Positions 1 to 64,000 of a stretch of 64,000 nt of DNA are shown here, piece by piece. The stretch's first letter is position 1. Every line of letters starts with the position of its first letter. Both the position numbers and the translations under genes were made by a program. The notes under the pieces are model-generated. The model did not search any database and was not told the DNA's origin. It saw only the letters and a list, made by a program, of their open reading frames with translations. The stretch is from the sequence record DRR723986_2455; one strand, given 5' to 3'.

Positions 1-270
1 CGTGACGTATTCCGTTCGCCGAAGTTTGGTGACATCGCCGGCTGTATGGTCGTCGAGGGAACGGTTTATCGCAGCAAGCCGATCCGCGTTCTGCGCGACG
101 ATGTGGTGATATACGAGGGTGAACTTGAGTCCCTGCGTCGCTTTAAAGACGATGCGAACGAAGTGAAGAACGGTCTTGAGTGCGGTATCGGCGTTAAGAA
201 CTACAAAGACGTTCGTCCCGGCGACAAGATCGAAGTGTTCGAGGTGAAAGAAATTGCCCGGTCACTGTAA
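1..270 (+). CDS. infB: Translation initiation factor IF-2, C-terminal part (5' truncated by window)
   Basis: Frame open from base 1; [18 protein letters not shown] motif; precedes rbfA. Confidence 0.97.
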
Positions 271-297
271 GGCATTGCAAGAGCGGGAGGCACGCTA

Positions 298-687
298 ATG
301 AAAGAATTTAGTCGTACCGCCCGCATCGCCGACTTTTTGAAGCGAGAGCTGGGCAGTTTGATCCAGCTTGAACTTCGCGACCCACGCATTGGTATGGTGA
401 GTGTCACGGACGCTGAAGTGAGCCGTGATTTGAGTCATGCGAAAATTTTCGTGACGGTCATGGGTAAAGACAATGCCGAGGAAGCCGCTGAGTCATTGGC
501 GGCGCTCAACAAGGCTGCAGGTTTTTTGCGCAGCCATGTTGCCAAGGTAAATAATGCTCGTACAACGCCGCAGTTGCGGTTCTTCTACGACTCCTCTATT
601 GATCGAGGGCAGCGTTTAAGTTCGCTCATTCAGCAGGCCGTCGATTCCGATCGCAGCCGCCAGGCCGATAACGACGACGAGGCCTGA
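298..687 (+). CDS. rbfA: Ribosome-binding factor A
   Basis: LRDPRIGMVSVTDAEVSRDLSHAKIFV; infB-rbfA-truB synteny. Confidence 0.97.
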   Translation: MKEFSRTARIADFLKRELGSLIQLELRDPRIGMVSVTDAEVSRDLSHAKIFVTVMGKDNAEEAAESLAALNKAAGFLRSHVAKVNNARTTPQLRFFYDSSIDRGQRLSSLIQQAVDSDRSRQADNDDEA

Positions 688-689
688 GC

Positions 690-1625
690 TTGGGGCGTCG
701 TCGAAAAGGCCGCGCGGTTAGCGGCATCCTTGTGTTGGATAAGCCGCTGGAGCGCAGCTCTAACTCTGCCATGATTGTGGCTCGAGCGATCTACAAAGCA
801 GCAAAAGCCGGCCATACCGGGGCGCTCGATCCGCTAGCCAGCGGCGTTTTACCGATTTGCTTTGGTGAGGCGACGAAGTTTTCCCAATACCTCCTCGATG
901 CTGACAAGGTTTATCGCACCACGGTTGTGCTCGGCGAGCAGCGCAGCACTGGCGATGCCGAGGGTGAGGTCGTGGCTGTTACCGATGCTAGCCGTCTTTC
1001 TGAGGCCGACGTCGAGGCAGCGCTGCCGGAATTTCGTGGAGAGATTCTGCAAGTGCCGCCAATGCACTCCGCCCTCAAAAAAGACGGTAAACCGCTCTAT
1101 GAGCTGGCGCGTAAAGGCGTTGAAGTTGAGCGTGAGGCGCGCCCTGTTACCATCAGCCGCCTCGAGCTTGAGGGATTTCGGCCCGGCGCGCGTGCTGAGG
1201 TCGACCTGTTGGTTCACTGTAGCAAGGGCACCTATATTCGCTCACTCGCCGAAGACATTGGCGCGGCGCTGACGGTAGGCGGCTATGTTTCCGCCCTCCG
1301 GCGTGTGCAGGCAGGGCCCTTCGACGAGTCTCAGGCCTTGGATTTCGAAGCGCTGCAGCCACTGCGTGACCGGGAGGCATTTGACGAGCTTGACGCCTTG
1401 TTGCTGCCCTTGGACACCGCCTTGACCCATATCCCGGCGGCGCGGCTCGGTGAGGTCGCCGCTGGCTTTTTGCGCAACGGTCAGGCGGTATTTGTGCCGC
1501 AGTTGCCTGCCGGGGAGTTGTTTCGCTTATACGAAACCACGCCATCTGGCCCGGTTTTTATGGGCTTGGGTGAATTGTTGGCCGACGGGCGCATTACGCC
1601 TCGTCGTTTGCTGGCAAATATGTGA
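690..1625 (+). CDS. truB: tRNA pseudouridine(55) synthase
   Basis: KAGHTGALDPLASG and CSKGTYIRSL motifs; TTG start. Confidence 0.97.
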   Translation: MGRRRKGRAVSGILVLDKPLERSSNSAMIVARAIYKAAKAGHTGALDPLASGVLPICFGEATKFSQYLLDADKVYRTTVVLGEQRSTGDAEGEVVAVTDASRLSEADVEAALPEFRGEILQVPPMHSALKKDGKPLYELARKGVEVEREARPVTISRLELEGFRPGARAEVDLLVHCSKGTYIRSLAEDIGAALTVGGYVSALRRVQAGPFDESQALDFEALQPLRDREAFDELDALLLPLDTALTHIPAARLGEVAAGFLRNGQAVFVPQLPAGELFRLYETTPSGPVFMGLGELLADGRITPRRLLANM

Positions 1626-1764
1626 TAATACGCCGCTGGTTTTCGCGATGTATTGCGTGAGGCCGGTTGTAAAGTTTGACGAGGCCCGAAGGGTTTCCAA
1701 ACCTGTCTGTAGATATGCACGGTCAGGCTTGCTTATTCACGCATATCAGTAAGAGGAAATTATT

Positions 1765-2034
1765 ATGGCACTATCTGCCGCAGAAAAAGCTGAAGTTGTA
1801 AAACAGTACCAAACTGCCGAAGGCGACACTGGTTCGCCAGAAGTGCAAGTTGCACTGTTGACGGTAAACATCAACAAGTTGCAGGGTCACTTTGAAGGCC
1901 ACAAAAAGGATCACCACTCTCGCCGTGGTTTGATCCGCATGGTAAACCAGCGTCGTAAATTGCTGGACTACCTGAAACGCAAAGACCAAGAGCGTTACAG
2001 CAAACTGATTAAAAGTTTGGGTCTGCGTCGCTAA
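1765..2034 (+). CDS. rpsO: 30S ribosomal protein S15
   Basis: [13 protein letters not shown]...[11 protein letters not shown]. Confidence 0.99.
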
Positions 2035-2046
2035 AAGAAGAATAAG

Positions 2047-2077
2047 TGAGGGGGCCGCAGGCCCCCTCATACTTTTT
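2047..2077 (+). terminator. Intrinsic terminator after rpsO
   Basis: tgagggggcc-gca-ggccccctca stem followed by T-run. Confidence 0.85.
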
Positions 2078-2106
2078 GTAACCCCTGTTTAGGGAGGAAA
2101 TAATTC

Positions 2107-4221
2107 GTGAATCCCGTTTCTAAAACGTTCCAGTGGGGCGGTCAAACCGTTACATTGGAAACCGGCCGCGTTGCCCGTCAGGCAAGTGGCGCGGTGCTCG
2201 TCACCATCGAGCAAACTCAAGTTCTGTGTACCGTGGTTGCAGCAAAGACTGCCAAGCCCGGTCAGGACTTTTTCCCCTTGTCTGTGCATTACCAAGAGCG
2301 TGCTTACTCCGTCGGTAAAATCCCCGGTGGTTTCTTCAAGCGCGAAGGTCGTCCCTCCGAGAAAGAAACGCTGACGTCGCGTTTGATCGACCGTCCGATT
2401 CGTCCGTTATTCCCCAATGGGTTTAAAAATGAGGTGCAGGTTGTTTGTACCGTCATGTCCTCTGAGAAAGACGTTGACCCGGATATCGCGGCACTGATCG
2501 GTACGTCGGCCGCGCTGGCGGTATCGGGTGTTCCTTTTGCTGGCCCTATCGGTGCAGCTCGCGTGGGCTTCACCGCAGAAGATGGCTATATCCTCAACCC
2601 GAGCTACAGCCAGCTGAGCACAAGCCTGCTGGACATGGTTGTTGCGGGCACTGAAGACGCCGTTCTGATGGTTGAATCAGAAGCGCAAGAGCTGAGCGAA
2701 GATCAAATGCTGGGTGCGGTATTGTACGCCCACCAGGAAATGCAAGCCGCCGTTAAAGTGATTAAAGAGCTGGCCGCTGAAGCGGGCAAGCCCACTTGGG
2801 ACTGGCAGCCTGAGCCCGAGAACACCGCGCTGATGGCCGCTGTTGCCGATGGCTTTAAAGGTGGTTTGGGTGAGGCCTACCGCATTACCGACAAAATGGA
2901 GCGCTACGCCAAAGTGGGCGAGCTGCGCGACCAAGCCGTTGAGCAGCTGGCTTCTGGTGATGACGCCGAGTTTGATGCTGAAGACGTGAAAGCAGTATTC
3001 GGTAAGCTGGAAAAGCAAATTGTTCGTCAGCGTATCCTCAATGGCGAGCCACGCATCGACGGTCGCGATGGCCGCACTGTGCGACCCATTAGCGTAGAAG
3101 TGGGCATGCTGAACAAGGCCCACGGTTCTGCCCTTTTCACTCGTGGTGAAACTCAGGCCATTGGTGTTGCGACGCTGGGTACCACTCGTGACGCACAGCT
3201 CATCGATGCCCTGGAAGGCGAGCGTAAAGACAACTTCATGCTGCACTACAACTTCCCTCCTTACTCGGTGGGCGAGTGTGGTCGCATGGGTGGCACAGGC
3301 CGCCGCGAAATCGGTCACGGCCGCTTGGCTCGTCGTGGTTTGGCTGCGGTATTGCCCACGGCTGAAGAATTCCCTTACACCATTCGCGTGGTGTCTGAAA
3401 TTACGGAATCCAATGGTTCTAGCTCCATGGCCTCAGTGTGCGTTGGCAGCCTGTCGCTGATGGATGCCGGTGTGCCGCTGAAAGCGCCCGTTGCTGGTAT
3501 TGCCATGGGTCTGGTTAAAGAAGGTGAGCGCTTCGCGGTACTGACCGATATCCTGGGTGATGAGGATCACCTCGGTGATATGGACTTTAAAGTTGCCGGT
3601 ACAGCCGACGGTGTTACTGCATTGCAGATGGACATCAAGATCGAAGGCATCACGCAAAAGATCATGGAAGTCGCGCTGGAGCAAGCGCAACAAGCGCGCT
3701 TGCACATCCTGGGTCAGATGAATCAGGTGCTGTCGGTATCTCGCGACGGCGTGTCGGACAATGCCCCCAGCATGCACGTGATGAAGGTCGACTCTGACAA
3801 GATTCGCGACATTATCGGTAAAGGCGGCGCAACCATTCGCGGTATTTGCGAAGAGACCGAAGCGCAAATCGATATTGAAGATGATGGCACCGTGCGTGTT
3901 TACGGTTCTGATGCTGCATCTCGCGATGCTGCAGTGGAGCGCATTCTTGCTATTACTGCAGAGGCTGAAGTCGGTGAAACGTACGTTGGCACTGTAGCGC
4001 GTATCGTCGACTTCGGGGCCTTTGTTAATATCCTGCCCGGCAAGGATGGTCTGGTACATATCTCGCAAATCTCGGAAGAGCGTGTTGAGAATGTCAGCGA
4101 CTACTTGAAAGAAGGTCAGGAAGTTAAAGTTAAAGTCCTGGATGTCGATCAGCGTGGTCGCATTAAACTTTCTATGAAAGAAGTTGAAGCAGAAGAGGCC
4201 GCCGCTCCCGAAGCGGAATAA
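2107..4221 (+). CDS. pnp: Polyribonucleotide nucleotidyltransferase (PNPase)
   Basis: Two RNase PH domains, [22 protein letters not shown] and S1 domains. Confidence 0.99.
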
Positions 4222-4239
4222 TTGCTCTCGCTGTGAACG

Positions 4240-4265
4240 AAACCCCGCCTCGGTGGGGTTTTTTT
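4240..4265 (+). terminator. Intrinsic terminator after pnp
   Basis: aaaccccgcc-tc-ggtggggttt plus T-run. Confidence 0.85.
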
Positions 4266-4391
4266 ATGCGTGAGATAAAGTCATTTTTATATAGTGTGAC
4301 ATAGCAGAGATTGCCGCTAGACAAGCTTGAAGGCTGTGATAACCTCGACGTGCAGTTTGATGGAATGCAAACAACAACAAGAGGAAATCCT

Positions 4392-4874
4392 ATGAAAAAA
4401 GTAATGATGGCAACGGCTTTTTTGGCGGCATCTAGTGCAAGTTTCGCTGTCGCGCCGGGTGGCCCAAATTGCGGTTGGGGGAATATGCTATTCTCAGGCC
4501 AGTCTGGACTGGCATCTCACTTCCTGGCTTCATGGACTAATGGTACCTCCGGTAATGCGACTTTCGGTATGACCTCTGGCACCAACGGTTGTTCAGCCGA
4601 CGGCACGCTGACATATGGCGGTAAGTCGATGGTGAACGTCGGTCAGATCATGGACGAGTTTTCTGAAGACGTCGCTCGCGGCGAAGGTGAGGCCCTGACG
4701 GCTGTTGCTGTGTCTTTTGGCATTGCCGAGGAAGATCGCGCAGTATTTAAAACCACACTGCATAATAATTTCGACAGCCTGTTCCCCTCGGCTGACGTGA
4801 ATGCGGAATCTGTGATGAATTCTATTGTGGAATTGATGAAGCAGGATAAGCAGCTGGCGAAGTACGTTTCCTAA
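4392..4874 (+). CDS. DUF3015 family secreted protein
   Basis: RBS gagga before ATG 4392; signal peptide; NCGWGNMLF..TNGTSGNATFGMTSGTNGC motif. Confidence 0.85.
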   Translation: MKKVMMATAFLAASSASFAVAPGGPNCGWGNMLFSGQSGLASHFLASWTNGTSGNATFGMTSGTNGCSADGTLTYGGKSMVNVGQIMDEFSEDVARGEGEALTAVAVSFGIAEEDRAVFKTTLHNNFDSLFPSADVNAESVMNSIVELMKQDKQLAKYVS

Positions 4875-4897
4875 TTGCTTGGCATTAGCGTTACCTT

Positions 4898-4920
4898 AAC
4901 GGCCCCGAGGGGCCGTTTTG
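4898..4920 (+). terminator. Intercistronic hairpin / weak terminator
   Basis: aacggcccc-ga-ggggccgtt-ttg. Confidence 0.6.
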
Positions 4921-4941
4921 TGTTTATGGAAGAAATAAAAT

Positions 4942-6789
4942 ATGAGAGCGAAGCTAAAACAAGCTCTGACTATATTGCTGGGTATGTGCGCCAGCTCAGC
5001 GTTGTTTGCGGCCACGACGGAGTCGCTGCAGGCGTATGCCGCGGAGCCACAGTGGCGCGCGTTGCTGCACTTCCCAAAGTCATCGACAGGCCCCAGCTAT
5101 GTCGACGACCCGCGGTTTTTTCTGGCTGAGACTGGCCGGAGTAGTCCACTTGCAGAACTAACAGAAACGCTTGCGGCGTTTTCAGCCGAGCCGTCGTTGC
5201 GATGCCGCTATCCAGCGCGAGAGCAATGGCTGGTCGAAAAAAAACTGTTGGCACCGGCCGCTCAGCACTGCGACGAATATCGGCAATGGCGTGACAAGCT
5301 TAATGTGGACGCGGTTGTTTTAGTGCTCGCCTCAAGTTATTTGAACAGCCCCTCATCGATGTATGGGCATACCTTTTTGCGATTGGACCCTGCGGGTGAG
5401 CGCGGCGACAGCGATTTCCTCTCGTATGCGTTAAATTTCGGCGCGAATATCCCGCCCGGTGAGAACGATTTGCTCTACGCCTACCGGGGCTTATTTGGTG
5501 GCTACCCAGGGCTGTTCAGCATGCAGCCCTACTATCAAAAAATTCAGGAATATACCCGCCTGGAAAATCGCGATATGTGGGAGTATCGGCTGACATTAGC
5601 GGATGAAGAAATAGAGCGTTTACTCAGTCATGTGTGGGAGTTGCGCAATGTTAACTTCGACTATTTTTTCTTTGACGAAAACTGTTCCTATCGCTTGTTG
5701 GAGCTATTGGAAGTTGCGCGTCCCGGCCTGGATCTAACGAGCCCCTTCGAATATGCCGCAATGCCAGTGGACACGGTGCGCGAAGTGGTTGACGCTGGAT
5801 TGGTCGGTCAGATTGATTACCGGCCGTCAAAGCGGCTGGAGTTAGATACCTTAACGGCGGCTCTCAGTGCCGAGCAAAGAGTCTGGGTTCGGCAACTGGC
5901 CGACGGCGAAAGGGAAGACTTAGCGGATACCGGCCTGGATGCCGACGCTCAGCGAGCAACCTACCTGGCCGCTTATCGATACTTGCGTTATCGACTGAAC
6001 ACGGCTCCGCGAACCACTGAAATGGCGGCGCGGAGTCTTCGCTTACTCCGTGGTGCACGTAAGCCTGGGGGCTTTAGCGCGCCGGTAGTCAGCACGCCGC
6101 CGCGACCGGAGCGTGGGCACAGAACGTCAATGTTCGGCTTGGGCGTGGGTTATCGAGAATTTTCCGAGCAGGGGCCTGCGGGGAACGAGGCGTTGGAGTA
6201 TGTCGATCTGAATTGGCGGATTAGTTATCACGATGCCCTGGATGCTATGGCGGGCTACCCTGAGGGAGCCAGCTTGGTAATGGGTAACTTGGCGTTGCGG
6301 TGGCAGGATCAGGAAGGCGTGCGCTTGCAACGCTTCGACCTTGTCGACATCCGTTCCTTGTCTCCTCGGGGAGAGTTCTTTTCACCGATCAGCTGGCAGG
6401 TTCAGCTGGGGTTGGAGCGCTTGGATGATGCCCCCAGTCAGCCGCTTGTTGCGCAGATTAATGCCAGCGGCGGTGGCACCTGGCCAGTGATGAAAGGCGT
6501 GGCCTACCTGATGCCGGCATTGCGTTTTGAATATAACGCGGATTTTCGCGAGGACTGGCGGTTGGCGCCTGGCATCAATATTGGCCAGCTTTGGCAAGGA
6601 GCCAAGTATTCTGCCGAGCTAGCAGGTCAGTGGCAGGACTTCTCCGGTGCCGGAGAAAGGAAGGTCCTTAAACTCAGCGGGAATTATGCATGGTCTGCCG
6701 ATAGCAGTTTGCGCTTGAGTATCGACTATCGAGACCAGCCCTGGGGGCATTCTCATGGAGTAGCGCTATCATGGCGTCAGCATTTTTAG
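4942..6789 (+). CDS. DUF4105 (Lnb-like N-terminal) domain protein with probable C-terminal beta-barrel
   Basis: Signal peptide; PSSMYGHTFLR and YFFFDENCSY motifs; amphipathic strands ending in F. Confidence 0.8.
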   Translation: MRAKLKQALTILLGMCASSALFAATTESLQAYAAEPQWRALLHFPKSSTGPSYVDDPRFFLAETGRSSPLAELTETLAAFSAEPSLRCRYPAREQWLVEKKLLAPAAQHCDEYRQWRDKLNVDAVVLVLASSYLNSPSSMYGHTFLRLDPAGERGDSDFLSYALNFGANIPPGENDLLYAYRGLFGGYPGLFSMQPYYQKIQEYTRLENRDMWEYRLTLADEEIERLLSHVWELRNVNFDYFFFDENCSYRLLELLEVARPGLDLTSPFEYAAMPVDTVREVVDAGLVGQIDYRPSKRLELDTLTAALSAEQRVWVRQLADGEREDLADTGLDADAQRATYLAAYRYLRYRLNTAPRTTEMAARSLRLLRGARKPGGFSAPVVSTPPRPERGHRTSMFGLGVGYREFSEQGPAGNEALEYVDLNWRISYHDALDAMAGYPEGASLVMGNLALRWQDQEGVRLQRFDLVDIRSLSPRGEFFSPISWQVQLGLERLDDAPSQPLVAQINASGGGTWPVMKGVAYLMPALRFEYNADFREDWRLAPGINIGQLWQGAKYSAELAGQWQDFSGAGERKVLKLSGNYAWSADSSLRLSIDYRDQPWGHSHGVALSWRQHF

Positions 6790-7607
6790 GCCGTGCGGCG
6801 GCGTTGTGTCTCGCCGTTGTTTTATTAAGTGGCTGCGAGGCGCTGTTATTTTTTCCTCAGCAGCAGTTGCTGCGCACGCCGGAAGATGTCGGCCTTGCGT
6901 ATCAGGATGTGCGAATCCCTGTTGGAAATACAGCGCTCCACGGCTGGTGGCTGCCAGCTGAGCAGCCCCGCGCAACGCTGTTATTCAGCCACGGTAATGC
7001 CGAGAATATCAGTACCCACTTGGCGAGTGTGTATTGGTTGCCGAAAGAGGGCGTCAATGTTCTGTTAATTGACTATCGCGGCTTCGGTAAATCCGAGGGG
7101 GTGCCCAGTGTGGCGGCGGCGGTAGAAGATGTACGAGCAAGCTGGCAGTGGTTGTTGGCTGAGCAGGGGGATTGGCCCTTGTTTGGACTGGGGCAGAGCT
7201 TAGGGGCAAGCCTGATGGCTGCCGCGACTGCGCGAGAGGCCGAGGCGCTTACGGGGCATATTGCCGGGCTGGTGCTCGATGCCGGTTTTACTCGCTATTC
7301 AGCTGTGGCGAGAGAGCAGGCTGCTAAGAGCCCCCTTACCTGGTTGTTGCAGTGGCCGGTTGGCTGGGCGATGCCGTCGGGTTTTGACCCGATCGATGCC
7401 CTGTTATCGCTACCGTCAGCGCCGGTGCTGATTATTCACGGCCGACGCGACCCGGTGATTGCTCTGCATCATGCGCAGCAGTTACATGAACAAGCCAAAC
7501 CGCCAAAGTCACTTTACGTATACGACGGCGGTCACATTGAAAGTTTTCATCGCCCTGCCACGCGGCAGCGCCTACTGGATTTTATTGATGAGAGCGTAGG
7601 GCGCTAA
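6771..7607 (+). CDS. Alpha/beta hydrolase lipoprotein
   Basis: Lipobox LSGC; HGNAENIS; GQSLG nucleophile; HG..D and GGH. Confidence 0.85.
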   Translation: MASAFLGRAAALCLAVVLLSGCEALLFFPQQQLLRTPEDVGLAYQDVRIPVGNTALHGWWLPAEQPRATLLFSHGNAENISTHLASVYWLPKEGVNVLLIDYRGFGKSEGVPSVAAAVEDVRASWQWLLAEQGDWPLFGLGQSLGASLMAAATAREAEALTGHIAGLVLDAGFTRYSAVAREQAAKSPLTWLLQWPVGWAMPSGFDPIDALLSLPSAPVLIIHGRRDPVIALHHAQQLHEQAKPPKSLYVYDGGHIESFHRPATRQRLLDFIDESVGR

Positions 7608-7626
7608 GCTGCGCGAACCGACGTTG

Positions 7627-8109
7627 TCAGTGTTGGTGTCCTCCCTCACCATGAGCGTGACCGTGCTCACGCTCCTCCGCGGTGGCGGCGCGCACTGAGT
7701 CGATATGAATGGTAAAGGTAAGGGTTTTACCCGCCAGTGGGTGGTTGGTGTCCACGTCGACAGAGAATTTGCCCACCTTCACTACGGTAGCGCTGTGGCT
7801 GCCCTGGTCGGTATTGAAACGCACGATTTGGCCCACACGTAATTTACCCTCGTGCTTCAAATACTTGGCAGGAATGCGTTGCTGTTTACCCTCTTGCACT
7901 ACGCCATAGGCTTGCTCGGGCGGAAGCGTGACCTCAAAGTCATCGCCGGCCTGGCGTTTGCTGAAGGCTTTTTCCAGGCCGGGAATAATATTGTTCGCAC
8001 CGTGTAAATAGAGGGTGGGCGTCTCGCCAAAATTACTTTCCAATACACTGCCGCTGCTGTCGCGCAGTTCATAGTGGAAGGCCACCACACAATTAGTATC
8101 GATTTCCAT
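7627..8109 (-). CDS. slyD: FKBP-type peptidyl-prolyl isomerase, SlyD-like
   Basis: YLHGANNIIPGLEKA, DTNHPLAGKTLTF, His-rich tail; start moved to MEID. Confidence 0.85.
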   Translation of the reverse strand: MEIDTNCVVAFHYELRDSSGSVLESNFGETPTLYLHGANNIIPGLEKAFSKRQAGDDFEVTLPPEQAYGVVQEGKQQRIPAKYLKHEGKLRVGQIVRFNTDQGSHSATVVKVGKFSVDVDTNHPLAGKTLTFTIHIDSVRAATAEEREHGHAHGEGGHQH

Positions 8110-8215
8110 ACATCCCCCTGCAATCATCAATGCCACGGCTCGCTAGAGCATTTGCCGCGTATAATAAGTGCTGATGAGGGCTTAGGGTAGAAAAACAAGA
8201 AAGGAGTTCGAGAAT

Positions 8216-8392
8216 ATGGGAGAGGTCGTTAAATTTGCGCCACGCAAGCCGCGCAAACAAAGCAGCCTGTGCCGGGAAGGCCACCATAAGTGGAAGGTGG
8301 AAAAGCGTACGCAGTTTGATGTAAAGCAGGGACGGTTGGTGAGTGTTTATAAGTGTGAGCGCTGTGGGTTGACGAAAACCCGCGCCGACTAA
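8216..8392 (+). CDS. Small hypothetical protein (58 aa), possible Zn-binding; absent from ORF track
   Basis: aaggag RBS; MGEVVKFAPRKPRKQSSLCREGHHKWKVEKRTQFDVKQGRLVSVYKCERCGLTKTRAD. Confidence 0.7.
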   Translation: MGEVVKFAPRKPRKQSSLCREGHHKWKVEKRTQFDVKQGRLVSVYKCERCGLTKTRAD

Positions 8393-8403
8393 GCGGCGTG
8401 AGT

Positions 8404-8658
8404 TTAGTGTGCGAGTTCTTCGTCTAGCTCGGCGCTGATCAGTGCCAACCAGTTTTGGGCCTCGTCATGGCCTTCCACCGCTTTCACCACGCATGCGATC
8501 CCTAGCAGGTGCTCCATGAGGAGTTTTCGCATTGGAACGTTGTTCTCTGAGGCTTGTTCCTGTAGAAACAAGAACGCCTGTGCGCTAATGTCGTCGATCT
8601 GCATCTGCTGAGTGTTTTCTCGATACTCTGACAGCGTGACTACTTTTGACATTGCCAT
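8404..8658 (-). CDS. Hypothetical protein (84 aa)
   Basis: gagga RBS before MAMSKVVTLSEYR; fills gap before parC. Confidence 0.7.
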   Translation of the reverse strand: MAMSKVVTLSEYRENTQQMQIDDISAQAFLFLQEQASENNVPMRKLLMEHLLGIACVVKAVEGHDEAQNWLALISAELDEELAH

Positions 8659-8778
8659 TTCGCAATCCTCTTGTGACATGGCAAAAGTATATGACGGCAC
8701 CGCGGTGTAAGCGCTTCGTAATTACACGTATGGGGCATTCTGCGGGAATGCTGAACATTTGAGGAACTGGCTAAATCT

Positions 8779-11040
8779 ATGTCTGACAATATCGTGATCG
8801 GCGCCGATGGCGTTGAGCAGATCCCACTAAAATCTTATACCGAGAAGGCGTATTTGGATTACTCCATGTACGTTATTCTTGATCGCGCGCTGCCGAATAT
8901 TGCCGATGGCTTAAAGCCTGTTCAGCGCCGAATTGTCTATGCGATGAGTGAGCTGGGATTAAAGGCCAGCGCAAAATACAAGAAGTCGGCGCGCACCGTT
9001 GGCGATGTTATCGGTAAATTCCACCCCCATGGCGATAGTGCGGTCTACGAGGCTATGGTGCTCATGTCTCAGGACTTCTCTTACCGTTATCCGCTGATTG
9101 ACGGTCAGGGGAACTGGGGCTCTCCCGATGACCCCAAATCGTTTGCGGCGATGCGCTATACCGAGTCCAAGTTGACGCGCTACGCCGAAGTCATGCTGAG
9201 CGAGTTGGGGCAGGGAACGGTAGATTGGGTGCCGAATTTTGACGGTGCGCTTGATGAGCCTGCCATGCTGCCCGCGCGGGTGCCCAATATTTTGTTGAAC
9301 GGTACCACAGGTATCGCGGTGGGAATGGCCACCGACATCCCCCCTCACAATCTTCGGGAAGTGGTGAGTGCCTGCATTCATCTACTCGATGCGCCCAAGG
9401 CCACCGTTGCCGAACTCTGTGAGCACGTGAAGGGCCCGGATTTTCCTACCGATGCCGAGCTGATTACCCCCGCTGACGAAATTCGAAAAATCTATGAGAC
9501 CGGGCGCGGCTCCTTGAGAATGCGGGCGGTGTGGCAGGAGGAACACGACGACATCGTTATTACGGCGTTGCCTCACCAGACCTCAGGCTCCAAGGTATTG
9601 GAGCAAATTGCCCAGCAAATGCAGGCCAAGAAATTGCCAATGGTGGTCGACTTGCGCGATGAGTCCGACCACGAAAATCCGACCCGGCTGGTGATCGTGC
9701 CGCGCTCTAACCGAGTGAATACCGAAGCGCTAATGAACCACTTGTTTGCCACCACGGACCTCGAGCGCAGTTATCGGGTCAACATGAATATGATCGGTAT
9801 TGATGGCCGGCCGCAGGTAAAGAGCCTGGATCGTATTCTTGGAGAATGGCTGGAGTTTCGTACCAACACCACTCGCCGGCGTTTGGAATTCCGTCTCGAT
9901 AAAGTTCTCAAGCGTTTGCATATTCTCGATGGTTTATTGGTCGCGTTCCTCAATATCGATGAGGTCATTGCCATTATCCGTGAAGAGGATAAACCGAAGC
10001 CTGTGCTTATGGAGCGCTTCGGTTTAAGCGACACGCAAGCCGAAGCCATCCTAGAGCTGAAACTGCGTCATTTGGCCAAGCTCGAGGAGATGAAAATTCG
10101 CGGCGAGCAGGAAGAGCTGTCGGCCGAGCGGGACCAGCTCGAGCAGACGCTTGGCTCCACCCGTCGAATGAAAACGCTGGTGCGCAAAGAGCTATTGGCC
10201 GCGGCAGAAGAATATGGCGACGAGCGCCGTTCACCGCTGGTGGCGCGTAATGAGGCGAAGGCCTTTGCGGAAGAGGATATCGTCTCCGCTGATCCAGTAA
10301 CCATTGTTTTGTCGGAAATGGGTTGGATTCGCGCGGCCAAAGGCCACGATATTGACCCTGTTGCTCTTAGCTATAAGTCGGGCGACCGTTTCAATTTGGC
10401 GGCGAGGGGGCGCAGTAACCAGTCCGTATTGATCTTGGACAGCACCGGGCGCAGTTACAGCGTCGCCGCTCACACACTGCCATCGGCTCGAGGACAAGGG
10501 GAGCCCCTGACTGGGCGCATTAACCCGCCGTCGGGCGTGAGCTTTTGCGGAATGATGATGGGGGGCGATGACAGTTATTACCTGCTGGCCTCCGATGCGG
10601 GTTATGGCTTCGTTGCCAAGCTGGGTGATTTACACAGTAAAAACAAAGCCGGTAAAGCGACCCTGACCCTGCCTAAGGGTGGTCAGGTGATGTCGCCAGT
10701 TGCGGTTGCCGGGCTTGAAGAGCATTTTGTCGTGGTGATTAGTAGCGAGGGCCGTATGTTGGTTTTCCCCGTCACTGATTTGCCGATTATGGCGCGTGGC
10801 AAAGGCAACAAGCTGATTGGCATTCCCGGCGCTCGCGTCGCCAGCCGAGAAGAGTATGTGGTGGCAACGGTGGTAATGGGCAGTCGCGACAGCATTAAGG
10901 TGCTCTCTGGCAAGCGCCACCTGTCTTTAAAGCTCTCGGAACTGGAGCACTATTTGGGTGAGCGCGGTCGCCGTGGCCACAAATTGCCGCGTGGCTTCCA
11001 GAAAGTTGATGGCGTTGAGCTGATTAGTGCTGAGCAGTAG
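8779..11040 (+). CDS. parC: DNA topoisomerase IV subunit A
   Basis: [38 protein letters not shown]. Confidence 0.97.
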
Positions 11041-12232
11041 CGCCGCCATTGGGGCGACGCTGCAGTTGCTCCAGGTCGAGCGACTTCAGCTGGCTGTGCT
11101 GGCGCTCCAGTAACTCATTGTAGGGCGACTTGAGGCTTCCCACGCGGTTGCCTCGACAGCTTGCCCAGGCATCGAGGCGCTCGTGGTTGCAGCAGTTGTT
11201 GTCCAGCCAGATTCCTTCGCCTTCGGCGGTGGTGATATGCAGCCGGTCAATAGCCGCACATTCATCAGCCTGGCAGTGCCAGTCACTGCCCTCGCTGCAG
11301 ACGCGGGCGATACCCGGGCGAATTTTTAAACTGCGGTCTAGCTTGTGGAGTAGCTCTGCGGCGCACAATGCGCGAAACAGTGGGGCGTCGCAGCCGTCCA
11401 ATTGGAAGAAGCGCAGCGTGACGGCATTGTGCCGAGTCAGTATGAGTTCACCGTGGTAGAGGCGAGCAATGGCCTCGCTGCGGGCAAACGCCGTCTGCAG
11501 CTGCTGCTCAAAGCGTTCCGTGGTCATTTTTTCTTTCAGGTCGTCATAGGCCTGCCAATGGCAGTGCAGTATGTAGTAGTCGCGGTAGCGTTTTTCACCG
11601 GCCTGCATCAGCCGAATCTGGGGATTATGTATTTCATTTAGCAGCTCGCCGAGTGCATCTTGGCCGGGGTAGAGGCTCTCATCGTCTTTAATCGGTTGGG
11701 CAAGGCGCGCGCGGGCCCTATCCAAATGGCGCTCGATGCCGAGCATGGGTACGGCGATCAGCGCATAGCTCAAGCAGCAGAGGATGGCGGTGAGCAATAA
11801 CAGCGTTTTACCGAGATCGCGTATTTCATTGCCAATTAGCTCGCTGCTCAACGACAGTTTGACTTGCCCGAGACGCCCGTCTGCAGCGACGGCTGACTGG
11901 TAGTTCAGGTGGTCGTCCCGCCAGGTTCCGGCTTCCGCGACGGCTTCGCCGCGCGCATTTTGAATGCTGCCGTACACGATGAGCGGGCTTTCGATATAGT
12001 CCTGCAATATGGCCTGCAGGCTGACACGGTCATTGCGCAACAGCGCTTGCTGGCTCTGGGAGGCAAGTTGGTTGGTCCACTGCTGGCCGATCAAGCGGGT
12101 GGTTTCTAGCAGGATCTGCTTGCTGGCGGTCATGCTGGTAATTAGCAGGGTAAGGCCGGCAATACCGCATATCAGCGCGGCGATAAGGCCGCATTTCGAC
12201 GCTAGGGGTAGGCGCAGAAGCTGTTTTAGCAT
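11024..12232 (-). CDS. Membrane protein, AhpA/YtjB(Smp)-like, divergent from serB
   Basis: Two TM segments around a periplasmic domain ([10 protein letters not shown]); position next to serB. Confidence 0.6.
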
Positions 12233-12411
12233 GTTTGTTTATCCGCTGAGAGAGTGGTTGCCTGGCAGGAGTATAACAAGGCTGTTAGCCGGTAAAGTGC
12301 ATTTTCCTCAGATCTCGTGCAAAAGCGCTGGCAGAAAGTCACCTCCACTGTCAGCAGTGCTTGGGCAGGCGCGGCACTCCCGCTACAATAGCGCCAAACC
12401 AAGGGGGCAGT

Positions 12412-13653
12412 GTGAACGAAATTATCATGATCAATATTGCTGGTGACGACCGTCCCGGCGTAACCAGTTCCATTACCGGTATTCTGGCTGACCACGATGT
12501 GTCGGTGTTGGATATTGGTCAGGCAGTGATCCACGACACGCTGTCACTGGGCCTGCTGGTGTCCCTGCCCTCGGGAACGGAAGCGGCGAGTATTCTCAAG
12601 GATGTTTTATTCCGCTGCCATGAAATGGGGCTGCAAGTGCGATTCTTGCCGGTGAGTGCCGACAGTTACCAGCAGTGGGTAGCCGGGCAGGGCAAGCAGC
12701 GCCACATTGTGACCTTGCTGGCGCGTAAAATCAGCGCCCAGCATATCGCCCACGTCACTGAGATCGTTTCACGCTATGGTTTGAATATTGACCGCATTGA
12801 CCGCTTGTCTGGACGGGTGCCGCTGGAGGGGGTGGACGAGCAGTCGAAGGCGTCGGTGGAGCTCTCTGTGCGAGGCAATTTGGCTGATGCATCCGATTTT
12901 CGCGGCGAGCTACTTACGCTCGCCAGCGAGATGGATATTGATATCGCTTACCAGGAAGACAGTATGTTCCGCCGCACGCGTCGCCTGGTCGCCTTTGATA
13001 TGGATTCGACGCTGATCGAAGCTGAGGTGATTGATGAGCTGGCCAGCGCAGCCGGCGTTGGCGAAAAAGTGGCGGAGATCACCGAGCGCGCGATGCGTGG
13101 AGAGATCGACTTTAAAGAAAGCTTTGCAGCCCGGGTCGCGCTTTTGAAAGGCTTGGATGAATCGGTGTTGGAGGGTATTGCCGAGAGTTTACCAATCACC
13201 GAGGGCGCCGAACGTCTGGTATCCACCTTGAAGAAACTGGGCTATAAAACCGCCATTTTGTCCGGTGGTTTTACCTACTTTGGTCACTACCTGCAAAAGC
13301 GTCTTGGCATTGACTATGTCTATGCCAACGAGCTGGCAATTGAAGAGGGGCGTGTCACCGGCGAGGTCAGCGGGGTAGTGGTTGATGGTCAACGCAAGGC
13401 CGAACTACTGCGTGAAATTGCCCAGCGAGAAGGTATCGACATGGAGCAGGTGATCGCGGTGGGGGACGGTGCCAATGACCTGCCCATGCTGAGCATTGCG
13501 GGCCTGGGGATCGCATTCCGCGCCAAGCCGATTGTGCGCGAGAACGCTAAACAGTCGATTTCTACCCTCGGCTTAGACAGCATATTGTACCTGCTGGGAA
13601 TCAGTGACCGCCTAAGCAGCCCTTCCGCTCAACCGAAGGCAGCAAATTCGTAA
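12412..13653 (+). CDS. serB: Phosphoserine phosphatase with ACT domains
   Basis: FDMDSTLI HAD motif, GDGANDLPM; GTG start at 12412. Confidence 0.95.
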   Translation: MNEIIMINIAGDDRPGVTSSITGILADHDVSVLDIGQAVIHDTLSLGLLVSLPSGTEAASILKDVLFRCHEMGLQVRFLPVSADSYQQWVAGQGKQRHIVTLLARKISAQHIAHVTEIVSRYGLNIDRIDRLSGRVPLEGVDEQSKASVELSVRGNLADASDFRGELLTLASEMDIDIAYQEDSMFRRTRRLVAFDMDSTLIEAEVIDELASAAGVGEKVAEITERAMRGEIDFKESFAARVALLKGLDESVLEGIAESLPITEGAERLVSTLKKLGYKTAILSGGFTYFGHYLQKRLGIDYVYANELAIEEGRVTGEVSGVVVDGQRKAELLREIAQREGIDMEQVIAVGDGANDLPMLSIAGLGIAFRAKPIVRENAKQSISTLGLDSILYLLGISDRLSSPSAQPKAANS

Positions 13654-15635
13654 GACATCTCCGTGGATGGGTCTTGCACATAACTGCCCTGAATAAAGTC
13701 AGGGCCGAGTTGCCACAGCACGGCTAGGCTGGCGGCACTGCTGACGTTGGGAATCAGTACGCGGCTATTCAGTTGGCGACCACCCTGGATGATCTCTCTG
13801 ATTTCATCGGCGCTCAGGCTGTCGGTTTTACGCACGCCCGGTTTAATCAGCGCGGGCTTAATGTGTTCCAGGAATTTATTGCCGTCTTGGCTGCGGCCGA
13901 AGTTGCGCACGGCTAGCCCAATTCCCAGCGACTCCAACTGGCGACAGCAATCCAGAGCGGGCTTCAGCGAGCTGGCAATGCTCTCTTCGCTAAACTGCAG
14001 TATCAGTGCACTACCGGGAAGGCCGGCGGCTTTCATGGCGACGCTCAGCCATGAGCAAAACTCGCTGTCGTGAAAGACATTGCCGCTGAGGTTGATGGTT
14101 AATTTTGTATCCTCGCCAGCGGCGCGCTTTTTCGCCAAGACCTTGGTTGTTTCAACCACAATCCATCGATCGAGCTTATTGTTGTTCGGCTCTTTCTCTA
14201 CAACGCGCAGCATTTCCCCTGCGGTCACTTCGCCTTCTTGCCAATCTCTAATATCCAGGGAGGCTTCGTAGTAATCCCCCTCGGCATCGCTGAGATTAAT
14301 AATGGGTTGAAACAGAATTTGCAGGCGCTGGTCGGCGAAAGCCTCTTCAATAAGTGTGCTTATCTCATCACTGCGCTGCAGCTGCTGGCGGTCGCGGTGA
14401 TAAATTTCGGCAGCGTTACCACCGTCGGCCGCGATGCTTTGCACCGTCTCAAAACACTGGTCAAGCAACGTCGCAGCGTGGGGCGTGGTGAGGTGATTAA
14501 TGGGCATAATCGCTGCGCTAAAGTGACATTGCAGCGACTGTTTTTTTACCTCAATAATCTCAGACTCGATGGCCTTTAGTGCTTCTTGGCTGGTTTCTAA
14601 GGCCCGTTGACTGGGAACATGATGGGCGATCACTGCGAACAGATCGTCGGCGATGCGACCGTAGTACTGCGCCGGGATTAATGCTTGAAGACGCTCGCTC
14701 AAGGCCTGAATTAGTGTTTCGGTATTGTGCAGATTTAAGTCGCGCCGGAACTTGTCGAAGTTATCGAGTTGCAGCACGATGAGTGAGCTATTGCTGTTTC
14801 GCTGCGCGTCGACGAAGTCTTGCAGCAGTTGTGCAAAGTGCTTGCGATTTGCCAGCCCGGTTGTCGCGTCGAGGTGGCCGGTGGCGGCGCCGCTGCCAGC
14901 TTCGTGCAGGGTTAGCTGTACACAGGCCTCACCGTCGTAGCTGGCGTTATTGCAGGTGACCGAGCTTTTTAGCTCTTGCTCGTCGCTACTTAAGAAACTA
15001 ATTTCCAGCGTGCTGCCGTCACTGTTGCCTGGCTGCTTTTTTAGGGCGTTTTTAAAGCGATCTTGATCTTTGTTGCAAATCAAATCGACGATAGGAAAAC
15101 CATCCAGGTCGTCGTGGCCGACTTGCTGACAGAACAGCGCATTGGCATAAATAATCATGCCGTCAGTGATATAGCAAACCGCATCTTGGTGCGAATCCAG
15201 CAGCAGTGCATTGCGTTGCTGCTCTTCAAGCAACGCCGCTTTGGTGGCATCGAGCTCTCTGCGGCTTGCCAGTGCTTCAAGTTCTCGCTGCGCAAAAAAC
15301 AGCAGGCGCGCGCGGTTTTGGTTGCTCAACACCAAACTGACTGAAGTGTCGGGCAGTGGGATGTTTTCGTCGTCGCTGAGGTAGATAAATGGCAGATCGA
15401 CGTTGGCGTGTCTGAGTATCTGGCCGCACTGCGCAATCGATAACTTTGAGTGCACGGCATCGAAGAATGCTAAGTCCCAGTGGCTATCACTGAGTTGCTC
15501 CTGCAGCTCTATGCCGTCGTTAATCAGCTTGCTATGGGCGACCTTGCCGGCACGGCGAAATGTGCTGATGATGTCTTCAGCATTGTCGTCATTGAAGCCG
15601 ATAAGCAGCAATTTTATCGCGGAGGTGCGGGCCAT
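13629..15635 (-). CDS. fimX: REC-PAS-GGDEF-EAL protein with degenerate motifs, FimX-like
   Basis: Domain order; DATTGLANR, LFQPII, PDFIQG; serB-fimX-fimW synteny as in P. aeruginosa. Confidence 0.7.
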   Translation of the reverse strand: MARTSAIKLLLIGFNDDNAEDIISTFRRAGKVAHSKLINDGIELQEQLSDSHWDLAFFDAVHSKLSIAQCGQILRHANVDLPFIYLSDDENIPLPDTSVSLVLSNQNRARLLFFAQRELEALASRRELDATKAALLEEQQRNALLLDSHQDAVCYITDGMIIYANALFCQQVGHDDLDGFPIVDLICNKDQDRFKNALKKQPGNSDGSTLEISFLSSDEQELKSSVTCNNASYDGEACVQLTLHEAGSGAATGHLDATTGLANRKHFAQLLQDFVDAQRNSNSSLIVLQLDNFDKFRRDLNLHNTETLIQALSERLQALIPAQYYGRIADDLFAVIAHHVPSQRALETSQEALKAIESEIIEVKKQSLQCHFSAAIMPINHLTTPHAATLLDQCFETVQSIAADGGNAAEIYHRDRQQLQRSDEISTLIEEAFADQRLQILFQPIINLSDAEGDYYEASLDIRDWQEGEVTAGEMLRVVEKEPNNNKLDRWIVVETTKVLAKKRAAGEDTKLTINLSGNVFHDSEFCSWLSVAMKAAGLPGSALILQFSEESIASSLKPALDCCRQLESLGIGLAVRNFGRSQDGNKFLEHIKPALIKPGVRKTDSLSADEIREIIQGGRQLNSRVLIPNVSSAASLAVLWQLGPDFIQGSYVQDPSTEMSYEFAAFG

Positions 15636-15669
15636 AATTCCTCAACATTGACGTCGCCGGGTACGGCGC

Positions 15670-17469
15670 TTACAAAATATCCCAGAGCTTGTTGAAGTCG
15701 CCTTCATTGTCATCGTCGTCACCGCGTTTTGCCACAATACGATCGACACTGCTGGTTTGTTGCCGGTTGGTGTCTGTGTACGCGAACAGCTTGTATGCCG
15801 TTGAGCTGTCGACGATCTCATCGAGTTTTATACGCATAACGTGACCGGGGCGAATCAGCTCTACCGTCTGCCCCGTTGCGAAGCCAGTGATGTTGGTTAA
15901 CATCACCAGGGGGCCGCTGTCCCGACCGGGAATGAGCAGGGCTCGCTGGAAATCTCCTGAAGCCAAGCCAGATTGCATCGCTCTGGCGCTGTAGGCCGTT
16001 GCCGCGCTCGCAATCACTTCAACGCCCATTTGATGGCTTTCGTCGCTTCTGAGCCAGCGAACAACGGCTATTCGCCAGTTTTCATAGTCGTCAGTTTTTA
16101 CACCGATAACTTCTCCAGTACGAATCCGGGTCTCAATAGTGTCCGGCCACTCAATACGGTATCCGGAGGTGCTGCTGTCCATTAGGCGAGCGCGCTGGTA
16201 GTGATAGTGGCTCTCGCTCTTGCCGGGGCCATTTTGAGTCTGCGGCAAGGTATAGGAAATGTCTTCGACCGCGGCCCGCTCGCTGCGCCCCTCGTGCCAG
16301 TGGTCATTGATATCGTAGTCGCGCGTGTCGCGGCCGCCGCTGCCTGCCCAAGGGTCGGAGTTTTGGGGTTTGTTGTTGTACGGGTCTGCTCTCGAACTGG
16401 CGTCACTGCCCTCAAGTTCGAACAGCTCAAAGTCTGACTGATTTGCCGCGAAGTAATGGGTTGGGTTCATTCCCACGGTAATGAGCGCCGTCTCATCGCA
16501 GGGAATACGCTCTGCGGCTCGCAGGGTCGCGGCGCTCCAGGCCATGCTCAACTGGCTGAGCACGTGCTCAGGTAGCTTAAATTCAACGCTGAGTTTGCTG
16601 CCAGGGATTTTGCTGAGCAACTTGGCGCTGCCGCCTTGCAGGGCGGAGGTGTCGATGCCCAGCCAACCGGGGCTGGGCGCTTTGTCGGCCAGCTCGCGAT
16701 AGACCGGGGGAGCGTCTTGCTCGGGGTCGAGTAAGAAAACGCAGCTTTCAAGGCGTTTACTGCGCAGTTCAATCTCGCTGCTCCAGTATCGCAAACCGAA
16801 AAAGACTTGTTCGATATAGCGCTGGGAAAGCTGCGAGCAGCGGCTGCAGGCCAGAATGAGTGGTCGTAAATAGGCCTGCTCGACGGTGCCGCCGCCTTGG
16901 CTGCGATCATCAATGCGCTGCTTGGTGAGCTTTTGCAGTTGTGCGCTGTGGTAGATGTGGTGGAGGTTTTGCCAAAACCGCCGTGGTGGTGTGCGGTATA
17001 GCTGGTAGCTGCGAACCAACACACAGCTGTACTCGGTTAACGCGCGATGCAGGCAGGTTGCCAGCGTCTCTTTAGGTTTAAGCAGTCTGGATTCAAGTTC
17101 CAAATTTACAAAGGCTTGGCAGTAGCCGAGTGCCAGCAAGGTGTTTAGCGTGTCTGCCAACTGAACGATTTTTTCAGACTTCTCGGGTAGAACAATGGGT
17201 TTGTTTAAATAGTGTTGCGAGAGGCCGCGGGTAATGTAATGCACATGGGGGCGAATTTTTTCCAGCACTTCAAAGCGGTCACGACCCTTGCAGCGAACAT
17301 GGCTGAGCTCACTCAGCGCTTGATACAAGCGGCGAGTGGTTTCGCCAAGGTTGGCGCGCGGCAGAGTTTCCAGCCACTTTCCGGCTGCCGATGCCGTCAG
17401 GCTGAAGAGGCTGTGTTGGTGCCGGTTAATTTCCGGCAGCGGTACCAGCAGGCTTGGTGTGCTGTTCAT
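15670..17469 (-). CDS. fimW: c-di-GMP receptor, FimW-like (PilZ-type C-terminus)
   Basis: WLETLPRANLGET N-terminus; RxxxR (RAAER) and DxSxxG (DSSTSG) motifs; adjacent to fimX. Confidence 0.65.
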   Translation of the reverse strand: MNSTPSLLVPLPEINRHQHSLFSLTASAAGKWLETLPRANLGETTRRLYQALSELSHVRCKGRDRFEVLEKIRPHVHYITRGLSQHYLNKPIVLPEKSEKIVQLADTLNTLLALGYCQAFVNLELESRLLKPKETLATCLHRALTEYSCVLVRSYQLYRTPPRRFWQNLHHIYHSAQLQKLTKQRIDDRSQGGGTVEQAYLRPLILACSRCSQLSQRYIEQVFFGLRYWSSEIELRSKRLESCVFLLDPEQDAPPVYRELADKAPSPGWLGIDTSALQGGSAKLLSKIPGSKLSVEFKLPEHVLSQLSMAWSAATLRAAERIPCDETALITVGMNPTHYFAANQSDFELFELEGSDASSRADPYNNKPQNSDPWAGSGGRDTRDYDINDHWHEGRSERAAVEDISYTLPQTQNGPGKSESHYHYQRARLMDSSTSGYRIEWPDTIETRIRTGEVIGVKTDDYENWRIAVVRWLRSDESHQMGVEVIASAATAYSARAMQSGLASGDFQRALLIPGRDSGPLVMLTNITGFATGQTVELIRPGHVMRIKLDEIVDSSTAYKLFAYTDTNRQQTSSVDRIVAKRGDDDDNEGDFNKLWDIL

Positions 17470-17539
17470 GGCATTCCGTTATCAATCGCGATACATCACT
17501 TCTGCGATGGTAAATAAGTATATGTTTTTACGCGTTTAA

Positions 17540-18553
17540 TTAGCGTAGCGCAAGTGGCGTCTTGCTGCGCTGGCCGGGCTCCTCGCGAACCAGTCGCGGC
17601 ACTAAGTAGCCGGGCAGCGAGGCCAGTAACTGCTGCATAATTTGCTGCGCTTTGGCATCGTCAACGTGAAAGTGTCCTGCGCCGTTAACCTTGTCCAACA
17701 CATGCAGATAGTAGGGGAGAACGCCGCAGTCGAACAATTGTTTGCTCAGGCTAGTCAGTGTTTTTGCGCAGTCGTTCACTCCTTTAAGCAGCACGCTCTG
17801 GTTGAGAAGCGTGAATCCGGCCCGCTTTAATTCTAGCAGTGCGGTGACAGTGTCGCTGTCGATCTCATTGGGATGATTGGCGTGCACAACGATGACGGTG
17901 TGTAATTGCGGCCGCGTCAGGGCATCAATCAGCCCGTGGGTTATTCTCGCGGGTAAAACCAGTGGCAGGCGTGTGTGCAGCCGCAGGGTATTGATTTGTG
18001 GCAGGGCCGCCAGGCGGTCAACAAGCTGGTGAAGGTAGTCATCCGGCGCCGACAGGGGGTCGCCGCCGCTTAGAATAACTTCATTTATCTCAGGGTGAGC
18101 GCTGATATAGTCCAGCGCCGCGCGCCAGTCGTCCTGGCTTGCGCGATTGTCGTTGTAGGGGAAGGCTCGGCGAAAGCAGTAGCGACAGTGAACGGCGCAG
18201 GCGGGGGTGGTCACCATCAGGACACGGCCGCGGTATTTATGGATAAGCCCAGGTACTGGATTGCTGGCCGCTTCCTGTAAGGGGTCATTGCTGTAGCCGG
18301 GCTGATCATTCAGCTCTTGTGCTTGTGGCAGTATTTGCAGCAGCAGAGGGTCGCTCCAGTCGCCTGGCTGCATTTTTGCGACAAAGGCCTCGGTGACGCG
18401 CAATGGAAAGTCGGCAAGCGCAGTCTGAATATCCGGGCGGTCACCGGGGTCGAGCGCTAACCGCTGCCAGAGCTGTTCCGGGCTGCGGATCATATCGCGG
18501 TATTGCTGTTGCCAATCTGTAGTCTGCCAATGTGGCGCGTTAAGAGGTATCAT
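17540..18553 (-). CDS. epmB: EF-P beta-lysylation lysine 2,3-aminomutase
   Basis: CAVHCRYCFRR radical SAM motif; LSGGDPL; divergent from efp. Confidence 0.95.
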   Translation of the reverse strand: MIPLNAPHWQTTDWQQQYRDMIRSPEQLWQRLALDPGDRPDIQTALADFPLRVTEAFVAKMQPGDWSDPLLLQILPQAQELNDQPGYSNDPLQEAASNPVPGLIHKYRGRVLMVTTPACAVHCRYCFRRAFPYNDNRASQDDWRAALDYISAHPEINEVILSGGDPLSAPDDYLHQLVDRLAALPQINTLRLHTRLPLVLPARITHGLIDALTRPQLHTVIVVHANHPNEIDSDTVTALLELKRAGFTLLNQSVLLKGVNDCAKTLTSLSKQLFDCGVLPYYLHVLDKVNGAGHFHVDDAKAQQIMQQLLASLPGYLVPRLVREEPGQRSKTPLALR

Positions 18554-18599
18554 GTCGCCCTTTTAAAAATACGCTAAAGCCCAGTCGCTGAGGATAATC

Positions 18600-19169
18600 A
18601 TGGCCAGCTATTCTACCAATGAATTTCGCTCTGGATTGAAAGTGATGCTCGACGGTGAGCCCTGTTCAATTCTAGACAATGAATTTGTAAAACCCGGAAA
18701 GGGACAGGCGTTCAACCGCGTGAAGCTGCGCAACCTTAACACCGGACGGGTGTGGGAGCGTACGTTTAAATCGGGTGAGTCCCTTGAGGGAGCCGACGTG
18801 ATGGATCATGAAATGGAATACCTCTACAGCGATGGTGAGTTTTTCCACTTTATGGACCCCACCAATTTCGAGCAGGTGCAAGCCGATGAGAAGGCGGTTG
18901 GCGATGCCGCTCAATGGTTGAAAGAGCAGGACGTTTGCACCGTGACCCTGTACAACGGCGCGCCCCTGTCGGTGACTCCGCCAAACTTCGTGGAGTTGGA
19001 AATTGTCGAAACCGATCCCGGCCTGAAAGGCGATACCGCGCAGGGTGGCACCAAGCCGGCCCACCTGAGCACCGGAGCCGTGGTGAAGGTTCCGCTGTTC
19101 ATCAGCCAGGGTGAAGTGATTCGCGTTGACACCCGCAGCGGTGAATACGTTAGCCGGGTGAAAAGCTAA
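18600..19169 (+). CDS. efp: Elongation factor P
   Basis: [10 protein letters not shown] loop; [10 protein letters not shown]. Confidence 0.98.
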
Positions 19170-20129
19170 TTGAGAGACTGGCGCCCCAGTGCGTCGATGG
19201 TGGCCCTGCGCAGCAGGGCCGCGCTATACGCCGCGCTACGCACCCGCTTTGCCGAGCGCGGGGTGATGGAAGTTGAAACGCCACTGCTGGCCTCTTCGCC
19301 GGTAACCGACCCCCATATTGACGCCATTGCCACAGCAAATCCGCTGTCGGGCGACCATCCTTTCTACTTACAGACCTCCCCCGAATATGCCATGAAGCGT
19401 CTGCTCGCTGCTGGCAGCGGCGCGATTTTTCAAATCTGTAAGGCGTTTCGTGGCAGCGAACATGGCGCTCGTCACAACCCTGAGTTCACGATGCTCGAGT
19501 GGTACGAGCCGGGTGTACCGCTCGAATCACTGATGGATGAGGTCGCTGCGGTTATTCGCTTGGCCGTTGGCGATAAAGCCGTGGAGCACATGACTTACCG
19601 GTCGGCGTTCTTAACCGCGGTAGGCCTGGACCCGCATACCGCCAGCCTCGATGCGTTGCGAGACTGTGCCTCACAGCATATGGATATCAACTTCGAGAGC
19701 GATGAGCGTGATACCTGGCTGCAGTTGATCATGTCGGCAGTTGTCGAGCCGAGCTTTGACGGCGAGGCTATTACCTTCGTGGTGGATTTTCCCGAGTCGC
19801 AAGCCGCACTGGCCAATATCGCCATTGATGCTCAGGGGCAATCGGTAGCGCGGCGCTTTGAGGCGTTCTGTGGCGGTTTAGAGTTGGCGAATGGTTACGA
19901 CGAGTTGCGCGACGCCGGTGAGTTGCTGCGGCGCATACGTCGCGATCACCAGCAGCGTAAGGCAAGCGGTCAAACATTGCCGCCGATTGACCGCAACCTG
20001 CTGTCGGCGATGCAGGCCGGTTTGCCCGAATGTTGTGGTGTTGCCGTGGGGCTGGACCGCTTATTAATGCTGGCGACAAGCAGCTCGCGCATCGACGAGG
20101 TTGTGGCTTTTCCGCTGGACCGGGTGTGA
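19170..20129 (+). CDS. epmA: EF-P lysine aminoacylase
   Basis: LQTSPEYAMKRLL, HNPEFTMLEWY, GLDRL. Confidence 0.95.
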   Translation: MRDWRPSASMVALRSRAALYAALRTRFAERGVMEVETPLLASSPVTDPHIDAIATANPLSGDHPFYLQTSPEYAMKRLLAAGSGAIFQICKAFRGSEHGARHNPEFTMLEWYEPGVPLESLMDEVAAVIRLAVGDKAVEHMTYRSAFLTAVGLDPHTASLDALRDCASQHMDINFESDERDTWLQLIMSAVVEPSFDGEAITFVVDFPESQAALANIAIDAQGQSVARRFEAFCGGLELANGYDELRDAGELLRRIRRDHQQRKASGQTLPPIDRNLLSAMQAGLPECCGVAVGLDRLLMLATSSSRIDEVVAFPLDRV

Positions 20130-20185
20130 TCCAGCGGGGCTTTACACGGGCGCGAAAGCCGACTCGTTGGTTGGGGGCGGGTTTT

Positions 20186-21037
20186 CTAGCGTCGACGCGC
20201 CAGGGCCTCGCCAAGTCGCGTGGGGGTTAGGGCTTCATACTGCTCCAGCCAATCCACTTGGTCTTTGCCGAATAGCAAAATCACCGTTGACCCCAGTTTA
20301 AAGCGCCCCATTTCTTCGCCTTTTTGCAGTACGGGTGCGGCTTCAGTTTCCTGGTACTGGCGGGTGGTAATTTCCCGTGGAGGGGGTGCAACCTGGCCCG
20401 CCCATACCGTCTCAATGCCCGCGACAATCATGGCGCCCACCAAAATCATTGCCATAGGGCCGGCCTCGGTATCAAAAATACACACCGCCCGCTCGTTACG
20501 AGCAAAAAGGCTGCGCACGCTTTCAGCGGTAGTGGTGTTTACTGAAAACAGCTTGCCGGGGATGTAAGTCATGCTGCGCAGGGTGCCGGTGATCGGCATG
20601 TGAACACGGTGGTAGTCGCGGGGAGACAGATAAATAGTTGCAAAGCTACCATCGCGAAAGGTTTCGCTGAGCGCCTCGTCGCCACCGAGCAGGGTATTCA
20701 GGCTGTAGTCCTGGCCCTTGGCCTGAAAAATACGGCCATCGTGAATGCGACCTAACTGGCTGATGGCACCGTCCGCTGGGCAGCACAGGGTTTCCGCTTT
20801 GTCGTCGATTGGGCGCGCGCCATCGCGCAGCGCGCGGGTAAAAAAGTCATTGAAGTTGGCGTAGTCCTGCGGGCTGTCCGCTGCGGCTTCCTCCATGTTG
20901 ACCTTGTACTGCCGGATGAATTGGCTGATCAAGATGTTTTTTAGCCAAGGGCTGCGACACTCCGCCAGCCGCCCGACAAGGCGCGACAATAAATGCTGGG
21001 GAAGCAGGTGTTGCAGAATAATAAAAACAGTGTTCAC
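20186..21037 (-). CDS. psd: Phosphatidylserine decarboxylase proenzyme
   Basis: [13 protein letters not shown] and LGST cleavage motif. Confidence 0.96.
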
Positions 21038-21075
21038 GATGTCGCCTCTACATTGGCAGTGTATAAAAGAATGTT

Positions 21076-21900
21076 CTAGGGAGCGTCGCCGGTGTTGATA
21101 GGCGTGTCGTCGCGATTACCCCACTCTCCCCACGAGCCGTCATAGGCCTTGATATGGGGGTAGCCAAGTATCTTCATCAATAGATAGCTCAGGCCCGAGC
21201 GGTGATGGGTTTGGCAGTGGGTGATAACGGTGCGGTCACGGGTAATGCCCAGTGCCTGCAACTGGGCTTCCAGTTCGCCAAGGTCTTTCAGGCGGAAGTC
21301 ATTGTCTTTGTCCATGAGTGCCAGCCAGTCTAGGTTGACGGCACCGGGAATGTGGCCGCCCCGCGCAGCCAGTACTTTTTCACCGCGATACTCCTCGGCG
21401 CTGCGAGCATCCCATATGGCGAGCTGGCTATTGCCAAGAAGGTTGATAAAGCCTTCGATCTCCGCGATTGGCGTGCTGTCAATATGGATGCTGATGTCGC
21501 TGCTGGGCACGTCGTGTTCGCCGTTTTCGGTTGGGTGACCACCGGCTAGCCAGGCGTGCAAACCGCCATTGAGGTAGGAGTAGTTGTGATGGCCAATAGC
21601 ATCCAGGGTCCAGATCAGGCGTCCAGCCCAGCCGCCGCCTTCGTCGTCGTAGGCAACAACATGGTGTTCGGGGCGGAGCCCGATGCGCGAGAACAGCGCC
21701 TGTAGGTCCGCTTCGCGGGGAATTTTACCGACGGCTGGCTTTTCGCCGCGCTGTAGTTCCGAGGGGGCAATATGCACGGCGCCGGGGATATGGTGGCGGA
21801 GGTAGTTGTCGCGGCTACTGGTATCAACAATCAGCAAATTTGGCTGGTCAAGCGCGGATACAAGCGCTTCGGTCTCAATAAGTAGTGGTAAGTCACTCAT
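21076..21900 (-). CDS. rhdA: Two-domain rhodanese / thiosulfate sulfurtransferase
   Basis: HIPGAV twice, HCQTHHRSG active loop, YDGSWGEW. Confidence 0.88.
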
Positions 21901-21991
21901 AGCGTTCCCTCCTGTTTCGGCGGATTGTAACAGCTAGCGCGGCGGTGCTGCGATGCCTCTGTCGCAGCAGTTTCTGAGCTCGCCGCTGCCG

Positions 21992-23002
21992 TTAATCGCC
22001 GCTTATGCTGGCAATAATTTGTTGGTAGCTGGCAAAGCGCTGCGCAGTGATGTCACCGCCCTCAACAGCCTCGCGAAGCGCGCAGCCCGGTTCCTGTTGG
22101 TGCTGGCAATCTCGAAAACGGCACAGGCCGATAAACGGCCGGAATTCTTTAAACCCTTGCAGAACCTGCTCTGGTTCAAGGTTCCACAGCGCAAACTCAC
22201 GAATTCCCGGTGAGTCGATCAAGCTGCCGCCGCCGGGAAAGTGGTAAAGCCGCGCGGTTGTAGTGGTGTGGCGCCCCTTGGCTGTGGCCTCTGAGAGTGC
22301 GCCGACTCGGCTGTCAGTGCCGGGTAATAAGGCGTTGACGAGCGAAGATTTGCCGACACCAGACTGGCCGACAAAGGCACTGATATGGCCGTCCAGCAGC
22401 GCTTTTAAGTCGCTGAGGCCGCCTTCACTGGCGCAGGACGCGGTGAGCACGTCGTAGCCGATGTCGCGATAGCGCTGCACCATGTTTAGCAAGCTGGCGT
22501 TGCCCGCCGGGTCGATGAGATCTGACTTATTAAGCAGCAGTACCGGCGTAATATCACTGTGTTCTGCCGCGACAAGGTAGCGATCGATCAGATTGGCGTG
22601 GGCCAGCGGCTCGGGCGCAATTACGATAACAATACGGTCAATATTGGCGGCGACAGGCTTTAAACGATTGAAGTTATCGGGGCGGGACAGTAGTGACCGG
22701 CGAGGTTCGCGAGCAACCACCACGCCAGTGGGCTTGCCCGGCCGCCAGATGACCTGGTCACCAGTGACCAAACCGTCGATATTACTGCGGACGTGACAGC
22801 GCTGCTGTTCGCCGGTTTGTCCTTCAACATCCAGCTGCTGGCCGAAGTGACTGACAACAATGCCGGTTTGTTCGTCACCCAGCTCGCCCTCGCTCAACGC
22901 TGCCTCAGTATCGGCGGCCCTGCGGCGTGCGCGTTCGCTGCGTTCAGATTGAATTTTTTCTATGCGCCATCTCTGCTGGCGGCTTATTCGGCGTTTACTC
23001 AT
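21992..23002 (-). CDS. rsgA: Small-subunit biogenesis GTPase
   Basis: NKSD, GQSGVGKSS, GRHTTT, DSPG, CRFRDCQH zinc motif; start at MSKRR. Confidence 0.96.
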   Translation of the reverse strand: MSKRRISRQQRWRIEKIQSERSERARRRAADTEAALSEGELGDEQTGIVVSHFGQQLDVEGQTGEQQRCHVRSNIDGLVTGDQVIWRPGKPTGVVVAREPRRSLLSRPDNFNRLKPVAANIDRIVIVIAPEPLAHANLIDRYLVAAEHSDITPVLLLNKSDLIDPAGNASLLNMVQRYRDIGYDVLTASCASEGGLSDLKALLDGHISAFVGQSGVGKSSLVNALLPGTDSRVGALSEATAKGRHTTTTARLYHFPGGGSLIDSPGIREFALWNLEPEQVLQGFKEFRPFIGLCRFRDCQHQQEPGCALREAVEGGDITAQRFASYQQIIASISGD

Positions 23003-23103
23003 GCCCGACCCTGCGTGAACAGCGCTCATATTAACGTATGAGCTGTTACAATCCAGCAGATACTGCCCGGTAAGGGAGATTTCTGTTCTGTGGAGGTGAG
23101 GCA

Positions 23104-23649
23104 ATGTCCAAGGCGATGAATTTAATCTGGATTGATCTGGAAATGACCGGTCTGGATACTCAGAACGATCACATTATTGAAATTGCCACAATCGTGACCG
23201 ACCCGGAGCTGAATACGCTGGCCGAAGGACCGGTATTGGCGATCCATCAAAGCGATGAAGTGCTGGCGGGTATGGATGAGTGGAACACGACTCAGCACGG
23301 GCAGTCAGGGCTTATCAAGCGCGTGAAGGAAACCTGCATGACGGTGGCGGAGGCCGAGCGGCTGACGCTGGAGTTCCTCGATAAGCATGTCGATAAGGGC
23401 GCCTCGCCGATGTGTGGCAACAGCATCTGCCAGGACCGGCGCTTTCTGGCGCGTGAAATGCCCAAGCTGGAGGCGTATTTCCACTACCGCAATCTCGATG
23501 TCAGTACGCTCAAAGAGTTGGCGCGGCGCTGGCGCCCCGAGCTGATGAGTGGCCTGAGCAAAAAAGCCAGCCACTTGGCGCTGGATGATATTCGCGACTC
23601 AATTGCCGAGCTGAAATATTACCGGGAGCACTTTCTTCGTCTTCAGTAA
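23104..23649 (+). CDS. orn: Oligoribonuclease
   Basis: [30 protein letters not shown]. Confidence 0.97.
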
Positions 23650-23853
23650 TTGCTGGAATATCCCAGCTTCTCAATACTATTTCGAAGCTTTTCGAACCCG
23701 TTTAAGTAAAACCACGTATTAAATAATGTATGTCAGTCGCGTTGACTGGCAACAGAACCAAGCATCGTTGAAAAGCTCTGCTATGTTGCTATTAGTGCAG
23801 CGAATTGTCGGGCGCAACAGTGTTGGTGAAAACAATAATACGTGGGGACCACA

Positions 23854-25698
23854 ATGAAAAAACTCCTTCCTTTAAGCATAGCGGCTGCGCTGGCGTTGCC
23901 GGTGCATGCTGACGTCAGCTACAGCAATTTATATATCTTTGGCGACAGCCTGTTAGATAGCGGCAACCTCGGGTTGCGATTTACCAACCGCGTGGGCGAT
24001 GGCAATGGCGACTTCACCGTCGGAGACTATGCGCGTATTGCGCCGCAATATCTGGGCGAAGCCTTAACGCTGCTCAGTGCGCCGGCCGCTGCGGGTGGCA
24101 CAAACTGGGCGGTCGGCGGCTATGAAACCGCAGATATACTCAACTCAATTAACGGCACGGGTCTGGCGCTACCGGCCGGCGGTGCGGTTGCACGTCAGGC
24201 TTTTCTCAATGAGACCCCGCGTATCGACCCCGATGCACTGGTGCTAATTGATGGCGGTGGTAACGACTTTTTAAACGGCACGGCCACTGATCAGGCGTCT
24301 ATTATTAATTCAGCGCGCACGCTGCTTGCGGCTGCACAAGCGCTGAGTGACGCCGGGGCGAACTATATCCTGTTTGCTAACTTGCCAGACCTCGGTCAGA
24401 CGGCGGCATTGCAGGCGCAGGATCTCGGTGCGCCGGGCAGTGCGGCGGCCGCCTCGGCAGGTGCTGCCGGCTATAACAGTGCGCTGGAGGCATTTTCTGC
24501 TTTTGGCAGCGCGAACCTCGTTCCCGTCGATCTGGCGGGATTGATCAGCTACGTTTCCGATAATGCCGAGGCCTTTGGCTTCGTCAGCGGCACCAACCCC
24601 GCGTTTGGGCCGCTTGCTGGCTTCGATCAGCGCTATATGTGCTTTGACGATTCGGGCAATGATTGTGTTGAGCACCCGATATTCGGCATTGATGGCAGCA
24701 ACCCCAACCCGGATGTGCTGATCTTCAATGACGGTGTGCACCCCACGGCGCAGATGGGGGCAATTACGGGTGACTACCTCATTAGCGTAGTGAATGGCCC
24801 GCAAGATGTTGGCCTTATTCCGGAACTCGGTTTGGACATTGTGCGCAGTCAGCGCGGTGCAACAACAGAATTGCGACGCCAGCAACAGGCCTCTCCGGGC
24901 GAATCACGGTGGACGATCAGCGGTGTTGGCCTGGACGCAGAGCGCGTTGCTGAAAATGATAGCCGCAGCTTGAATATCGGTTTTAGCAGCCCCTTGAGTG
25001 AGCAGCTCGACTCTGCGGTGGTGCTCAGTTTTGGCGATCACGAGTCAGAATCCGCGCGCACGGATTTTTCGGCGATGAGTGTTGGGCTTAGCGGCCTGTT
25101 GAGCTATCGCGATGGCGGTTGGTTGTTGCAAGGTGCCGCGGGCTTGAGCGTGGTGGATTACGACAGCCTCGACCGGGACGTCAAGCTGGGGCCGCAGACC
25201 TTAACGGCCAAAGGTGGCACGAATGGTTTCGGCTGGCATCTCGATGGCCTGCTTAGCTACGAAGTTCTTGGCGACAGTAGTATCTCACTGCGGCCCGCTG
25301 TTGGCTGGCGTTGGATGAAAGCTGAAGTTGATAGCTATCGTGAATCGGGTGCGGCGGTGGCCAATACCGAGTGGGGTGAGCAGCGCCGCGACAGCCAGGT
25401 ATTCCGAGCCGGGCTGTTGGCAGGGGTGGCACTGGGCGACGGTGTGCGCGGCTTTGCCGAAGTGTTTGCAGCGACGGAAATGGAAGATCATGACGAGACG
25501 GTAACCGGGCGCAATCGCAATCTCGGTTTCGGTGATTATCAAATGCCGTCGTATCGTGAGGATGGCGAAGATTACGTCGAGGCCAGTGTCGGCATCAGCG
25601 CGGCACTGGGTAGCTCCCGTATTGCGGCCAGTGTTGAGTACAGTGACGAGGCAGAAGGTCGGGAAGCACTGATCTTCAGTTTCTCGCGCCCGCTATAA
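23854..25698 (+). CDS. GDSL esterase autotransporter (EstA-like)
   Basis: Signal peptide; FGDSLLDSG, GGND, DGVHP blocks; C-terminal barrel strands. Confidence 0.85.
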   Translation: MKKLLPLSIAAALALPVHADVSYSNLYIFGDSLLDSGNLGLRFTNRVGDGNGDFTVGDYARIAPQYLGEALTLLSAPAAAGGTNWAVGGYETADILNSINGTGLALPAGGAVARQAFLNETPRIDPDALVLIDGGGNDFLNGTATDQASIINSARTLLAAAQALSDAGANYILFANLPDLGQTAALQAQDLGAPGSAAAASAGAAGYNSALEAFSAFGSANLVPVDLAGLISYVSDNAEAFGFVSGTNPAFGPLAGFDQRYMCFDDSGNDCVEHPIFGIDGSNPNPDVLIFNDGVHPTAQMGAITGDYLISVVNGPQDVGLIPELGLDIVRSQRGATTELRRQQQASPGESRWTISGVGLDAERVAENDSRSLNIGFSSPLSEQLDSAVVLSFGDHESESARTDFSAMSVGLSGLLSYRDGGWLLQGAAGLSVVDYDSLDRDVKLGPQTLTAKGGTNGFGWHLDGLLSYEVLGDSSISLRPAVGWRWMKAEVDSYRESGAAVANTEWGEQRRDSQVFRAGLLAGVALGDGVRGFAEVFAATEMEDHDETVTGRNRNLGFGDYQMPSYREDGEDYVEASVGISAALGSSRIAASVEYSDEAEGREALIFSFSRPL

Positions 25699-25700
25699 AC

Positions 25701-26780
25701 TCAGTGTGAGTGGGCCAGGGTGTCGGTGTGTTGTTGCCGCGCCAGGGCCCAGTCGATATGTTCAGCGGCCATGGGTTCTGCCTGTGGCCGCTGTTTTTTT
25801 AGGCCGGCAACAATGTCAGGGTTGAACGGTGCATTGCCAAGGCCGACAGCGAGGTTGCGCAGCCAGCGTTGGTAGCCGATGCGCCGTATCGGCGAGCCCG
25901 CTGTGCGGCTCAGAAATTCCTCTTCGGTCCAAAGAAACAGGTCGAGCAGCTCGCGGTCATCTAATTGATGGCGAGGGGCGAAGTCCGGCTCGCTGGTTGG
26001 CTGGGAAAATTTATTCCACGGGCATACCAATTGGCAGTCGTCGCAGCCGAAGACGCGGTTGCCCATCGCGGGTCGCAAGTCCTCTGGAATGGCGCCCTTT
26101 AGCTCGATAGTTAAGTAGGAAATACAGCGTCTGGCATCGACTTGATAAGGGGCGACGATGGCCTGTGTTGGGCAGTCGTCCAAGCAAGCTTGGCAGCTGC
26201 CGCAGTGGCCGCTTTCCTGCGGCGGATCGATGGGAAGGGCGAGATCTGTGTAGATTTCTCCCAGAAAGAACCACGAACCTGCCCGCGAATTAATAAGCAT
26301 TGTGTTCTTGCCGATCCACCCCAGGCCGGCCTGCTCAGCGAAGCCGCGTTCCAACACCGGCGCACTATCGACGAAGGCCCGCTGTTGCTGGCCTCCTAAG
26401 CGGTCAGCGAGCTGTGCCAGTCGTTTTCGGATCAGCTTGTGATAGTCGCGGCCCAGCGCGTAGCGAGAAATATAGGCCTTGTCAGCTTGCTTGAGTATTT
26501 GCAGTGCATCGCTGGCCTCCGGCCGGTAATCCATGCGTGCACTGATGACGCGCAGCGTGCCGGGGAGCAGGGATTCAGGGGCGCGGCGTAGGGACTCCCG
26601 CTCTGCCATGTAGTGCATCTCTCCGTGAAAGCCCTTTGCAAGCCACTGCGTCAGCCGTTCAGCGTGGTGTGAAGGCTCCGCCGGGCCAATGCCGATGTGG
26701 GCAAACCCCAGCTCCTTCCCCCACTGTTTTAGCTGTGTGGCGAGGTCGGCCAGGGCCTCTGGGCTGAGTACTTTGCTCAT
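25701..26780 (-). CDS. queG: Epoxyqueuosine reductase
   Basis: SRYALGRDYH, CGSCQACLDDCP, GCDDCQLVCPWN. Confidence 0.96.
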   Translation of the reverse strand: MSKVLSPEALADLATQLKQWGKELGFAHIGIGPAEPSHHAERLTQWLAKGFHGEMHYMAERESLRRAPESLLPGTLRVISARMDYRPEASDALQILKQADKAYISRYALGRDYHKLIRKRLAQLADRLGGQQQRAFVDSAPVLERGFAEQAGLGWIGKNTMLINSRAGSWFFLGEIYTDLALPIDPPQESGHCGSCQACLDDCPTQAIVAPYQVDARRCISYLTIELKGAIPEDLRPAMGNRVFGCDDCQLVCPWNKFSQPTSEPDFAPRHQLDDRELLDLFLWTEEEFLSRTAGSPIRRIGYQRWLRNLAVGLGNAPFNPDIVAGLKKQRPQAEPMAAEHIDWALARQQHTDTLAHSH

Positions 26781-26844
26781 GGGCTGCCTGCAAAATGGAT
26801 GCGCGCTATCATGGAAGGATATTCTACACGCCTGGGAGCGGGAA

Positions 26845-28359
26845 ATGGATCGATCAATGCGTGCGGCGGCTGGGTCTTTGGCTCTGTACACAGCGGAGCA
26901 GGTGCAGGAGTTTGATCGAAAAGCGATCGCTGCCGGTACGCCGGGCTTTGAATTGATGCACCGAGCCGGGGCGGCAGCATTCGCCTGTTTGCAGCAGCGC
27001 TGGCCTCAGCATAGTCCTATCGATATTTTTTGCGGTGGCGGTAATAACGGTGGCGATGGCTATATCGTGGCCGCGTTGGCGGCCCAGTCGGGGATGGCGG
27101 TGCGCTGCTGGGCCTTCAGCGAAACCTCGCGGGGAGACGCCAATATTGCGAGGGAGTTGGCCTGCGACGCCGGGGTGAATGTACAGCTGTGGGACGGGCA
27201 GTCGCCGGCATCCGGTGCGGTGGTTGTGGACGCCTTGCTCGGTACTGGATTTTCAGGGCCGCTGCGGGGGCAGTACCGACACGCAATCGAGGTGATTAAT
27301 ACCGCTGGCTGCCCCGTGCTGGCAATCGACGTGCCCTCGGGCCTGAATTGCGATACCGGGATGCACGAAGGTTTAGCGATTAAGGCGTCGCTAACGCTGA
27401 GTTTTATCGCCTGGAAGCAGGGCTTGTTTACCGGGCTGGCCAGTCAGCATTGCGGCGAGTTGCGTCTCGATGGACTCGGCATTGAGACGCGTATATTTGA
27501 GCATACTGAGCCGTCAGCCTGGCGCACAGATGTGGATGCCGAGTTGCGCCAGTGGGAGCCACGCCCTGTTGCCGCGCACAAGGGGATGTATGGCCACGTC
27601 TTGGTTGCGGGTGGCGACTACGGCACAGCCGGGGCTGTGGTATTGGCCGCCTCGGCGGCGGCGCGCTGCGGCGCGGGGCTGGTCTCTTGTGTAACGCGAC
27701 CAGAGCACGTGGCGCCGCTGTTGTCGCGGCGCCCAGAGGTCATGGCATACCCGGGGGCGGATGCACAGGCATGGGCGGAGGTATTGGGGCGAGCTTCGGT
27801 GCTCGCTGTTGGGCCCGGCCTCGGGCAGCAGGTGTGGGGCAAGACCTTGCTCGATGATTGCCTGCAAGCGCAGGCCCCCTTATTGCTTGATGCCGATGCA
27901 CTCAATATTCTCGCTGCTGATGCTACCCGCTTCGACGAGCAATGCGCCCAGCAGCCAGATAGAATTCGCGTCATGACGCCTCACCCAGGAGAGGCGGCGC
28001 GCCTGTTGAAATGCGCTGTTGCTGAGGTGCAAGCAGACCGGTTTAGCAGTTGCAAAGCCCTGGCCAAGCGCTATCGGGCGGCGGTGTTGTTGAAGGGGGC
28101 GGGCACGGTTATTAGCGACGGCGTGACCTGCTGGGTGAATGAAGGGGGAAATCCCGGAATGGCCAGCGGTGGAATGGGGGATGTGTTGAGCGGTATGATC
28201 GCGGCCCTGCTCGCCCAGCACCTCGACGCCGTTACTGCTTGCCGACTTGCGGCGGCGTTGCATTGCCGCGCTGCCGATCGAGCGGCACAACACGGTGAGC
28301 GAGGCTTACTGGCGATGGACTTAGTAGCGCAATTACGCGGAGTGATGAATGGACATTGA
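26845..28359 (+). CDS. nnr: Bifunctional NAD(P)H-hydrate epimerase/dehydratase
   Basis: GNNGGDG, DVPSG, TPHPGEAARL, GGMGDVL. Confidence 0.93.
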   Translation: MDRSMRAAAGSLALYTAEQVQEFDRKAIAAGTPGFELMHRAGAAAFACLQQRWPQHSPIDIFCGGGNNGGDGYIVAALAAQSGMAVRCWAFSETSRGDANIARELACDAGVNVQLWDGQSPASGAVVVDALLGTGFSGPLRGQYRHAIEVINTAGCPVLAIDVPSGLNCDTGMHEGLAIKASLTLSFIAWKQGLFTGLASQHCGELRLDGLGIETRIFEHTEPSAWRTDVDAELRQWEPRPVAAHKGMYGHVLVAGGDYGTAGAVVLAASAAARCGAGLVSCVTRPEHVAPLLSRRPEVMAYPGADAQAWAEVLGRASVLAVGPGLGQQVWGKTLLDDCLQAQAPLLLDADALNILAADATRFDEQCAQQPDRIRVMTPHPGEAARLLKCAVAEVQADRFSSCKALAKRYRAAVLLKGAGTVISDGVTCWVNEGGNPGMASGGMGDVLSGMIAALLAQHLDAVTACRLAAALHCRAADRAAQHGERGLLAMDLVAQLRGVMNGH

Positions 28360-28810
28360 AATTCAGCTGGCAAACGAAGCTGAAACCGTTGCCGCGGGTG
28401 AGCGTTTGGGTCGCTGTCTGGAAATGGCAACGGTGGTTTATCTCGACGGCGATCTCGGTGCGGGTAAAACCACCTTTTGCCGGGGTGTCCTACATGCCTA
28501 TGGACACACCGGGGCCGTGAAGAGCCCAACATATACACTGGTTGAGCCCTATGAGCTTGCCACTGTCACGGTTTATCACTTTGATTTATACCGTTTAGGC
28601 GACCCGGAAGAGCTCGAGTATATGGGGCTTCGAGACTATTTTTCCGACGACAGCATCGCGTTAATTGAGTGGCCGGAGCGCGGCGCCGGTGTTTTGCCAA
28701 GCCCGGATATACAGGTTAACATCAAACAACAGGGAGTCGGTCGCCGCCTTGTTGTGCAAGCTCTCAGTGAGCGTGGCCGTCGCATCGTTACGCAGATAAA
28801 AGCGCTATGA
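28349..28810 (+). CDS. tsaE: t6A37 biosynthesis ATPase
   Basis: GDLGAGKTT, KSPTYTLVE, HFDLYRL, IEWPE. Confidence 0.97.
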   Translation: MDIEIQLANEAETVAAGERLGRCLEMATVVYLDGDLGAGKTTFCRGVLHAYGHTGAVKSPTYTLVEPYELATVTVYHFDLYRLGDPEELEYMGLRDYFSDDSIALIEWPERGAGVLPSPDIQVNIKQQGVGRRLVVQALSERGRRIVTQIKAL

Positions 28811-30132
28811 AACCCATCCATATTGTTGTTCTGTTCTGGACTATGCTGGTCGCCACGCTGAGCAGTGCAGCAGAGGTGCGCGACGTTCGCTTTTGGCGGG
28901 CGCCGGACCATAGTCGAGTGGTCTTCGATCTGTCTGCTCCCGTTAGTCATGAAGTCATTACCCTCGATAAGCCCGACCGGCTGGTTGTTGACCTATCTAA
29001 AGCGCGGTTCAATGTGGGCGGCGCCATTCCTGAATTCGAAAACAGCCCCATCGTGCGCTTGCGTCACGCAGAGAAGCCGGACGGCAAGCTGCGGGTAGTG
29101 TTCGATCTGAGTAAAAGTGTGCAGGTCCGCAGTTTTCTGCTGCCCGCCAGCGCCGGTCAAAGTGACCGCTTGGTTGTCGATTTTCTCGACCAGCAACGCG
29201 GCACTGAGCCCACGGTAGTCAAAAGTGTTGAGCAAAGCTCCCAGCGCGATGTGGTCATTGCCATTGATGCCGGGCACGGCGGCGAAGACCCGGGCGCCAT
29301 TGGGCCAGGTAGGCTGCAGGAAAAAGATGTGGTTTTCCGCATCGCCAAGAAGCTTGAAGCCAAGTTTAAAAGCAAGCGCGGTTATCGCGTCGTGATGATT
29401 CGCGACGGCGACTACTATGTGGGCTTGGCGAAGCGGCGGCAGCTTGCGCGCAAGGCGCAGGCGGATTTCTTTGTATCGATTCACGCCGATGCGTTCACCC
29501 ATTCTAGCGCCAATGGCAGTTCGGTGTATGCCCTGTCCAAGCGCGGGGCTACCAGTGCGTCGGCGCGAATTCTCGCCAAGCGCGAGAACCAGGCTGACTT
29601 GGTGGGTGGTGTCAGTTTGTCTGACAAAGATCATGTGCTGGCCGGTGTGCTGACCGACTTGTCGATGACTGCGACCCTTGATGCGAGCCTGAGTGTTGGC
29701 GCGCAACTATTGGGCGAAATGGGCAAAATTTCCCGGCTGCATAGCAAGCGCGTTGAACAGGCGGGTTTCGCGGTGTTGAAGTCCCCCGATATTCCGTCCT
29801 TGCTCGTTGAAACCGGGTTTATTTCCAACCCCGGTGAGGCCCGCAAGCTCAAGACCAGCCGCTACCAGAATCAAATGGCGCAAGCGATATTCGAAGGTAT
29901 CGACCGCTATTTTCGCGAGAGCCCGCCGCCCGATACTTACTTTGCTGCGGTGAAGCGTGGCGATGCCGCCAAGCCTAAAGGGGCGAGAGAATACGTGATT
30001 GCCAGCGGCGACACACTGTCGGCCATTGGCGCGCGTCACAACATCAGCGTTGCTGACCTCCAGCGTCACAACGGTTTATCCGGCAGCAGTATTCGCGTCG
30101 GTCAAAAAATCCAAATACCAGCGACAAAATGA
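28807..30132 (+). CDS. amiB: N-acetylmuramoyl-L-alanine amidase (AMIN, amidase_3, LysM)
   Basis: [25 protein letters not shown]; LysM tail; operon position. Confidence 0.92.
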
Positions 30133-31964
30133 CCCATATCAGATTGCTCGACCCTCGCCTGGCAAACCAAATTGCCGCTGGCGAGGTGGTAGAACGCCCA
30201 GCCTCTGTTGTAAAAGAATTGGTGGAAAACAGCCTCGACGCTGGTGCGCGCCGTATCGACCTTGAGGTTGAAGATGGCGGCGTTAAGCTTATCCGCGTTC
30301 GCGATGACGGTAGCGGCATCGCGAAAGACGATCTGCCGTTGGCGCTCAGTCGCCACGCCACAAGTAAAATAGCGGAATTAAGCGACCTGGAATCTGTGGC
30401 GAGCTTGGGATTTCGCGGCGAGGCCTTGGCGAGTATCAGCTCGGTGTCGCGGCTATGCCTTAGCAGTGCCACCGAAGATGCAGAGAGCGCCTGGGCGGCG
30501 CGATCGGAAGGGCGTGATATGAGCGCGGTGCTTGAGCCAGTGGCCCACCCGCGCGGTACCACCGTTGAAGTGCGCGACTTATTTTTCAACACGCCCGCAC
30601 GGCGTAAATTCCTGCGCACCGAAAAGACGGAGTTCGGGCACCTGGATGAGGTGATGAAGCGGCAGGCGCTGGGGCGCTTTGACGTGGGCTTTTCACTGCG
30701 CCACAACGGCAGGGCCGTGCACAGTTTAAAGCCAGCTGCCAGTCAGCTGGAACAAGAACGCCGTTTGGCGGCAGTCTGTGGCCCGGCGTTTATGGAAAAT
30801 GCGCTGTTCATCGACCGCTCTGCGATCGGTTTGCGCCTGTGGGGCTGGGTCGCCTTGCCGGGATTTTCGCGCAGTCAGGCGGACTTGCAACACTTCTACG
30901 TAAACGGTCGCTATATTCGCGATCGTCTGGTCGCCCACGCGGTGCGTCAGGCCTATCGCGACGTGTTGTTTCACGGTCGCCACCCTGCTTTTGTGCTCTA
31001 CCTCGAGCTCGATCCCGCGTTGGTCGATGTCAACGTGCACCCCACCAAGCACGAAGTGCGCTTTCGCGACGGGCGCAGTGTTCACGACTTTATTTTCCGC
31101 ACCTTACATAAAACCCTTGCCGATGTGCGCCCGGATACCGTGGCACAAAATGCCGCGCTGCCTGGCAATACAGCCGAACCCCTGCGGGATATGCCCCAAC
31201 AGCAGTCGGCGATGCCCTTGCGCGAAGCGGAGGGTGGTGCGCCGTCAACCGCGCCGACCCCGCCAATGCACAGCGGCGGCTATCAAAGCCAAAATGCCTT
31301 CGCGCCGGGCAGGGTTGCTGATCAGGTGCCGGCCTACCAGCGCTTGCAAGAGCCGATGGGAGAGAACCCGGATGCGGAAATTCCGCCCCTGGGCTACGCT
31401 TTGGCTCAGTTAAAAGGGGTGTATATCCTGGCCGAAAATGCCGAGGGCATGGTATTGGTGGACATGCATGCAGCGCATGAGCGCATTACCTACGAGCGCA
31501 TGAAAGCAGCCCGAGAGGGCGAGGGTCTGCGTAGTCAGCCACTGTTGGTGCCGCAGAGCCTGGCGGTCAGTGAGCGCGAGGCCGACTGCGCAGAACAGCA
31601 CGCGGCGGTTTTCTCCGAGCTTGGTTTGTCGGTGGAACGGGCGTCGACAGAGTCCCTGGTGGTCAGGGAGTTGCCGGTTATGCTGGCAAACAGTCAGGTG
31701 GAACAGCTGGTGAGAGATGTGATTGCGGACCTGTTGGAATATGGCAGCTCTGACCGCATTGCCGCCCATATCAATGAGATCCTCTCCACGATGGCCTGTC
31801 ACGGCTCGGTGCGCGCAAATCGCCGCCTGACTATCCCGGAAATGAACGCTCTGCTTCGCGACATGGAAGCCACCGAGCGCAGTGGCCAGTGTAACCATGG
31901 GCGTCCCACTTGGGTGCAAGTGGGGTTGGCTGAACTCGATAAGTGGTTTCTGCGTGGCCGTTGA
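30129..31964 (+). CDS. mutL: DNA mismatch repair endonuclease MutL
   Basis: [21 protein letters not shown]. Confidence 0.98.
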
Positions 31965-32904
31965 TCAGTTACCGCCGGCCCTTTGTTTGATGGGGCCGAC
32001 CGCCTCCGGCAAAACCGATCTTGCAATGGCGCTGTGCGACGAGTTGCCCTGTGAGTTGATCAGTGTGGACTCGGCATTGGTTTATCGCGGCTTGGACATT
32101 GGCAGCGCTAAGCCTAGTGCTGATGAGTTGGCCCGATACCCCCATGCCCTCGTTGATATCTGCGAGCCCAGTCACGCCTATTCGGCGGCGGAGTTTCGTC
32201 GCGATGCGTTGCGCGAAATGCAGCGAATACAGGATAGCGGGCGCATCCCCCTGCTGGTTGGGGGAACCATGTTGTACTTCAAGGCCTTGCTCGAAGGGCT
32301 CGCCGATATGCCCGCTGCTGACGCTGCAGTGCGTGCCGAGATAGCGCTGATGGCCGAAGAGGGAGGCTGGCCGGCTGTGCACGCCGAATTGGCGAGAATC
32401 GACCCGGAAAGCGCGGCCCTTATTCACCCCAATCACAGTCAGCGCCTAAGTCGAGCTCTGGAGGTGTATCGCGTCAGCGGGGTCACGATGACTGAGTGGC
32501 GCGCGCGCCAGCAGGCGGTCGCCCTGCCCTGGCATTGTCATCAGTTTGCCATCGCACCGTCCGATCGGCTCGAGCTGCACCGCCGTATAGAGCTGAGGTT
32601 GCAGCACATGTTCGAGCGCGGTTTTGTCGATGAGGTGCGGGCCTTAATGGCGCGTGGTGACCTGACAGATGACTTGCCAGCTATGCGCGCGGTGGGTTAT
32701 CGGCAGGTTTGGCAGTACCTGCGAGGTGATTTCGACCTTGATACGGCCTTTGAAAAAGCGTTGATCGCGACGCGGCAGTTGGCAAAACGTCAAATGACCT
32801 GGTTGCGCGCGTGGCCGGAGCTGTGTTGGCTCGACACAAATGCGAGCACAGACCAGCAATTAAAAACGGTTATAAGGGTGCTCGGCAATGCTATAAGCGA
32901 TTGA
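31954..32904 (+). CDS. miaA: tRNA dimethylallyltransferase
   Basis: [24 protein letters not shown]; start uncertain (GTG 31954). Confidence 0.95.
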
Positions 32905-33023
32905 CTTGCGTTATACTGCCAACTAATTACTTTGATGCGCGAACTTGTTCTATCCTAAGTAGTCAACAACTTGCATCTTTTCTCGATTTTTTTGGCCCAC
33001 GTTGGGCGACAAGGAGGCTTACC

Positions 33024-33278
33024 ATGTCAAAAGGGCATAGCTTACAAGACCCTTATCTGAATATTCTTCGCAAGGAACGGATTCCCGTATCCATTTACCT
33101 CGTAAATGGTATTAAGCTGCAGGGACAGATTGAGTCCTTCGATCAGTTTGTTGTCTTGCTGAAGAATACGGTAAGCCAGATGGTCTACAAGCACGCGATT
33201 TCCACCGTTGTGCCCTCTCGTGTTGTTCGCCTGCCGATGGCTCATCCGCCAGAAGACGACGAGCAAGAAAGCGAATAA
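33024..33278 (+). CDS. hfq: RNA chaperone Hfq
   Basis: aaggagg [17 protein letters not shown]. Confidence 0.99.
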
Positions 33279-33305
33279 TTCGCGCGGTATTATTGAGGTT
33301 CATTC

Positions 33306-34625
33306 TTGCTTTTTGAGCGACCCAACTCAGGTGAGCGGGCAATACTTGTTCATCTGAACCTTAATAGTGAGGATGAGCGTGAAGACGCCGACGAATTTGT
33401 TCAGCTCGTTACCTCGGCGGGCGGTGATCCCGTTGCGTTCATTACGGGGCAGCGTCAGCATCCCGACCCCCGATCTTTTGTGGGGTCGGGAAAGCTCGCG
33501 GAAATTCGTCAGGCCCTGCAAGACCACGACGGCGAGCTGGTACTGTTTAACCATGCGCTGTCGCCAAGCCAAGAGCGAAATATTGAGCGCGAACTCCAGT
33601 GTCGCGTTCTCGACCGCACCGGTCTGATTCTGGATATTTTCGCCCAGCGAGCCCGTACCCACGAAGGTAAACTCCAAGTCGAGCTCGCTCAGCTCGAGCA
33701 CATGTCTACCCGCCTAATTCGTGGCTGGACTCACCTTGAGCGGCAGAAGGGCGGTATCGGTCTGCGTGGCCCGGGCGAAACCCAGCTCGAAACCGACCGA
33801 CGCTTACTGCGTGCACGTATCAAAAGCATTCAATCGCGCTTATCGAAGGTTCGGCGTCAGCGAGACCAAGCGCGCCGGGCGCGGCAGCGCGCCGATATTC
33901 CTGCGGTATCCCTAGTCGGCTACACCAATGCGGGCAAGTCCACTTTGTTCAATGTGCTCACTGAGTCAACGGTCTACGCCGCTGATCAATTGTTCGCCAC
34001 CCTGGATCCTACGCTGCGTCGCATTCAAGTCGACGATGTGGGGCCGGTCGTGCTGGCAGATACGGTGGGTTTTATCCGCCACTTGCCGCATAAGCTGGTG
34101 GAGGCTTTTCGTGCAACGCTGGAAGAGGCGACGCTCGCGGATTTGTTGGTTCACGTGGTCGACTGTGCAGACCCGGAGCGCAGTGACAATGTCCGGCAAG
34201 TAAAGAATGTATTGGAAGAGATTGGTGCCGACAGCATTCCTGTGCTGGAGGTGTATAACAAAACCGATCTATTGGGTACAACGCCGCGTATCGAAAGAAA
34301 CGAGCACGGTGATGTGACACGGGTGTGGCTGTCGGCGCAGCGCCAGCAAGGGCTGGAGCTGTTGGGTGACGCGCTGGCAGAAATTCTCAGTGGCGATATC
34401 GTTGAGCCAGAGCTTGTGCTCAATGCCAGCGACGGCCGCTTGCGTGCCAGGCTCTATCAACTCAATGCGATTCAGTCTGAGCAGCTCGATGACGCGGGGC
34501 GCTTTCACCTGAAATTGCGCTTACCGTCGGTCGATTGGCAGCGTTTTTTAGCCGCTGAGTCGCTGAGCGAGGCGTCGCTCAACACCCAGCAAAGCAGTGA
34601 CGAAATGTCGCCTACACGGCGTTAG
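33306..34625 (+). CDS. hflX: Ribosome rescue GTPase HflX
   Basis: GPGETQLETDRR, GYTNAGKS, DTVGF, NKTD. Confidence 0.97.
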   Translation: MLFERPNSGERAILVHLNLNSEDEREDADEFVQLVTSAGGDPVAFITGQRQHPDPRSFVGSGKLAEIRQALQDHDGELVLFNHALSPSQERNIERELQCRVLDRTGLILDIFAQRARTHEGKLQVELAQLEHMSTRLIRGWTHLERQKGGIGLRGPGETQLETDRRLLRARIKSIQSRLSKVRRQRDQARRARQRADIPAVSLVGYTNAGKSTLFNVLTESTVYAADQLFATLDPTLRRIQVDDVGPVVLADTVGFIRHLPHKLVEAFRATLEEATLADLLVHVVDCADPERSDNVRQVKNVLEEIGADSIPVLEVYNKTDLLGTTPRIERNEHGDVTRVWLSAQRQQGLELLGDALAEILSGDIVEPELVLNASDGRLRARLYQLNAIQSEQLDDAGRFHLKLRLPSVDWQRFLAAESLSEASLNTQQSSDEMSPTRR

Positions 34626-34735
34626 CAGGGCAGGGTAAATCTGCTAGACTGCCCCTCTAATCAACAGCTTGGCGTCTTAATCTGCCATCGGCTTTCTTCG
34701 GAAAGCGGGCAATGACATACGGACAGGAGAAAACT

Positions 34736-35875
34736 ATGGCCTGGAATGAACCGGGTGGTGGTCGCGATAACGACCCTTGGGGTGGCAAAAATCAAGGGCC
34801 GCCGGACTTAGACGAGGCGCTGAAAAAGTTGCAAGAGCGGCTCAATAGCCTCTTCGGTGGTGGCAGCGGTGGCCAAGGCGGAAATGGCGGCGGCGTAAAA
34901 CTGGGAATGGGCAGCATTGGTGCCCTCGCGGTGTTGGCCGTTGCAGTGTGGGCGCTATTTGGTTTTTATCAGGTAGACCAGCAAGAGCGCGCGGTGGTGT
35001 TGCGCCTGGGTGTCTACCAACAAACGGTGATGCCGGGTTTGCGTTGGGCGCCGCCGATTATCGACGATGTGAATATTATTAACGTCACCAAGGTTCGTGC
35101 GGCCGCGAGTCGCGGGCAAATGCTGACTGAGGACGAAAATATTGTCGATATTTCAGTCTCTGTGCAGTACACCGTTTCGGATCCCGCTAACTTTTTGCTG
35201 AAAGTGAAGCGTCCTGAATTGAGCTTGGAACACGCGCTGGAAAGTGCGCTCCGCCACGTGGTGGGTAGCTCGAAAATGGATCAGGTGATTACTGAAGGGC
35301 GTGAGCAGGTCGCCATTGAAACGCAGGCTCGTATGCAGAACTACCTCACTGCCTACCAAAGCGGCATCCAGGTGGCGAAAGTGAATATCGAAGACGCTCA
35401 GCCGCCGTCGCAAGTACAGGACGCGTTTGATGATGTAACGCGGGCGAAGGAAGACCGTGAGCGCCTCAAGAACGAGGCCGAGGCCTATGCCAACGGCATC
35501 ATTCCTGAGGCGCGCGGTGCGGCACAACGTCAACTCGAAGAAGCTCAGGCATATAAAGAGCAAGTCATTGCCAAGGCCGAGGGTGAGGCCCAGCGCTTTA
35601 GCGAGTTGGTGGCAGAGTACAAGAAGTCACCAAAGGTAACTCGTGAGCGCTTGTACATTGATGCTTTGCAGGCGCTCTACGCAGATTCAAGCAAGGTGAT
35701 GGTCGACGTAGAAGGTGGCAACAATATGATGTATCTGCCCTTAGACAAGCTGGCCAACCAGCGTGCGGCCTCTCGCCCTATGCGAGACCAAGAGGTGGAT
35801 ATTCGCCAGCTGACCGACAAGGTTGTAGAGCAGTTGCGCCGGGACAGTCAGTTTAGCCGCCGGGAGGGACGTTGA
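34736..35875 (+). CDS. hflK: FtsH modulator HflK
   Basis: MAWNEPG..QGPPDLDE; SPFH domain. Confidence 0.96.
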   Translation: MAWNEPGGGRDNDPWGGKNQGPPDLDEALKKLQERLNSLFGGGSGGQGGNGGGVKLGMGSIGALAVLAVAVWALFGFYQVDQQERAVVLRLGVYQQTVMPGLRWAPPIIDDVNIINVTKVRAAASRGQMLTEDENIVDISVSVQYTVSDPANFLLKVKRPELSLEHALESALRHVVGSSKMDQVITEGREQVAIETQARMQNYLTAYQSGIQVAKVNIEDAQPPSQVQDAFDDVTRAKEDRERLKNEAEAYANGIIPEARGAAQRQLEEAQAYKEQVIAKAEGEAQRFSELVAEYKKSPKVTRERLYIDALQALYADSSKVMVDVEGGNNMMYLPLDKLANQRAASRPMRDQEVDIRQLTDKVVEQLRRDSQFSRREGR

Positions 35876-35877
35876 TC

Positions 35878-36750
35878 ATGGCAAATCGTCAATTTACGGT
35901 ATTACTGTTAGCGCTGGCGGTATTGGTCGTTGGCTATAACTCCCTGTTTATTGTCAAGGAAACCGAGCGAGCGGTAATGCTCAAGTTCGGTGAGATTGTC
36001 GACCCTGATGTGGCAGTCGGTTTGGGTGTTAAAACACCTTTTGTCCATGTGGTGCGCAAATTTGAGCGCCGGATATTGACTCTGGATGCCCCGACCCAGC
36101 GCTTCCTTACCAACGAGAAGAAGCCCTTGGATGTAGACTTCTATGCCAAGTGGCGTGTTGCGGACACGGAAACGTTTTACACCGCCACCAATGGCGAGGA
36201 AATTCGCGCCGAGGGCCTGTTGGCGCAGCGTATTAATACTGGCCTGCGGAATAAATTCGGTGAGCGCACCTTCCACGAGGTGGTGTCCGGTGAGCGCGAC
36301 CTGCTGATGACGGATCTGACCAGTGAGCTGAACAAGATCACGATGGCGGAATTCGGGATTAAGTTGGTCGATGTCAGGGTGAAGCGTATCGACCTGCCCT
36401 CGCAGGTAAGTCAGTCGGTATTTGACCGGATGAAGTCAGAGCGTGAGCGCGAGGCACGCGAGCAGCGCTCAACAGGGCGCGAGCTGGCCGAGAAAATTCG
36501 TGCGACAGCGGACCGCGAGCGCACGATCATTGCTGCCAACGCCTACCGCGATGCTGAAGTGATTCGCGGTGAGGGTGACGCCCAGGCGGCACAAATTTAC
36601 TCGTCTGCCTACAATGCCGACCCCGAGTTTTATGCCTTCGTCCGCAGCCTTACTGCGTACAAAGCGTCATTCTCTGGTGATGGCGACCTGCTGGTACTGG
36701 ACAGTGACAGCGAATTCTTCCGCTATCTGAGAAAGGGCAGCGTAAAGTAA
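35878..36750 (+). CDS. hflC: FtsH modulator HflC
   Basis: DVRVKRIDLP, DPEFYAFVRSL. Confidence 0.96.
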   Translation: MANRQFTVLLLALAVLVVGYNSLFIVKETERAVMLKFGEIVDPDVAVGLGVKTPFVHVVRKFERRILTLDAPTQRFLTNEKKPLDVDFYAKWRVADTETFYTATNGEEIRAEGLLAQRINTGLRNKFGERTFHEVVSGERDLLMTDLTSELNKITMAEFGIKLVDVRVKRIDLPSQVSQSVFDRMKSEREREAREQRSTGRELAEKIRATADRERTIIAANAYRDAEVIRGEGDAQAAQIYSSAYNADPEFYAFVRSLTAYKASFSGDGDLLVLDSDSEFFRYLRKGSVK

Positions 36751-36896
36751 TGTGACTAGTTGGCAGCGGCGCGTCGAAAGCGCCCTGCCAATGCCGCCAT
36801 TGGCGGCGATTGTGGTATCATCCGCGAATCCGGGCAGGGGACATGCAAGCAGCACGTTTCCTGGCGCGGATTTTTTGTTTTTAGCGGGTGGGATCA

Positions 36897-37082
36897 ATGT
36901 GGCAGGAATTGGCAGTGGCCCTCAGCTTAGTGCTGATCATTGAAGGTATTTTGCCCTTTCTGAGTCCTGACCGCTGGCGCATGCTGGCCTATCGCATGGC
37001 TGATTTAGACAGTCGTTCTGTTAGGTGGGTGGGCCTGCTGAGTATGGTGACCGGCCTGCTAATGCTGAGCGTCTTGCGCTGA
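36897..37082 (+). CDS. DUF2065 (YjeT-like) small membrane protein
   Basis: LVLIIEGILPFLSP; position after hflC. Confidence 0.85.
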   Translation: MWQELAVALSLVLIIEGILPFLSPDRWRMLAYRMADLDSRSVRWVGLLSMVTGLLMLSVLR

Positions 37083-37102
37083 CTTCAAGAGATTGTGGAT
37101 TT

Positions 37103-39594
<2,492 letters not shown>

Positions 39595-39638
39595 GTAAGC
39601 GGCGGCGATCTCAGGCTTTGCTGCCAAGATCGAGTGAT

Positions 39639-39673
39639 AAAAAAAGGCCATGCATTGCTGCATGGCCTTTTTT
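39639..39673. terminator. Bidirectional intrinsic terminator between purA and the porin
   Basis: A7-ggccatgca-ttgc-tgcatggcc-T6. Confidence 0.9.
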
Positions 39674-39691
39674 GTTTCCGGGGTCGTTAGC

Positions 39692-41038
39692 TTAGAACGC
39701 CCACTGTGTGCGGATAGCAAAGCTGTCTATATTGTCAGCAACCTCGCCTTTATCGTTCTGGATCGCGCCGCCGTCCAGGTCGTAGCTGCGGCTGTAATCA
39801 AACAGCACGCGCATGTTGCGGCTCAGATACCAGTTCAAGCCCAGGGTAAAGCGCTTGGCTTCGCCGCCACTGATATTGTCATCTTCCAGATCAATTTGAT
39901 CAAAGCGCGCAGCGACTTCCAATGCGCCCCAGTCGCCGGTGCTGGCATTGAATGGCGTATTCACATTGAAGTACTTAAATTCGCCTTCAGACGCTTTGTA
40001 GCGGCGTTGACCACCAAAGATACTGTAGCCGAGTTGCACGTAGTGTGCGGAAAAGCTCAGGTCGTCGCCACTGTCACGGCTAACATTGTTCGCTGCAATC
40101 TCACTTTGTACCGACCACGCACCGTGCATGGCGGCAAATTCGAAAACGCCTATCTCGACCTTGTCCATGTCGGCAACGCTGGCGTTAACGGGCTTAAGGT
40201 CAGAGAAGTTAGTGGTTTTATATGAGAACGAGGGGCTCTTGCCATTCGCCAAACCGTCGTCGCTGGTTTTGCGCAGGCCATACGATGCACCCACGTGGAC
40301 AACGGTATTGTCATTCAGAACCGGGGCGAAGCTGGCGCGCGCGCCGAAACCATGGCCTTCATCGGCATCATTATTAGAAATGCCGTCGCCGAACAAACCG
40401 GCTTTGGCGTGCCAGTTGCTGCCACCGCTGGCTGCTGTGATGCCAATGGCGCGGTCAAAGTAGGGCGTGGTGAGTGCAGCAACCAGTGAACGCTCGGTGA
40501 ACATAATGTCGTTAGAGCTTTCTTCTACTTCCATGCTGACAGCATGCTTTTGGTTACCGACAGTCAGTGTGATCGGGGCAGAGGTCAGCTTGTAACTCAG
40601 GTTGGCGTCTTTAACGCTGACCTTGTTGCCCGCGAAGTCACTTTCCAATACGTACTTCCAGCGACCGTTCAGTTTGCCTTTAGCGTAGAGACGAGCGCGG
40701 CGGATTTGTGTGCCGTCAATTGCATCTTCCTGGTTGGCGAACGCTTCGTGGTCGTGTGTGGCGTAGTCGGCGTGCAGGCGACCGCCAATTTGTATGCTGG
40801 CTCGCTTGTCCGCACTTTCAATCTTCAGGCCTTTGCTGCCCATGCTGACGGTCGCTTGCTGTTGTGCGTGTCGCGCTTGTTCGGCCTGCAGTGATTGCGC
40901 TTCCTCGGCACTGATAATGCCTTTTTCTTGTAGAAGCTTCAGTAGGGCGGAGTCCTGCTGGTTATCGGCGAAGGCGTGGCTGGTTGCAAGGCAGGCTGCA
41001 ATTGATGCGCTGCATGCTAAAGAAGAGATCGTTTTCAT
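39692..41038 (-). CDS. Phosphate-selective porin, OprO/OprP family
   Basis: GGRLHAD, IRRARL, FTERS, TLGLNWY; terminal F; upstream PHO box. Confidence 0.85.
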   Translation of the reverse strand: MKTISSLACSASIAACLATSHAFADNQQDSALLKLLQEKGIISAEEAQSLQAEQARHAQQQATVSMGSKGLKIESADKRASIQIGGRLHADYATHDHEAFANQEDAIDGTQIRRARLYAKGKLNGRWKYVLESDFAGNKVSVKDANLSYKLTSAPITLTVGNQKHAVSMEVEESSNDIMFTERSLVAALTTPYFDRAIGITAASGGSNWHAKAGLFGDGISNNDADEGHGFGARASFAPVLNDNTVVHVGASYGLRKTSDDGLANGKSPSFSYKTTNFSDLKPVNASVADMDKVEIGVFEFAAMHGAWSVQSEIAANNVSRDSGDDLSFSAHYVQLGYSIFGGQRRYKASEGEFKYFNVNTPFNASTGDWGALEVAARFDQIDLEDDNISGGEAKRFTLGLNWYLSRNMRVLFDYSRSYDLDGGAIQNDKGEVADNIDSFAIRTQWAF

Positions 41039-41091
41039 TGTTTAGGCACCCAAAATGAAAGAAGTGGCACTTATGTTACAAACCGGCGACA

Positions 41092-41125
41092 AGTGTATTT
41101 CTGTTTTATGACATTTTTATGACTT
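41092..41125 (-). promoter_or_regulatory. PHO box and -10 element driving the porin
   Basis: Minus strand aagtcat-aaaa-atgtcat (11-bp repeat), then 10 nt, then TACACT. Confidence 0.75.
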
Positions 41126-41272
41126 ACAGGTGGCATTACTCCCTGTTTTTTACCAGGTGGGGGCTCGCTGAGCCCCTGCGTTGTTCTCTAAGGCCTTGTT
41201 ATTCAAATACAAATTAGCTTCTTATGGCGGCTTTGTCTAAAAAATAAGCAAAAAACACCGGCTGAAACATTT

Positions 41273-41317
41273 TCGTCATAGTTTATTCACTGAGTTGTCA
41301 CTTTGCCTGCCTAACAT
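41273..41317 (+). promoter_or_regulatory. PHO box (three half-sites) and -10 element driving lipoprotein/TBDR
   Basis: tcgtcat, tattcac, ttgtcac at 11-bp spacing (41273, 41284, 41295), then 10 nt, then TAACAT. Confidence 0.7.
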
Positions 41318-41373
41318 ACGCCTCAACGACAACAAGCTATGCCCTATTTAAAAGGTTCCGGAGATAAGTTCCC

Positions 41374-43050
41374 ATGAAAAAGCTTTTCGCAATGACAGCA
41401 ATGGCCTCAGCGATGGCGCTGGTAGGCTGTGGTGGTGGCGGTGATATTAATATCAACGCCCAAAACAACTCTGTAGACAACAGCACCGGGAATGGTGGCG
41501 GTACGCCTTCCAATGCCTGTGCGTCTTACAGCGATAACGGCGTAACCCAGCAAGGCAGCCTGGACGGTGTGAACTGCATCTACGGTCCTGACTTCGTGAG
41601 CCTGACCAACCCGATCGAAACGCCTGCCGGCAACCCGGTTGTATTTGCCAAGCTGAGCAACGGCGGTGTGCACATCTTCCGCGATAGCCTGGTAGTGGGT
41701 AAAAACTACGATAACGATGCAGACTTGAATGCAGCAGGCATCACCAAGGGTGGTGACGGTGCAAGCATTCAGATCGAAGCTGGCACTACGTTGGCCTTCC
41801 AGTCTAGCGACGATTACATGGTAATTAACCGTGGTTCGCAAATCATTGCTGAAGGCGAGATGAACGCGCCCATCACTATCACGTCAGTGTCAGATGCTGT
41901 GGAAGATTCCGTTGGCGCTGAGGACGTGCAACAGTGGGGCGGTTTGATCATTAACGGCTTCGGTGTCACCAATAAGTGTTCTTACACCGGCTCTTTTGCG
42001 AACAACAACTTGGCGACCAGTGACTGTCACGTTGCTGCAGAAGGTAAAGCGGGCGCTGGCCAAACGCATTACGGCGGTGACAACAACGAAGATAGCTCGG
42101 GTACGCTGGAATACTTCATTGTTAAGCACACCGGTTTCGAAGTTGAGGAAGACAACGAGCTGAACGGTATTTCTTTCAACGCTGTTGGATCGGGCACCAC
42201 GGTTGATTACCTGCAAGCCTACTCAACTTACGACGACGGCATCGAATTCTTCGGTGGTGCGGTAAACGTGGGTCACTACATCGGCATGTACGTGCGTGAC
42301 GACTCTATCGACATCGATGAAGGCTACCGCGGCACGATCGACTACGCACTGGTTATTCAGTCTGAGAACGACGGCAACCGCTGTGTAGAGTCTGACGGTA
42401 TCGGCAGCTACTCAAGCAAAGACCAGGCAACTATTGATGACTTCATCGCTCGCGGCTTGAACTCACAAGCAACCATCAAGAACCTGACTTGTATTGTGTC
42501 CGCGACAGAGGTGAGTGGTCAGCCAAACGGTACTGGTACTCATGATCCCGGTCAGGGCATGCGTATTCGTGAAGCGCATTTCCCAACTATCCAAAATGCC
42601 CTGATCACCACCGCTTACAAAGGTGATGTGAAGCTGGCGGATGACGACTACAACTACTGTGTGCGCATTGACAACGAAGGCCTGCAAGCGGCTCAAGATG
42701 GCGATCTGAAAATTGAGAGCAGCATCATTGCTTGTCAGGACCTGACGGATGGCGGCGATCTGCCCAATGGCACCACGCAGCTGCAGTTCTTGCAGGCCAG
42801 CAACGACACTTACCAGTCGCTGGAAGCGGGTGAAGATCCCACTGCAGATGCGAATGCCAATCTGGAAATCCTGAAAGGCTTCTACTCGCTGCCACTGGCC
42901 GACATGAAAGTGAACGGTGCTGCCCCAACAGTAACACCCGCTGATGGTCGTGCCTTCATCGGCGCAGTCACCGAAGACGATGACTGGACTGCGGGTTGGG
43001 CCTACGGCCTGGACCCTGCCAACCGCGGCCAAGGCCTGTGGTTCGAATAA
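41374..43050 (+). CDS. Acidic surface lipoprotein, probable beta-helix fold
   Basis: Lipobox LVGC; WGGLIING, DNELNGISF..VGSGT, DDGIEFFGG, DDSIDIDEGY. Confidence 0.75.
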   Translation: MKKLFAMTAMASAMALVGCGGGGDININAQNNSVDNSTGNGGGTPSNACASYSDNGVTQQGSLDGVNCIYGPDFVSLTNPIETPAGNPVVFAKLSNGGVHIFRDSLVVGKNYDNDADLNAAGITKGGDGASIQIEAGTTLAFQSSDDYMVINRGSQIIAEGEMNAPITITSVSDAVEDSVGAEDVQQWGGLIINGFGVTNKCSYTGSFANNNLATSDCHVAAEGKAGAGQTHYGGDNNEDSSGTLEYFIVKHTGFEVEEDNELNGISFNAVGSGTTVDYLQAYSTYDDGIEFFGGAVNVGHYIGMYVRDDSIDIDEGYRGTIDYALVIQSENDGNRCVESDGIGSYSSKDQATIDDFIARGLNSQATIKNLTCIVSATEVSGQPNGTGTHDPGQGMRIREAHFPTIQNALITTAYKGDVKLADDDYNYCVRIDNEGLQAAQDGDLKIESSIIACQDLTDGGDLPNGTTQLQFLQASNDTYQSLEAGEDPTADANANLEILKGFYSLPLADMKVNGAAPTVTPADGRAFIGAVTEDDDWTAGWAYGLDPANRGQGLWFE

Positions 43051-43084
43051 GCGAACGCAGAGTCTAACGCCAGAGCCGTAAAAC

Positions 43085-43110
43085 AGAGGGCGCCTTACGG
43101 CGCCCTTTCT
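43085..43110 (+). terminator. Intercistronic hairpin between lipoprotein and TBDR
   Basis: agagggcgcc-ttac-ggcgcccttt. Confidence 0.7.
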
Positions 43111-43146
43111 GTTGAAGACAGGTCAAATACGAGTAGGTCTTTACTG

Positions 43147-45855
43147 ATGAAAAAGCAGATGATTAAAAAAGGGTTGCTGCCGGCATTTAGCCTGAGCGCT
43201 CTTAGCCTCGCCGTTTCGGCGGTGGCGCAAGAGGCCGACAGCGACCTCAGTTTTAACAAGCCACTGGAAGAAGTGGTTGTTGTTGGCCGCCTGAAGAGCA
43301 CCGCCGAAAACCTGGTGATTGAACGGCTGGAGCAAGAAGTCGCGGTGGATTTTCTCGGGGCTGAGGCGATTGGTCGTATCGGTGATTCAACCGTTGCTGC
43401 CGCGCTGCGCCGCGTGCCCGGTGTTACCTTAATTGATGACAAGTTTGTTTTTGTCCGCGGTTTGGGTGAGCGTTACTCAAGCACCTTGTTAAACGGTGCA
43501 GTGGTTCCCTCTCCAGACCTGACGCGCAGTGTTATTCCGCTGGATATTTTCCCAACGTCCATCGTTGAGAGCCTGGCGGTTCAGAAGGTGCATTCCTCTG
43601 ATATGCCGGCCGCTTTTGGTGGTGGTAATGTGGACATACGCACTAAAGGTATTCCCAGTGATCTGGTGTTTAGCCTTGAGATTGGCACGGACTACAACAG
43701 TGCCTCCGACGGCCGACTGCTGACCTACAAAGGCGGCAGTGACGATATTTATGGCAACGACGATGGCACGCGGGCGCTTTCTTACAAGCTCAAGCAAGCG
43801 CTGCGTCAATACGGCGGTAGCCTCGATCGTAACGATATTCTCGCCGATATGCGCCAGTCAAACCCCAATGCAACACTGGCCGATGCTGAACAGCTCAACC
43901 GTGAGTTGGCGTTGAACCTGTATCGCAATATCGATATTTACGAAACCGATGACGACGATAACTTCTCTGCTGAAGTTAACGCCGGCAACCGTTTCTATCT
44001 TGGCGATGCCGAAGAGATTGAGTTTGGTGTGTTGGCCGGGCTGTCCTATGACCGCAGCTGGCGCAATAAGTCGTCGGAAGTGCGTTCGGTATCTGACGAG
44101 GACGAAGCCGAGTTCAAAAACGAGACAACGCAGAACACATCGATTGCTGCCAACCTGAATTTTGGTTTGCGCTTGAACGAAGATCACTCGCTGGAAACAA
44201 CCAGCCTTTATCTTCGTAACACCGACGACAAAACCTCAGTCACCGATAGTTATGACAACGATCAGCCTGTGGGCGGGGACATCTCGGACCGTCAATTCAG
44301 AATTCGTTTTGAACAGCGCGAGCTGGTGGTGAATCAAATTCGCGGTGAACATACTTTCGGTGAGTTGAGCCGCGAGCAGTTGGGCTGGGATCAGTTGGCC
44401 TTTGCCGAAGGCTTGAGCTTTAACTGGTTCTACTCCGACAGTGAATCGACGACTGAGATCCCCAACGAAGTTGCGGTGCAGACACGTCATGTAGAAGGCC
44501 CGAATGGCAGCACCACCGTTGCCGCAAACGCGACGGCTGCCGACTACCGTTTTACCGATCTCCAGGATGAAGTTGAGAGTTACGGTTGGGAAGTGAAAAT
44601 GCCGTTCTCCAGCATGGATTGGAAAGTTGAGCTGAGCGGTGGTAACGAGTATTGGGAAAAGGCGCGTACCTATCGCCAGACCCAGTTCGGCCTGGGCTCA
44701 GTGGACGCATCGGATGCAGTGCGCAGCGGCCCACTGGATCGCGTCTACAGTGACGCGAATATTCTCGACCCCAACAATGGCTATCAAATCCAGGTGGCTG
44801 GCAGTAACTCCGAAAGTTACATTGCCGCCAACCGCGTCGATGCCTACTACGGTAAGCTCGACGTTACCTGGCAGGATACCTGGCGCGTTGTTGCTGGTTT
44901 GCGCTACGAAGACTATCAGCAGGTGGGTTTGACCTGGGATCCGCTCGACTTTGACGGTATTCCTGTCGTGAGCAATGAGTCCGGTGGTCAGCAGGCGATC
45001 ATCGATGAGCTCGAAAATGCAGTCTTCACCGACGACGATACCTTCGCTTCGCTCGCGGCAACGTACATGCTGCCCGGCTTCTGGGCCGAGGACTTCCAGC
45101 TGCGCTTTGGCTACAGTGAAACGACGGTTCGCCCGGACCTGCGTGAAATTGCTGACTCCAGCTACGTGGACCCAGTGACTGGCGCGCTGGTGTTCGGTAA
45201 CCCCGATGTTCGCCCGGCGCAGTTTAAAAACTACGACCTGCGTGCGGAGTGGTTCTTTAGTAACAGCGACAGCTTCACCGCATCGTTGTTCTACAAGGAC
45301 ATCAGTGACCCGATTGAGCTGTTCCAAGCTGCGGCGGGGGACACCAACACCGCTGTTGAAATCGTCAATGCCGAAAGCGCGACGATTTTGGGTGCAGAAG
45401 TGGAGTTTATGAAGAGCCTCGGTGACTTTTCCGATGCGCTTATCCCCTTCTTCCTTCAGGGTAACTTGACTCTGCTGGATACCGAGCTGGTTGCCGGCAG
45501 CAATGCCGATGCGCCCACCAATGCTAAGCGCGACCTGGTTGGTGCCTCAGACTATGCGGCGAACTTGATTCTCGGGTTTGACTCGGCAGACGAAATGCAC
45601 GCGGCAACACTGTCTTACAATGTGTTTGGCGAGCGCCTTTACTTTGCCGGCCGCAATGGTGAGCCCGACGCTTTTGAGCAGCCTTTCCACTCATTGGATG
45701 CCACCTATTCTTTCTACCCGAACCAGTCCGTTATCGTGAAGGTGAAGGTGAAAAATATTCTGGATGAAGAGCTGGAAATCGAGCGCGACGGCAAGACCAC
45801 GTTCCGCGAGGAAGTGGGTACGACCTTTAGCGCTAGCATTGAATATGAATTCTAA
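43147..45855 (+). CDS. TonB-dependent receptor
   Basis: EEVVVVG TonB box, plug (ALRRVPGV..VRGLGERY), GNPD, KNILDE, terminal YEF. Confidence 0.93.
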   Translation: MKKQMIKKGLLPAFSLSALSLAVSAVAQEADSDLSFNKPLEEVVVVGRLKSTAENLVIERLEQEVAVDFLGAEAIGRIGDSTVAAALRRVPGVTLIDDKFVFVRGLGERYSSTLLNGAVVPSPDLTRSVIPLDIFPTSIVESLAVQKVHSSDMPAAFGGGNVDIRTKGIPSDLVFSLEIGTDYNSASDGRLLTYKGGSDDIYGNDDGTRALSYKLKQALRQYGGSLDRNDILADMRQSNPNATLADAEQLNRELALNLYRNIDIYETDDDDNFSAEVNAGNRFYLGDAEEIEFGVLAGLSYDRSWRNKSSEVRSVSDEDEAEFKNETTQNTSIAANLNFGLRLNEDHSLETTSLYLRNTDDKTSVTDSYDNDQPVGGDISDRQFRIRFEQRELVVNQIRGEHTFGELSREQLGWDQLAFAEGLSFNWFYSDSESTTEIPNEVAVQTRHVEGPNGSTTVAANATAADYRFTDLQDEVESYGWEVKMPFSSMDWKVELSGGNEYWEKARTYRQTQFGLGSVDASDAVRSGPLDRVYSDANILDPNNGYQIQVAGSNSESYIAANRVDAYYGKLDVTWQDTWRVVAGLRYEDYQQVGLTWDPLDFDGIPVVSNESGGQQAIIDELENAVFTDDDTFASLAATYMLPGFWAEDFQLRFGYSETTVRPDLREIADSSYVDPVTGALVFGNPDVRPAQFKNYDLRAEWFFSNSDSFTASLFYKDISDPIELFQAAAGDTNTAVEIVNAESATILGAEVEFMKSLGDFSDALIPFFLQGNLTLLDTELVAGSNADAPTNAKRDLVGASDYAANLILGFDSADEMHAATLSYNVFGERLYFAGRNGEPDAFEQPFHSLDATYSFYPNQSVIVKVKVKNILDEELEIERDGKTTFREEVGTTFSASIEYEF

Positions 45856-45875
45856 ATAAAGTCAGTAACCTTACT

Positions 45876-45900
45876 AAGGCGCCATTGAGGCGCCTTTTTT
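45876..45900 (+). terminator. Intrinsic terminator after TBDR
   Basis: aaggcgcc-attga-ggcgcctt plus T-run. Confidence 0.85.
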
Positions 45901-45949
45901 ATGCTCGGAATTGCTATACGGTATTAATACGCGACTTGCCGATGCCCGA

Positions 45950-47077
45950 CTATTTGCCCTGCTTGAGTTTGGCGTGAGCAGCCTTTAGGCCGTATTCGTG
46001 GTACTTGTCGGTATTGCCCTGGCTGCGAAAAATAACGGCCGCAAACTGATAAAAACGATACTCGTTTTTGTCCAGTCGAATGGCGCGTTTGATGGAATTC
46101 AAGGCTTGGGGATAGTCGCCTCTTTCAAAGGCTGCGCGGGAGCGGCTGTAGTGCCAGAAAGGGTTGTCGCGCTGTCGAGATTCAATGACTTGCTCAAGTT
46201 GCTTAGCGCGATCCTTGCGGCCACTGCTGCGGTACAGACGGGCCAAGTTGGAGAGTGATGCGGACTCCTCCGGGTCCAGGCTCAGCGCCTTTAGAAAGGC
46301 AAGCTCGGCTTCGTCGTTATGTCCTTCTCGGCGGAACAGAACCCCTAAGTTACCCCAAATATAGGCTTCGTCAGGGCCGAGGTACAGCGCCCGGCGCAGG
46401 TAGAGATAGGCGTCGCCGTAATTTTTGCTGTTCAGTGCGCCAACGCCCAGGTTGCTGTAATACTGCGCGGCGGCGATATCGTCGCTGACTCGTTTTTGAG
46501 GATAGCGATAGTCGTAAATATCTACGCTGAAGTCGATAACTTCGCGTTGGCCATTGCCGAGGTCGACAACGGCATTGATGTGTTTATAAATCGCTGAACT
46601 GCTGTTGCTCAGCATTTCCCAGCTTGGCGGCACGCTGACTTCATTAAAATAGACATCCAGCTTTGCTTCTCGCGCCAGCGCTATAAACAATAAACTCAGC
46701 GACAAGCAGTCGCCCTGTGGGTCGTCAAAGGTGTCCGCGGCACTTTGGGTAATACCCGGTTGGTAGCGAATGCCCAATTGCTGGGGCCGCACCATGGCAT
46801 CGACTAAATAGCGCAGTCTGGCGCGCGGGGTGAGTACCGGCGGCACATGCTCGTTGACGAAGTAACGCATCTCTGCGGTCACCGCGAGAATGTGTTGGTC
46901 CGGGGTGTTGAGGGGCGCGGGTGGCCGGTTAAACAGCGCCTCCTGGTGCAGCAGCTGTGCAACCGCATCGCTATCCGGGGCAGCAATAAATTGCTCGAGT
47001 TGCGTAGGCTGTGTGCTGCAGGCGCTGCTCAAGAGCAATGTGGCGCTCAGTATTATTGTTTTTGCCGGGTGCTTCAT
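45950..47077 (-). CDS. TPR lipoprotein with transglutaminase-like N-domain
   Basis: Lipobox SSAC; GDCLSLSLLFIALAR..HIN..IDF; TPR repeats. Confidence 0.7.
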   Translation of the reverse strand: MKHPAKTIILSATLLLSSACSTQPTQLEQFIAAPDSDAVAQLLHQEALFNRPPAPLNTPDQHILAVTAEMRYFVNEHVPPVLTPRARLRYLVDAMVRPQQLGIRYQPGITQSAADTFDDPQGDCLSLSLLFIALAREAKLDVYFNEVSVPPSWEMLSNSSSAIYKHINAVVDLGNGQREVIDFSVDIYDYRYPQKRVSDDIAAAQYYSNLGVGALNSKNYGDAYLYLRRALYLGPDEAYIWGNLGVLFRREGHNDEAELAFLKALSLDPEESASLSNLARLYRSSGRKDRAKQLEQVIESRQRDNPFWHYSRSRAAFERGDYPQALNSIKRAIRLDKNEYRFYQFAAVIFRSQGNTDKYHEYGLKAAHAKLKQGK

Positions 47078-47163
47078 TCCAGGGACTTGCCTATACCACT
47101 AAAGGCCGCGTCGGCGGCTGTTACGTTTCACAGTAACGCCGATCGCGGCAGTCAGCAAGACGC

Positions 47164-47484
47164 TTAGTATTGCGAGGCGGGCAGGCGTACTTCCATTCCT
47201 TCTAGGTCGTCGCGCACTTCAATTTGGCAGCTTAAGCGGCTGCCCTCTTCGGGCTCGAGTACGCCGTCGAGAATGCCTTGTTCCATATCATCGGCTGCGG
47301 GCAGTTTGCTGCGCCAGGGTTCGTCAATGTAACAGTGGCAGGTTGCGCAGCTGCACGAGCCGCCGCACTCGGCCAGAATGTCATCGATACCGCCGTCGAG
47401 TGCGGCTTGCATCAGGCTGTGACCGCTCTCGGCCTCGACTTCGCGGGCCTCGCCGTTGTGAGAGATAAAAGTGATTAGCGGCAT
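47164..47484 (-). CDS. 2Fe-2S ferredoxin (putidaredoxin/adrenodoxin type)
   Basis: CGGSCSCATCH and SRLSCQ. Confidence 0.92.
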   Translation of the reverse strand: MPLITFISHNGEAREVEAESGHSLMQAALDGGIDDILAECGGSCSCATCHCYIDEPWRSKLPAADDMEQGILDGVLEPEEGSRLSCQIEVRDDLEGMEVRLPASQY

Positions 47485-47668
47485 AAAACGCTCCAGTGGG
47501 TTATTTGTGTTGTCTGCTGTTGGGGGCAGGTGGCGCAATTTTACCCTCTAGAAGGGGTGATGCCAGTCTTGAATGGAAATGTTGTCAATTGTGATGCTAT
47601 TGGGCGATGTGTGTCGCTTGCTGCATGGCTATATTGCCTGTTGCATAAGCTGGGAGTGGGGGAATACC

Positions 47669-48109
47669 GTGACTAAAGGCAAACACGAGCTAAGCCTGGC
47701 TGACCGACTGGCGCTACATGAACTGCCAGGACGGTACGGCGACGCAGTGGACGATCGGGACTGGGCGCAAATGGATTCAATCTTCACCAAGGACGCAGTA
47801 TTTGAAGTGCGCGGCCTAGTGACGTTGCGAGGTGTTGCAGAGATAAAGCGTTATATGGCGGAGGAGGGGCAGCACCCACTCGCCCACTTGATGTGTAACA
47901 TCCATGCCCGGGAAGACGGTGATGGCGCGCGGCTATTTTTTCGCATTATTGCGCCGGTGCCGCGCGAGGATAAAAGTCGCGATGGCTACTGTATGCACTT
48001 CGGCTCTTATTATGACTGGCTGGTGAAAACCGCCCAGGGTTGGCGGGTGAAGCGCCGAATTTTCTCGGCGAAACGACTAACAGAGTATGAGGAGGCCCGA
48101 AGTGAGTGA
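47669..48109 (+). CDS. SnoaL/NTF2-like protein
   Basis: YGDAVDDRDW..FTKDA..GSYYDWLVKTAQGWR; GTG start. Confidence 0.8.
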   Translation: MTKGKHELSLADRLALHELPGRYGDAVDDRDWAQMDSIFTKDAVFEVRGLVTLRGVAEIKRYMAEEGQHPLAHLMCNIHAREDGDGARLFFRIIAPVPREDKSRDGYCMHFGSYYDWLVKTAQGWRVKRRIFSAKRLTEYEEARSE

Positions 48110-48974
48110 GATAAAAGTAGCGCTGGTCACGGGGGCGAGTCGCGGCGCTGGTGCGGGCATCGCTCGTGCGCTGGGTGCTCACGGTATGACGGTTTATGTT
48201 ACCGGTCGCACCGTTGAGCCCGGCGATGCGAAAGCCTGGGATGGTTCGGTATTGCCCGGCACCGTTGCGGAAACTGCTGCTGCGGTAACGGCTGCGGGTG
48301 GCAAAGGTATTGCCGTGTTATGCGATCACAGTGACGACGAACGCGTGGCCGCGGTGTTTGAACAAATTCGCCGTGAGCAAGGGCGGATTGACCTATTGGT
48401 CAATAACGCGACCTATATGCACCCGCAGCTCATTGAGCAGAAACCCTTCTGGAAAAAAGACATGTCGGCCTGCGAGATACTCAACGTAGGATTGCGCTCG
48501 GCCTATATCGCCAGCTGGCATGCAGCGCAGATGATGGTGGAGCAGGGGCGCGGGCTTATCGCTTTTGGCTCATCATTTGGTGCCTCCTGTTATATGCACG
48601 GCCCCGCCTATGGCGCGCAGAAAGCCGGGCTGGATAAGTTTGCCCACGATATGGCCGTAGACTTGCGCGGTTCGGGAGTGAATACCCTGTCGGTGTGGAT
48701 GGGGCCGCTCAAAACCGAGCGCGCCGCTGTTGCCAGCAAGGTCAACCCAGCGCAATACGAAGCCTTCAGCAAAACTGCCGAGAGCCCGGAGTTTACCGGT
48801 CATATTCTCTATGCCTTGGCCACCAGTAACAAAGCAGAGGCCCTGAGTGGCCATACCTTGATCGGAGCAGAGTTGGCGCGGGAACTTGGCGTAACCGATG
48901 AGGGCAGTGTCCGCCCCTCCTACCGGGAGACTTTAGGCGAGCCGCCGAAACCCAATCCGGTGGTGGTGTATTAA
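48102..48974 (+). CDS. Short-chain dehydrogenase/reductase
   Basis: TGASRGAG, LVNNA, YGAQK. Confidence 0.9.
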   Translation: MSEIKVALVTGASRGAGAGIARALGAHGMTVYVTGRTVEPGDAKAWDGSVLPGTVAETAAAVTAAGGKGIAVLCDHSDDERVAAVFEQIRREQGRIDLLVNNATYMHPQLIEQKPFWKKDMSACEILNVGLRSAYIASWHAAQMMVEQGRGLIAFGSSFGASCYMHGPAYGAQKAGLDKFAHDMAVDLRGSGVNTLSVWMGPLKTERAAVASKVNPAQYEAFSKTAESPEFTGHILYALATSNKAEALSGHTLIGAELARELGVTDEGSVRPSYRETLGEPPKPNPVVVY

Positions 48975-49238
48975 AGCAAAGCTCAAGTTGCCGCTTAATG
49001 GCGAGCACTCTGGTAAGTGGGGCTTTTCGCGGTGAAAAATCCCACTTTCCTGCGGTTGGCTCGCTAAGCCAGCGACAAGCATAGTGGCGCATGCCTATAA
49101 TCCGGCGGCATGTTGCCGTTGCCCACGGTGGATGAGTGGGGGCAGCAACTGTTCAATATGGTATCGACCCAAGCGTCATGGATGAGCTGGCAGGTCTGAT
49201 GACGGGACGCTATAGCAGGCATTACGCAAGTACTTGGG

Positions 49239-50351
49239 ATGCAATCACTATCATTAAGCAACGAGCCAGCGTTGATTCAGCACCTTTACGGTGCCCTGAC
49301 TGATCCGGCGGGTTTTCATCACTTTCTCGAGACGTTGACGCTGTCTATTGGCGGTGAAGCCGCTGAGCTGTTGGTGATTCGCCGCAACCCCCTGCGGGTG
49401 GAGAATGTTTGGTACTACGGCCTTTCTGAGGAGTTGTTGCAGTGGTACATCGGCAGCGACATGATTGCCGTGGATATCGTCATCAATACGGCAATTCGTC
49501 AGGCGCCAGGCGCTTTTCAGACCGCGCTTACCTATGTCGAAGAGACTAACCCCGATGAGGGCTCTGTGCGCTGGGAAGCAGAGCAGGGCATGCTCGATGC
49601 CGCTTGGCTTGTTGTTGAAAGCTCAGCGGATGAATGTGTGCTGCTGACAATTCAAAGAACCGTGGAACAGGGTGCATTTCAGCCGCATGAAATTGGCGCT
49701 CTGAACCGTCTTGCTCCCTATATTCGTCAGGCTGTGGGCCTCAATCGGCAGTTAGCATCGCGTAGCGACGTGTCGTCATCCCTGGCTGCGGTCATCGATG
49801 TATTGCCCGATGCGACGTTAGTGCTGGACAGCTATTCCACGGTGTTGCACTCCAATAAGGCCGCGCGAGCGTTGCTTGATCGCGAGCGCAGCCTGGCGAT
49901 ACGCGATGAGCGCCTGAGCTTTTCAGAGACGGCGCTGCAATCCGCGTTTTTTCTCGCCTCGACACAGGTTGTGCGCGCCAGTATTGGTCGCGAGGGGCAT
50001 TACACCGAGACCTTATTCTTAAAACGTGCCGGTCGTCAGCCGCTGATATTTGTATTGCGGCCGATAGAGAGCAGCGAGTTATTGGCGGGCGGAGCGCTGC
50101 TTACCATTTATGAGCCCGGTCACCGGCAGTTGCCAAATGCCGAGCAAATTGCCGGCTATTTTGAACTTACGGTGGCGGAGTCACAGGTGTGCGAGCACTT
50201 GGTAGCGGGCATGGATTTGCAAGCTATTGCCGACCACTTGGGGCGCAAGATAAGCACTGTGCGTTACCAGTTAAAGCAGGTTTTTCAGAAGACGGCATGC
50301 ACCCGGCAGGGAGAGTTGGTGAGCAGTATTTTAGCGGCGCTATTGCGATAG
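49239..50351 (+). CDS. LuxR-type HTH transcriptional regulator with PAS-like domain
   Basis: C-terminal LTVAESQV..STVRYQLKQVFQKT..RQGELV. Confidence 0.85.
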   Translation: MQSLSLSNEPALIQHLYGALTDPAGFHHFLETLTLSIGGEAAELLVIRRNPLRVENVWYYGLSEELLQWYIGSDMIAVDIVINTAIRQAPGAFQTALTYVEETNPDEGSVRWEAEQGMLDAAWLVVESSADECVLLTIQRTVEQGAFQPHEIGALNRLAPYIRQAVGLNRQLASRSDVSSSLAAVIDVLPDATLVLDSYSTVLHSNKAARALLDRERSLAIRDERLSFSETALQSAFFLASTQVVRASIGREGHYTETLFLKRAGRQPLIFVLRPIESSELLAGGALLTIYEPGHRQLPNAEQIAGYFELTVAESQVCEHLVAGMDLQAIADHLGRKISTVRYQLKQVFQKTACTRQGELVSSILAALLR

Positions 50352-50403
50352 TGCCTGTTGCAATGGGTGTCTGCGGGCAGTTTATGCCCGCAGGAGATTG
50401 AGC

Positions 50404-52053
50404 TTATTTTGCGACGACCTCTCCGACCAGCTCGCTGATAAAAAAGGCACTTTCATGGGACGTGGTGCCGTCCTTATGCGAAAAGCTAATCAGCGCCATT
50501 TCACGTCCGCGGCTGTCTTTGATGGGTGCAAAGAGCCAATAGCCTGTTGAGTCGTCGTCCATGGTTTCATAGTAATCGAGACTGCCCGCCGCATTGACCT
50601 TCCAGCTGTGTTCGATCGTGCTTGATTCATCGGGGCCAAAATCCACCCTGCCTGAGCCGTTTTCGTAGAGCCTAACCGAAATTTTATCGGCCTCATCTGG
50701 GAAGGCGTATGTAAAGGCTTTGCTCTGGTTCTCGACAAACAGGCGCTCTGCGCTGCGCTCAACGGTAGCGGTTTTTCTATAGATGGCGCTGCCGTTGTCA
50801 TCTTCTACTCGCAATTTTACCGTGAAGCGGCCCACGCGCATGAAGCTGAATGCATCCTCGGCGTCGCTTTCGCAGTTGAAATCACCCCATTTAGTGGTGG
50901 TGCATACATCGTCACCGTCGGATAAGCCGCCGTCTCCGTCGGTTTCTGAAACGATGTCGGTCACGCTGAACTGTTTGCCATCAATGCTGTAATTTCCCCA
51001 TTCTGAGGTAGGTGCGTCAGCGGGGAGGGAGGCGTCACCCTCGTCGCGATAGCTGTGGGCAACGTTGTAGCTGCCATCCTCAAGTACCGTAAGAACGTGG
51101 AATTCGTCTGCCTGATCTTCAATCAGCCAGCTACCTACAAAAGCATTGCTGCTACTTTTGACGCTTTTAAACGCTGCGGCGGCATCCGCCTCGCTACCAA
51201 AATGTAGTTCATCGTTAACTAAGTGAACCGTTTCCTGGCCGCAGCCTTCGCCTAGCGTTTCACAAAAACCGCCATCGGTGTTGGACTGTGCCTGGGCGCT
51301 GAACGTGATTACACCATCGGCAGGGTTCCACTCGTAGTAGCCCCACTCTGCGGTGGCGGTACCCTGGTCATCGTTGCCGTATTTGTGACTGACAATGTAG
51401 CGATTCCCGCTCAGGAAAGTCAGTACGCTGACTTCTTCGCCATTTGGCCCTTTACCGTTACTGCTCTCGCCCGCCGGCTCGACAAATAACCAGCTGCCGC
51501 GCAGGTCGGCCTGTTGTGAACGGCCAAAATGGGCTTCGGCCTTGTCCGCGCTGACTAAGCTTTTGCCGGTGGGGGTCGCAACTTCGGTGTCGAATTGCGT
51601 TTCAAACTCTGACTGCGGTAAGCCGAGATTGAGCTGTGCATCGGCAAGAAGTCCGTGAATCTCGCCGTCAATGGTAATGCCATTGTCAGCATTGCCGTCA
51701 TCGTCCAGTGACTGCAGCAAGCGCAGAATATTGTTGACCTGGTTGGGCGTGCTGCCGTCCATGTCGGCTGGGGTGACTCGGCCGCTGGCGGGAACCTCGG
51801 GCAGTGTGATTCCACCAATACTGAAGGTGACGCTATCGCCCTCAACAAATTCGTACTCACCCAGCTCAGTCGTGCTGCCTGATTGGCCGCTGGGCGCGGT
51901 TTAATAGCGGATGCCGGCAACGGCGCTGTCGGTGAAAATGCCTCGCTGAACCTCCGGCTCGGAACTATTGCTTCCGCCAGACGAGGAACCACCGCCACCA
52001 CAGGCGGTGAGTGTAAAGGCCAGGGCGAGCGGCCCCCAATAAGCTGATTTCAT
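50404..52053 (-). pseudogene. Acidic surface lipoprotein gene interrupted by one in-frame TAA (codon 51)
   Basis: ggaga RBS, MKSAYWGPLALAFTLTAC lipobox, ...VAGIRY*TAPSGQSG..., continuing in frame into the 452-aa ORF; stop at 51901-51903. Confidence 0.8.
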
Positions 52054-52263
52054 GGTATCTCCGATTTTTGTACCGAATGTCTAAAGTCGCTAGAGGACCA
52101 TAGAGCCAGGTACAGCTCATCTCCCAAATTGGGTATGCGTTACTGGGTGGCGGCGGGAATCGGTAATATTTCTATAATTACCGGGAGCGCGCCTTACTGT
52201 TTGCCTGTTTGGGGGTGGACGTAAGTGAAATGGTGGGGCATAAAAAAAGGCCTTCGCTGTGTC

Positions 52264-52406
52264 TGTAGGTAACTTCATTAATTGTCGCCTGCTTTTCATC
52301 AAAAGTTGCCACTTTCGCCGTAATTTCCGGTTCTTTGCGATGGTTATCTTCACTATTGACGACCATATTTCAGAATAAGTTGTCAGTGTTTTTATCATAA
52401 GGTGGA
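52264..52406 (+). repeat. Putative transposon end with TnsB-binding repeats
   Basis: TGTAGGTAAC then ttcattaattgtcgcc (52274), ttcatcaaaagttgcc (52295), ttcagaataagttgtc (52369), tttatcataaggtgga (52391). Confidence 0.7.
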
Positions 52407-52531
52407 AAATTAAAACCTTTTAAAAACAATTGGTTGGGGTTTTTGTTGCAGTTATTAGGGTTGGTTTTGCTCTAACAATCCTGTGTGCACAGCGGTATAT
52501 TGAGCTAGCTCGGCGCCAAATGGAGGAGAAT

Positions 52532-52729
52532 ATGAGCACCCCGTCCCGTGAAGGAGCATCTCCTGGAGAGCTCTTTGTCGACGCGCGGCCAGTCCCGGCT
52601 AGTTCGAACACAGAATATGACCTACGTGAGCTTATTGGCCCACAAGAGACGATTTCCAAGTGCTATGACCGCAACGCTGAGGATAAGCAATGGCTCAATG
52701 ACCTGCCTGTAGGTTTGGAAGCACTGTAA
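52532..52729 (+). CDS. Small protein resembling the C-terminal part of PemI/MazE-type antitoxins
   Basis: ggagga RBS; YDLRELI...EDKQWLNDLPVGLEAL; no AbrB N-domain, no toxin ORF after it. Confidence 0.5.
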   Translation: MSTPSREGASPGELFVDARPVPASSNTEYDLRELIGPQETISKCYDRNAEDKQWLNDLPVGLEAL

Positions 52730-53013
52730 TTATCATGGCTATTTGCATTCTGAGGTTGGAAATGACGCATTGGCGATGCGTTTGAGTTCCGCCTCTTTTG
52801 CGCAGAAGATCGTTGAAATAAAATTCATAGGCGTCTCAAATGACACTTAGCGGACGCCCATAACACCGAAGTCGACGGCGGTATATAAATGAGCGGGCAA
52901 GTCGGTTACCTTCGTGCATAAGGCGCGTTTTGGCGCAATTTCTATTTAGTTGATCATTAAACCCCGTCTTTTAAGGCTCACGCTTTGCCTTAAAATGCGC
53001 AGTTTACCTGAGG

Positions 53014-53038
53014 AAAAGAGGGCGGCACTCCGCCCCCT
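53014..53038 (-). terminator. Intrinsic terminator after the Cys-rich protein gene
   Basis: Minus strand agggggcgg-agtg-ccgccctct-ttt. Confidence 0.7.
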
Positions 53039-53040
53039 AC

Positions 53041-54342
53041 CTACCACTTGAAGCCGGGCAGAATCGATTCGGCTGCTTTGCGAAGATCGTTATTCTTGCC
53101 CGGGCCATGGGTCAGATCATTGGCCGCGTTGCGGAAGGTCTTCACTACGTCATTGTTTTTGCCCGGGCCCTGAGTTAAGTCATTGGCCGCATTGCGGAAG
53201 GTTTTCACGACGTCGTTGTTAGGGCCAAAGTGGCGGGCAAATTCATTGCTCAGATTGTCCAGTGCCTTAACAATATCGTTGTTCGGCCCAAAGCAACCAT
53301 TTTTGCCGCCCACACCGTGAGTGAAGCACTTGCTCAGTTCTCGGCTGGTAAGGCGACCACCGGTACAGGTAACAAAGGCCGTCGGCTCCCCCCCCGAACC
53401 CATCGCACACTCCATTGCAATTTGCTGCTCTGGCGTCAGGTCCAGCGACCCCATGCCATAGCAGACTGCCGTGCCGTATACTGAAATATCGCCTTGCTCG
53501 GATTCCTGCTGCATGCAATTGACCAGGCGGGCCTGATCTTCACTGAAAGAATCCTGCGCCATGCACAAGGGATACGCCTTGTAGTTTTTTCCGTGCTGAA
53601 GATAGCAGTCACTGACCTTGGCGATGTCTCGCTGCTCCTGACTACCGCCAAGCGCGGCCAGCGTGCACAGCGCCATCTTGCCATCGTCATCCTTGGCCTC
53701 CCGGGCACATTTATAAAAGGCCCGTTCTTTTTGCCCCAGCATTTCATTAATCATACACTGTTTGAACTTGTCGTTCTGCAGCTTGCCGTTTTTCGCTCGT
53801 GAATTATTGGCACACGACAGGGCCTCACTCTCGCGGACCAACCGCGGGGCCGTGATACTAGCGCCGGGCTGTTCAAACCGTCTGGGAATGTAGCGCGTCG
53901 TCGATGTCAAAGTTTCAGCGCCCCGGACGAAACTACCGCCTCGCGGCAAAGGCCGATACGCATGCAGCCACGGATTCGGCGGTGGGTACCCCGGGTTAAA
54001 CTTGCACTGCCCAATCTGATTCGCCCCCTGATACATATTGACGGCCACCATCGCGCCCGCCCAGTCAATGAAGTAGCCGTTGTTCGGATCGATGCTCGAG
54101 AGCTGGATATACATCATCCCTGAGGGGTCACGCCGCATGGGATTGAAGACCGGTCCAAAACCCTGTCTCTGACGAAAAAAGGTGGTTTTTTCCGATACGT
54201 AGGTCCCATTGGTCATCAAAGCTAGGCGGTCAGGCCCGCTACTATCCGCATAAGAACAGGATCCGATTTGTGGTAGCTGCGCCTGGGTAGCGGCTGATAA
54301 CACTAAAAGCATTAACGATAGCAACATCGATGGTAAGCGCAT
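53041..54342 (-). CDS. Secreted Cys-rich repeat protein
   Basis: Signal peptide; regularly spaced Cys pairs; C-terminal 21-aa repeats. Confidence 0.8.
   Translation of the reverse strand: MRLPSMLLSLMLLVLSAATQAQLPQIGSCSYADSSGPDRLALMTNGTYVSEKTTFFRQRQGFGPVFNPMRRDPSGMMYIQLSSIDPNNGYFIDWAGAMVAVNMYQGANQIGQCKFNPGYPPPNPWLHAYRPLPRGGSFVRGAETLTSTTRYIPRRFEQPGASITAPRLVRESEALSCANNSRAKNGKLQNDKFKQCMINEMLGQKERAFYKCAREAKDDDGKMALCTLAALGGSQEQRDIAKVSDCYLQHGKNYKAYPLCMAQDSFSEDQARLVNCMQQESEQGDISVYGTAVCYGMGSLDLTPEQQIAMECAMGSGGEPTAFVTCTGGRLTSRELSKCFTHGVGGKNGCFGPNNDIVKALDNLSNEFARHFGPNNDVVKTFRNAANDLTQGPGKNNDVVKTFRNAANDLTHGPGKNNDLRKAAESILPGFKW
53086..53288 (-). repeat. 63-bp coding tandem repeat (G[P/K]NND..K units)
   Basis: gcccgggcc at 53098 and 53161; NNDVVKTFRNAANDLT occurs twice. 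Confidence 0.85.
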
Positions 54343-54390
54343 TTTCTTCCCCTTGTCTTTGCTTCGTTATGAGCGGCCCCTCAGCAGAGC

Positions 54391-54933
54391 CTAGCGAACC
54401 GTCACGGTAATGGCGATGAGTTTGGATTGGTTACCGCCGAGCGCCGCGGCTTGCGATGACATTTCACCGGCAATATCAGACAACGCGGCCTTAGACTGGG
54501 TTACCATACAGACGGAACCGTTATGGCTGACGTCCTTGCCAACGAGAATGCAGCCCTGAGTTTGGCGTGGATAGTTGCCAACATGGAGTTGCACCAACTT
54601 TCGATCGGGCACGCCCTCGAGCTGAATTCGCCAGCCCTTCTTACCATCGCGGCGAATCCACGCAGGATAGGTACCTTGCGGGATCCGGCTGATGGCAGTT
54701 TCATTGTTCTTCCATGGCAGCTCAAGCGATCGCCCGACCTCTTTGTCGTTGACCAGTATTCGCCCTATCGTGCTGTTGTCCGCGCAAGTCATATTGCGCT
54801 CAATCACTAGGTTGAAAACCGCATCCTGCTTTGATGCCAATAGATCACTGAGTTTGTCGTCTGCTTGCGACAGATACGGTAGCGAATACAAGGCGAATAA
54901 GAGTGAGGCAAGGAAGTGGCGTGTTCTCAGCAT
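54391..54933 (-). CDS. DUF5675 family secreted protein (L,D-transpeptidase-like motif)
   Basis: Signal peptide; TIGRI..SLELPW..SRIPQGTY..VPDR..LHVGN....QGCILVG. Confidence 0.75.
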   Translation of the reverse strand: MLRTRHFLASLLFALYSLPYLSQADDKLSDLLASKQDAVFNLVIERNMTCADNSTIGRILVNDKEVGRSLELPWKNNETAISRIPQGTYPAWIRRDGKKGWRIQLEGVPDRKLVQLHVGNYPRQTQGCILVGKDVSHNGSVCMVTQSKAALSDIAGEMSSQAAALGGNQSKLIAITVTVR

Positions 54934-55584
54934 GCTGGCCCCTGACAAGTTAGTTTCGAAGGGAGAATTGTCTATTCCCACTATCGCGAGAACGTTTGTG
55001 GAAGGTAAGTAAATATCCCTGTTTGAGGAATTCGGGGTAGCTGACAAGATTAGTCCCTTTCCCGAAAATAGTTACTACGTTTAGGTAGTAAAAACTATAT
55101 ATTTCAATGGGTTGTGTTTCGGTTGGCGGTGTTAGCACGACACTGTCCCTTTATTACATTGAAATTCCCTTGCTCTTGATCATATACCGGCCAATTGAGA
55201 AATCAATAATTTAACGCCAGCATAACGGTATAAGCCTAAGACTACTGAAAAAGGCTAAAACGCCGCGGTTATTGGAAAGTTTTGATTGCTCCAAGCATCT
55301 GGTAATGTGGCGCAGCGCTCGTAACGCACAACGAATCTAAACATTCTGACTGTCCGTTTATTGCCAACAGCCGACCTTCATACAAATATGACAATAGTCC
55401 AATCCTGTCGAAAATAGGGCGTTGACTGTAATCCAGCTATTTCCGGGTTTTGGTTGTGATTGGGTATGAATAGAATTTCAACCCTAGTCTGCAATTAGGC
55501 CTTATTATTGAATTAGCCCTCTTTGATTCATTTGGTTATAGTTTTTTGTCTTGGGTCCTTTTGGTGAGGGCTATTACTCATTTG

Positions 55585-55614
55585 CAGGGGCATCGACGTT
55601 AATCAATGCCCCTG
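55585..55614 (-). terminator. Hairpin downstream of the 325-aa gene
   Basis: caggggcat...atgcccctg inverted repeat. Confidence 0.55.
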
Positions 55615-55621
55615 ATGTCGA

Positions 55622-56599
55622 TCAAGCCTTTGGGTTTTGCATCGCCAATGTATAGCCGTACCAGCTCTCGAAGTCGCCGTCGAAGCTCCCATTGCAAGCT
55701 TGGTCTTTTACCATAGTCAAAAAGGATCGACGCTCCTTCTCTGAAGAGAGATTCAGAGCAGGCTCAACATGATTGGCAGTGACAATAAAACCAGCGCCAT
55801 TAGCCTCGCAACAGTAGAGTCCCGTGTCCTCAATATCACTTACGGCCACCACTAATGCATTGTATTCCTCTGGGCCATCAGGGTCTGCCAGTTCCAAGAA
55901 AAGGGCTAAATCCTTCGTGAAAAGGGGTTCTGGGTCAGACCAATCAGTATCCCTCTGACCCGACACTGATATACCCGTACATGAAAGTCCTCGCTTTCCG
56001 GCTTGGTGGGCAAGTGTTACTGCCGCCTCGAAATTGATCTGGTGTCCGGAGTAGACTCTATCTGGATGAGGCGTGCCTGAAAGACATCCAGTGGTAGAAA
56101 CTACGGTCTCAGATTTACCTATCAATACCCTCGGGTCTGATTCGTAGTCCGGAAACATAGGAAAATCTGCATTTGTCATAGCAATCTCGCCTGACAGTTC
56201 GTCCTCAATCTCCGAATTTCGCTCAATCAGAAGGTGCTCAATAATAAAATCACCAATGTCGTCATAGTAGTGGACTTCACCGCGAAGCAAGTCCTCGCTC
56301 TCAAGCCGTTCCACTAGGTAATTAGCAAGAGCTCGTGAATCGGGAAGGTCAGAAGGCAGATCTTTCAGGCCAGCTCTTCGAGCATCCATAAGTTGTAAAT
56401 CTGGCAAGAAAAATTCAGCGCTTGAGAGGTTGTTAATAGAGGGCCGTGTATCTGCAAGATTGGCAGCATGGCTTTTGTAGCCAAACATTGCTGCGACTAG
56501 CTCTCTCGCATGGCTGGCTTTTAACTTATTTCCAGGAGCCTGTTGCGCATAAAGTTGGCGCAAGGAATCTGAACAAGATTTAGACACATCTGTAGACAT
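55622..56599 (-). CDS. Hypothetical protein with KLKASHARELVAAMFGY N-terminal helical domain
   Basis: ggaga RBS; 325-aa ORF; N-terminus resembles the small Glyoxalase_8-like domain seen in mobile elements. Confidence 0.7.
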   Translation of the reverse strand: MSTDVSKSCSDSLRQLYAQQAPGNKLKASHARELVAAMFGYKSHAANLADTRPSINNLSSAEFFLPDLQLMDARRAGLKDLPSDLPDSRALANYLVERLESEDLLRGEVHYYDDIGDFIIEHLLIERNSEIEDELSGEIAMTNADFPMFPDYESDPRVLIGKSETVVSTTGCLSGTPHPDRVYSGHQINFEAAVTLAHQAGKRGLSCTGISVSGQRDTDWSDPEPLFTKDLALFLELADPDGPEEYNALVVAVSDIEDTGLYCCEANGAGFIVTANHVEPALNLSSEKERRSFLTMVKDQACNGSFDGDFESWYGYTLAMQNPKA

Positions 56600-57049
56600 A
56601 GGATCATCTCCAAACCAACGCTGGACTAGACGTGTAGCAGTGGGCGTTTAAACACTACACCTGCCAGCGAATTGGCAAAGGTGATGTCCTTCGTAGAGGT
56701 ATTTCCGCTGTCTTTTTGGCCGCACACAACCATGGCAATCAGCTCCTGTTTTAAGCATACGGATTGCTGGGGGTTTTGCAAGCGTAGGGAAACTCCCAAG
56801 CGGGGCATCTTGCCTACGGTATCAGTGCGAAAGAGGAGAGCAGCTTAATTTGCGTGACTCCTTTTCATCGCGACAAAGTGGGTAACTGGTCGCCCTAAAA
56901 AAACGGCAGGTAGGAGATCGTTGTCCTGGAGCTGGCTCGCCGGGTTGATCGTTTGCATGGCCTTTGGCCAAAGGGGGAGGCTTTCCATTCACTGTTTATT
57001 GGGAGTAAAGTGGGTCTAGAGTTCTTGCAGGCAGGGAAAGGATAATAGT

Positions 57050-57400
57050 GTGAAGGAATACAACCCAAACTCGTTTCTAGGGTCAGGCTACAAAAATTTA
57101 GACCTAAAATATATTTTTGACCACCTTCGGAATATAGGGATCGCAGCTGCAATTTTAATAGCAGGGGTCAACCTTGATCCGGATATGCTGAATAAAACAT
57201 TTCCGAATATCAATCTTAGTCCTGGGTGGTTTTCAATGGGACTTGTCTTCTTGTCACTGGTACTGCTGAGCCTCAATTTTGCACAGCTGCTGTATATATC
57301 CGCTAAGAAAGGCACGAGGATGTCGGCTTCAATTTCCGCATTCCTGTCGCTGCCATTATATTTTCTAACTGCGCTGATCTATATGGCATACGTTTCTTGA
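57050..57400 (+). CDS. Small hypothetical membrane protein (about 3 TM)
   Basis: Three hydrophobic stretches in a 116-aa ORF. Confidence 0.6.
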   Translation: MKEYNPNSFLGSGYKNLDLKYIFDHLRNIGIAAAILIAGVNLDPDMLNKTFPNINLSPGWFSMGLVFLSLVLLSLNFAQLLYISAKKGTRMSASISAFLSLPLYFLTALIYMAYVS

Positions 57401-57468
57401 ACTGGCATTTCCATGTGATCTGGGATTTCAAAGCATTAATATAGCTGGTCGAGCGAAACGAGGGCTGT

Positions 57469-57672
57469 GTGATGGAGTCGGAACGATACAAAGTAATGCT
57501 TAAGGCTGCCACGCATCTCATGGACGGCGATGAGGAGGCTGCAAAGCAATGGCTGGCTAGTCCACAGGATCTTTTTAGTGGTGCGGCCCCAGAAGTCCAT
57601 GGGGAAAGTGATGTGGGCCTGCAGGAAGTGCTCCAATTAATAGGAAGATTGGAGCACGGAGTGTTCTCATGA
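57469..57672 (+). CDS. Xre/MbcA/ParS antitoxin C-terminal domain (DUF2384) only
   Basis: GDEEAAKQWLASP..G.AP..VLQLIGRLEHGVFS signature; no HTH, no RES toxin. Confidence 0.8.
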   Translation: MMESERYKVMLKAATHLMDGDEEAAKQWLASPQDLFSGAAPEVHGESDVGLQEVLQLIGRLEHGVFS

Positions 57673-57739
57673 GTTGAAGGCCGTGGCTAGTTGCTGTTAG
57701 TCCTCTTTCTCGGTCTTTGCGCTTGGTGCCAAAGAGTGT

Positions 57740-58165
57740 TCAGGTTCCTGGCTTCATATAATTTCTGGCCTCAAATATCACCCTGCTGATACTGCCTCCG
57801 CTAATAATATGTTCAGCAGGTGATTTTCCGTCTATTCCTTCGGACAGAAAAAATATTATGGCTGATTCTTGGTCATTCTTGTCTGGAAATGCGGAGATAA
57901 TATCCGGTAAATGCGCTTGAATTGTCGAAATAAACTGAAATTTTGGTAAGCGGTATTCAGTGCCGTGAAGCTGGTAAACGAGAAGTCCGTTCTGCTTAAT
58001 TTTCCTTATGATTTCCGCCGGAGATAGCGACAACTCACCGGCGGCCTCTTCCATCGATAATGCGCCGCCATTGTTCTGTACAAGAGTGTGAAATCTGTCA
58101 GTGCCTGTCATCAAAGCGGAGCTGATTAAATCGTCACAGTCGCCTTTTCTGTCCCTCATATCCAT
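57740..58165 (-). CDS. HTH protein resembling MbcA-like antitoxins
   Basis: LSMEEAAGEL HTH, YRLPKFQF, FFLS..IDGKSPAEHI. Confidence 0.55.
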   Translation of the reverse strand: MDMRDRKGDCDDLISSALMTGTDRFHTLVQNNGGALSMEEAAGELSLSPAEIIRKIKQNGLLVYQLHGTEYRLPKFQFISTIQAHLPDIISAFPDKNDQESAIIFFLSEGIDGKSPAEHIISGGSISRVIFEARNYMKPGT

Positions 58166-58301
58166 TTTTTTCCATTGTGCAATGGCCTACTGTGTAGCAG
58201 GGCTCTCACATTCACTAAAAATGACTCGACCCGTGAAGATATAACCGCTGGACATCAAGGTTTGGCGGCGCTAATCCGCACAATTATCGCAGCGGAATTG
58301 T

Positions 58302-58506
58302 TGTTTTCAGAAGCTATTTGAAAATCATGTCACAAAATAAATAACAAGAAAATGACTAAAGTAAATCGATAAATTTAAAGAACGTAGTCATGTCATAAGT
58401 CTTAAAGTTACTTTATAAAAATATCACACAGTTTGTATCTATATGTTTTTAAAAGATATTTGTTGAATGTGCTGATTTTCTTCTATATGTTTTAGAAAAT
58501 TATTTG
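58302..58506 (+). repeat. Three 19-bp direct repeats TGTTTTnnnAAnnTATTTG
   Basis: Copies at 58302, 58444 and 58488 in the AT-rich region upstream of the regulator/tns operon. Confidence 0.55.
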
Positions 58507-58519
58507 AAATTTTTTTCCT

Positions 58520-58765
58520 ATGGCTAATAGAGAGCGGATTAAGCAGGCATTTAGCGATAGCAACCTGTCAATTGCCGAATGGTCTCGGGAGAGGGGCTTT
58601 AGTGAAAGTTTGGTCTATCAGGTGCTGGCGGCGAAAAAGCTCCCGAAGCGGGGGCAAAGCTACGAAATAGCCGTGGCTTTGGGGTTAGTTGACCCATCTC
58701 GGGCGAGTGTGTCCGGGAAAGTGGCCGAGTTCGAAAGAAAAATTAAGGAGGGGCTTAGCGCGTAG
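58520..58765 (+). CDS. Phage-associated DNA-binding protein, BcepMu gp16 / Ner-like
   Basis: SIAEWSRERGFSESLVYQVL...RGQSYEIAVALGL. Confidence 0.8.
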   Translation: MANRERIKQAFSDSNLSIAEWSRERGFSESLVYQVLAAKKLPKRGQSYEIAVALGLVDPSRASVSGKVAEFERKIKEGLSA

Positions 58766-58931
58766 ATAAAGAAAAACCCGAAAAACTTGCGCTTTCCGGG
58801 CTTCCCGTGAGGTAGATACCTCGATCTAATCAATCTCAGTATCTCTCCTCGTTCGAAACCTGTCAAGCGTCCTATTCCCTGAATCAATGATTTGGGTCGA
58901 GCCCTCTTGGCCCAAAAAAGAGGACCATGTG

Positions 58932-61529
58932 ATGAATTCTATTAGAGCGGTGATCGAACAACCAAAAATGGCCGGCAAAATAACACCAGCAGGCCGTGCT
59001 TACATTGAGCGAGTGGCTAGAAATCCGCCCTCTCGAGCTGTCGGCGGAGGTATGTACAACAATGTAGTTTACTTCCCGTCTCGTAAGATGGGGTACGCGC
59101 TACATCTAGAAAGCTCTACCTTGGAATTAGCCTTCGCTATCTGGTGCGAGATACAACTTTCGGTACAGCGGTACTACACGCAACCGGAGCCGAGGCGGAT
59201 AAGGTACCAGTCTGCGTCGGGGCGTGTAGTCGGAAGTATGGTAACGCATGACTTCCTCGTCATTGGGGATGATGGCGTACAGTTCGTTGAGTGCAAGCCA
59301 AGTAGCGTGCTTGAGAAAAAACGCAAGAAGAATCCAACTAGGTATTTTGTTGATGAAGAGGGTCAATGGCAATGTGCAGCGTCAAAGCAGGACGCATCCA
59401 CGCTCGGCTTTGAGCATCGCATCGTAACTGAAAAATCTCTTAGCCAGAAATTGGTTCGTAACGCCGATATTTTAAAATCGCATGTTTTGCATATGGACTA
59501 TGCATTCGAGCCCGCAAGCCAGGCGCGAGATAATGTAGGTATACCCCCCAGCATAGAAATTATGACCCTTTTCGAATTATATGAGCAAGTGGGTCAGGAT
59601 GTAGCCTTGCAAGGAATTCTTGCTGGCCGTTGGTTTGTTGATCTCGAAAATTCGTTGCTTATTCACCCAGAGAGAGTGTGGGTATATTTCAATAAAAATA
59701 AAATGTTAATTCAAAGAAAGTTATCGGATTGCCGACGAATAATTGTAGAGAATATTTACGATCTCGAGAGCGCCAGGACGGTTTTTTGGGATGGCAATTC
59801 CTGGGACATTGTGAATTTTAATGTCACGTCTAAGGCTATCACGCTTTGCTCATCATCGTCTGTTCTTCGTTTAGAGGGTGACGAATTGGAAAAGCTAATT
59901 GCAAAGCGGGCGTTTTCAAAGTCCAGCCCTTCTTCTCAAGCCGTCATTAATGAAAAGCTAATCCATGCAAAAGACGCTGACATAGAAGAGATGTTGCGGC
60001 GTGCAGAGATGGTAAATGGGAAAAATAGTTCTGCTTCAGTAAGAACCGTCCAACGCTACAAACGATCTTTCTTCGAGGCGGAGGAGGATTTTGGTAATGG
60101 CCTAGTTGGTTTGTTGCCGCGTCATCCTGCGAAGGGGAATCGTACGCGTCGGCTTTGCGACGATACCGAAGCATTGATGAAGAAGATTATTGAAAAAAAA
60201 TATCTGAAGAAAAACGGTGGCTCTGTGCGCAATTCGTACATATTGTACCTTGCTATCGCGCGGCGGATGAATCTTCAGGAAGTCACTTACAATACTTTCC
60301 ACTCGCGGGTAACGAAAATCTGTCAGAGAAGGCGGGTATCCCTTCGTGAGGGTGTAAAGGCTGCCTACCAGATGGCGCCCGCCGGTCGTTTGGAAATTGA
60401 AGAATCGCGGCCGCCCGACGGAGACTTCGCATTCCAGATTGCTCACATCGACTCCACGCCAATTGAGCTTTCAATGGTGTCATCGATTAACGGTAAAGCT
60501 ATAGGGAGTCTATGGCTGACCGTGATGGTTGATGCGTACTCTCGACATCCGCTCGCCTTCACCCTTTCTCCCCACAAGCCGTCTTTCCGCACGATAATGG
60601 AATTAATTATGAAGTGCTCGAAGCGTTGGTCGAGATTGCCGCTTACATTGGTGGTCGATCAAGGTTCTGAGCATAAAAATACATACCTGCAACAACTTTG
60701 TGCGTCTCTTGAGATAACTCTCTTCTACAGGGCTGCATCTGCAGCGCGAGTTGGGGCGCCGGTTGAGCGCCTGTTCGGTACTTCTCAGCAGCAGCTCATT
60801 CATCAGCTTGAGGGAAATAGAAAAAACATAAAAATGGGACGTGGAAAATCGCCATCACACGATCCACAAAAGCAAGCGTTGTGGTCGCCTACAGAATTTT
60901 CTCGGGTATTGGAGCATTGGGCCTTTTATGTTTACCCCGGATTGACACATTCCACAACAGCTGAATCTCCTGCAGAAAGGCTGGCCAGGTCAGATGGAAA
61001 ATTTCACAGGAAGCCAGGGGTGCCAGCAACATGGAACGAGGACTTTGAATTTCTCCTGTTACCGTCACCAAAAACTGGTCCAAGGACGATCACGGTGCGT
61101 GGGGTTACGATGTATGGCATTTCCTACCAGTTTACCCGGCCTGTCAATCCAGAGCGTTTGCCCAAAGAAAAAGTATTGATGAAATATAACCCCTTCAATC
61201 TTTCTTATTGTTATGTGCAAATCAATGGATTTTGGGAGCGGCTTGTCACCAATAATCCGATTGTACGCGAGTTTATAGAGGTCGGCTTTCCGCCGACAGA
61301 AATGGAAATTATTCCCTTGTTGAGAAAGCAAAAATCAGAATACGCATCTGTTCAAGATATTCAGATTGAATTTGTTTCAGAAGTCGAGGATTTTGAGCGG
61401 GAAATTTCAAAAGGCCAAGCGGTCTTGGAACACGCCAATAAGCATCGTGACGAGGTTCCATGCCGAAGAAACCTGCACGCTCCACGTCCAATCGACACGA
61501 ACAGCCTGCCGCTAGCTGACGAGCTATAG
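58932..61529 (+). CDS. tnsAB: Fused TnsA-TnsB transposase
   Basis: N-terminal TnsA nuclease (PSRKMG..ES..E..YYTQP..DFLV..VECK); DDE core (HIDST, VVDQGSE, VERLFGT); single frame; gagga RBS before ATG 58932. Confidence 0.88.
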   Translation: MNSIRAVIEQPKMAGKITPAGRAYIERVARNPPSRAVGGGMYNNVVYFPSRKMGYALHLESSTLELAFAIWCEIQLSVQRYYTQPEPRRIRYQSASGRVVGSMVTHDFLVIGDDGVQFVECKPSSVLEKKRKKNPTRYFVDEEGQWQCAASKQDASTLGFEHRIVTEKSLSQKLVRNADILKSHVLHMDYAFEPASQARDNVGIPPSIEIMTLFELYEQVGQDVALQGILAGRWFVDLENSLLIHPERVWVYFNKNKMLIQRKLSDCRRIIVENIYDLESARTVFWDGNSWDIVNFNVTSKAITLCSSSSVLRLEGDELEKLIAKRAFSKSSPSSQAVINEKLIHAKDADIEEMLRRAEMVNGKNSSASVRTVQRYKRSFFEAEEDFGNGLVGLLPRHPAKGNRTRRLCDDTEALMKKIIEKKYLKKNGGSVRNSYILYLAIARRMNLQEVTYNTFHSRVTKICQRRRVSLREGVKAAYQMAPAGRLEIEESRPPDGDFAFQIAHIDSTPIELSMVSSINGKAIGSLWLTVMVDAYSRHPLAFTLSPHKPSFRTIMELIMKCSKRWSRLPLTLVVDQGSEHKNTYLQQLCASLEITLFYRAASAARVGAPVERLFGTSQQQLIHQLEGNRKNIKMGRGKSPSHDPQKQALWSPTEFSRVLEHWAFYVYPGLTHSTTAESPAERLARSDGKFHRKPGVPATWNEDFEFLLLPSPKTGPRTITVRGVTMYGISYQFTRPVNPERLPKEKVLMKYNPFNLSYCYVQINGFWERLVTNNPIVREFIEVGFPPTEMEIIPLLRKQKSEYASVQDIQIEFVSEVEDFEREISKGQAVLEHANKHRDEVPCRRNLHAPRPIDTNSLPLADEL

Positions 61530-61547
61530 ATTCTAGAGGACATCAAT

Positions 61548-62627
61548 ATGATTTCTCAAAAAACACTTATCGATATTGATAAATACCATTTCGATCACGA
61601 CCATTTGATCCGGGCTCGTTGGGAGCTGTCTTGTCAGATACAGTGTGGCTTGCAGCACCAATTTGCGCTAATTCTTGGCCCCTCTGGCGTGGGCAAAACG
61701 AGTTTGCTGAACTATTTCGCGAAGAAGCTAACTGAGTACAGGATGGCTCCGGAGTTCACGGAGAGAAAGTCACCTCCAATCCTGCTAAACGCTCCAGCCC
61801 GCGTGCGCGGCTCCTTTCAATGGAAGCCGTTCCTCACTGATCTTATATCCAAGCTTGGAGCCGATATGGGTGCCATTTACGACTTGGACAGACATGTCAG
61901 TGATCTGACGTTGTATGCGGCCAAGCAAGTGAGGGTTGGGTTTAAGAAGCCGCAGGTCGAAACTTTGCATGATTTAGCAGCCAGCTTGATAGACGCGCAA
62001 AAGCCATTGGCAATATTCATCGATGAAGGTCAGCACTTTAGTAATTCTGGGACTGACGATCAGCGACGTGAAGACGTCGACCGACTTAAGACATGCGTTA
62101 ATGATTTTAACACTAAGTTGGTTCTGGCTGGGACCTACGAGGGAATGGGGTTAATTGACTATAGTGAGCAAGTCGCAAGGCGAAACTCGCTGATAGAATT
62201 TCCTCGCTATGGCAAATCTGATGTTGAGCTTAAAGCTTATGCCCAATGGTATGTTTCAGTCTGCAAAAAGGTGGGGATAGATGTGCGCTTGCCGCCGCTC
62301 AATGACCCTGAATACGTACAGCACTATACCCTAGGTGTGCCTGGAATATTCACAAGCTGGCTTCAAGACGCGGTAAGCAATAGTCTGATGTGCGAGAAGA
62401 GTTCTGTTACAGAAAAAGCTTTAATTAGCACAAGACCCCATCCCAGGAAGTTAAAAGTCGCGTACGATAAAATCAGCCAGTATGAGCAGTATAACAATAT
62501 CAGCTTCGATCAACTCTGTGACTTTGATCTTATCCCTTCTCCCGGTGAGGCTAGCGATGGGGTGTCTCGGAAGAGGTCAAAGCCTGGTCGGCGTCTCCCA
62601 ACACGAGATCCGATAGGGCGTAGTTAA
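61548..62627 (+). CDS. tnsC: TnsC AAA+ ATPase
   Basis: Walker A GPSGVGKT, Walker B IFIDEGQH, QVARR arginine finger. Confidence 0.88.
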   Translation: MISQKTLIDIDKYHFDHDHLIRARWELSCQIQCGLQHQFALILGPSGVGKTSLLNYFAKKLTEYRMAPEFTERKSPPILLNAPARVRGSFQWKPFLTDLISKLGADMGAIYDLDRHVSDLTLYAAKQVRVGFKKPQVETLHDLAASLIDAQKPLAIFIDEGQHFSNSGTDDQRREDVDRLKTCVNDFNTKLVLAGTYEGMGLIDYSEQVARRNSLIEFPRYGKSDVELKAYAQWYVSVCKKVGIDVRLPPLNDPEYVQHYTLGVPGIFTSWLQDAVSNSLMCEKSSVTEKALISTRPHPRKLKVAYDKISQYEQYNNISFDQLCDFDLIPSPGEASDGVSRKRSKPGRRLPTRDPIGRS

Positions 62628-62630
62628 TCG

Positions 62631-63929
62631 ATGTCGCTCTATGCAAAGTATGGGTTCGTTTTTTGCGAACCCATAATTGAACCGGGTAGCGACGTTGAGC
62701 TAATGTCTAGCTACTTGTCCAGGTGTGCAAATGTCAATTTCACCAGCACTTCACATCTTATTGCATCATTGGAAAAAGCAATGGTGCATCGACGAGCGCG
62801 TGGAAAGAAATCAAAACGTTCACAGGGTGATATGTACAATGTAAATGGAATTGGCCCGCTTGCCAACGATGCTGTAGACGCGTTAGCTGGTGTCGAAGAC
62901 CTGAATATAGATTTTAGAAATTTGACTTTAATCAAGTGGAGGCCATGGGTCGATTTCCGATTGCATGGAGTACTTCGGCCTAACAGGATGTGGTGTGCTC
63001 AATGCTGGGCTGAAGATATTGACCGAGGGATTGACCCTTATATACGACTTCTCTGGTCACTTCATTCTGTCACTGCCTGCTACAAACACAAATGTTTTTT
63101 GGAAGATCGTTGCCCGAAGTGCGATTCCTTGCAGGACATCGTTACTTCGTTTCCGCGACAATGGTATTGCTTTAGGTGTGGAAACGACCTCCTATCAGAT
63201 GGGCAGGATATGAAGGGCGCCGGCGACGAGGCTATGTGGAAATCCCGAGGTATCGCAAGTCTAATTGATGCGGCTATCTGTGATGAAAACCGCCTTAGTC
63301 TGCAAAACCTTGGGAAGAATTTGCTATTTGTTGCGGATAATGTGTTGGACGGGGATATGACTGAGCTGGGTGAGGTGTGTGGCAACGATCTTCTCGAGGA
63401 GGGATTTTACTCTAGCTACAAAAGACTTCATTTTCAGCGAATTGTGGATGTCGCTTATCGGTTGCAGATCAGTCCCGATCAGCTATTGGGGCCAAATTTT
63501 GTAATAACTACGCCACATGAATGGAGGCCGGCAGCGTCGCGTACCAAGTACCGAAAATCTCCAAGAAAAATCGATACCGTCTTGATAAGAGAGAATATCA
63601 ACAAGTGCCTGAGCGCCCCCGAAGCTATAAGCCTGAAAAATTTTTGTAAAGACAATGACATGTATCCCGAGGTATTTCGAGGCCATTTTCCAAAGTCTGC
63701 GGAATTGATTCAACAGCGATATTCACGTAAGAAGAAATTTCAGCGGCTTTTCTCGCGTCTTCAACGGGCGGGGAAAATATACCAGGCATCATTTGACATG
63801 ATTTCTCAAGGGAGCTGCCCAAGTGAGCGCAGCTTGAGAGAGAAAACCGATCTTAAAGCCAGTGATTTTCGGCGAGATGACGTAAAACGGCTTATCGCGC
63901 AGATACAGGAAAAGTTCGGGAAGGCTTGA
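62631..63929 (+). CDS. tniQ: TniQ/TnsD target selector
   Basis: E.MSSYLSR.A..N, WCAQCW, CYKH..LEDRCPKC, CFRC zinc motifs; extended C-terminus. Confidence 0.88.
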   Translation: MSLYAKYGFVFCEPIIEPGSDVELMSSYLSRCANVNFTSTSHLIASLEKAMVHRRARGKKSKRSQGDMYNVNGIGPLANDAVDALAGVEDLNIDFRNLTLIKWRPWVDFRLHGVLRPNRMWCAQCWAEDIDRGIDPYIRLLWSLHSVTACYKHKCFLEDRCPKCDSLQDIVTSFPRQWYCFRCGNDLLSDGQDMKGAGDEAMWKSRGIASLIDAAICDENRLSLQNLGKNLLFVADNVLDGDMTELGEVCGNDLLEEGFYSSYKRLHFQRIVDVAYRLQISPDQLLGPNFVITTPHEWRPAASRTKYRKSPRKIDTVLIRENINKCLSAPEAISLKNFCKDNDMYPEVFRGHFPKSAELIQQRYSRKKKFQRLFSRLQRAGKIYQASFDMISQGSCPSERSLREKTDLKASDFRRDDVKRLIAQIQEKFGKA

Positions 63930-64000
63930 CTGGGTAAAGGCTGGTGAGAAGTCAGGTGTAGTGATAAGCCATGACAGAGCCTAGGCTAAAAAATAATATA

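Follow-up and report, generated by a model that had tools for sequence, protein, structure and literature searches.

A Tn7-like transposon end with fused TnsAB behind a gammaproteobacterial tRNA-Leu(CAG) gene, probably flanked by a 4-bp target-site duplication

Tn7 relatives that home to tRNA genes

Tn7 inserts into the terminator region of glmS. Its TG..CA ends carry arrays of TnsB sites, and protein-guided insertion (TnsABC with TnsD) takes place at a fixed distance behind a conserved gene, at attTn7; the element described here resembles it in these traits. Tn7 differs in its separate TnsA and TnsB proteins, its glmS target, its TnsE and its 5-bp duplication. A cyanobacterial family with fused TnsAB homes to tRNA genes and includes PmcCAST/Tn7744 (TnsD pathway), McCAST/Tn7575 and CyCAST/Tn7745, with tRNA-Leu as the target (PMC9881144, PMC10293859, PMC11406308). 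McCAST left ends are described as having sites in both orientations (PMC9881144), the pattern of the tRNA-proximal ends of the relatives studied here. Type I-F3 CASTs with a natural TnsAB fusion, for example Tn7479 at tRNA-Ser, are likewise gammaproteobacterial and tRNA-associated, but they are RNA-guided, leave a 5-bp duplication and belong to another TnsB branch (PMC9723613). How long is the target-site duplication in this group of transposons? The published rule is 5 bp (PMC11406308), with which Sanger data for McCAST agree (PMC9881144), and a 2024 review calls a 5-bp duplication characteristic of all Tn7 relatives.

We examined a 64,000-nucleotide stretch of DNA (sequence record DRR723986_2455, hereafter the window), the left part of which, up to purA (38248-39594), is core gammaproteobacterial chromosome. 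The transposon end at 52264 is probably the tRNA-distal one of a Tn7-like element that encodes fused TnsAB, TnsC and a single TnsD-type TniQ, sits in the terminator loop of tRNA-Leu(CAG) in the purA-rnr interval and likely left the 4-bp duplication TGTC. The element belongs to the TnsAB-fusion, tRNA-homing family of PmcCAST and McCAST. Like these two and CyCAST, it combines fused TnsAB, TnsC and a TnsD-type TniQ with insertion behind tRNA-Leu; like PmcCAST and McCAST, it would turn a left-type end with sites in two orientations towards the tRNA, as seen here in its relatives. Unlike the cyanobacterial family, it has a gammaproteobacterial host, and no cas genes, CRISPR array or second TniQ were found in 52264-64000, the part of the element inside the window. 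The proximal ends of its relatives lie 23-26 nt after the CCA of the tRNA, as opposed to 29 +/- 1 and 30-33 nt published for the cyanobacterial family (PMC9881144, PMC10293859, PMC11406308), and the duplication measures 4 bp in 7 of 12 relatives, compared with 5 bp in that family. Both the end and the tRNA-Leu site are those of a known family; the departure from the stated rule is the duplication length of the relatives, in which the window element is likely alike.

Genes for a DDE TnsB, an AAA+ TnsC and a TniQ/TnsD protein occur together in the window, which stops 71 bases past tniQ. They and the genes carried between them and the end are:

53041..54342, minus strand: cargo ORF, 433 aa, no match in Pfam, NCBIfam, PADLOC or Atlas
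54391..55047, minus strand: cargo gene, DUF5675 protein (PF18925, E 8.6e-26)
55622..56599, minus strand: cargo ORF, 325 aa, no family match
57472..57672, plus strand: Xre/MbcA/ParS C-terminal antitoxin-like ORF, 66 aa (PF09722, E 2.1e-9)
58520..58765, plus strand: small DNA-binding protein of the BcepMu gp16 family upstream of tnsAB, likely a regulator (TIGR04111, 68 bits, cut-off 34)
58887..61529, plus strand: fused TnsA-TnsB transposase, 880 aa, with rve domain (profile match to PDB 9bw1, E 3e-286)
61548..62627, plus strand: TnsC AAA+ ATPase, 359 aa (AAA_22, TniB)
62631..63929, plus strand: TniQ/TnsD target selector, 432 aa (PF06527; residues 23-405 match TnsD of PDB 8v32, E 2e-23)

TnsA and TnsB form one polypeptide, the 880-aa ORF, and both catalytic residue sets align across homologues: E75, D122, E135 and K137 of the TnsA nuclease, and D522, D591 and E627 of the DDE domain. 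We take PDB 9bw1 and 8v32 to be PmcCAST structures. Against the 3e-286 obtained with 9bw1, type I-F TnsBs match at 1e-50 to 1e-40, and Tn7 TnsB is a weak profile match (6e-17). The Mu-like gp16/Ner-type gene at 58520-58765 faces tnsAB and is accompanied by a divergent gene for a weak excisionase-type HTH protein (57740-58165); this pair is possibly a regulatory switch. At the 3' end of the 433-aa orphan gene (53041-53200), a unit of about 70 bases is repeated.

The end at 52264 and its empty target site

Three features meet at the left boundary of the element:

52242..52258, minus strand: stranded 3' arm and U-tract of the intrinsic terminator of tRNA-Leu(CAG), host DNA, which pairs with the arm found in the empty alleles G015/L006 and L110
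52259..52263, no strand: terminator loop GTGTC, holding one copy of the duplication, likely only TGTC (52260-52263); homology to the empty alleles stops at 52263, and the length is taken from relatives
52264..52409, plus strand: tRNA-distal (right-type) transposon end, with TGT, an 8-bp terminus and four direct TnsB-type sites at about 52272, 52296, 52370 and 52392

The preliminary description had read TGT at 52264, GTGTC just outside (52259-52263) and, before it, an arm of the form A7-GGCCTTCGCT (52242-52258), and all of these are present in the letters. It had also reported four related 16-mers in two pairs. These start at 52274, 52295, 52369 and 52391, match copy 2 at 12, 16, 12 and 11 of 16 positions and, by self-alignment, are spaced 21 and 22 bp. 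Lone matches at 11 of 16 positions are common (37 in the window on both strands, the four copies counted in). As a group the copies stand out: the best 16-mer with three partners scores 35, compared with 29.6 +/- 1.2 in dinucleotide shuffles of 52264-52420, none of 500 of which reaches 35. DNA alignment of transposon ends was uninformative and was not used; sites were placed with a matrix built from 18 end sites of relatives only, the window left out. It finds window sites at offsets 33, 107 and 129 from the end (scores 2.3, 6.9 and 4.4; 52296, 52370 and 52392) and a weaker fourth at offset 9 (52272, score -0.7, within the top 0.5% of window positions), all four in direct orientation. The four copies are real; the first spacing of 21 bp reflects the register of the self-alignment, and the matrix register gives the first pair a spacing of 24, which relatives share.

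The same matrix distinguishes two types of end among the relatives. Their tRNA-proximal ends have a single direct site and one or two inverted ones, whereas their distal ends have direct sites only, at offsets 9 and 32-33, plus 106-108 and 138-139 in G369, G859 and G791, which belong to the group of elements at tRNA-Phe (Phe group). The window end is of the direct-site, tRNA-distal type, and the earlier reading of a Tn7-like end, starting with TG and followed by an array of TnsB-type sites, holds for the one end that the window contains. Position 52264 is the true outer end of a Tn7-type transposon. GC content is 0.56 to its left and 0.476 to its right, and sequencing run X1 holds a related end in the same TGT register with a different flank.

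Might this end belong to an older outer element or a tandem neighbour, with the tnsAB-C-Q genes in a second, nested element? Sites of this kind often hold tandem or nested ends (G199, G375:C27, G475, G512, G829, L093), 6.6 kb of cargo separates the end from the tns genes, and the operon direction is unlike that of the nearest relatives. However, in a scan of window positions 40001-64000, end sites do not cluster a second time between 52410 and 64000, and the layout of the window end matches the ends of relatives that carry tns genes. We consider a nested arrangement improbable; the conclusion on the target holds under it too.

What did the site look like before insertion? The congener G015 matches the window to exactly 52263 and continues with AACGAAGGCC, a T-run, a minus-strand tRNA-Leu(CAG) gene and rnr, and so provides an empty allele. 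The metagenome contig L110, 97% identical to the window and the only locus retrieved by a terminator-arm scan of metagenome contigs, is also empty. Contigs of sequencing runs X1 and X2 part from the window at 52263 and have the same arm, and one of run X19 departs at 52259 with another loop; runs X3, X4 and X11 have empty alleles, and X3 and X11 read the window's own loop letters. The base just outside the transposon end at 52264 is number 22 after the tRNA CCA in the L110/X3/X11 allele and number 23 in G015. The hairpins of the empty alleles fold at -24.8 and -23.7 kcal/mol (z -7.4 and -7.2), whereas the half left in the window has no fold (z +0.8). The preliminary description had expected an insertion into the loop of a terminator that lost its 5' arm, with a minus-strand tRNA, plausibly tRNA-Leu, beyond it; the empty alleles bear this out, AACGAAGGCC being close to the predicted arm.

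Across the family, the tRNA-Leu(CAG) gene is a hotspot for islands. The nearest genome, G001, was rejected as an empty site: its match to the window breaks off at 52238, and tRNA-Leu(CAG) and rnr follow only after a hipA-like island and another terminator. The same locus (L004 1092-3300, G001:C5) and that of run X13 have a hipA/hipB-like island with a different terminator stem. This habit of the locus is what speaks for a boundary made by a tyrosine-integrase island at tRNA-Leu, with the repeats there by chance. Yet there is no tRNA 3' copy at the junction, and no tRNA gene within the window; the break falls inside a terminator loop; and the repeats beat 500 of 500 shuffles and match the ends of relatives. 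An integrase origin is largely refuted, and we regard it as very improbable.

No filled allele of the window's junction was found in the related genomes, metagenome contigs and sequencing runs searched. In each of 23 sequencing runs, fewer than half of the words of 50000-54000 occurred, and seven runs examined contained no filled junction and no more than scraps of the element, a result that does not show absence.

A TnsD-type TniQ is present, judged by its match to PDB 8v32, and the empty alleles place the insertion at a fixed distance behind the tRNA gene; a causal part for TniQ is proposed. TniQ would bind the DNA of the 3' part of the tRNA gene, a step suggested by the 3' CTGGGCACCA that Leu(CAG) and Phe genes share and by the homing of the nearest TniQs to tRNA-Phe. 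Bound TniQ would load TnsC, and TnsAB would excise the element and join it at a fixed distance, the first duplicated base lying 22 nt after CCA, with the left-type end pointing towards the tRNA. The terminator would then be struck through its distance from the tRNA and not through recognition. The spot is likely set by distance and not by the hairpin, because other elements land where no such hairpin is seen; the insertions in G369 and G859 also split a terminator. At the far end the tRNA gene would stay whole, parted from the 3' arm of its terminator.

Length of the target-site duplication

The count of duplications covers 12 gammaproteobacterial elements with a TnsAB gene and both ends found; G063:C22, G425:C69, G425:C154 and G375:C27, whose ends or targets were not resolved, were left out. 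Seven (G001:C7, G350, G062, G579, G791, G369 and G859) have exactly 4 bp and not 5, G369 and G859 sharing genus and site and so not being fully independent. No shift of either end by one base gives a 5-bp match in any of the seven. One further element (G375:C31) matches at 3 of 4 bp and another, G199, at neither length. The remaining three fit 5 bp: G475 and G512 exactly, though both contain nested ends, and L093 on the assumption that it inserted one base inside an older end. Three identical copies of a TnsAB element on cyanobacterial Nostoc plasmids, used as a method control, all gave exactly 5 bp (3/3). For G001:C7, the empty tRNA-Met site of G015 has a single copy of the 4-mer (with one substitution) and both flanks joined, which confirms the 4-bp duplication of this element. 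Spacers of 4 nt between abutting ends (G375:C27, G199, G829, L093) were not counted, because a 5-bp insertion one base into an older end looks alike. Among pairs of ends without genes, G964 matches at exactly 4 and G002 and G007 at 3 of 4 (the latter two by eye), while G032, G003:C1, G010 and G002:C1 match at neither 4 nor 5 bp (by eye).

Which length applies to the window? The first duplicated base is position 22 after CCA in G369, G859, G791 and L093 as well as in the L110/X3/X11 allele. Within this Phe group of four elements, the proximal junction lies at 25 for a 4-bp and at 26 for a 5-bp duplication. A cut at 22, as in the window, is in keeping with the group and leaves the length undecided, because only the proximal junction differs.

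A canonical 5-bp duplication, GTGTC, of the same element at the same site would follow the published rule; G475, G512 and L093 fit that length, L093 belonging to the four-member TniQ group of the window and so counting against our preferred reading, and GTGTC is exactly the 5-nt loop. On the other hand, the nearest relatives G369, G859 and G791 have exactly 4 bp. Left ends of the family at tRNA-Leu(CAG) begin after 24-25 nt, which agrees with 4 bp when the duplication starts at 22, and the Leu element of G002 matches at 3 of 4 as opposed to 1 of 5 positions. We consider the 5-bp reading unlikely, though less so than a nested arrangement. Because seven of the 12 resolved relatives, the nearest (G369) included, have exactly 4 bp, we judge from the sequence comparison that the window element probably left TGTC (52260-52263), not 5 bp. 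The far junction would then read ACA-TGTC-AACGAAGG.

The balance of evidence leans, slightly less firmly, towards a wider statement: gammaproteobacterial TnsAB-fusion branches, the window element included, may join with a 4-bp stagger while close kin in the tree still make 5 bp, home to tRNA-Phe, -Met and -Leu, and be missed by searches that allow only 5 bp. A literature search returned no report of a 4-bp duplication in Tn7-like elements and none of tRNA-Phe sites; subscription papers and supplements lay outside its scope and may bear on both. If these TnsAB enzymes do give 4 bp, pipelines for calling ends that demand 5 bp miss such elements. Kin with 4 and 5 bp would form a natural pair in which the way a DDE transpososome sets its stagger becomes directly testable, and scar length and frame arithmetic would change for integration tools built from these enzymes.

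Relatives and other tRNA sites

The site itself is ordinary for the TnsAB-fusion, tRNA-homing family. The TnsAB type occurs in 8 of 401 genomes of the order and 5 of 401 of the class (profile searches). A single-sequence TnsAB search found no related loci in genome or metagenome contigs, and a search with a 3-sequence TnsAB alignment found two. Window TnsAB is sister to that of G369 (support 99), and its TniQ groups with three tRNA-Phe-homing TniQs (SH-aLRT 97), both in quick trees made without bootstrap; the closest TnsAB is only 35% identical, and the best plasmid matches are cyanobacterial TnsAB fusions at about 29% identity. Resolvable TnsAB elements lie behind tRNA-Met or tRNA-Phe. Why would a Phe-group selector act at a Leu gene? 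The likely reason is that the tRNA-Leu(CAG) and tRNA-Phe genes share their last 10 bases.

A tRNA-Leu/rnr probe matched 34 of 40 family genomes, from which 30 loci were fetched. At five of the 30 tRNA-Leu(CAG) loci, a TGT end of the proximal type follows 24-25 nt after CCA. None of the five holds a TnsAB-fusion gene (four of the genomes have no TnsAB-profile match and the fifth has one on another contig only), and because of this we class these ends as relics or gene-less elements, whose mobiliser we infer.

The partial copy of the window's end in G022 was considered as core DNA and rejected: it covers 52310-52497 at 77%, the outer 46 bp are absent and the context is another one, which makes it a relic. 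G022 has no TnsAB or TniQ match, yet carries this copy; at L018 535-769 (G022:C33) it comprises part of the end and the next 90 bases, the outer two sites missing. Gene-less ends of the TGTCGATTCACCCATAA type (L159-L182) are present in 15 of the 40 family genomes; many lie away from tRNA genes, which suggests off-target or trans-mobilised mini-elements.

In the window (58887-63929) and in the Met group the tns operon is directed towards the tRNA, in G369, G859 and G791 away from it; it is inverted relative to the ends between these groups. Stacks of tandem elements at a single tRNA site (G199:C22, G375:C27, G475:C1, G829:C2, L093/L136), in which a right end meets a left end across 4 nt, suggest that target immunity is weak. 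The nearest relative, at G369:C1 562959-582733 (L015-L016), is preceded at 25 nt by a 3' copy of tRNA-Phe that a 53-kb integrative element left there; the cargo of this relative comprises CBASS (DncV-like, patatin, ThiF, JAB) and an IS-interrupted pair of OLD-type nuclease and UvrD genes. A complete second TnsAB-TnsC-TniQ element of 17.2 kb lies behind tRNA-Met at G001:C7 83510-100744 (L075-L076) and carries a UG5 reverse transcriptase-nitrilase (DRT), Kiwa kwaB, a type I restriction system and an HTH-IrrE gene.

Follow-up and report, generated by a model that had tools for sequence, protein, structure and literature searches.

A divergent Tn7-like transposon of the fused-TnsAB lineage, probably sited downstream of a tRNA-Leu(CAG) gene in a gammaproteobacterium

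We analyzed a 64,000-nucleotide stretch of DNA (the window) whose last part encodes a natural TnsA-TnsB fusion, TnsC and TniQ. The region is probably one Tn7-like transposon of the fused-TnsAB lineage, which starts at position 52260 rather than at 58520, runs beyond the window edge at 64000 and lies downstream of a host tRNA-Leu(CAG) gene. The element is apparently intact in its three core genes as judged from sequence, and the nearest relatives of its proteins, one of them from Sessilibacter, are at most 35% identical. The lineage proposed in the earlier note, and the uncharacterized status that it thought possible, are supported: this is a new, divergent element that extends known biology and is not a new kind of system. 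The host is a marine, Cellvibrionales-like gammaproteobacterium, and the nearest genome's neighbour gene shows 71–75% identity to Zhongshania and Spongiibacter; the earlier assignment to the gammaproteobacteria stands.

The core genes and the parts of the fusion are as follows:
58932–61529, plus strand: tnsAB, an 865-residue natural fusion in a frame open from 58887
TnsAB residues ~16–345: TnsA catalytic and C-terminal domains
TnsAB residues ~380–500: TnsB DNA-binding region; then the DDE core (522–627) and a Mu-transposase-like C-terminal part
61548–62627, plus strand: tnsC, a 359-residue AAA+ ATPase (Pfam AAA_22, 1.5e-11; TniB, 3.8e-10)
62631–63929, plus strand: tniQ/tnsD, 432 residues (Pfam TniQ, 1.7e-12)

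The frame at 58887–61529 is open over 880 codons. Its likely start is M16 at 58932, which has GAGGA 7 nucleotides upstream and at which the relatives also begin in the alignment. This start gives TnsAB 865 residues, the length in the earlier note. An independent public copy (P0160), 94% identical, is called at exactly the same length and differs by 56 substitutions with no gap and no stop, confirming the single uninterrupted frame. An assembly artefact was rejected as the origin of the fusion: a contig from another study (record 14 of X2, a second metagenome) spans the TnsA-TnsB linker, 59882–60129, without gaps, and 139 of the 150 best relatives of TnsAB are at least 800 residues long. In a phmmer search of the PDB, TnsAB residues 31–789 align (E 3e-95) to the naturally fused TnsAB in 9bw1, the cyanobacterial PmcCAST type I-B2 TnsABCD transpososome, which is the best solved relative of TnsAB, TnsC and TniQ alike.

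A PD-(D/E)xK nuclease of the TnsA type had been read in the N-terminus, with a TnsA_N profile search as the check. Pfam finds no TnsA domain in the protein itself. Among 28 aligned proteins (the query and its 27 nearest relatives), Tn7_TnsA-like_N (PF08722) is found in 17, the query not being one of them, and residues E80, D122 and K137 are invariant in all 28. The AlphaFold model of residues 16–345 has a pLDDT of 89.8, and the only four PDB matches to this fold at E ≤ 0.001 are 9bw1_M and three Tn7 TnsA chains (1t0f, 1f1z). The PDB alignment, the relatives' Pfam matches, the invariant residues and the predicted model together show that this part of the protein is a TnsA endonuclease domain, as had been claimed. 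The TnsB triad is likewise intact: D522, D591 and E627, at intervals of 69 and 36 residues, do not vary in any of the 28 sequences. Residues 384–780 align to TnsB chains of PseCAST, Tn6677 and the ShCAST type in the PDB, and the TnsAB family profile matches Tn7 TnsB (7pik, E 3.3e-14). As for the other two profile checks, TniQ was recovered by Pfam (1.7e-12) and rve, at 31.7 bits, falls just below the cut-off of 32.6. This score and the TnsA domain missed by Pfam weigh somewhat against the reading.

TnsC carries Walker A at G44 and Walker B at I156, and its best PDB match is the TnsC of 8fcu/9bw1 (E 2.8e-18), in an alignment reaching the conserved C-terminal RDPIG. TniQ has three CxxC motifs (residues 122, 161 and 180), and its C-terminal region can be aligned to PmcCAST TnsD. 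These Pfam and PDB matches bear out the order described before, TnsC and then a 432-residue TniQ. TniQ matches the tRNA-targeting TnsD of 8v32_J/9bw1 over residues 23–405 (E 2e-23) better than it does the Cascade-associated TniQ 8fcu_P (E 3.2e-11).

The start of the element is defined by empty sites. The features at its start and at the window edge are:
52255–52259, no strand: last 5 host bases before the end; their repeat at the other junction would make them the expected 5-bp target-site duplication
52260–52480, plus strand: transposon end, tns-upstream and tRNA-distal (the 'right end' in the Peters convention), inner limit approximate
63930–64000, plus strand: DNA 3' of tniQ to the window edge; another gene may start with the ATG at 63971

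The end begins 5'-TGTC. In G910, a genome of the same genus, and in a contig of a metagenome, X1, the flank shared with the window runs to 52259 and is followed by 25–26 nt and then the 3' end of tRNA-Leu(CAG). The G910 flank matches at 93% to 52263, its last bases to 52259 being identical letter for letter; 26 nt past it lies the tRNA gene, 3' end toward the junction. Record 2 of X1 has the same layout with 25 nt. In X2 (record 9), 52264–52448 is joined to 43 unrelated letters, which is a different flank. Synteny with G001, a genome without the element, stops near 52238, and its tRNA-Leu(CAG) lies 2.2 kb beyond the break; this tRNA stands beside the same neighbour gene in 20 of 25 related loci scanned. 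The limits of 58520–63929 given in the earlier note are thus too narrow, and the element is not compact as that note had it, since it spans at least 52260–64000 (at least 11.7 kb). Some points weigh against this picture. The stretch 52260–52480 showed no convincing array of repeats to which the transposase could bind; imperfect repeats containing TGTC, near 52283 and 52380, were noted by eye only. X1 may be the window's own sample, and it has loose ends at 58513 and 60213.

An inverted copy of the 52260 end is found neither in 63930–64000 nor anywhere in 52000–64000; together with the possible new gene at 63971, this indicates that the element continues past 64000, so that the other end, the duplication and the tRNA lie beyond the window. 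Scans of public collections for the second junction found no copy. Adding the presumed 5-bp duplication to the 25–26 nt gives an insertion spacing of 30–31 bp, and the element's genes point toward the expected tRNA. Published spacings are 29 ± 1 bp for McCAST (PMC9881144), 31 bp for RoCAST (bioRxiv 10.1101/2021.10.18.464778) and 30–33 nt for CyCAST (PMC10293859). In the Allocoleopsis plasmid NC_019740.1, a TGTC end lies 205 bp upstream of tnsAB and a ...GACA end after tniQ, with CCTTC duplicated and, past the tns-distal end, the CRISPR repeat that is its target, an orientation that agrees with PMC11837452 and PMC9881144. Spacing and orientation therefore match the fused-TnsAB clade, with the tRNA-proximal junction itself predicted. 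The insertion 25–26 nt from tRNA-Leu(CAG) and the TnsD preference of TniQ support the protein-guided, site-specific insertion that had been suggested.

An alternative is that the Tn7-like module rides as a passenger in a genomic island of the integrase type at tRNA-Leu. Integrases classically target tRNA genes, a different insert of 2.2 kb occupies the same locus in G001, a 141-residue protein weakly matches an excisionase-family HTH (E 0.002) and a DUF5675 protein matches a phage family. However, the junction falls 25–26 nt past the tRNA and not within it, the window holds no repeated fragment of the tRNA-Leu gene, 52260–64000 yielded no integrase, and the boundary begins TGT at a spacing equal to that of TnsD-guided relatives. 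We consider such an island very unlikely and retain the single Tn7-like transposon.

Between the 52260 end and tnsAB lie the following:
52410–52428, minus strand: inverted fourth copy of a 19-nt motif with 3 mismatches (~0.19 chance matches expected per window, weak alone)
52532–52729, plus strand: 65-residue ORF without assigned function or family match, GGAGGAG upstream
53041–54342, minus strand: 433-residue ORF without assigned function, with a 63-nt tandem repeat at 53087–53248
54391–55047, minus strand: 218-residue DUF5675 protein, cargo (Pfam DUF5675, 8.6e-26; phrog_1501, 2.4e-20)
55622–56599, minus strand: 325-residue ORF, cargo, without assigned function or family match
57740–58165, minus strand: 141-residue protein; HTH match of excisionase type, weak (NCBIfam TIGR01764, E 0.002, under the cut-off)
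58302–58320, 58444–58462 and 58488–58506, plus strand: three direct copies of the 19-nt motif, intergenic, upstream of the HTH gene
58520–58765, plus strand: 81-residue HTH protein of the BcepMu gp16 family (NCBIfam TIGR04111, 4.2e-19; phrog_925, 5e-14)

This distance, about 6.7 kb compared with 205 bp in the Allocoleopsis element, counts against a single element, and its filling with ~6 kb of genes of no assigned function is unusual; we infer that these genes are cargo of the same element. The 433-residue ORF has no match in Pfam, PHROG, PADLOC, NCBIfam or the PDB, the 141-residue protein no Pfam or significant PDB match, and the 81-residue protein no PDB sequence match. Pieces of the 325-residue ORF are present in X1 and X2 contigs. 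The 81-residue protein, encoded directly upstream of tnsAB, is a putative regulator; the 141-residue gene is divergent from this HTH-tnsAB operon, and the 19-nt repeats are candidate operators or internal transposase-binding sites.

Those repeats could instead mark a second, internal end. Tn7-like elements are known to stack at attachment sites, and the region might hold a Tn7-like element that is older, decayed and devoid of transposase genes, from 52260 to about 58295, next to a younger autonomous one starting at about 58296–58302 (TGTTGTTTT...). The three-fold repeat upstream of the HTH gene (58302–58506) starts with TGT and lies ~600 bp ahead of tnsAB, which is a more typical spacing, and X2 pieces are 94–97% identical in 52264–56816 compared with 99–100% in the tns genes. 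Yet by eye there is no ...ACA terminus and no direct CGCTG flank pentamer before 58299, only its reverse complement at 58290–58294; the 52260 end has no inverted match in 52000–64000, as noted above; and record 5 of X1 is unbroken over 57928–58434. Target immunity, moreover, normally blocks a second insertion (PMC11014353). Two adjacent elements are thus unlikely, and we treat 52260 to beyond 64000 as one.

No cas genes or CRISPR array were detected in 50000–64000 by ORF family scans, array search and Rfam. It is conceivable, at rather long odds, that the part between tniQ and the tRNA beyond the window carries a second TniQ, either alone or together with a nuclease-dead CRISPR-Cas module. Outside cyanobacteria, the element would then be the first of the fused-TnsAB lineage to be dual-pathway or CAST-type, with an unusual control region consisting of a divergent HTH pair and three 19-nt repeats before the transposase gene.

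The family is rare. A TnsAB homolog at E ≤ 1e-30 occurs in 4 of 401 genomes sampled from the same order as the host, one of them nearly whole length in an open 874-residue frame. None of 11 same-genus genomes and none of 80 related tRNA-Leu loci carry a member. Variants are 94% identical in TnsAB (full length) and 97% in TniQ, and short contigs 97.5–100% identical over the tns module occur in four metagenome runs from four studies, with identity as low as 94% in their cargo and end pieces. We count these variants and near-identical contigs in favour of recent mobility. In a near-identical copy from JGI the genes are called shorter (TnsAB 763 residues, TniQ 239, N-terminally shorter), so there may be copies that are broken or poorly assembled. 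These short calls, and the 0/11 and 0/80 counts, would also fit a correctly identified element that is no longer mobile. Against this, all three frames are open in the window with every catalytic residue kept, the 94% variant with its 56 substitutions reads through 865 residues with no gap or stop, and the same end occurs beside another flank in X2. We give a fossil little credence and predict present-day activity.

By homology with PmcCAST and McCAST, the TnsD-like TniQ would bind the 3' part of the tRNA-Leu gene. A TnsC ring would form on the adjacent DNA and bring in TnsAB bound at both ends. The TnsB DDE site would cut and join the 3' ends and the fused TnsA nuclease would cut the 5' strands, giving cut-and-paste transposition. 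The element would land ~30 bp past the tRNA, its tns-distal end adjoining it. Recognition of the tRNA by this TniQ is thus predicted by analogy.

The fused-TnsAB lineage is the source of the transposition machinery of type I-B2 and I-D CASTs, and the papers searched describe it mainly in cyanobacteria and recently in archaea, where fused tnsAB has been reported next to tRNA genes (bioRxiv 10.1101/2025.07.27.667033). Here a divergent three-protein member (TnsAB, TnsC, TnsD) in a gammaproteobacterium keeps the tRNA-Leu site and ~30-bp spacing at no more than 35% protein identity, suggesting that the lineage's reading of tRNA genes is old and transferable between phyla. Since the target is a proteobacterial tRNA-Leu(CAG), the element may provide a compact means of site-specific integration that needs no adaptation in laboratory proteobacteria. 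Structure-function studies of 9bw1 also gain from it a distant point of comparison.

Of the known systems, PmcCAST (type I-B2, from a Peltigera membranacea cyanobiont; 9bw1/8v32) shares the TnsA-TnsB fusion, a short TnsC of ~360–380 residues, a TnsD-type TniQ and homing downstream of a tRNA gene, and its TnsAB, TnsC and TnsD are the solved proteins that best support the placement of the core genes in this lineage. Its identity to the new element is distant (30% over 268 aligned columns of the N-terminal fold match), and the new element differs in showing no second TniQ, cas genes or CRISPR array in 50000–64000, in its gammaproteobacterial host and in the ~6 kb of genes that separate tnsAB from the tns-upstream end. 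McCAST (type I-D) and the cyanobacterial tRNA-targeting fused-TnsAB elements resemble it in tRNA-Leu attachment, ~29–31 bp spacing and a tns-distal end adjoining the target; the TnsA aspartate mutated in that group (D106A) corresponds in position to D107 of the 865-residue protein (PMC9881144, PMC11837452). Those cyanobacterial elements are more than 50% identical to one another (PMC9881144), whereas the named cyanobacterial plasmid homologs are only 27.7–30.1% identical to the new TnsAB.

Closer relatives are the fused proteins of Sessilibacter corallicola (WP_353302576.1, P0017) and the Cellvibrionales genome G1096, of 871–874 residues and 33–35% identity. In G1096, tnsAB is followed by a TnsC-sized ORF of 364 residues and a TniQ-sized one of 463. 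No tRNA lies within about 20 kb of that copy, so its target differs or is distant. The earlier note drew a contrast with separate tnsA and tnsB in gammaproteobacterial Tn7 and type I-F CASTs; with Sessilibacter corallicola and the 4 of 401 genomes, this is not the sole gammaproteobacterial fusion of its kind. Tn7, Tn6022 and the type I-F3 CASTs have the same four functions (TnsA, TnsB, TnsC, TniQ/TnsD), TGT ends and site- and orientation-specific insertion. In Tn7 the tns-proximal end faces the target, TnsC is larger and the TnsB match is weak (E 3.3e-14). Unlike the new element, Tn7, Tn6022 and the I-F3 CASTs encode TnsA and TnsB as distinct proteins, with sporadic natural fusions in I-F3 according to a review (PMC11406308). 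The Allocoleopsis array-targeting element (NC_019740.1) shares the TGTC terminus, the tnsAB-tnsC-tniQ order and a target past the tns-distal end, but elements of its type are compact, at ~5.1 kb and free of cargo, and have CRISPR repeats, not a tRNA, as their target.

The HTH gene, the fusion gene and the two genes that follow it are arranged as listed here.

58520–58765, plus strand: HTH protein, 81 aa, BcepMu gp16 family (NCBIfam, 4.2e-19)
58887–61529, plus strand: long open frame of tnsAB
61548–62627, plus strand: tnsC, 359 aa, Pfam AAA_22 and TniB
62631–63929, plus strand: tniQ, 432 aa, Pfam TniQ (1.7e-12)

The likely start of tnsAB is M16 (58932), which has GAGGA 7 nt upstream and is where relatives begin too. 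This start reproduces the single 865-aa frame described in the earlier note, as does an independent, 94%-identical ENA copy (P0160) called at exactly 865 aa. Of the domains expected from a profile search, TniQ was matched, rve fell just under its cut-off (31.7 bits vs 32.6) and TnsA was not detected, Pfam giving no match to it at the N-terminus. In a phmmer search of the PDB, residues 31–789 of TnsAB align with chain M of 9bw1 (E = 3e-95). Foldseek gives the title of this entry as ‘TnsABCD-DNA transpososome’, and the reference lists of PMC11915506 and PMC11837452 cite it as the type I-B2 CAST of a Peltigera cyanobiont. We then aligned TnsAB with its 27 nearest library relatives. Among these 28 proteins, Pfam matches rve in 27, Mu-transpos_C in 24, Tn7_TnsA-like_N in 17 and TnsA_C in 3; the query matches rve alone of the four families. 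E80, D122 and K137 are invariant across the alignment, as are D522, D591 and E627, which are spaced by 69 and 36 residues. By analogy with TnsA and TnsB of Tn7, we take the two sets to be catalytic. An AlphaFold2 model of residues 16–345, computed from an alignment of 36 rows, has a mean pLDDT of 89.8, and Foldseek matched it to just four PDB chains at E ≤ 0.001: 9bw1_M (5.5e-21) and the Tn7 TnsA chains 1t0f_B, 1t0f_A and 1f1z_A. The phmmer match, the relatives' Pfam domains, the invariant residues and the predicted fold all identify the N-terminus as a TnsA, consistent with the nuclease first proposed there, and the invariance of D522, D591 and E627 argues for an intact TnsB DDE triad.

The fusion is no assembly artefact. 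A contig from another study (metagenome run X2) spans the TnsA-TnsB linker, 59882–60129, without a gap; P0160 is identical at 809 of 865 residues, gapless, and keeps all six catalytic-type residues; and 139 of the best 150 library relatives are at least 800 aa long, most aligning from about residue 31. In an all-against-all library search TnsAB matched 3307 proteins at E ≤ 0.001, and 803 of them passed the stricter limit of E ≤ 1e-30. The TnsA-TnsB fusion is thus old and widespread. Clustering at the 50% level leaves this protein in a cluster of its own, and its best non-self library relative is 35% identical, consistent with a divergent fused-TnsAB Tn7-like transposon.

Pfam and PDB matches also confirm that TnsC and then a 432-aa TniQ follow the fusion. 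TnsC carries Walker A and Walker B motifs, and its best PDB match is the TnsC of 8fcu and 9bw1 (E = 2.8e-18), the alignment reaching the common C-terminal RDPIG. Residues 23–405 of TniQ align with the 462-aa TnsD of 8v32 and 9bw1 (E = 2e-23), a stronger match than that to the TniQ of 8fcu, a Cascade-associated protein of 329 aa (E = 3.2e-11), so the protein is a TnsD-type selector. The core interpretation of the earlier note is supported. Across 50000–64000, searches found no cas genes, no CRISPR array and no match to an Rfam family.

The element had been thought to start at 58520; empty sites move its start to 52260. Window 40000–52238 shares 97% identity with the nearest library genome (G001), which diverges after that and is without the tns region. 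A minus-strand tRNA-Leu(CAG) is found in G001 2.2 kb past the break, its 3' end toward the break. Among metagenome contigs aligned to 50000–64000, record 2 of run X1 (about 96.5% identical) covers 51438–52259 and continues through a hairpin's second arm and a run of Ts to TGGTG, which complements the 3' end of the tRNA. Record 9 of X2 covers 52264–52448, preceded by 43 unrelated letters. In G910, a genome of the same genus, the flank of the empty site matches at 93% up to 52263, letter-identical over the last bases to 52259, and tRNA-Leu(CAG) comes 26 nt after it. The inserted DNA begins at 52260 with TGTC, and GC content is 0.48 over 52260–58519 and 0.47 over 58520–64000, against 0.56 in the rest of the window. 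From the empty sites, the TGTC and the GC shift, we conclude that the element begins at 52260, runs beyond 64000 and is at least 11.7 kb long.

The empty sites assign the attachment site to tRNA-Leu(CAG), from which we infer the tRNA-proximal junction. No tRNA or tmRNA is present in the whole window, so the tRNA-Leu(CAG) itself must lie beyond the window edge. Its pairing with the neighbour gene is kept in 20 of the 25 related loci scanned. In G001 this flank is separated from tRNA-Leu(CAG) by the genome's own 2.2-kb insert of lower GC (L006 1091–3310), which has minus-strand ORFs of 342, 114 and 101 aa; this tRNA is therefore a hotspot at which insertions recur within the genus. No inverted copy of the 52260 end was found within 52000–64000, and a scan by protein of public genome and metagenome contigs for the rest of the element found no copy. 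The runs found contain small shares of the stretch (0.05–0.17), and habitat readings are limited to the labels of the four runs aligned (X1–X4), whose contigs leave 52802–55603 uncovered, a gap that is evidence neither for nor against the element there. A 30-nt segment of the element (52737–52766) is 100% identical to C1:3991176–3991205 of G1007, another genome of the genus, from which the remainder of the element is absent. Counting against our reading, a near-identical JGI copy has shorter gene calls (763 aa and 239 aa), and low-depth X1 contigs leave the window at 58513 and 60213 into unrelated AT-rich letters (139 and 255). These loose ends may be variant elements with a common control region, or assembly branch points.

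The distance from the 52260 end to tnsAB, about 6.7 kb, is unusual. The ORFs in this stretch, all without known function, encode a 65-aa protein, a 433-aa protein, a DUF5675 protein, a 325-aa protein and a 141-aa HTH protein weakly resembling the excisionase type; DUF5675 was the sole annotation in Pfam, NCBIfam, PHROGs, PADLOC and PDB searches of the cargo. The 433-aa ORF contains a 63-nt tandem repeat at 53087–53248 (about two copies, 73–85% matches), encoding a repeated 21-residue unit near the C-terminus. The DNA separating the 141-aa gene from the 81-aa HTH gene contains three direct 19-nt repeats, and a fourth copy, inverted, lies at 52410–52428; the pattern has four matches where 0.19 are expected, three of the four having defined it. 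These repeats may serve as operators or as internal sites for the transposase. Their position upstream of the 81-aa gene also feeds the idea of two elements side by side, the second ending near 58296, which we consider improbable given that no terminus or duplication was found. A reading in which the tRNA-side flank lies to the left of an end at 58296 was dropped, the window being free of tRNA genes. The window contains no fragments of the G001 tRNA-Leu region (a 12-nt match at 58189–58200 is at chance level), and local alignment was no better than shuffles. We retain a single element starting at 52260 as the likelier reading.

The neighbour protein in G001 is 71–75% identical to those of Zhongshania and Spongiibacter. 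Gammaproteobacterial or unresolved labels are carried by 79 of the 80 best related tRNA-Leu loci, the other being a MAG labelled Sphingobacterium, and none of the 80 has a relative of TnsAB, TnsC or TniQ. At E ≤ 1e-30, homologs were present in 4 of 401 genomes of the same order, 1 of 401 of the same class and 0 of 401 of the same phylum, three samples that overlap; within the order sample the counts were 0 of 13 for the family and 0 of 11 for the genus. The sole named close relative is from Sessilibacter corallicola (Cellvibrionaceae). Plasmid records covering at least 80% of TnsAB number 43; among the 25 listed, 23 are cyanobacterial and 2 Bacillus cereus, at 27.7–30.1% identity. Look-alike clusters of 900–945 aa in a protein atlas, ‘commonest Pseudomonadota’, are a lead only. 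Fused-TnsAB elements are listed in the supplementary tables of PMC9881144 and PMC10293859, and proteobacterial ones might be among them. A complete genome of the same order (G1096) encodes a fused TnsAB of 871 aa, 35% identical (L093 13639–18719), followed by ORFs of 364 and 463 aa in the same order as here. There is no tRNA within about 20 kb of this copy, so it probably uses another target. The ends of the G1096 relative and of one in G369 were sought, and none could be defined.

Phage Mu has a repressor/ner/A/B region. At 57740–58765, two divergent HTH genes, the 141-aa one reading leftward and the 81-aa one rightward, stand on either side of the intergenic region with the repeats, and a Mu-like transposase gene and an AAA+ gene follow immediately downstream. 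This layout recalls that of Mu, although no PDB sequence matches the 81-aa protein; a ‘Ner-like’ identity for it was set aside, its one support being the BcepMu gp16 family of NCBIfam.

If the duplication is 5 bp, the element's end nearer the tRNA would sit 30–31 bp from it. Passages on other fused-TnsAB elements give spacings of 29 ± 1 bp for McCAST (PMC9881144), 31 bp for RoCAST (bioRxiv 10.1101/2021.10.18.464778) and 30–33 nt for CyCAST (PMC10293859). The tns genes of the window element point toward the expected tRNA, whereas those of Tn7 have the opposite orientation. In the fused-TnsAB clade it is the ‘left’ end that adjoins the target, according to PMC9881144 and PMC11837452, and a review uses ‘right’ for the end on the upstream side of the tns genes (PMC11406308). 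Two plasmid matches (H1 and H24) encode TnsAB and TnsC but lack TniQ and are uninformative for orientation. The Allocoleopsis plasmid NC_019740.1 carries an array-targeting element (L101 6434–6704, 11857–12041) inside a CRISPR array, beside cas genes of type III-B, and shows a clean CCTTC duplication. The 3' part of the array's repeat (GGATGGAAAC) is similar to the complement of the T-arm (GGACTTGAACC) of the tRNA beside the window's site in G910. The TGTC end of this plasmid element is 205 bp upstream of tnsAB and a ...GACA end follows tniQ, CCTTC is found at both ends, and past the tns-distal end comes the CRISPR repeat that is targeted. The orientation of the window element agrees with that of the Allocoleopsis element.
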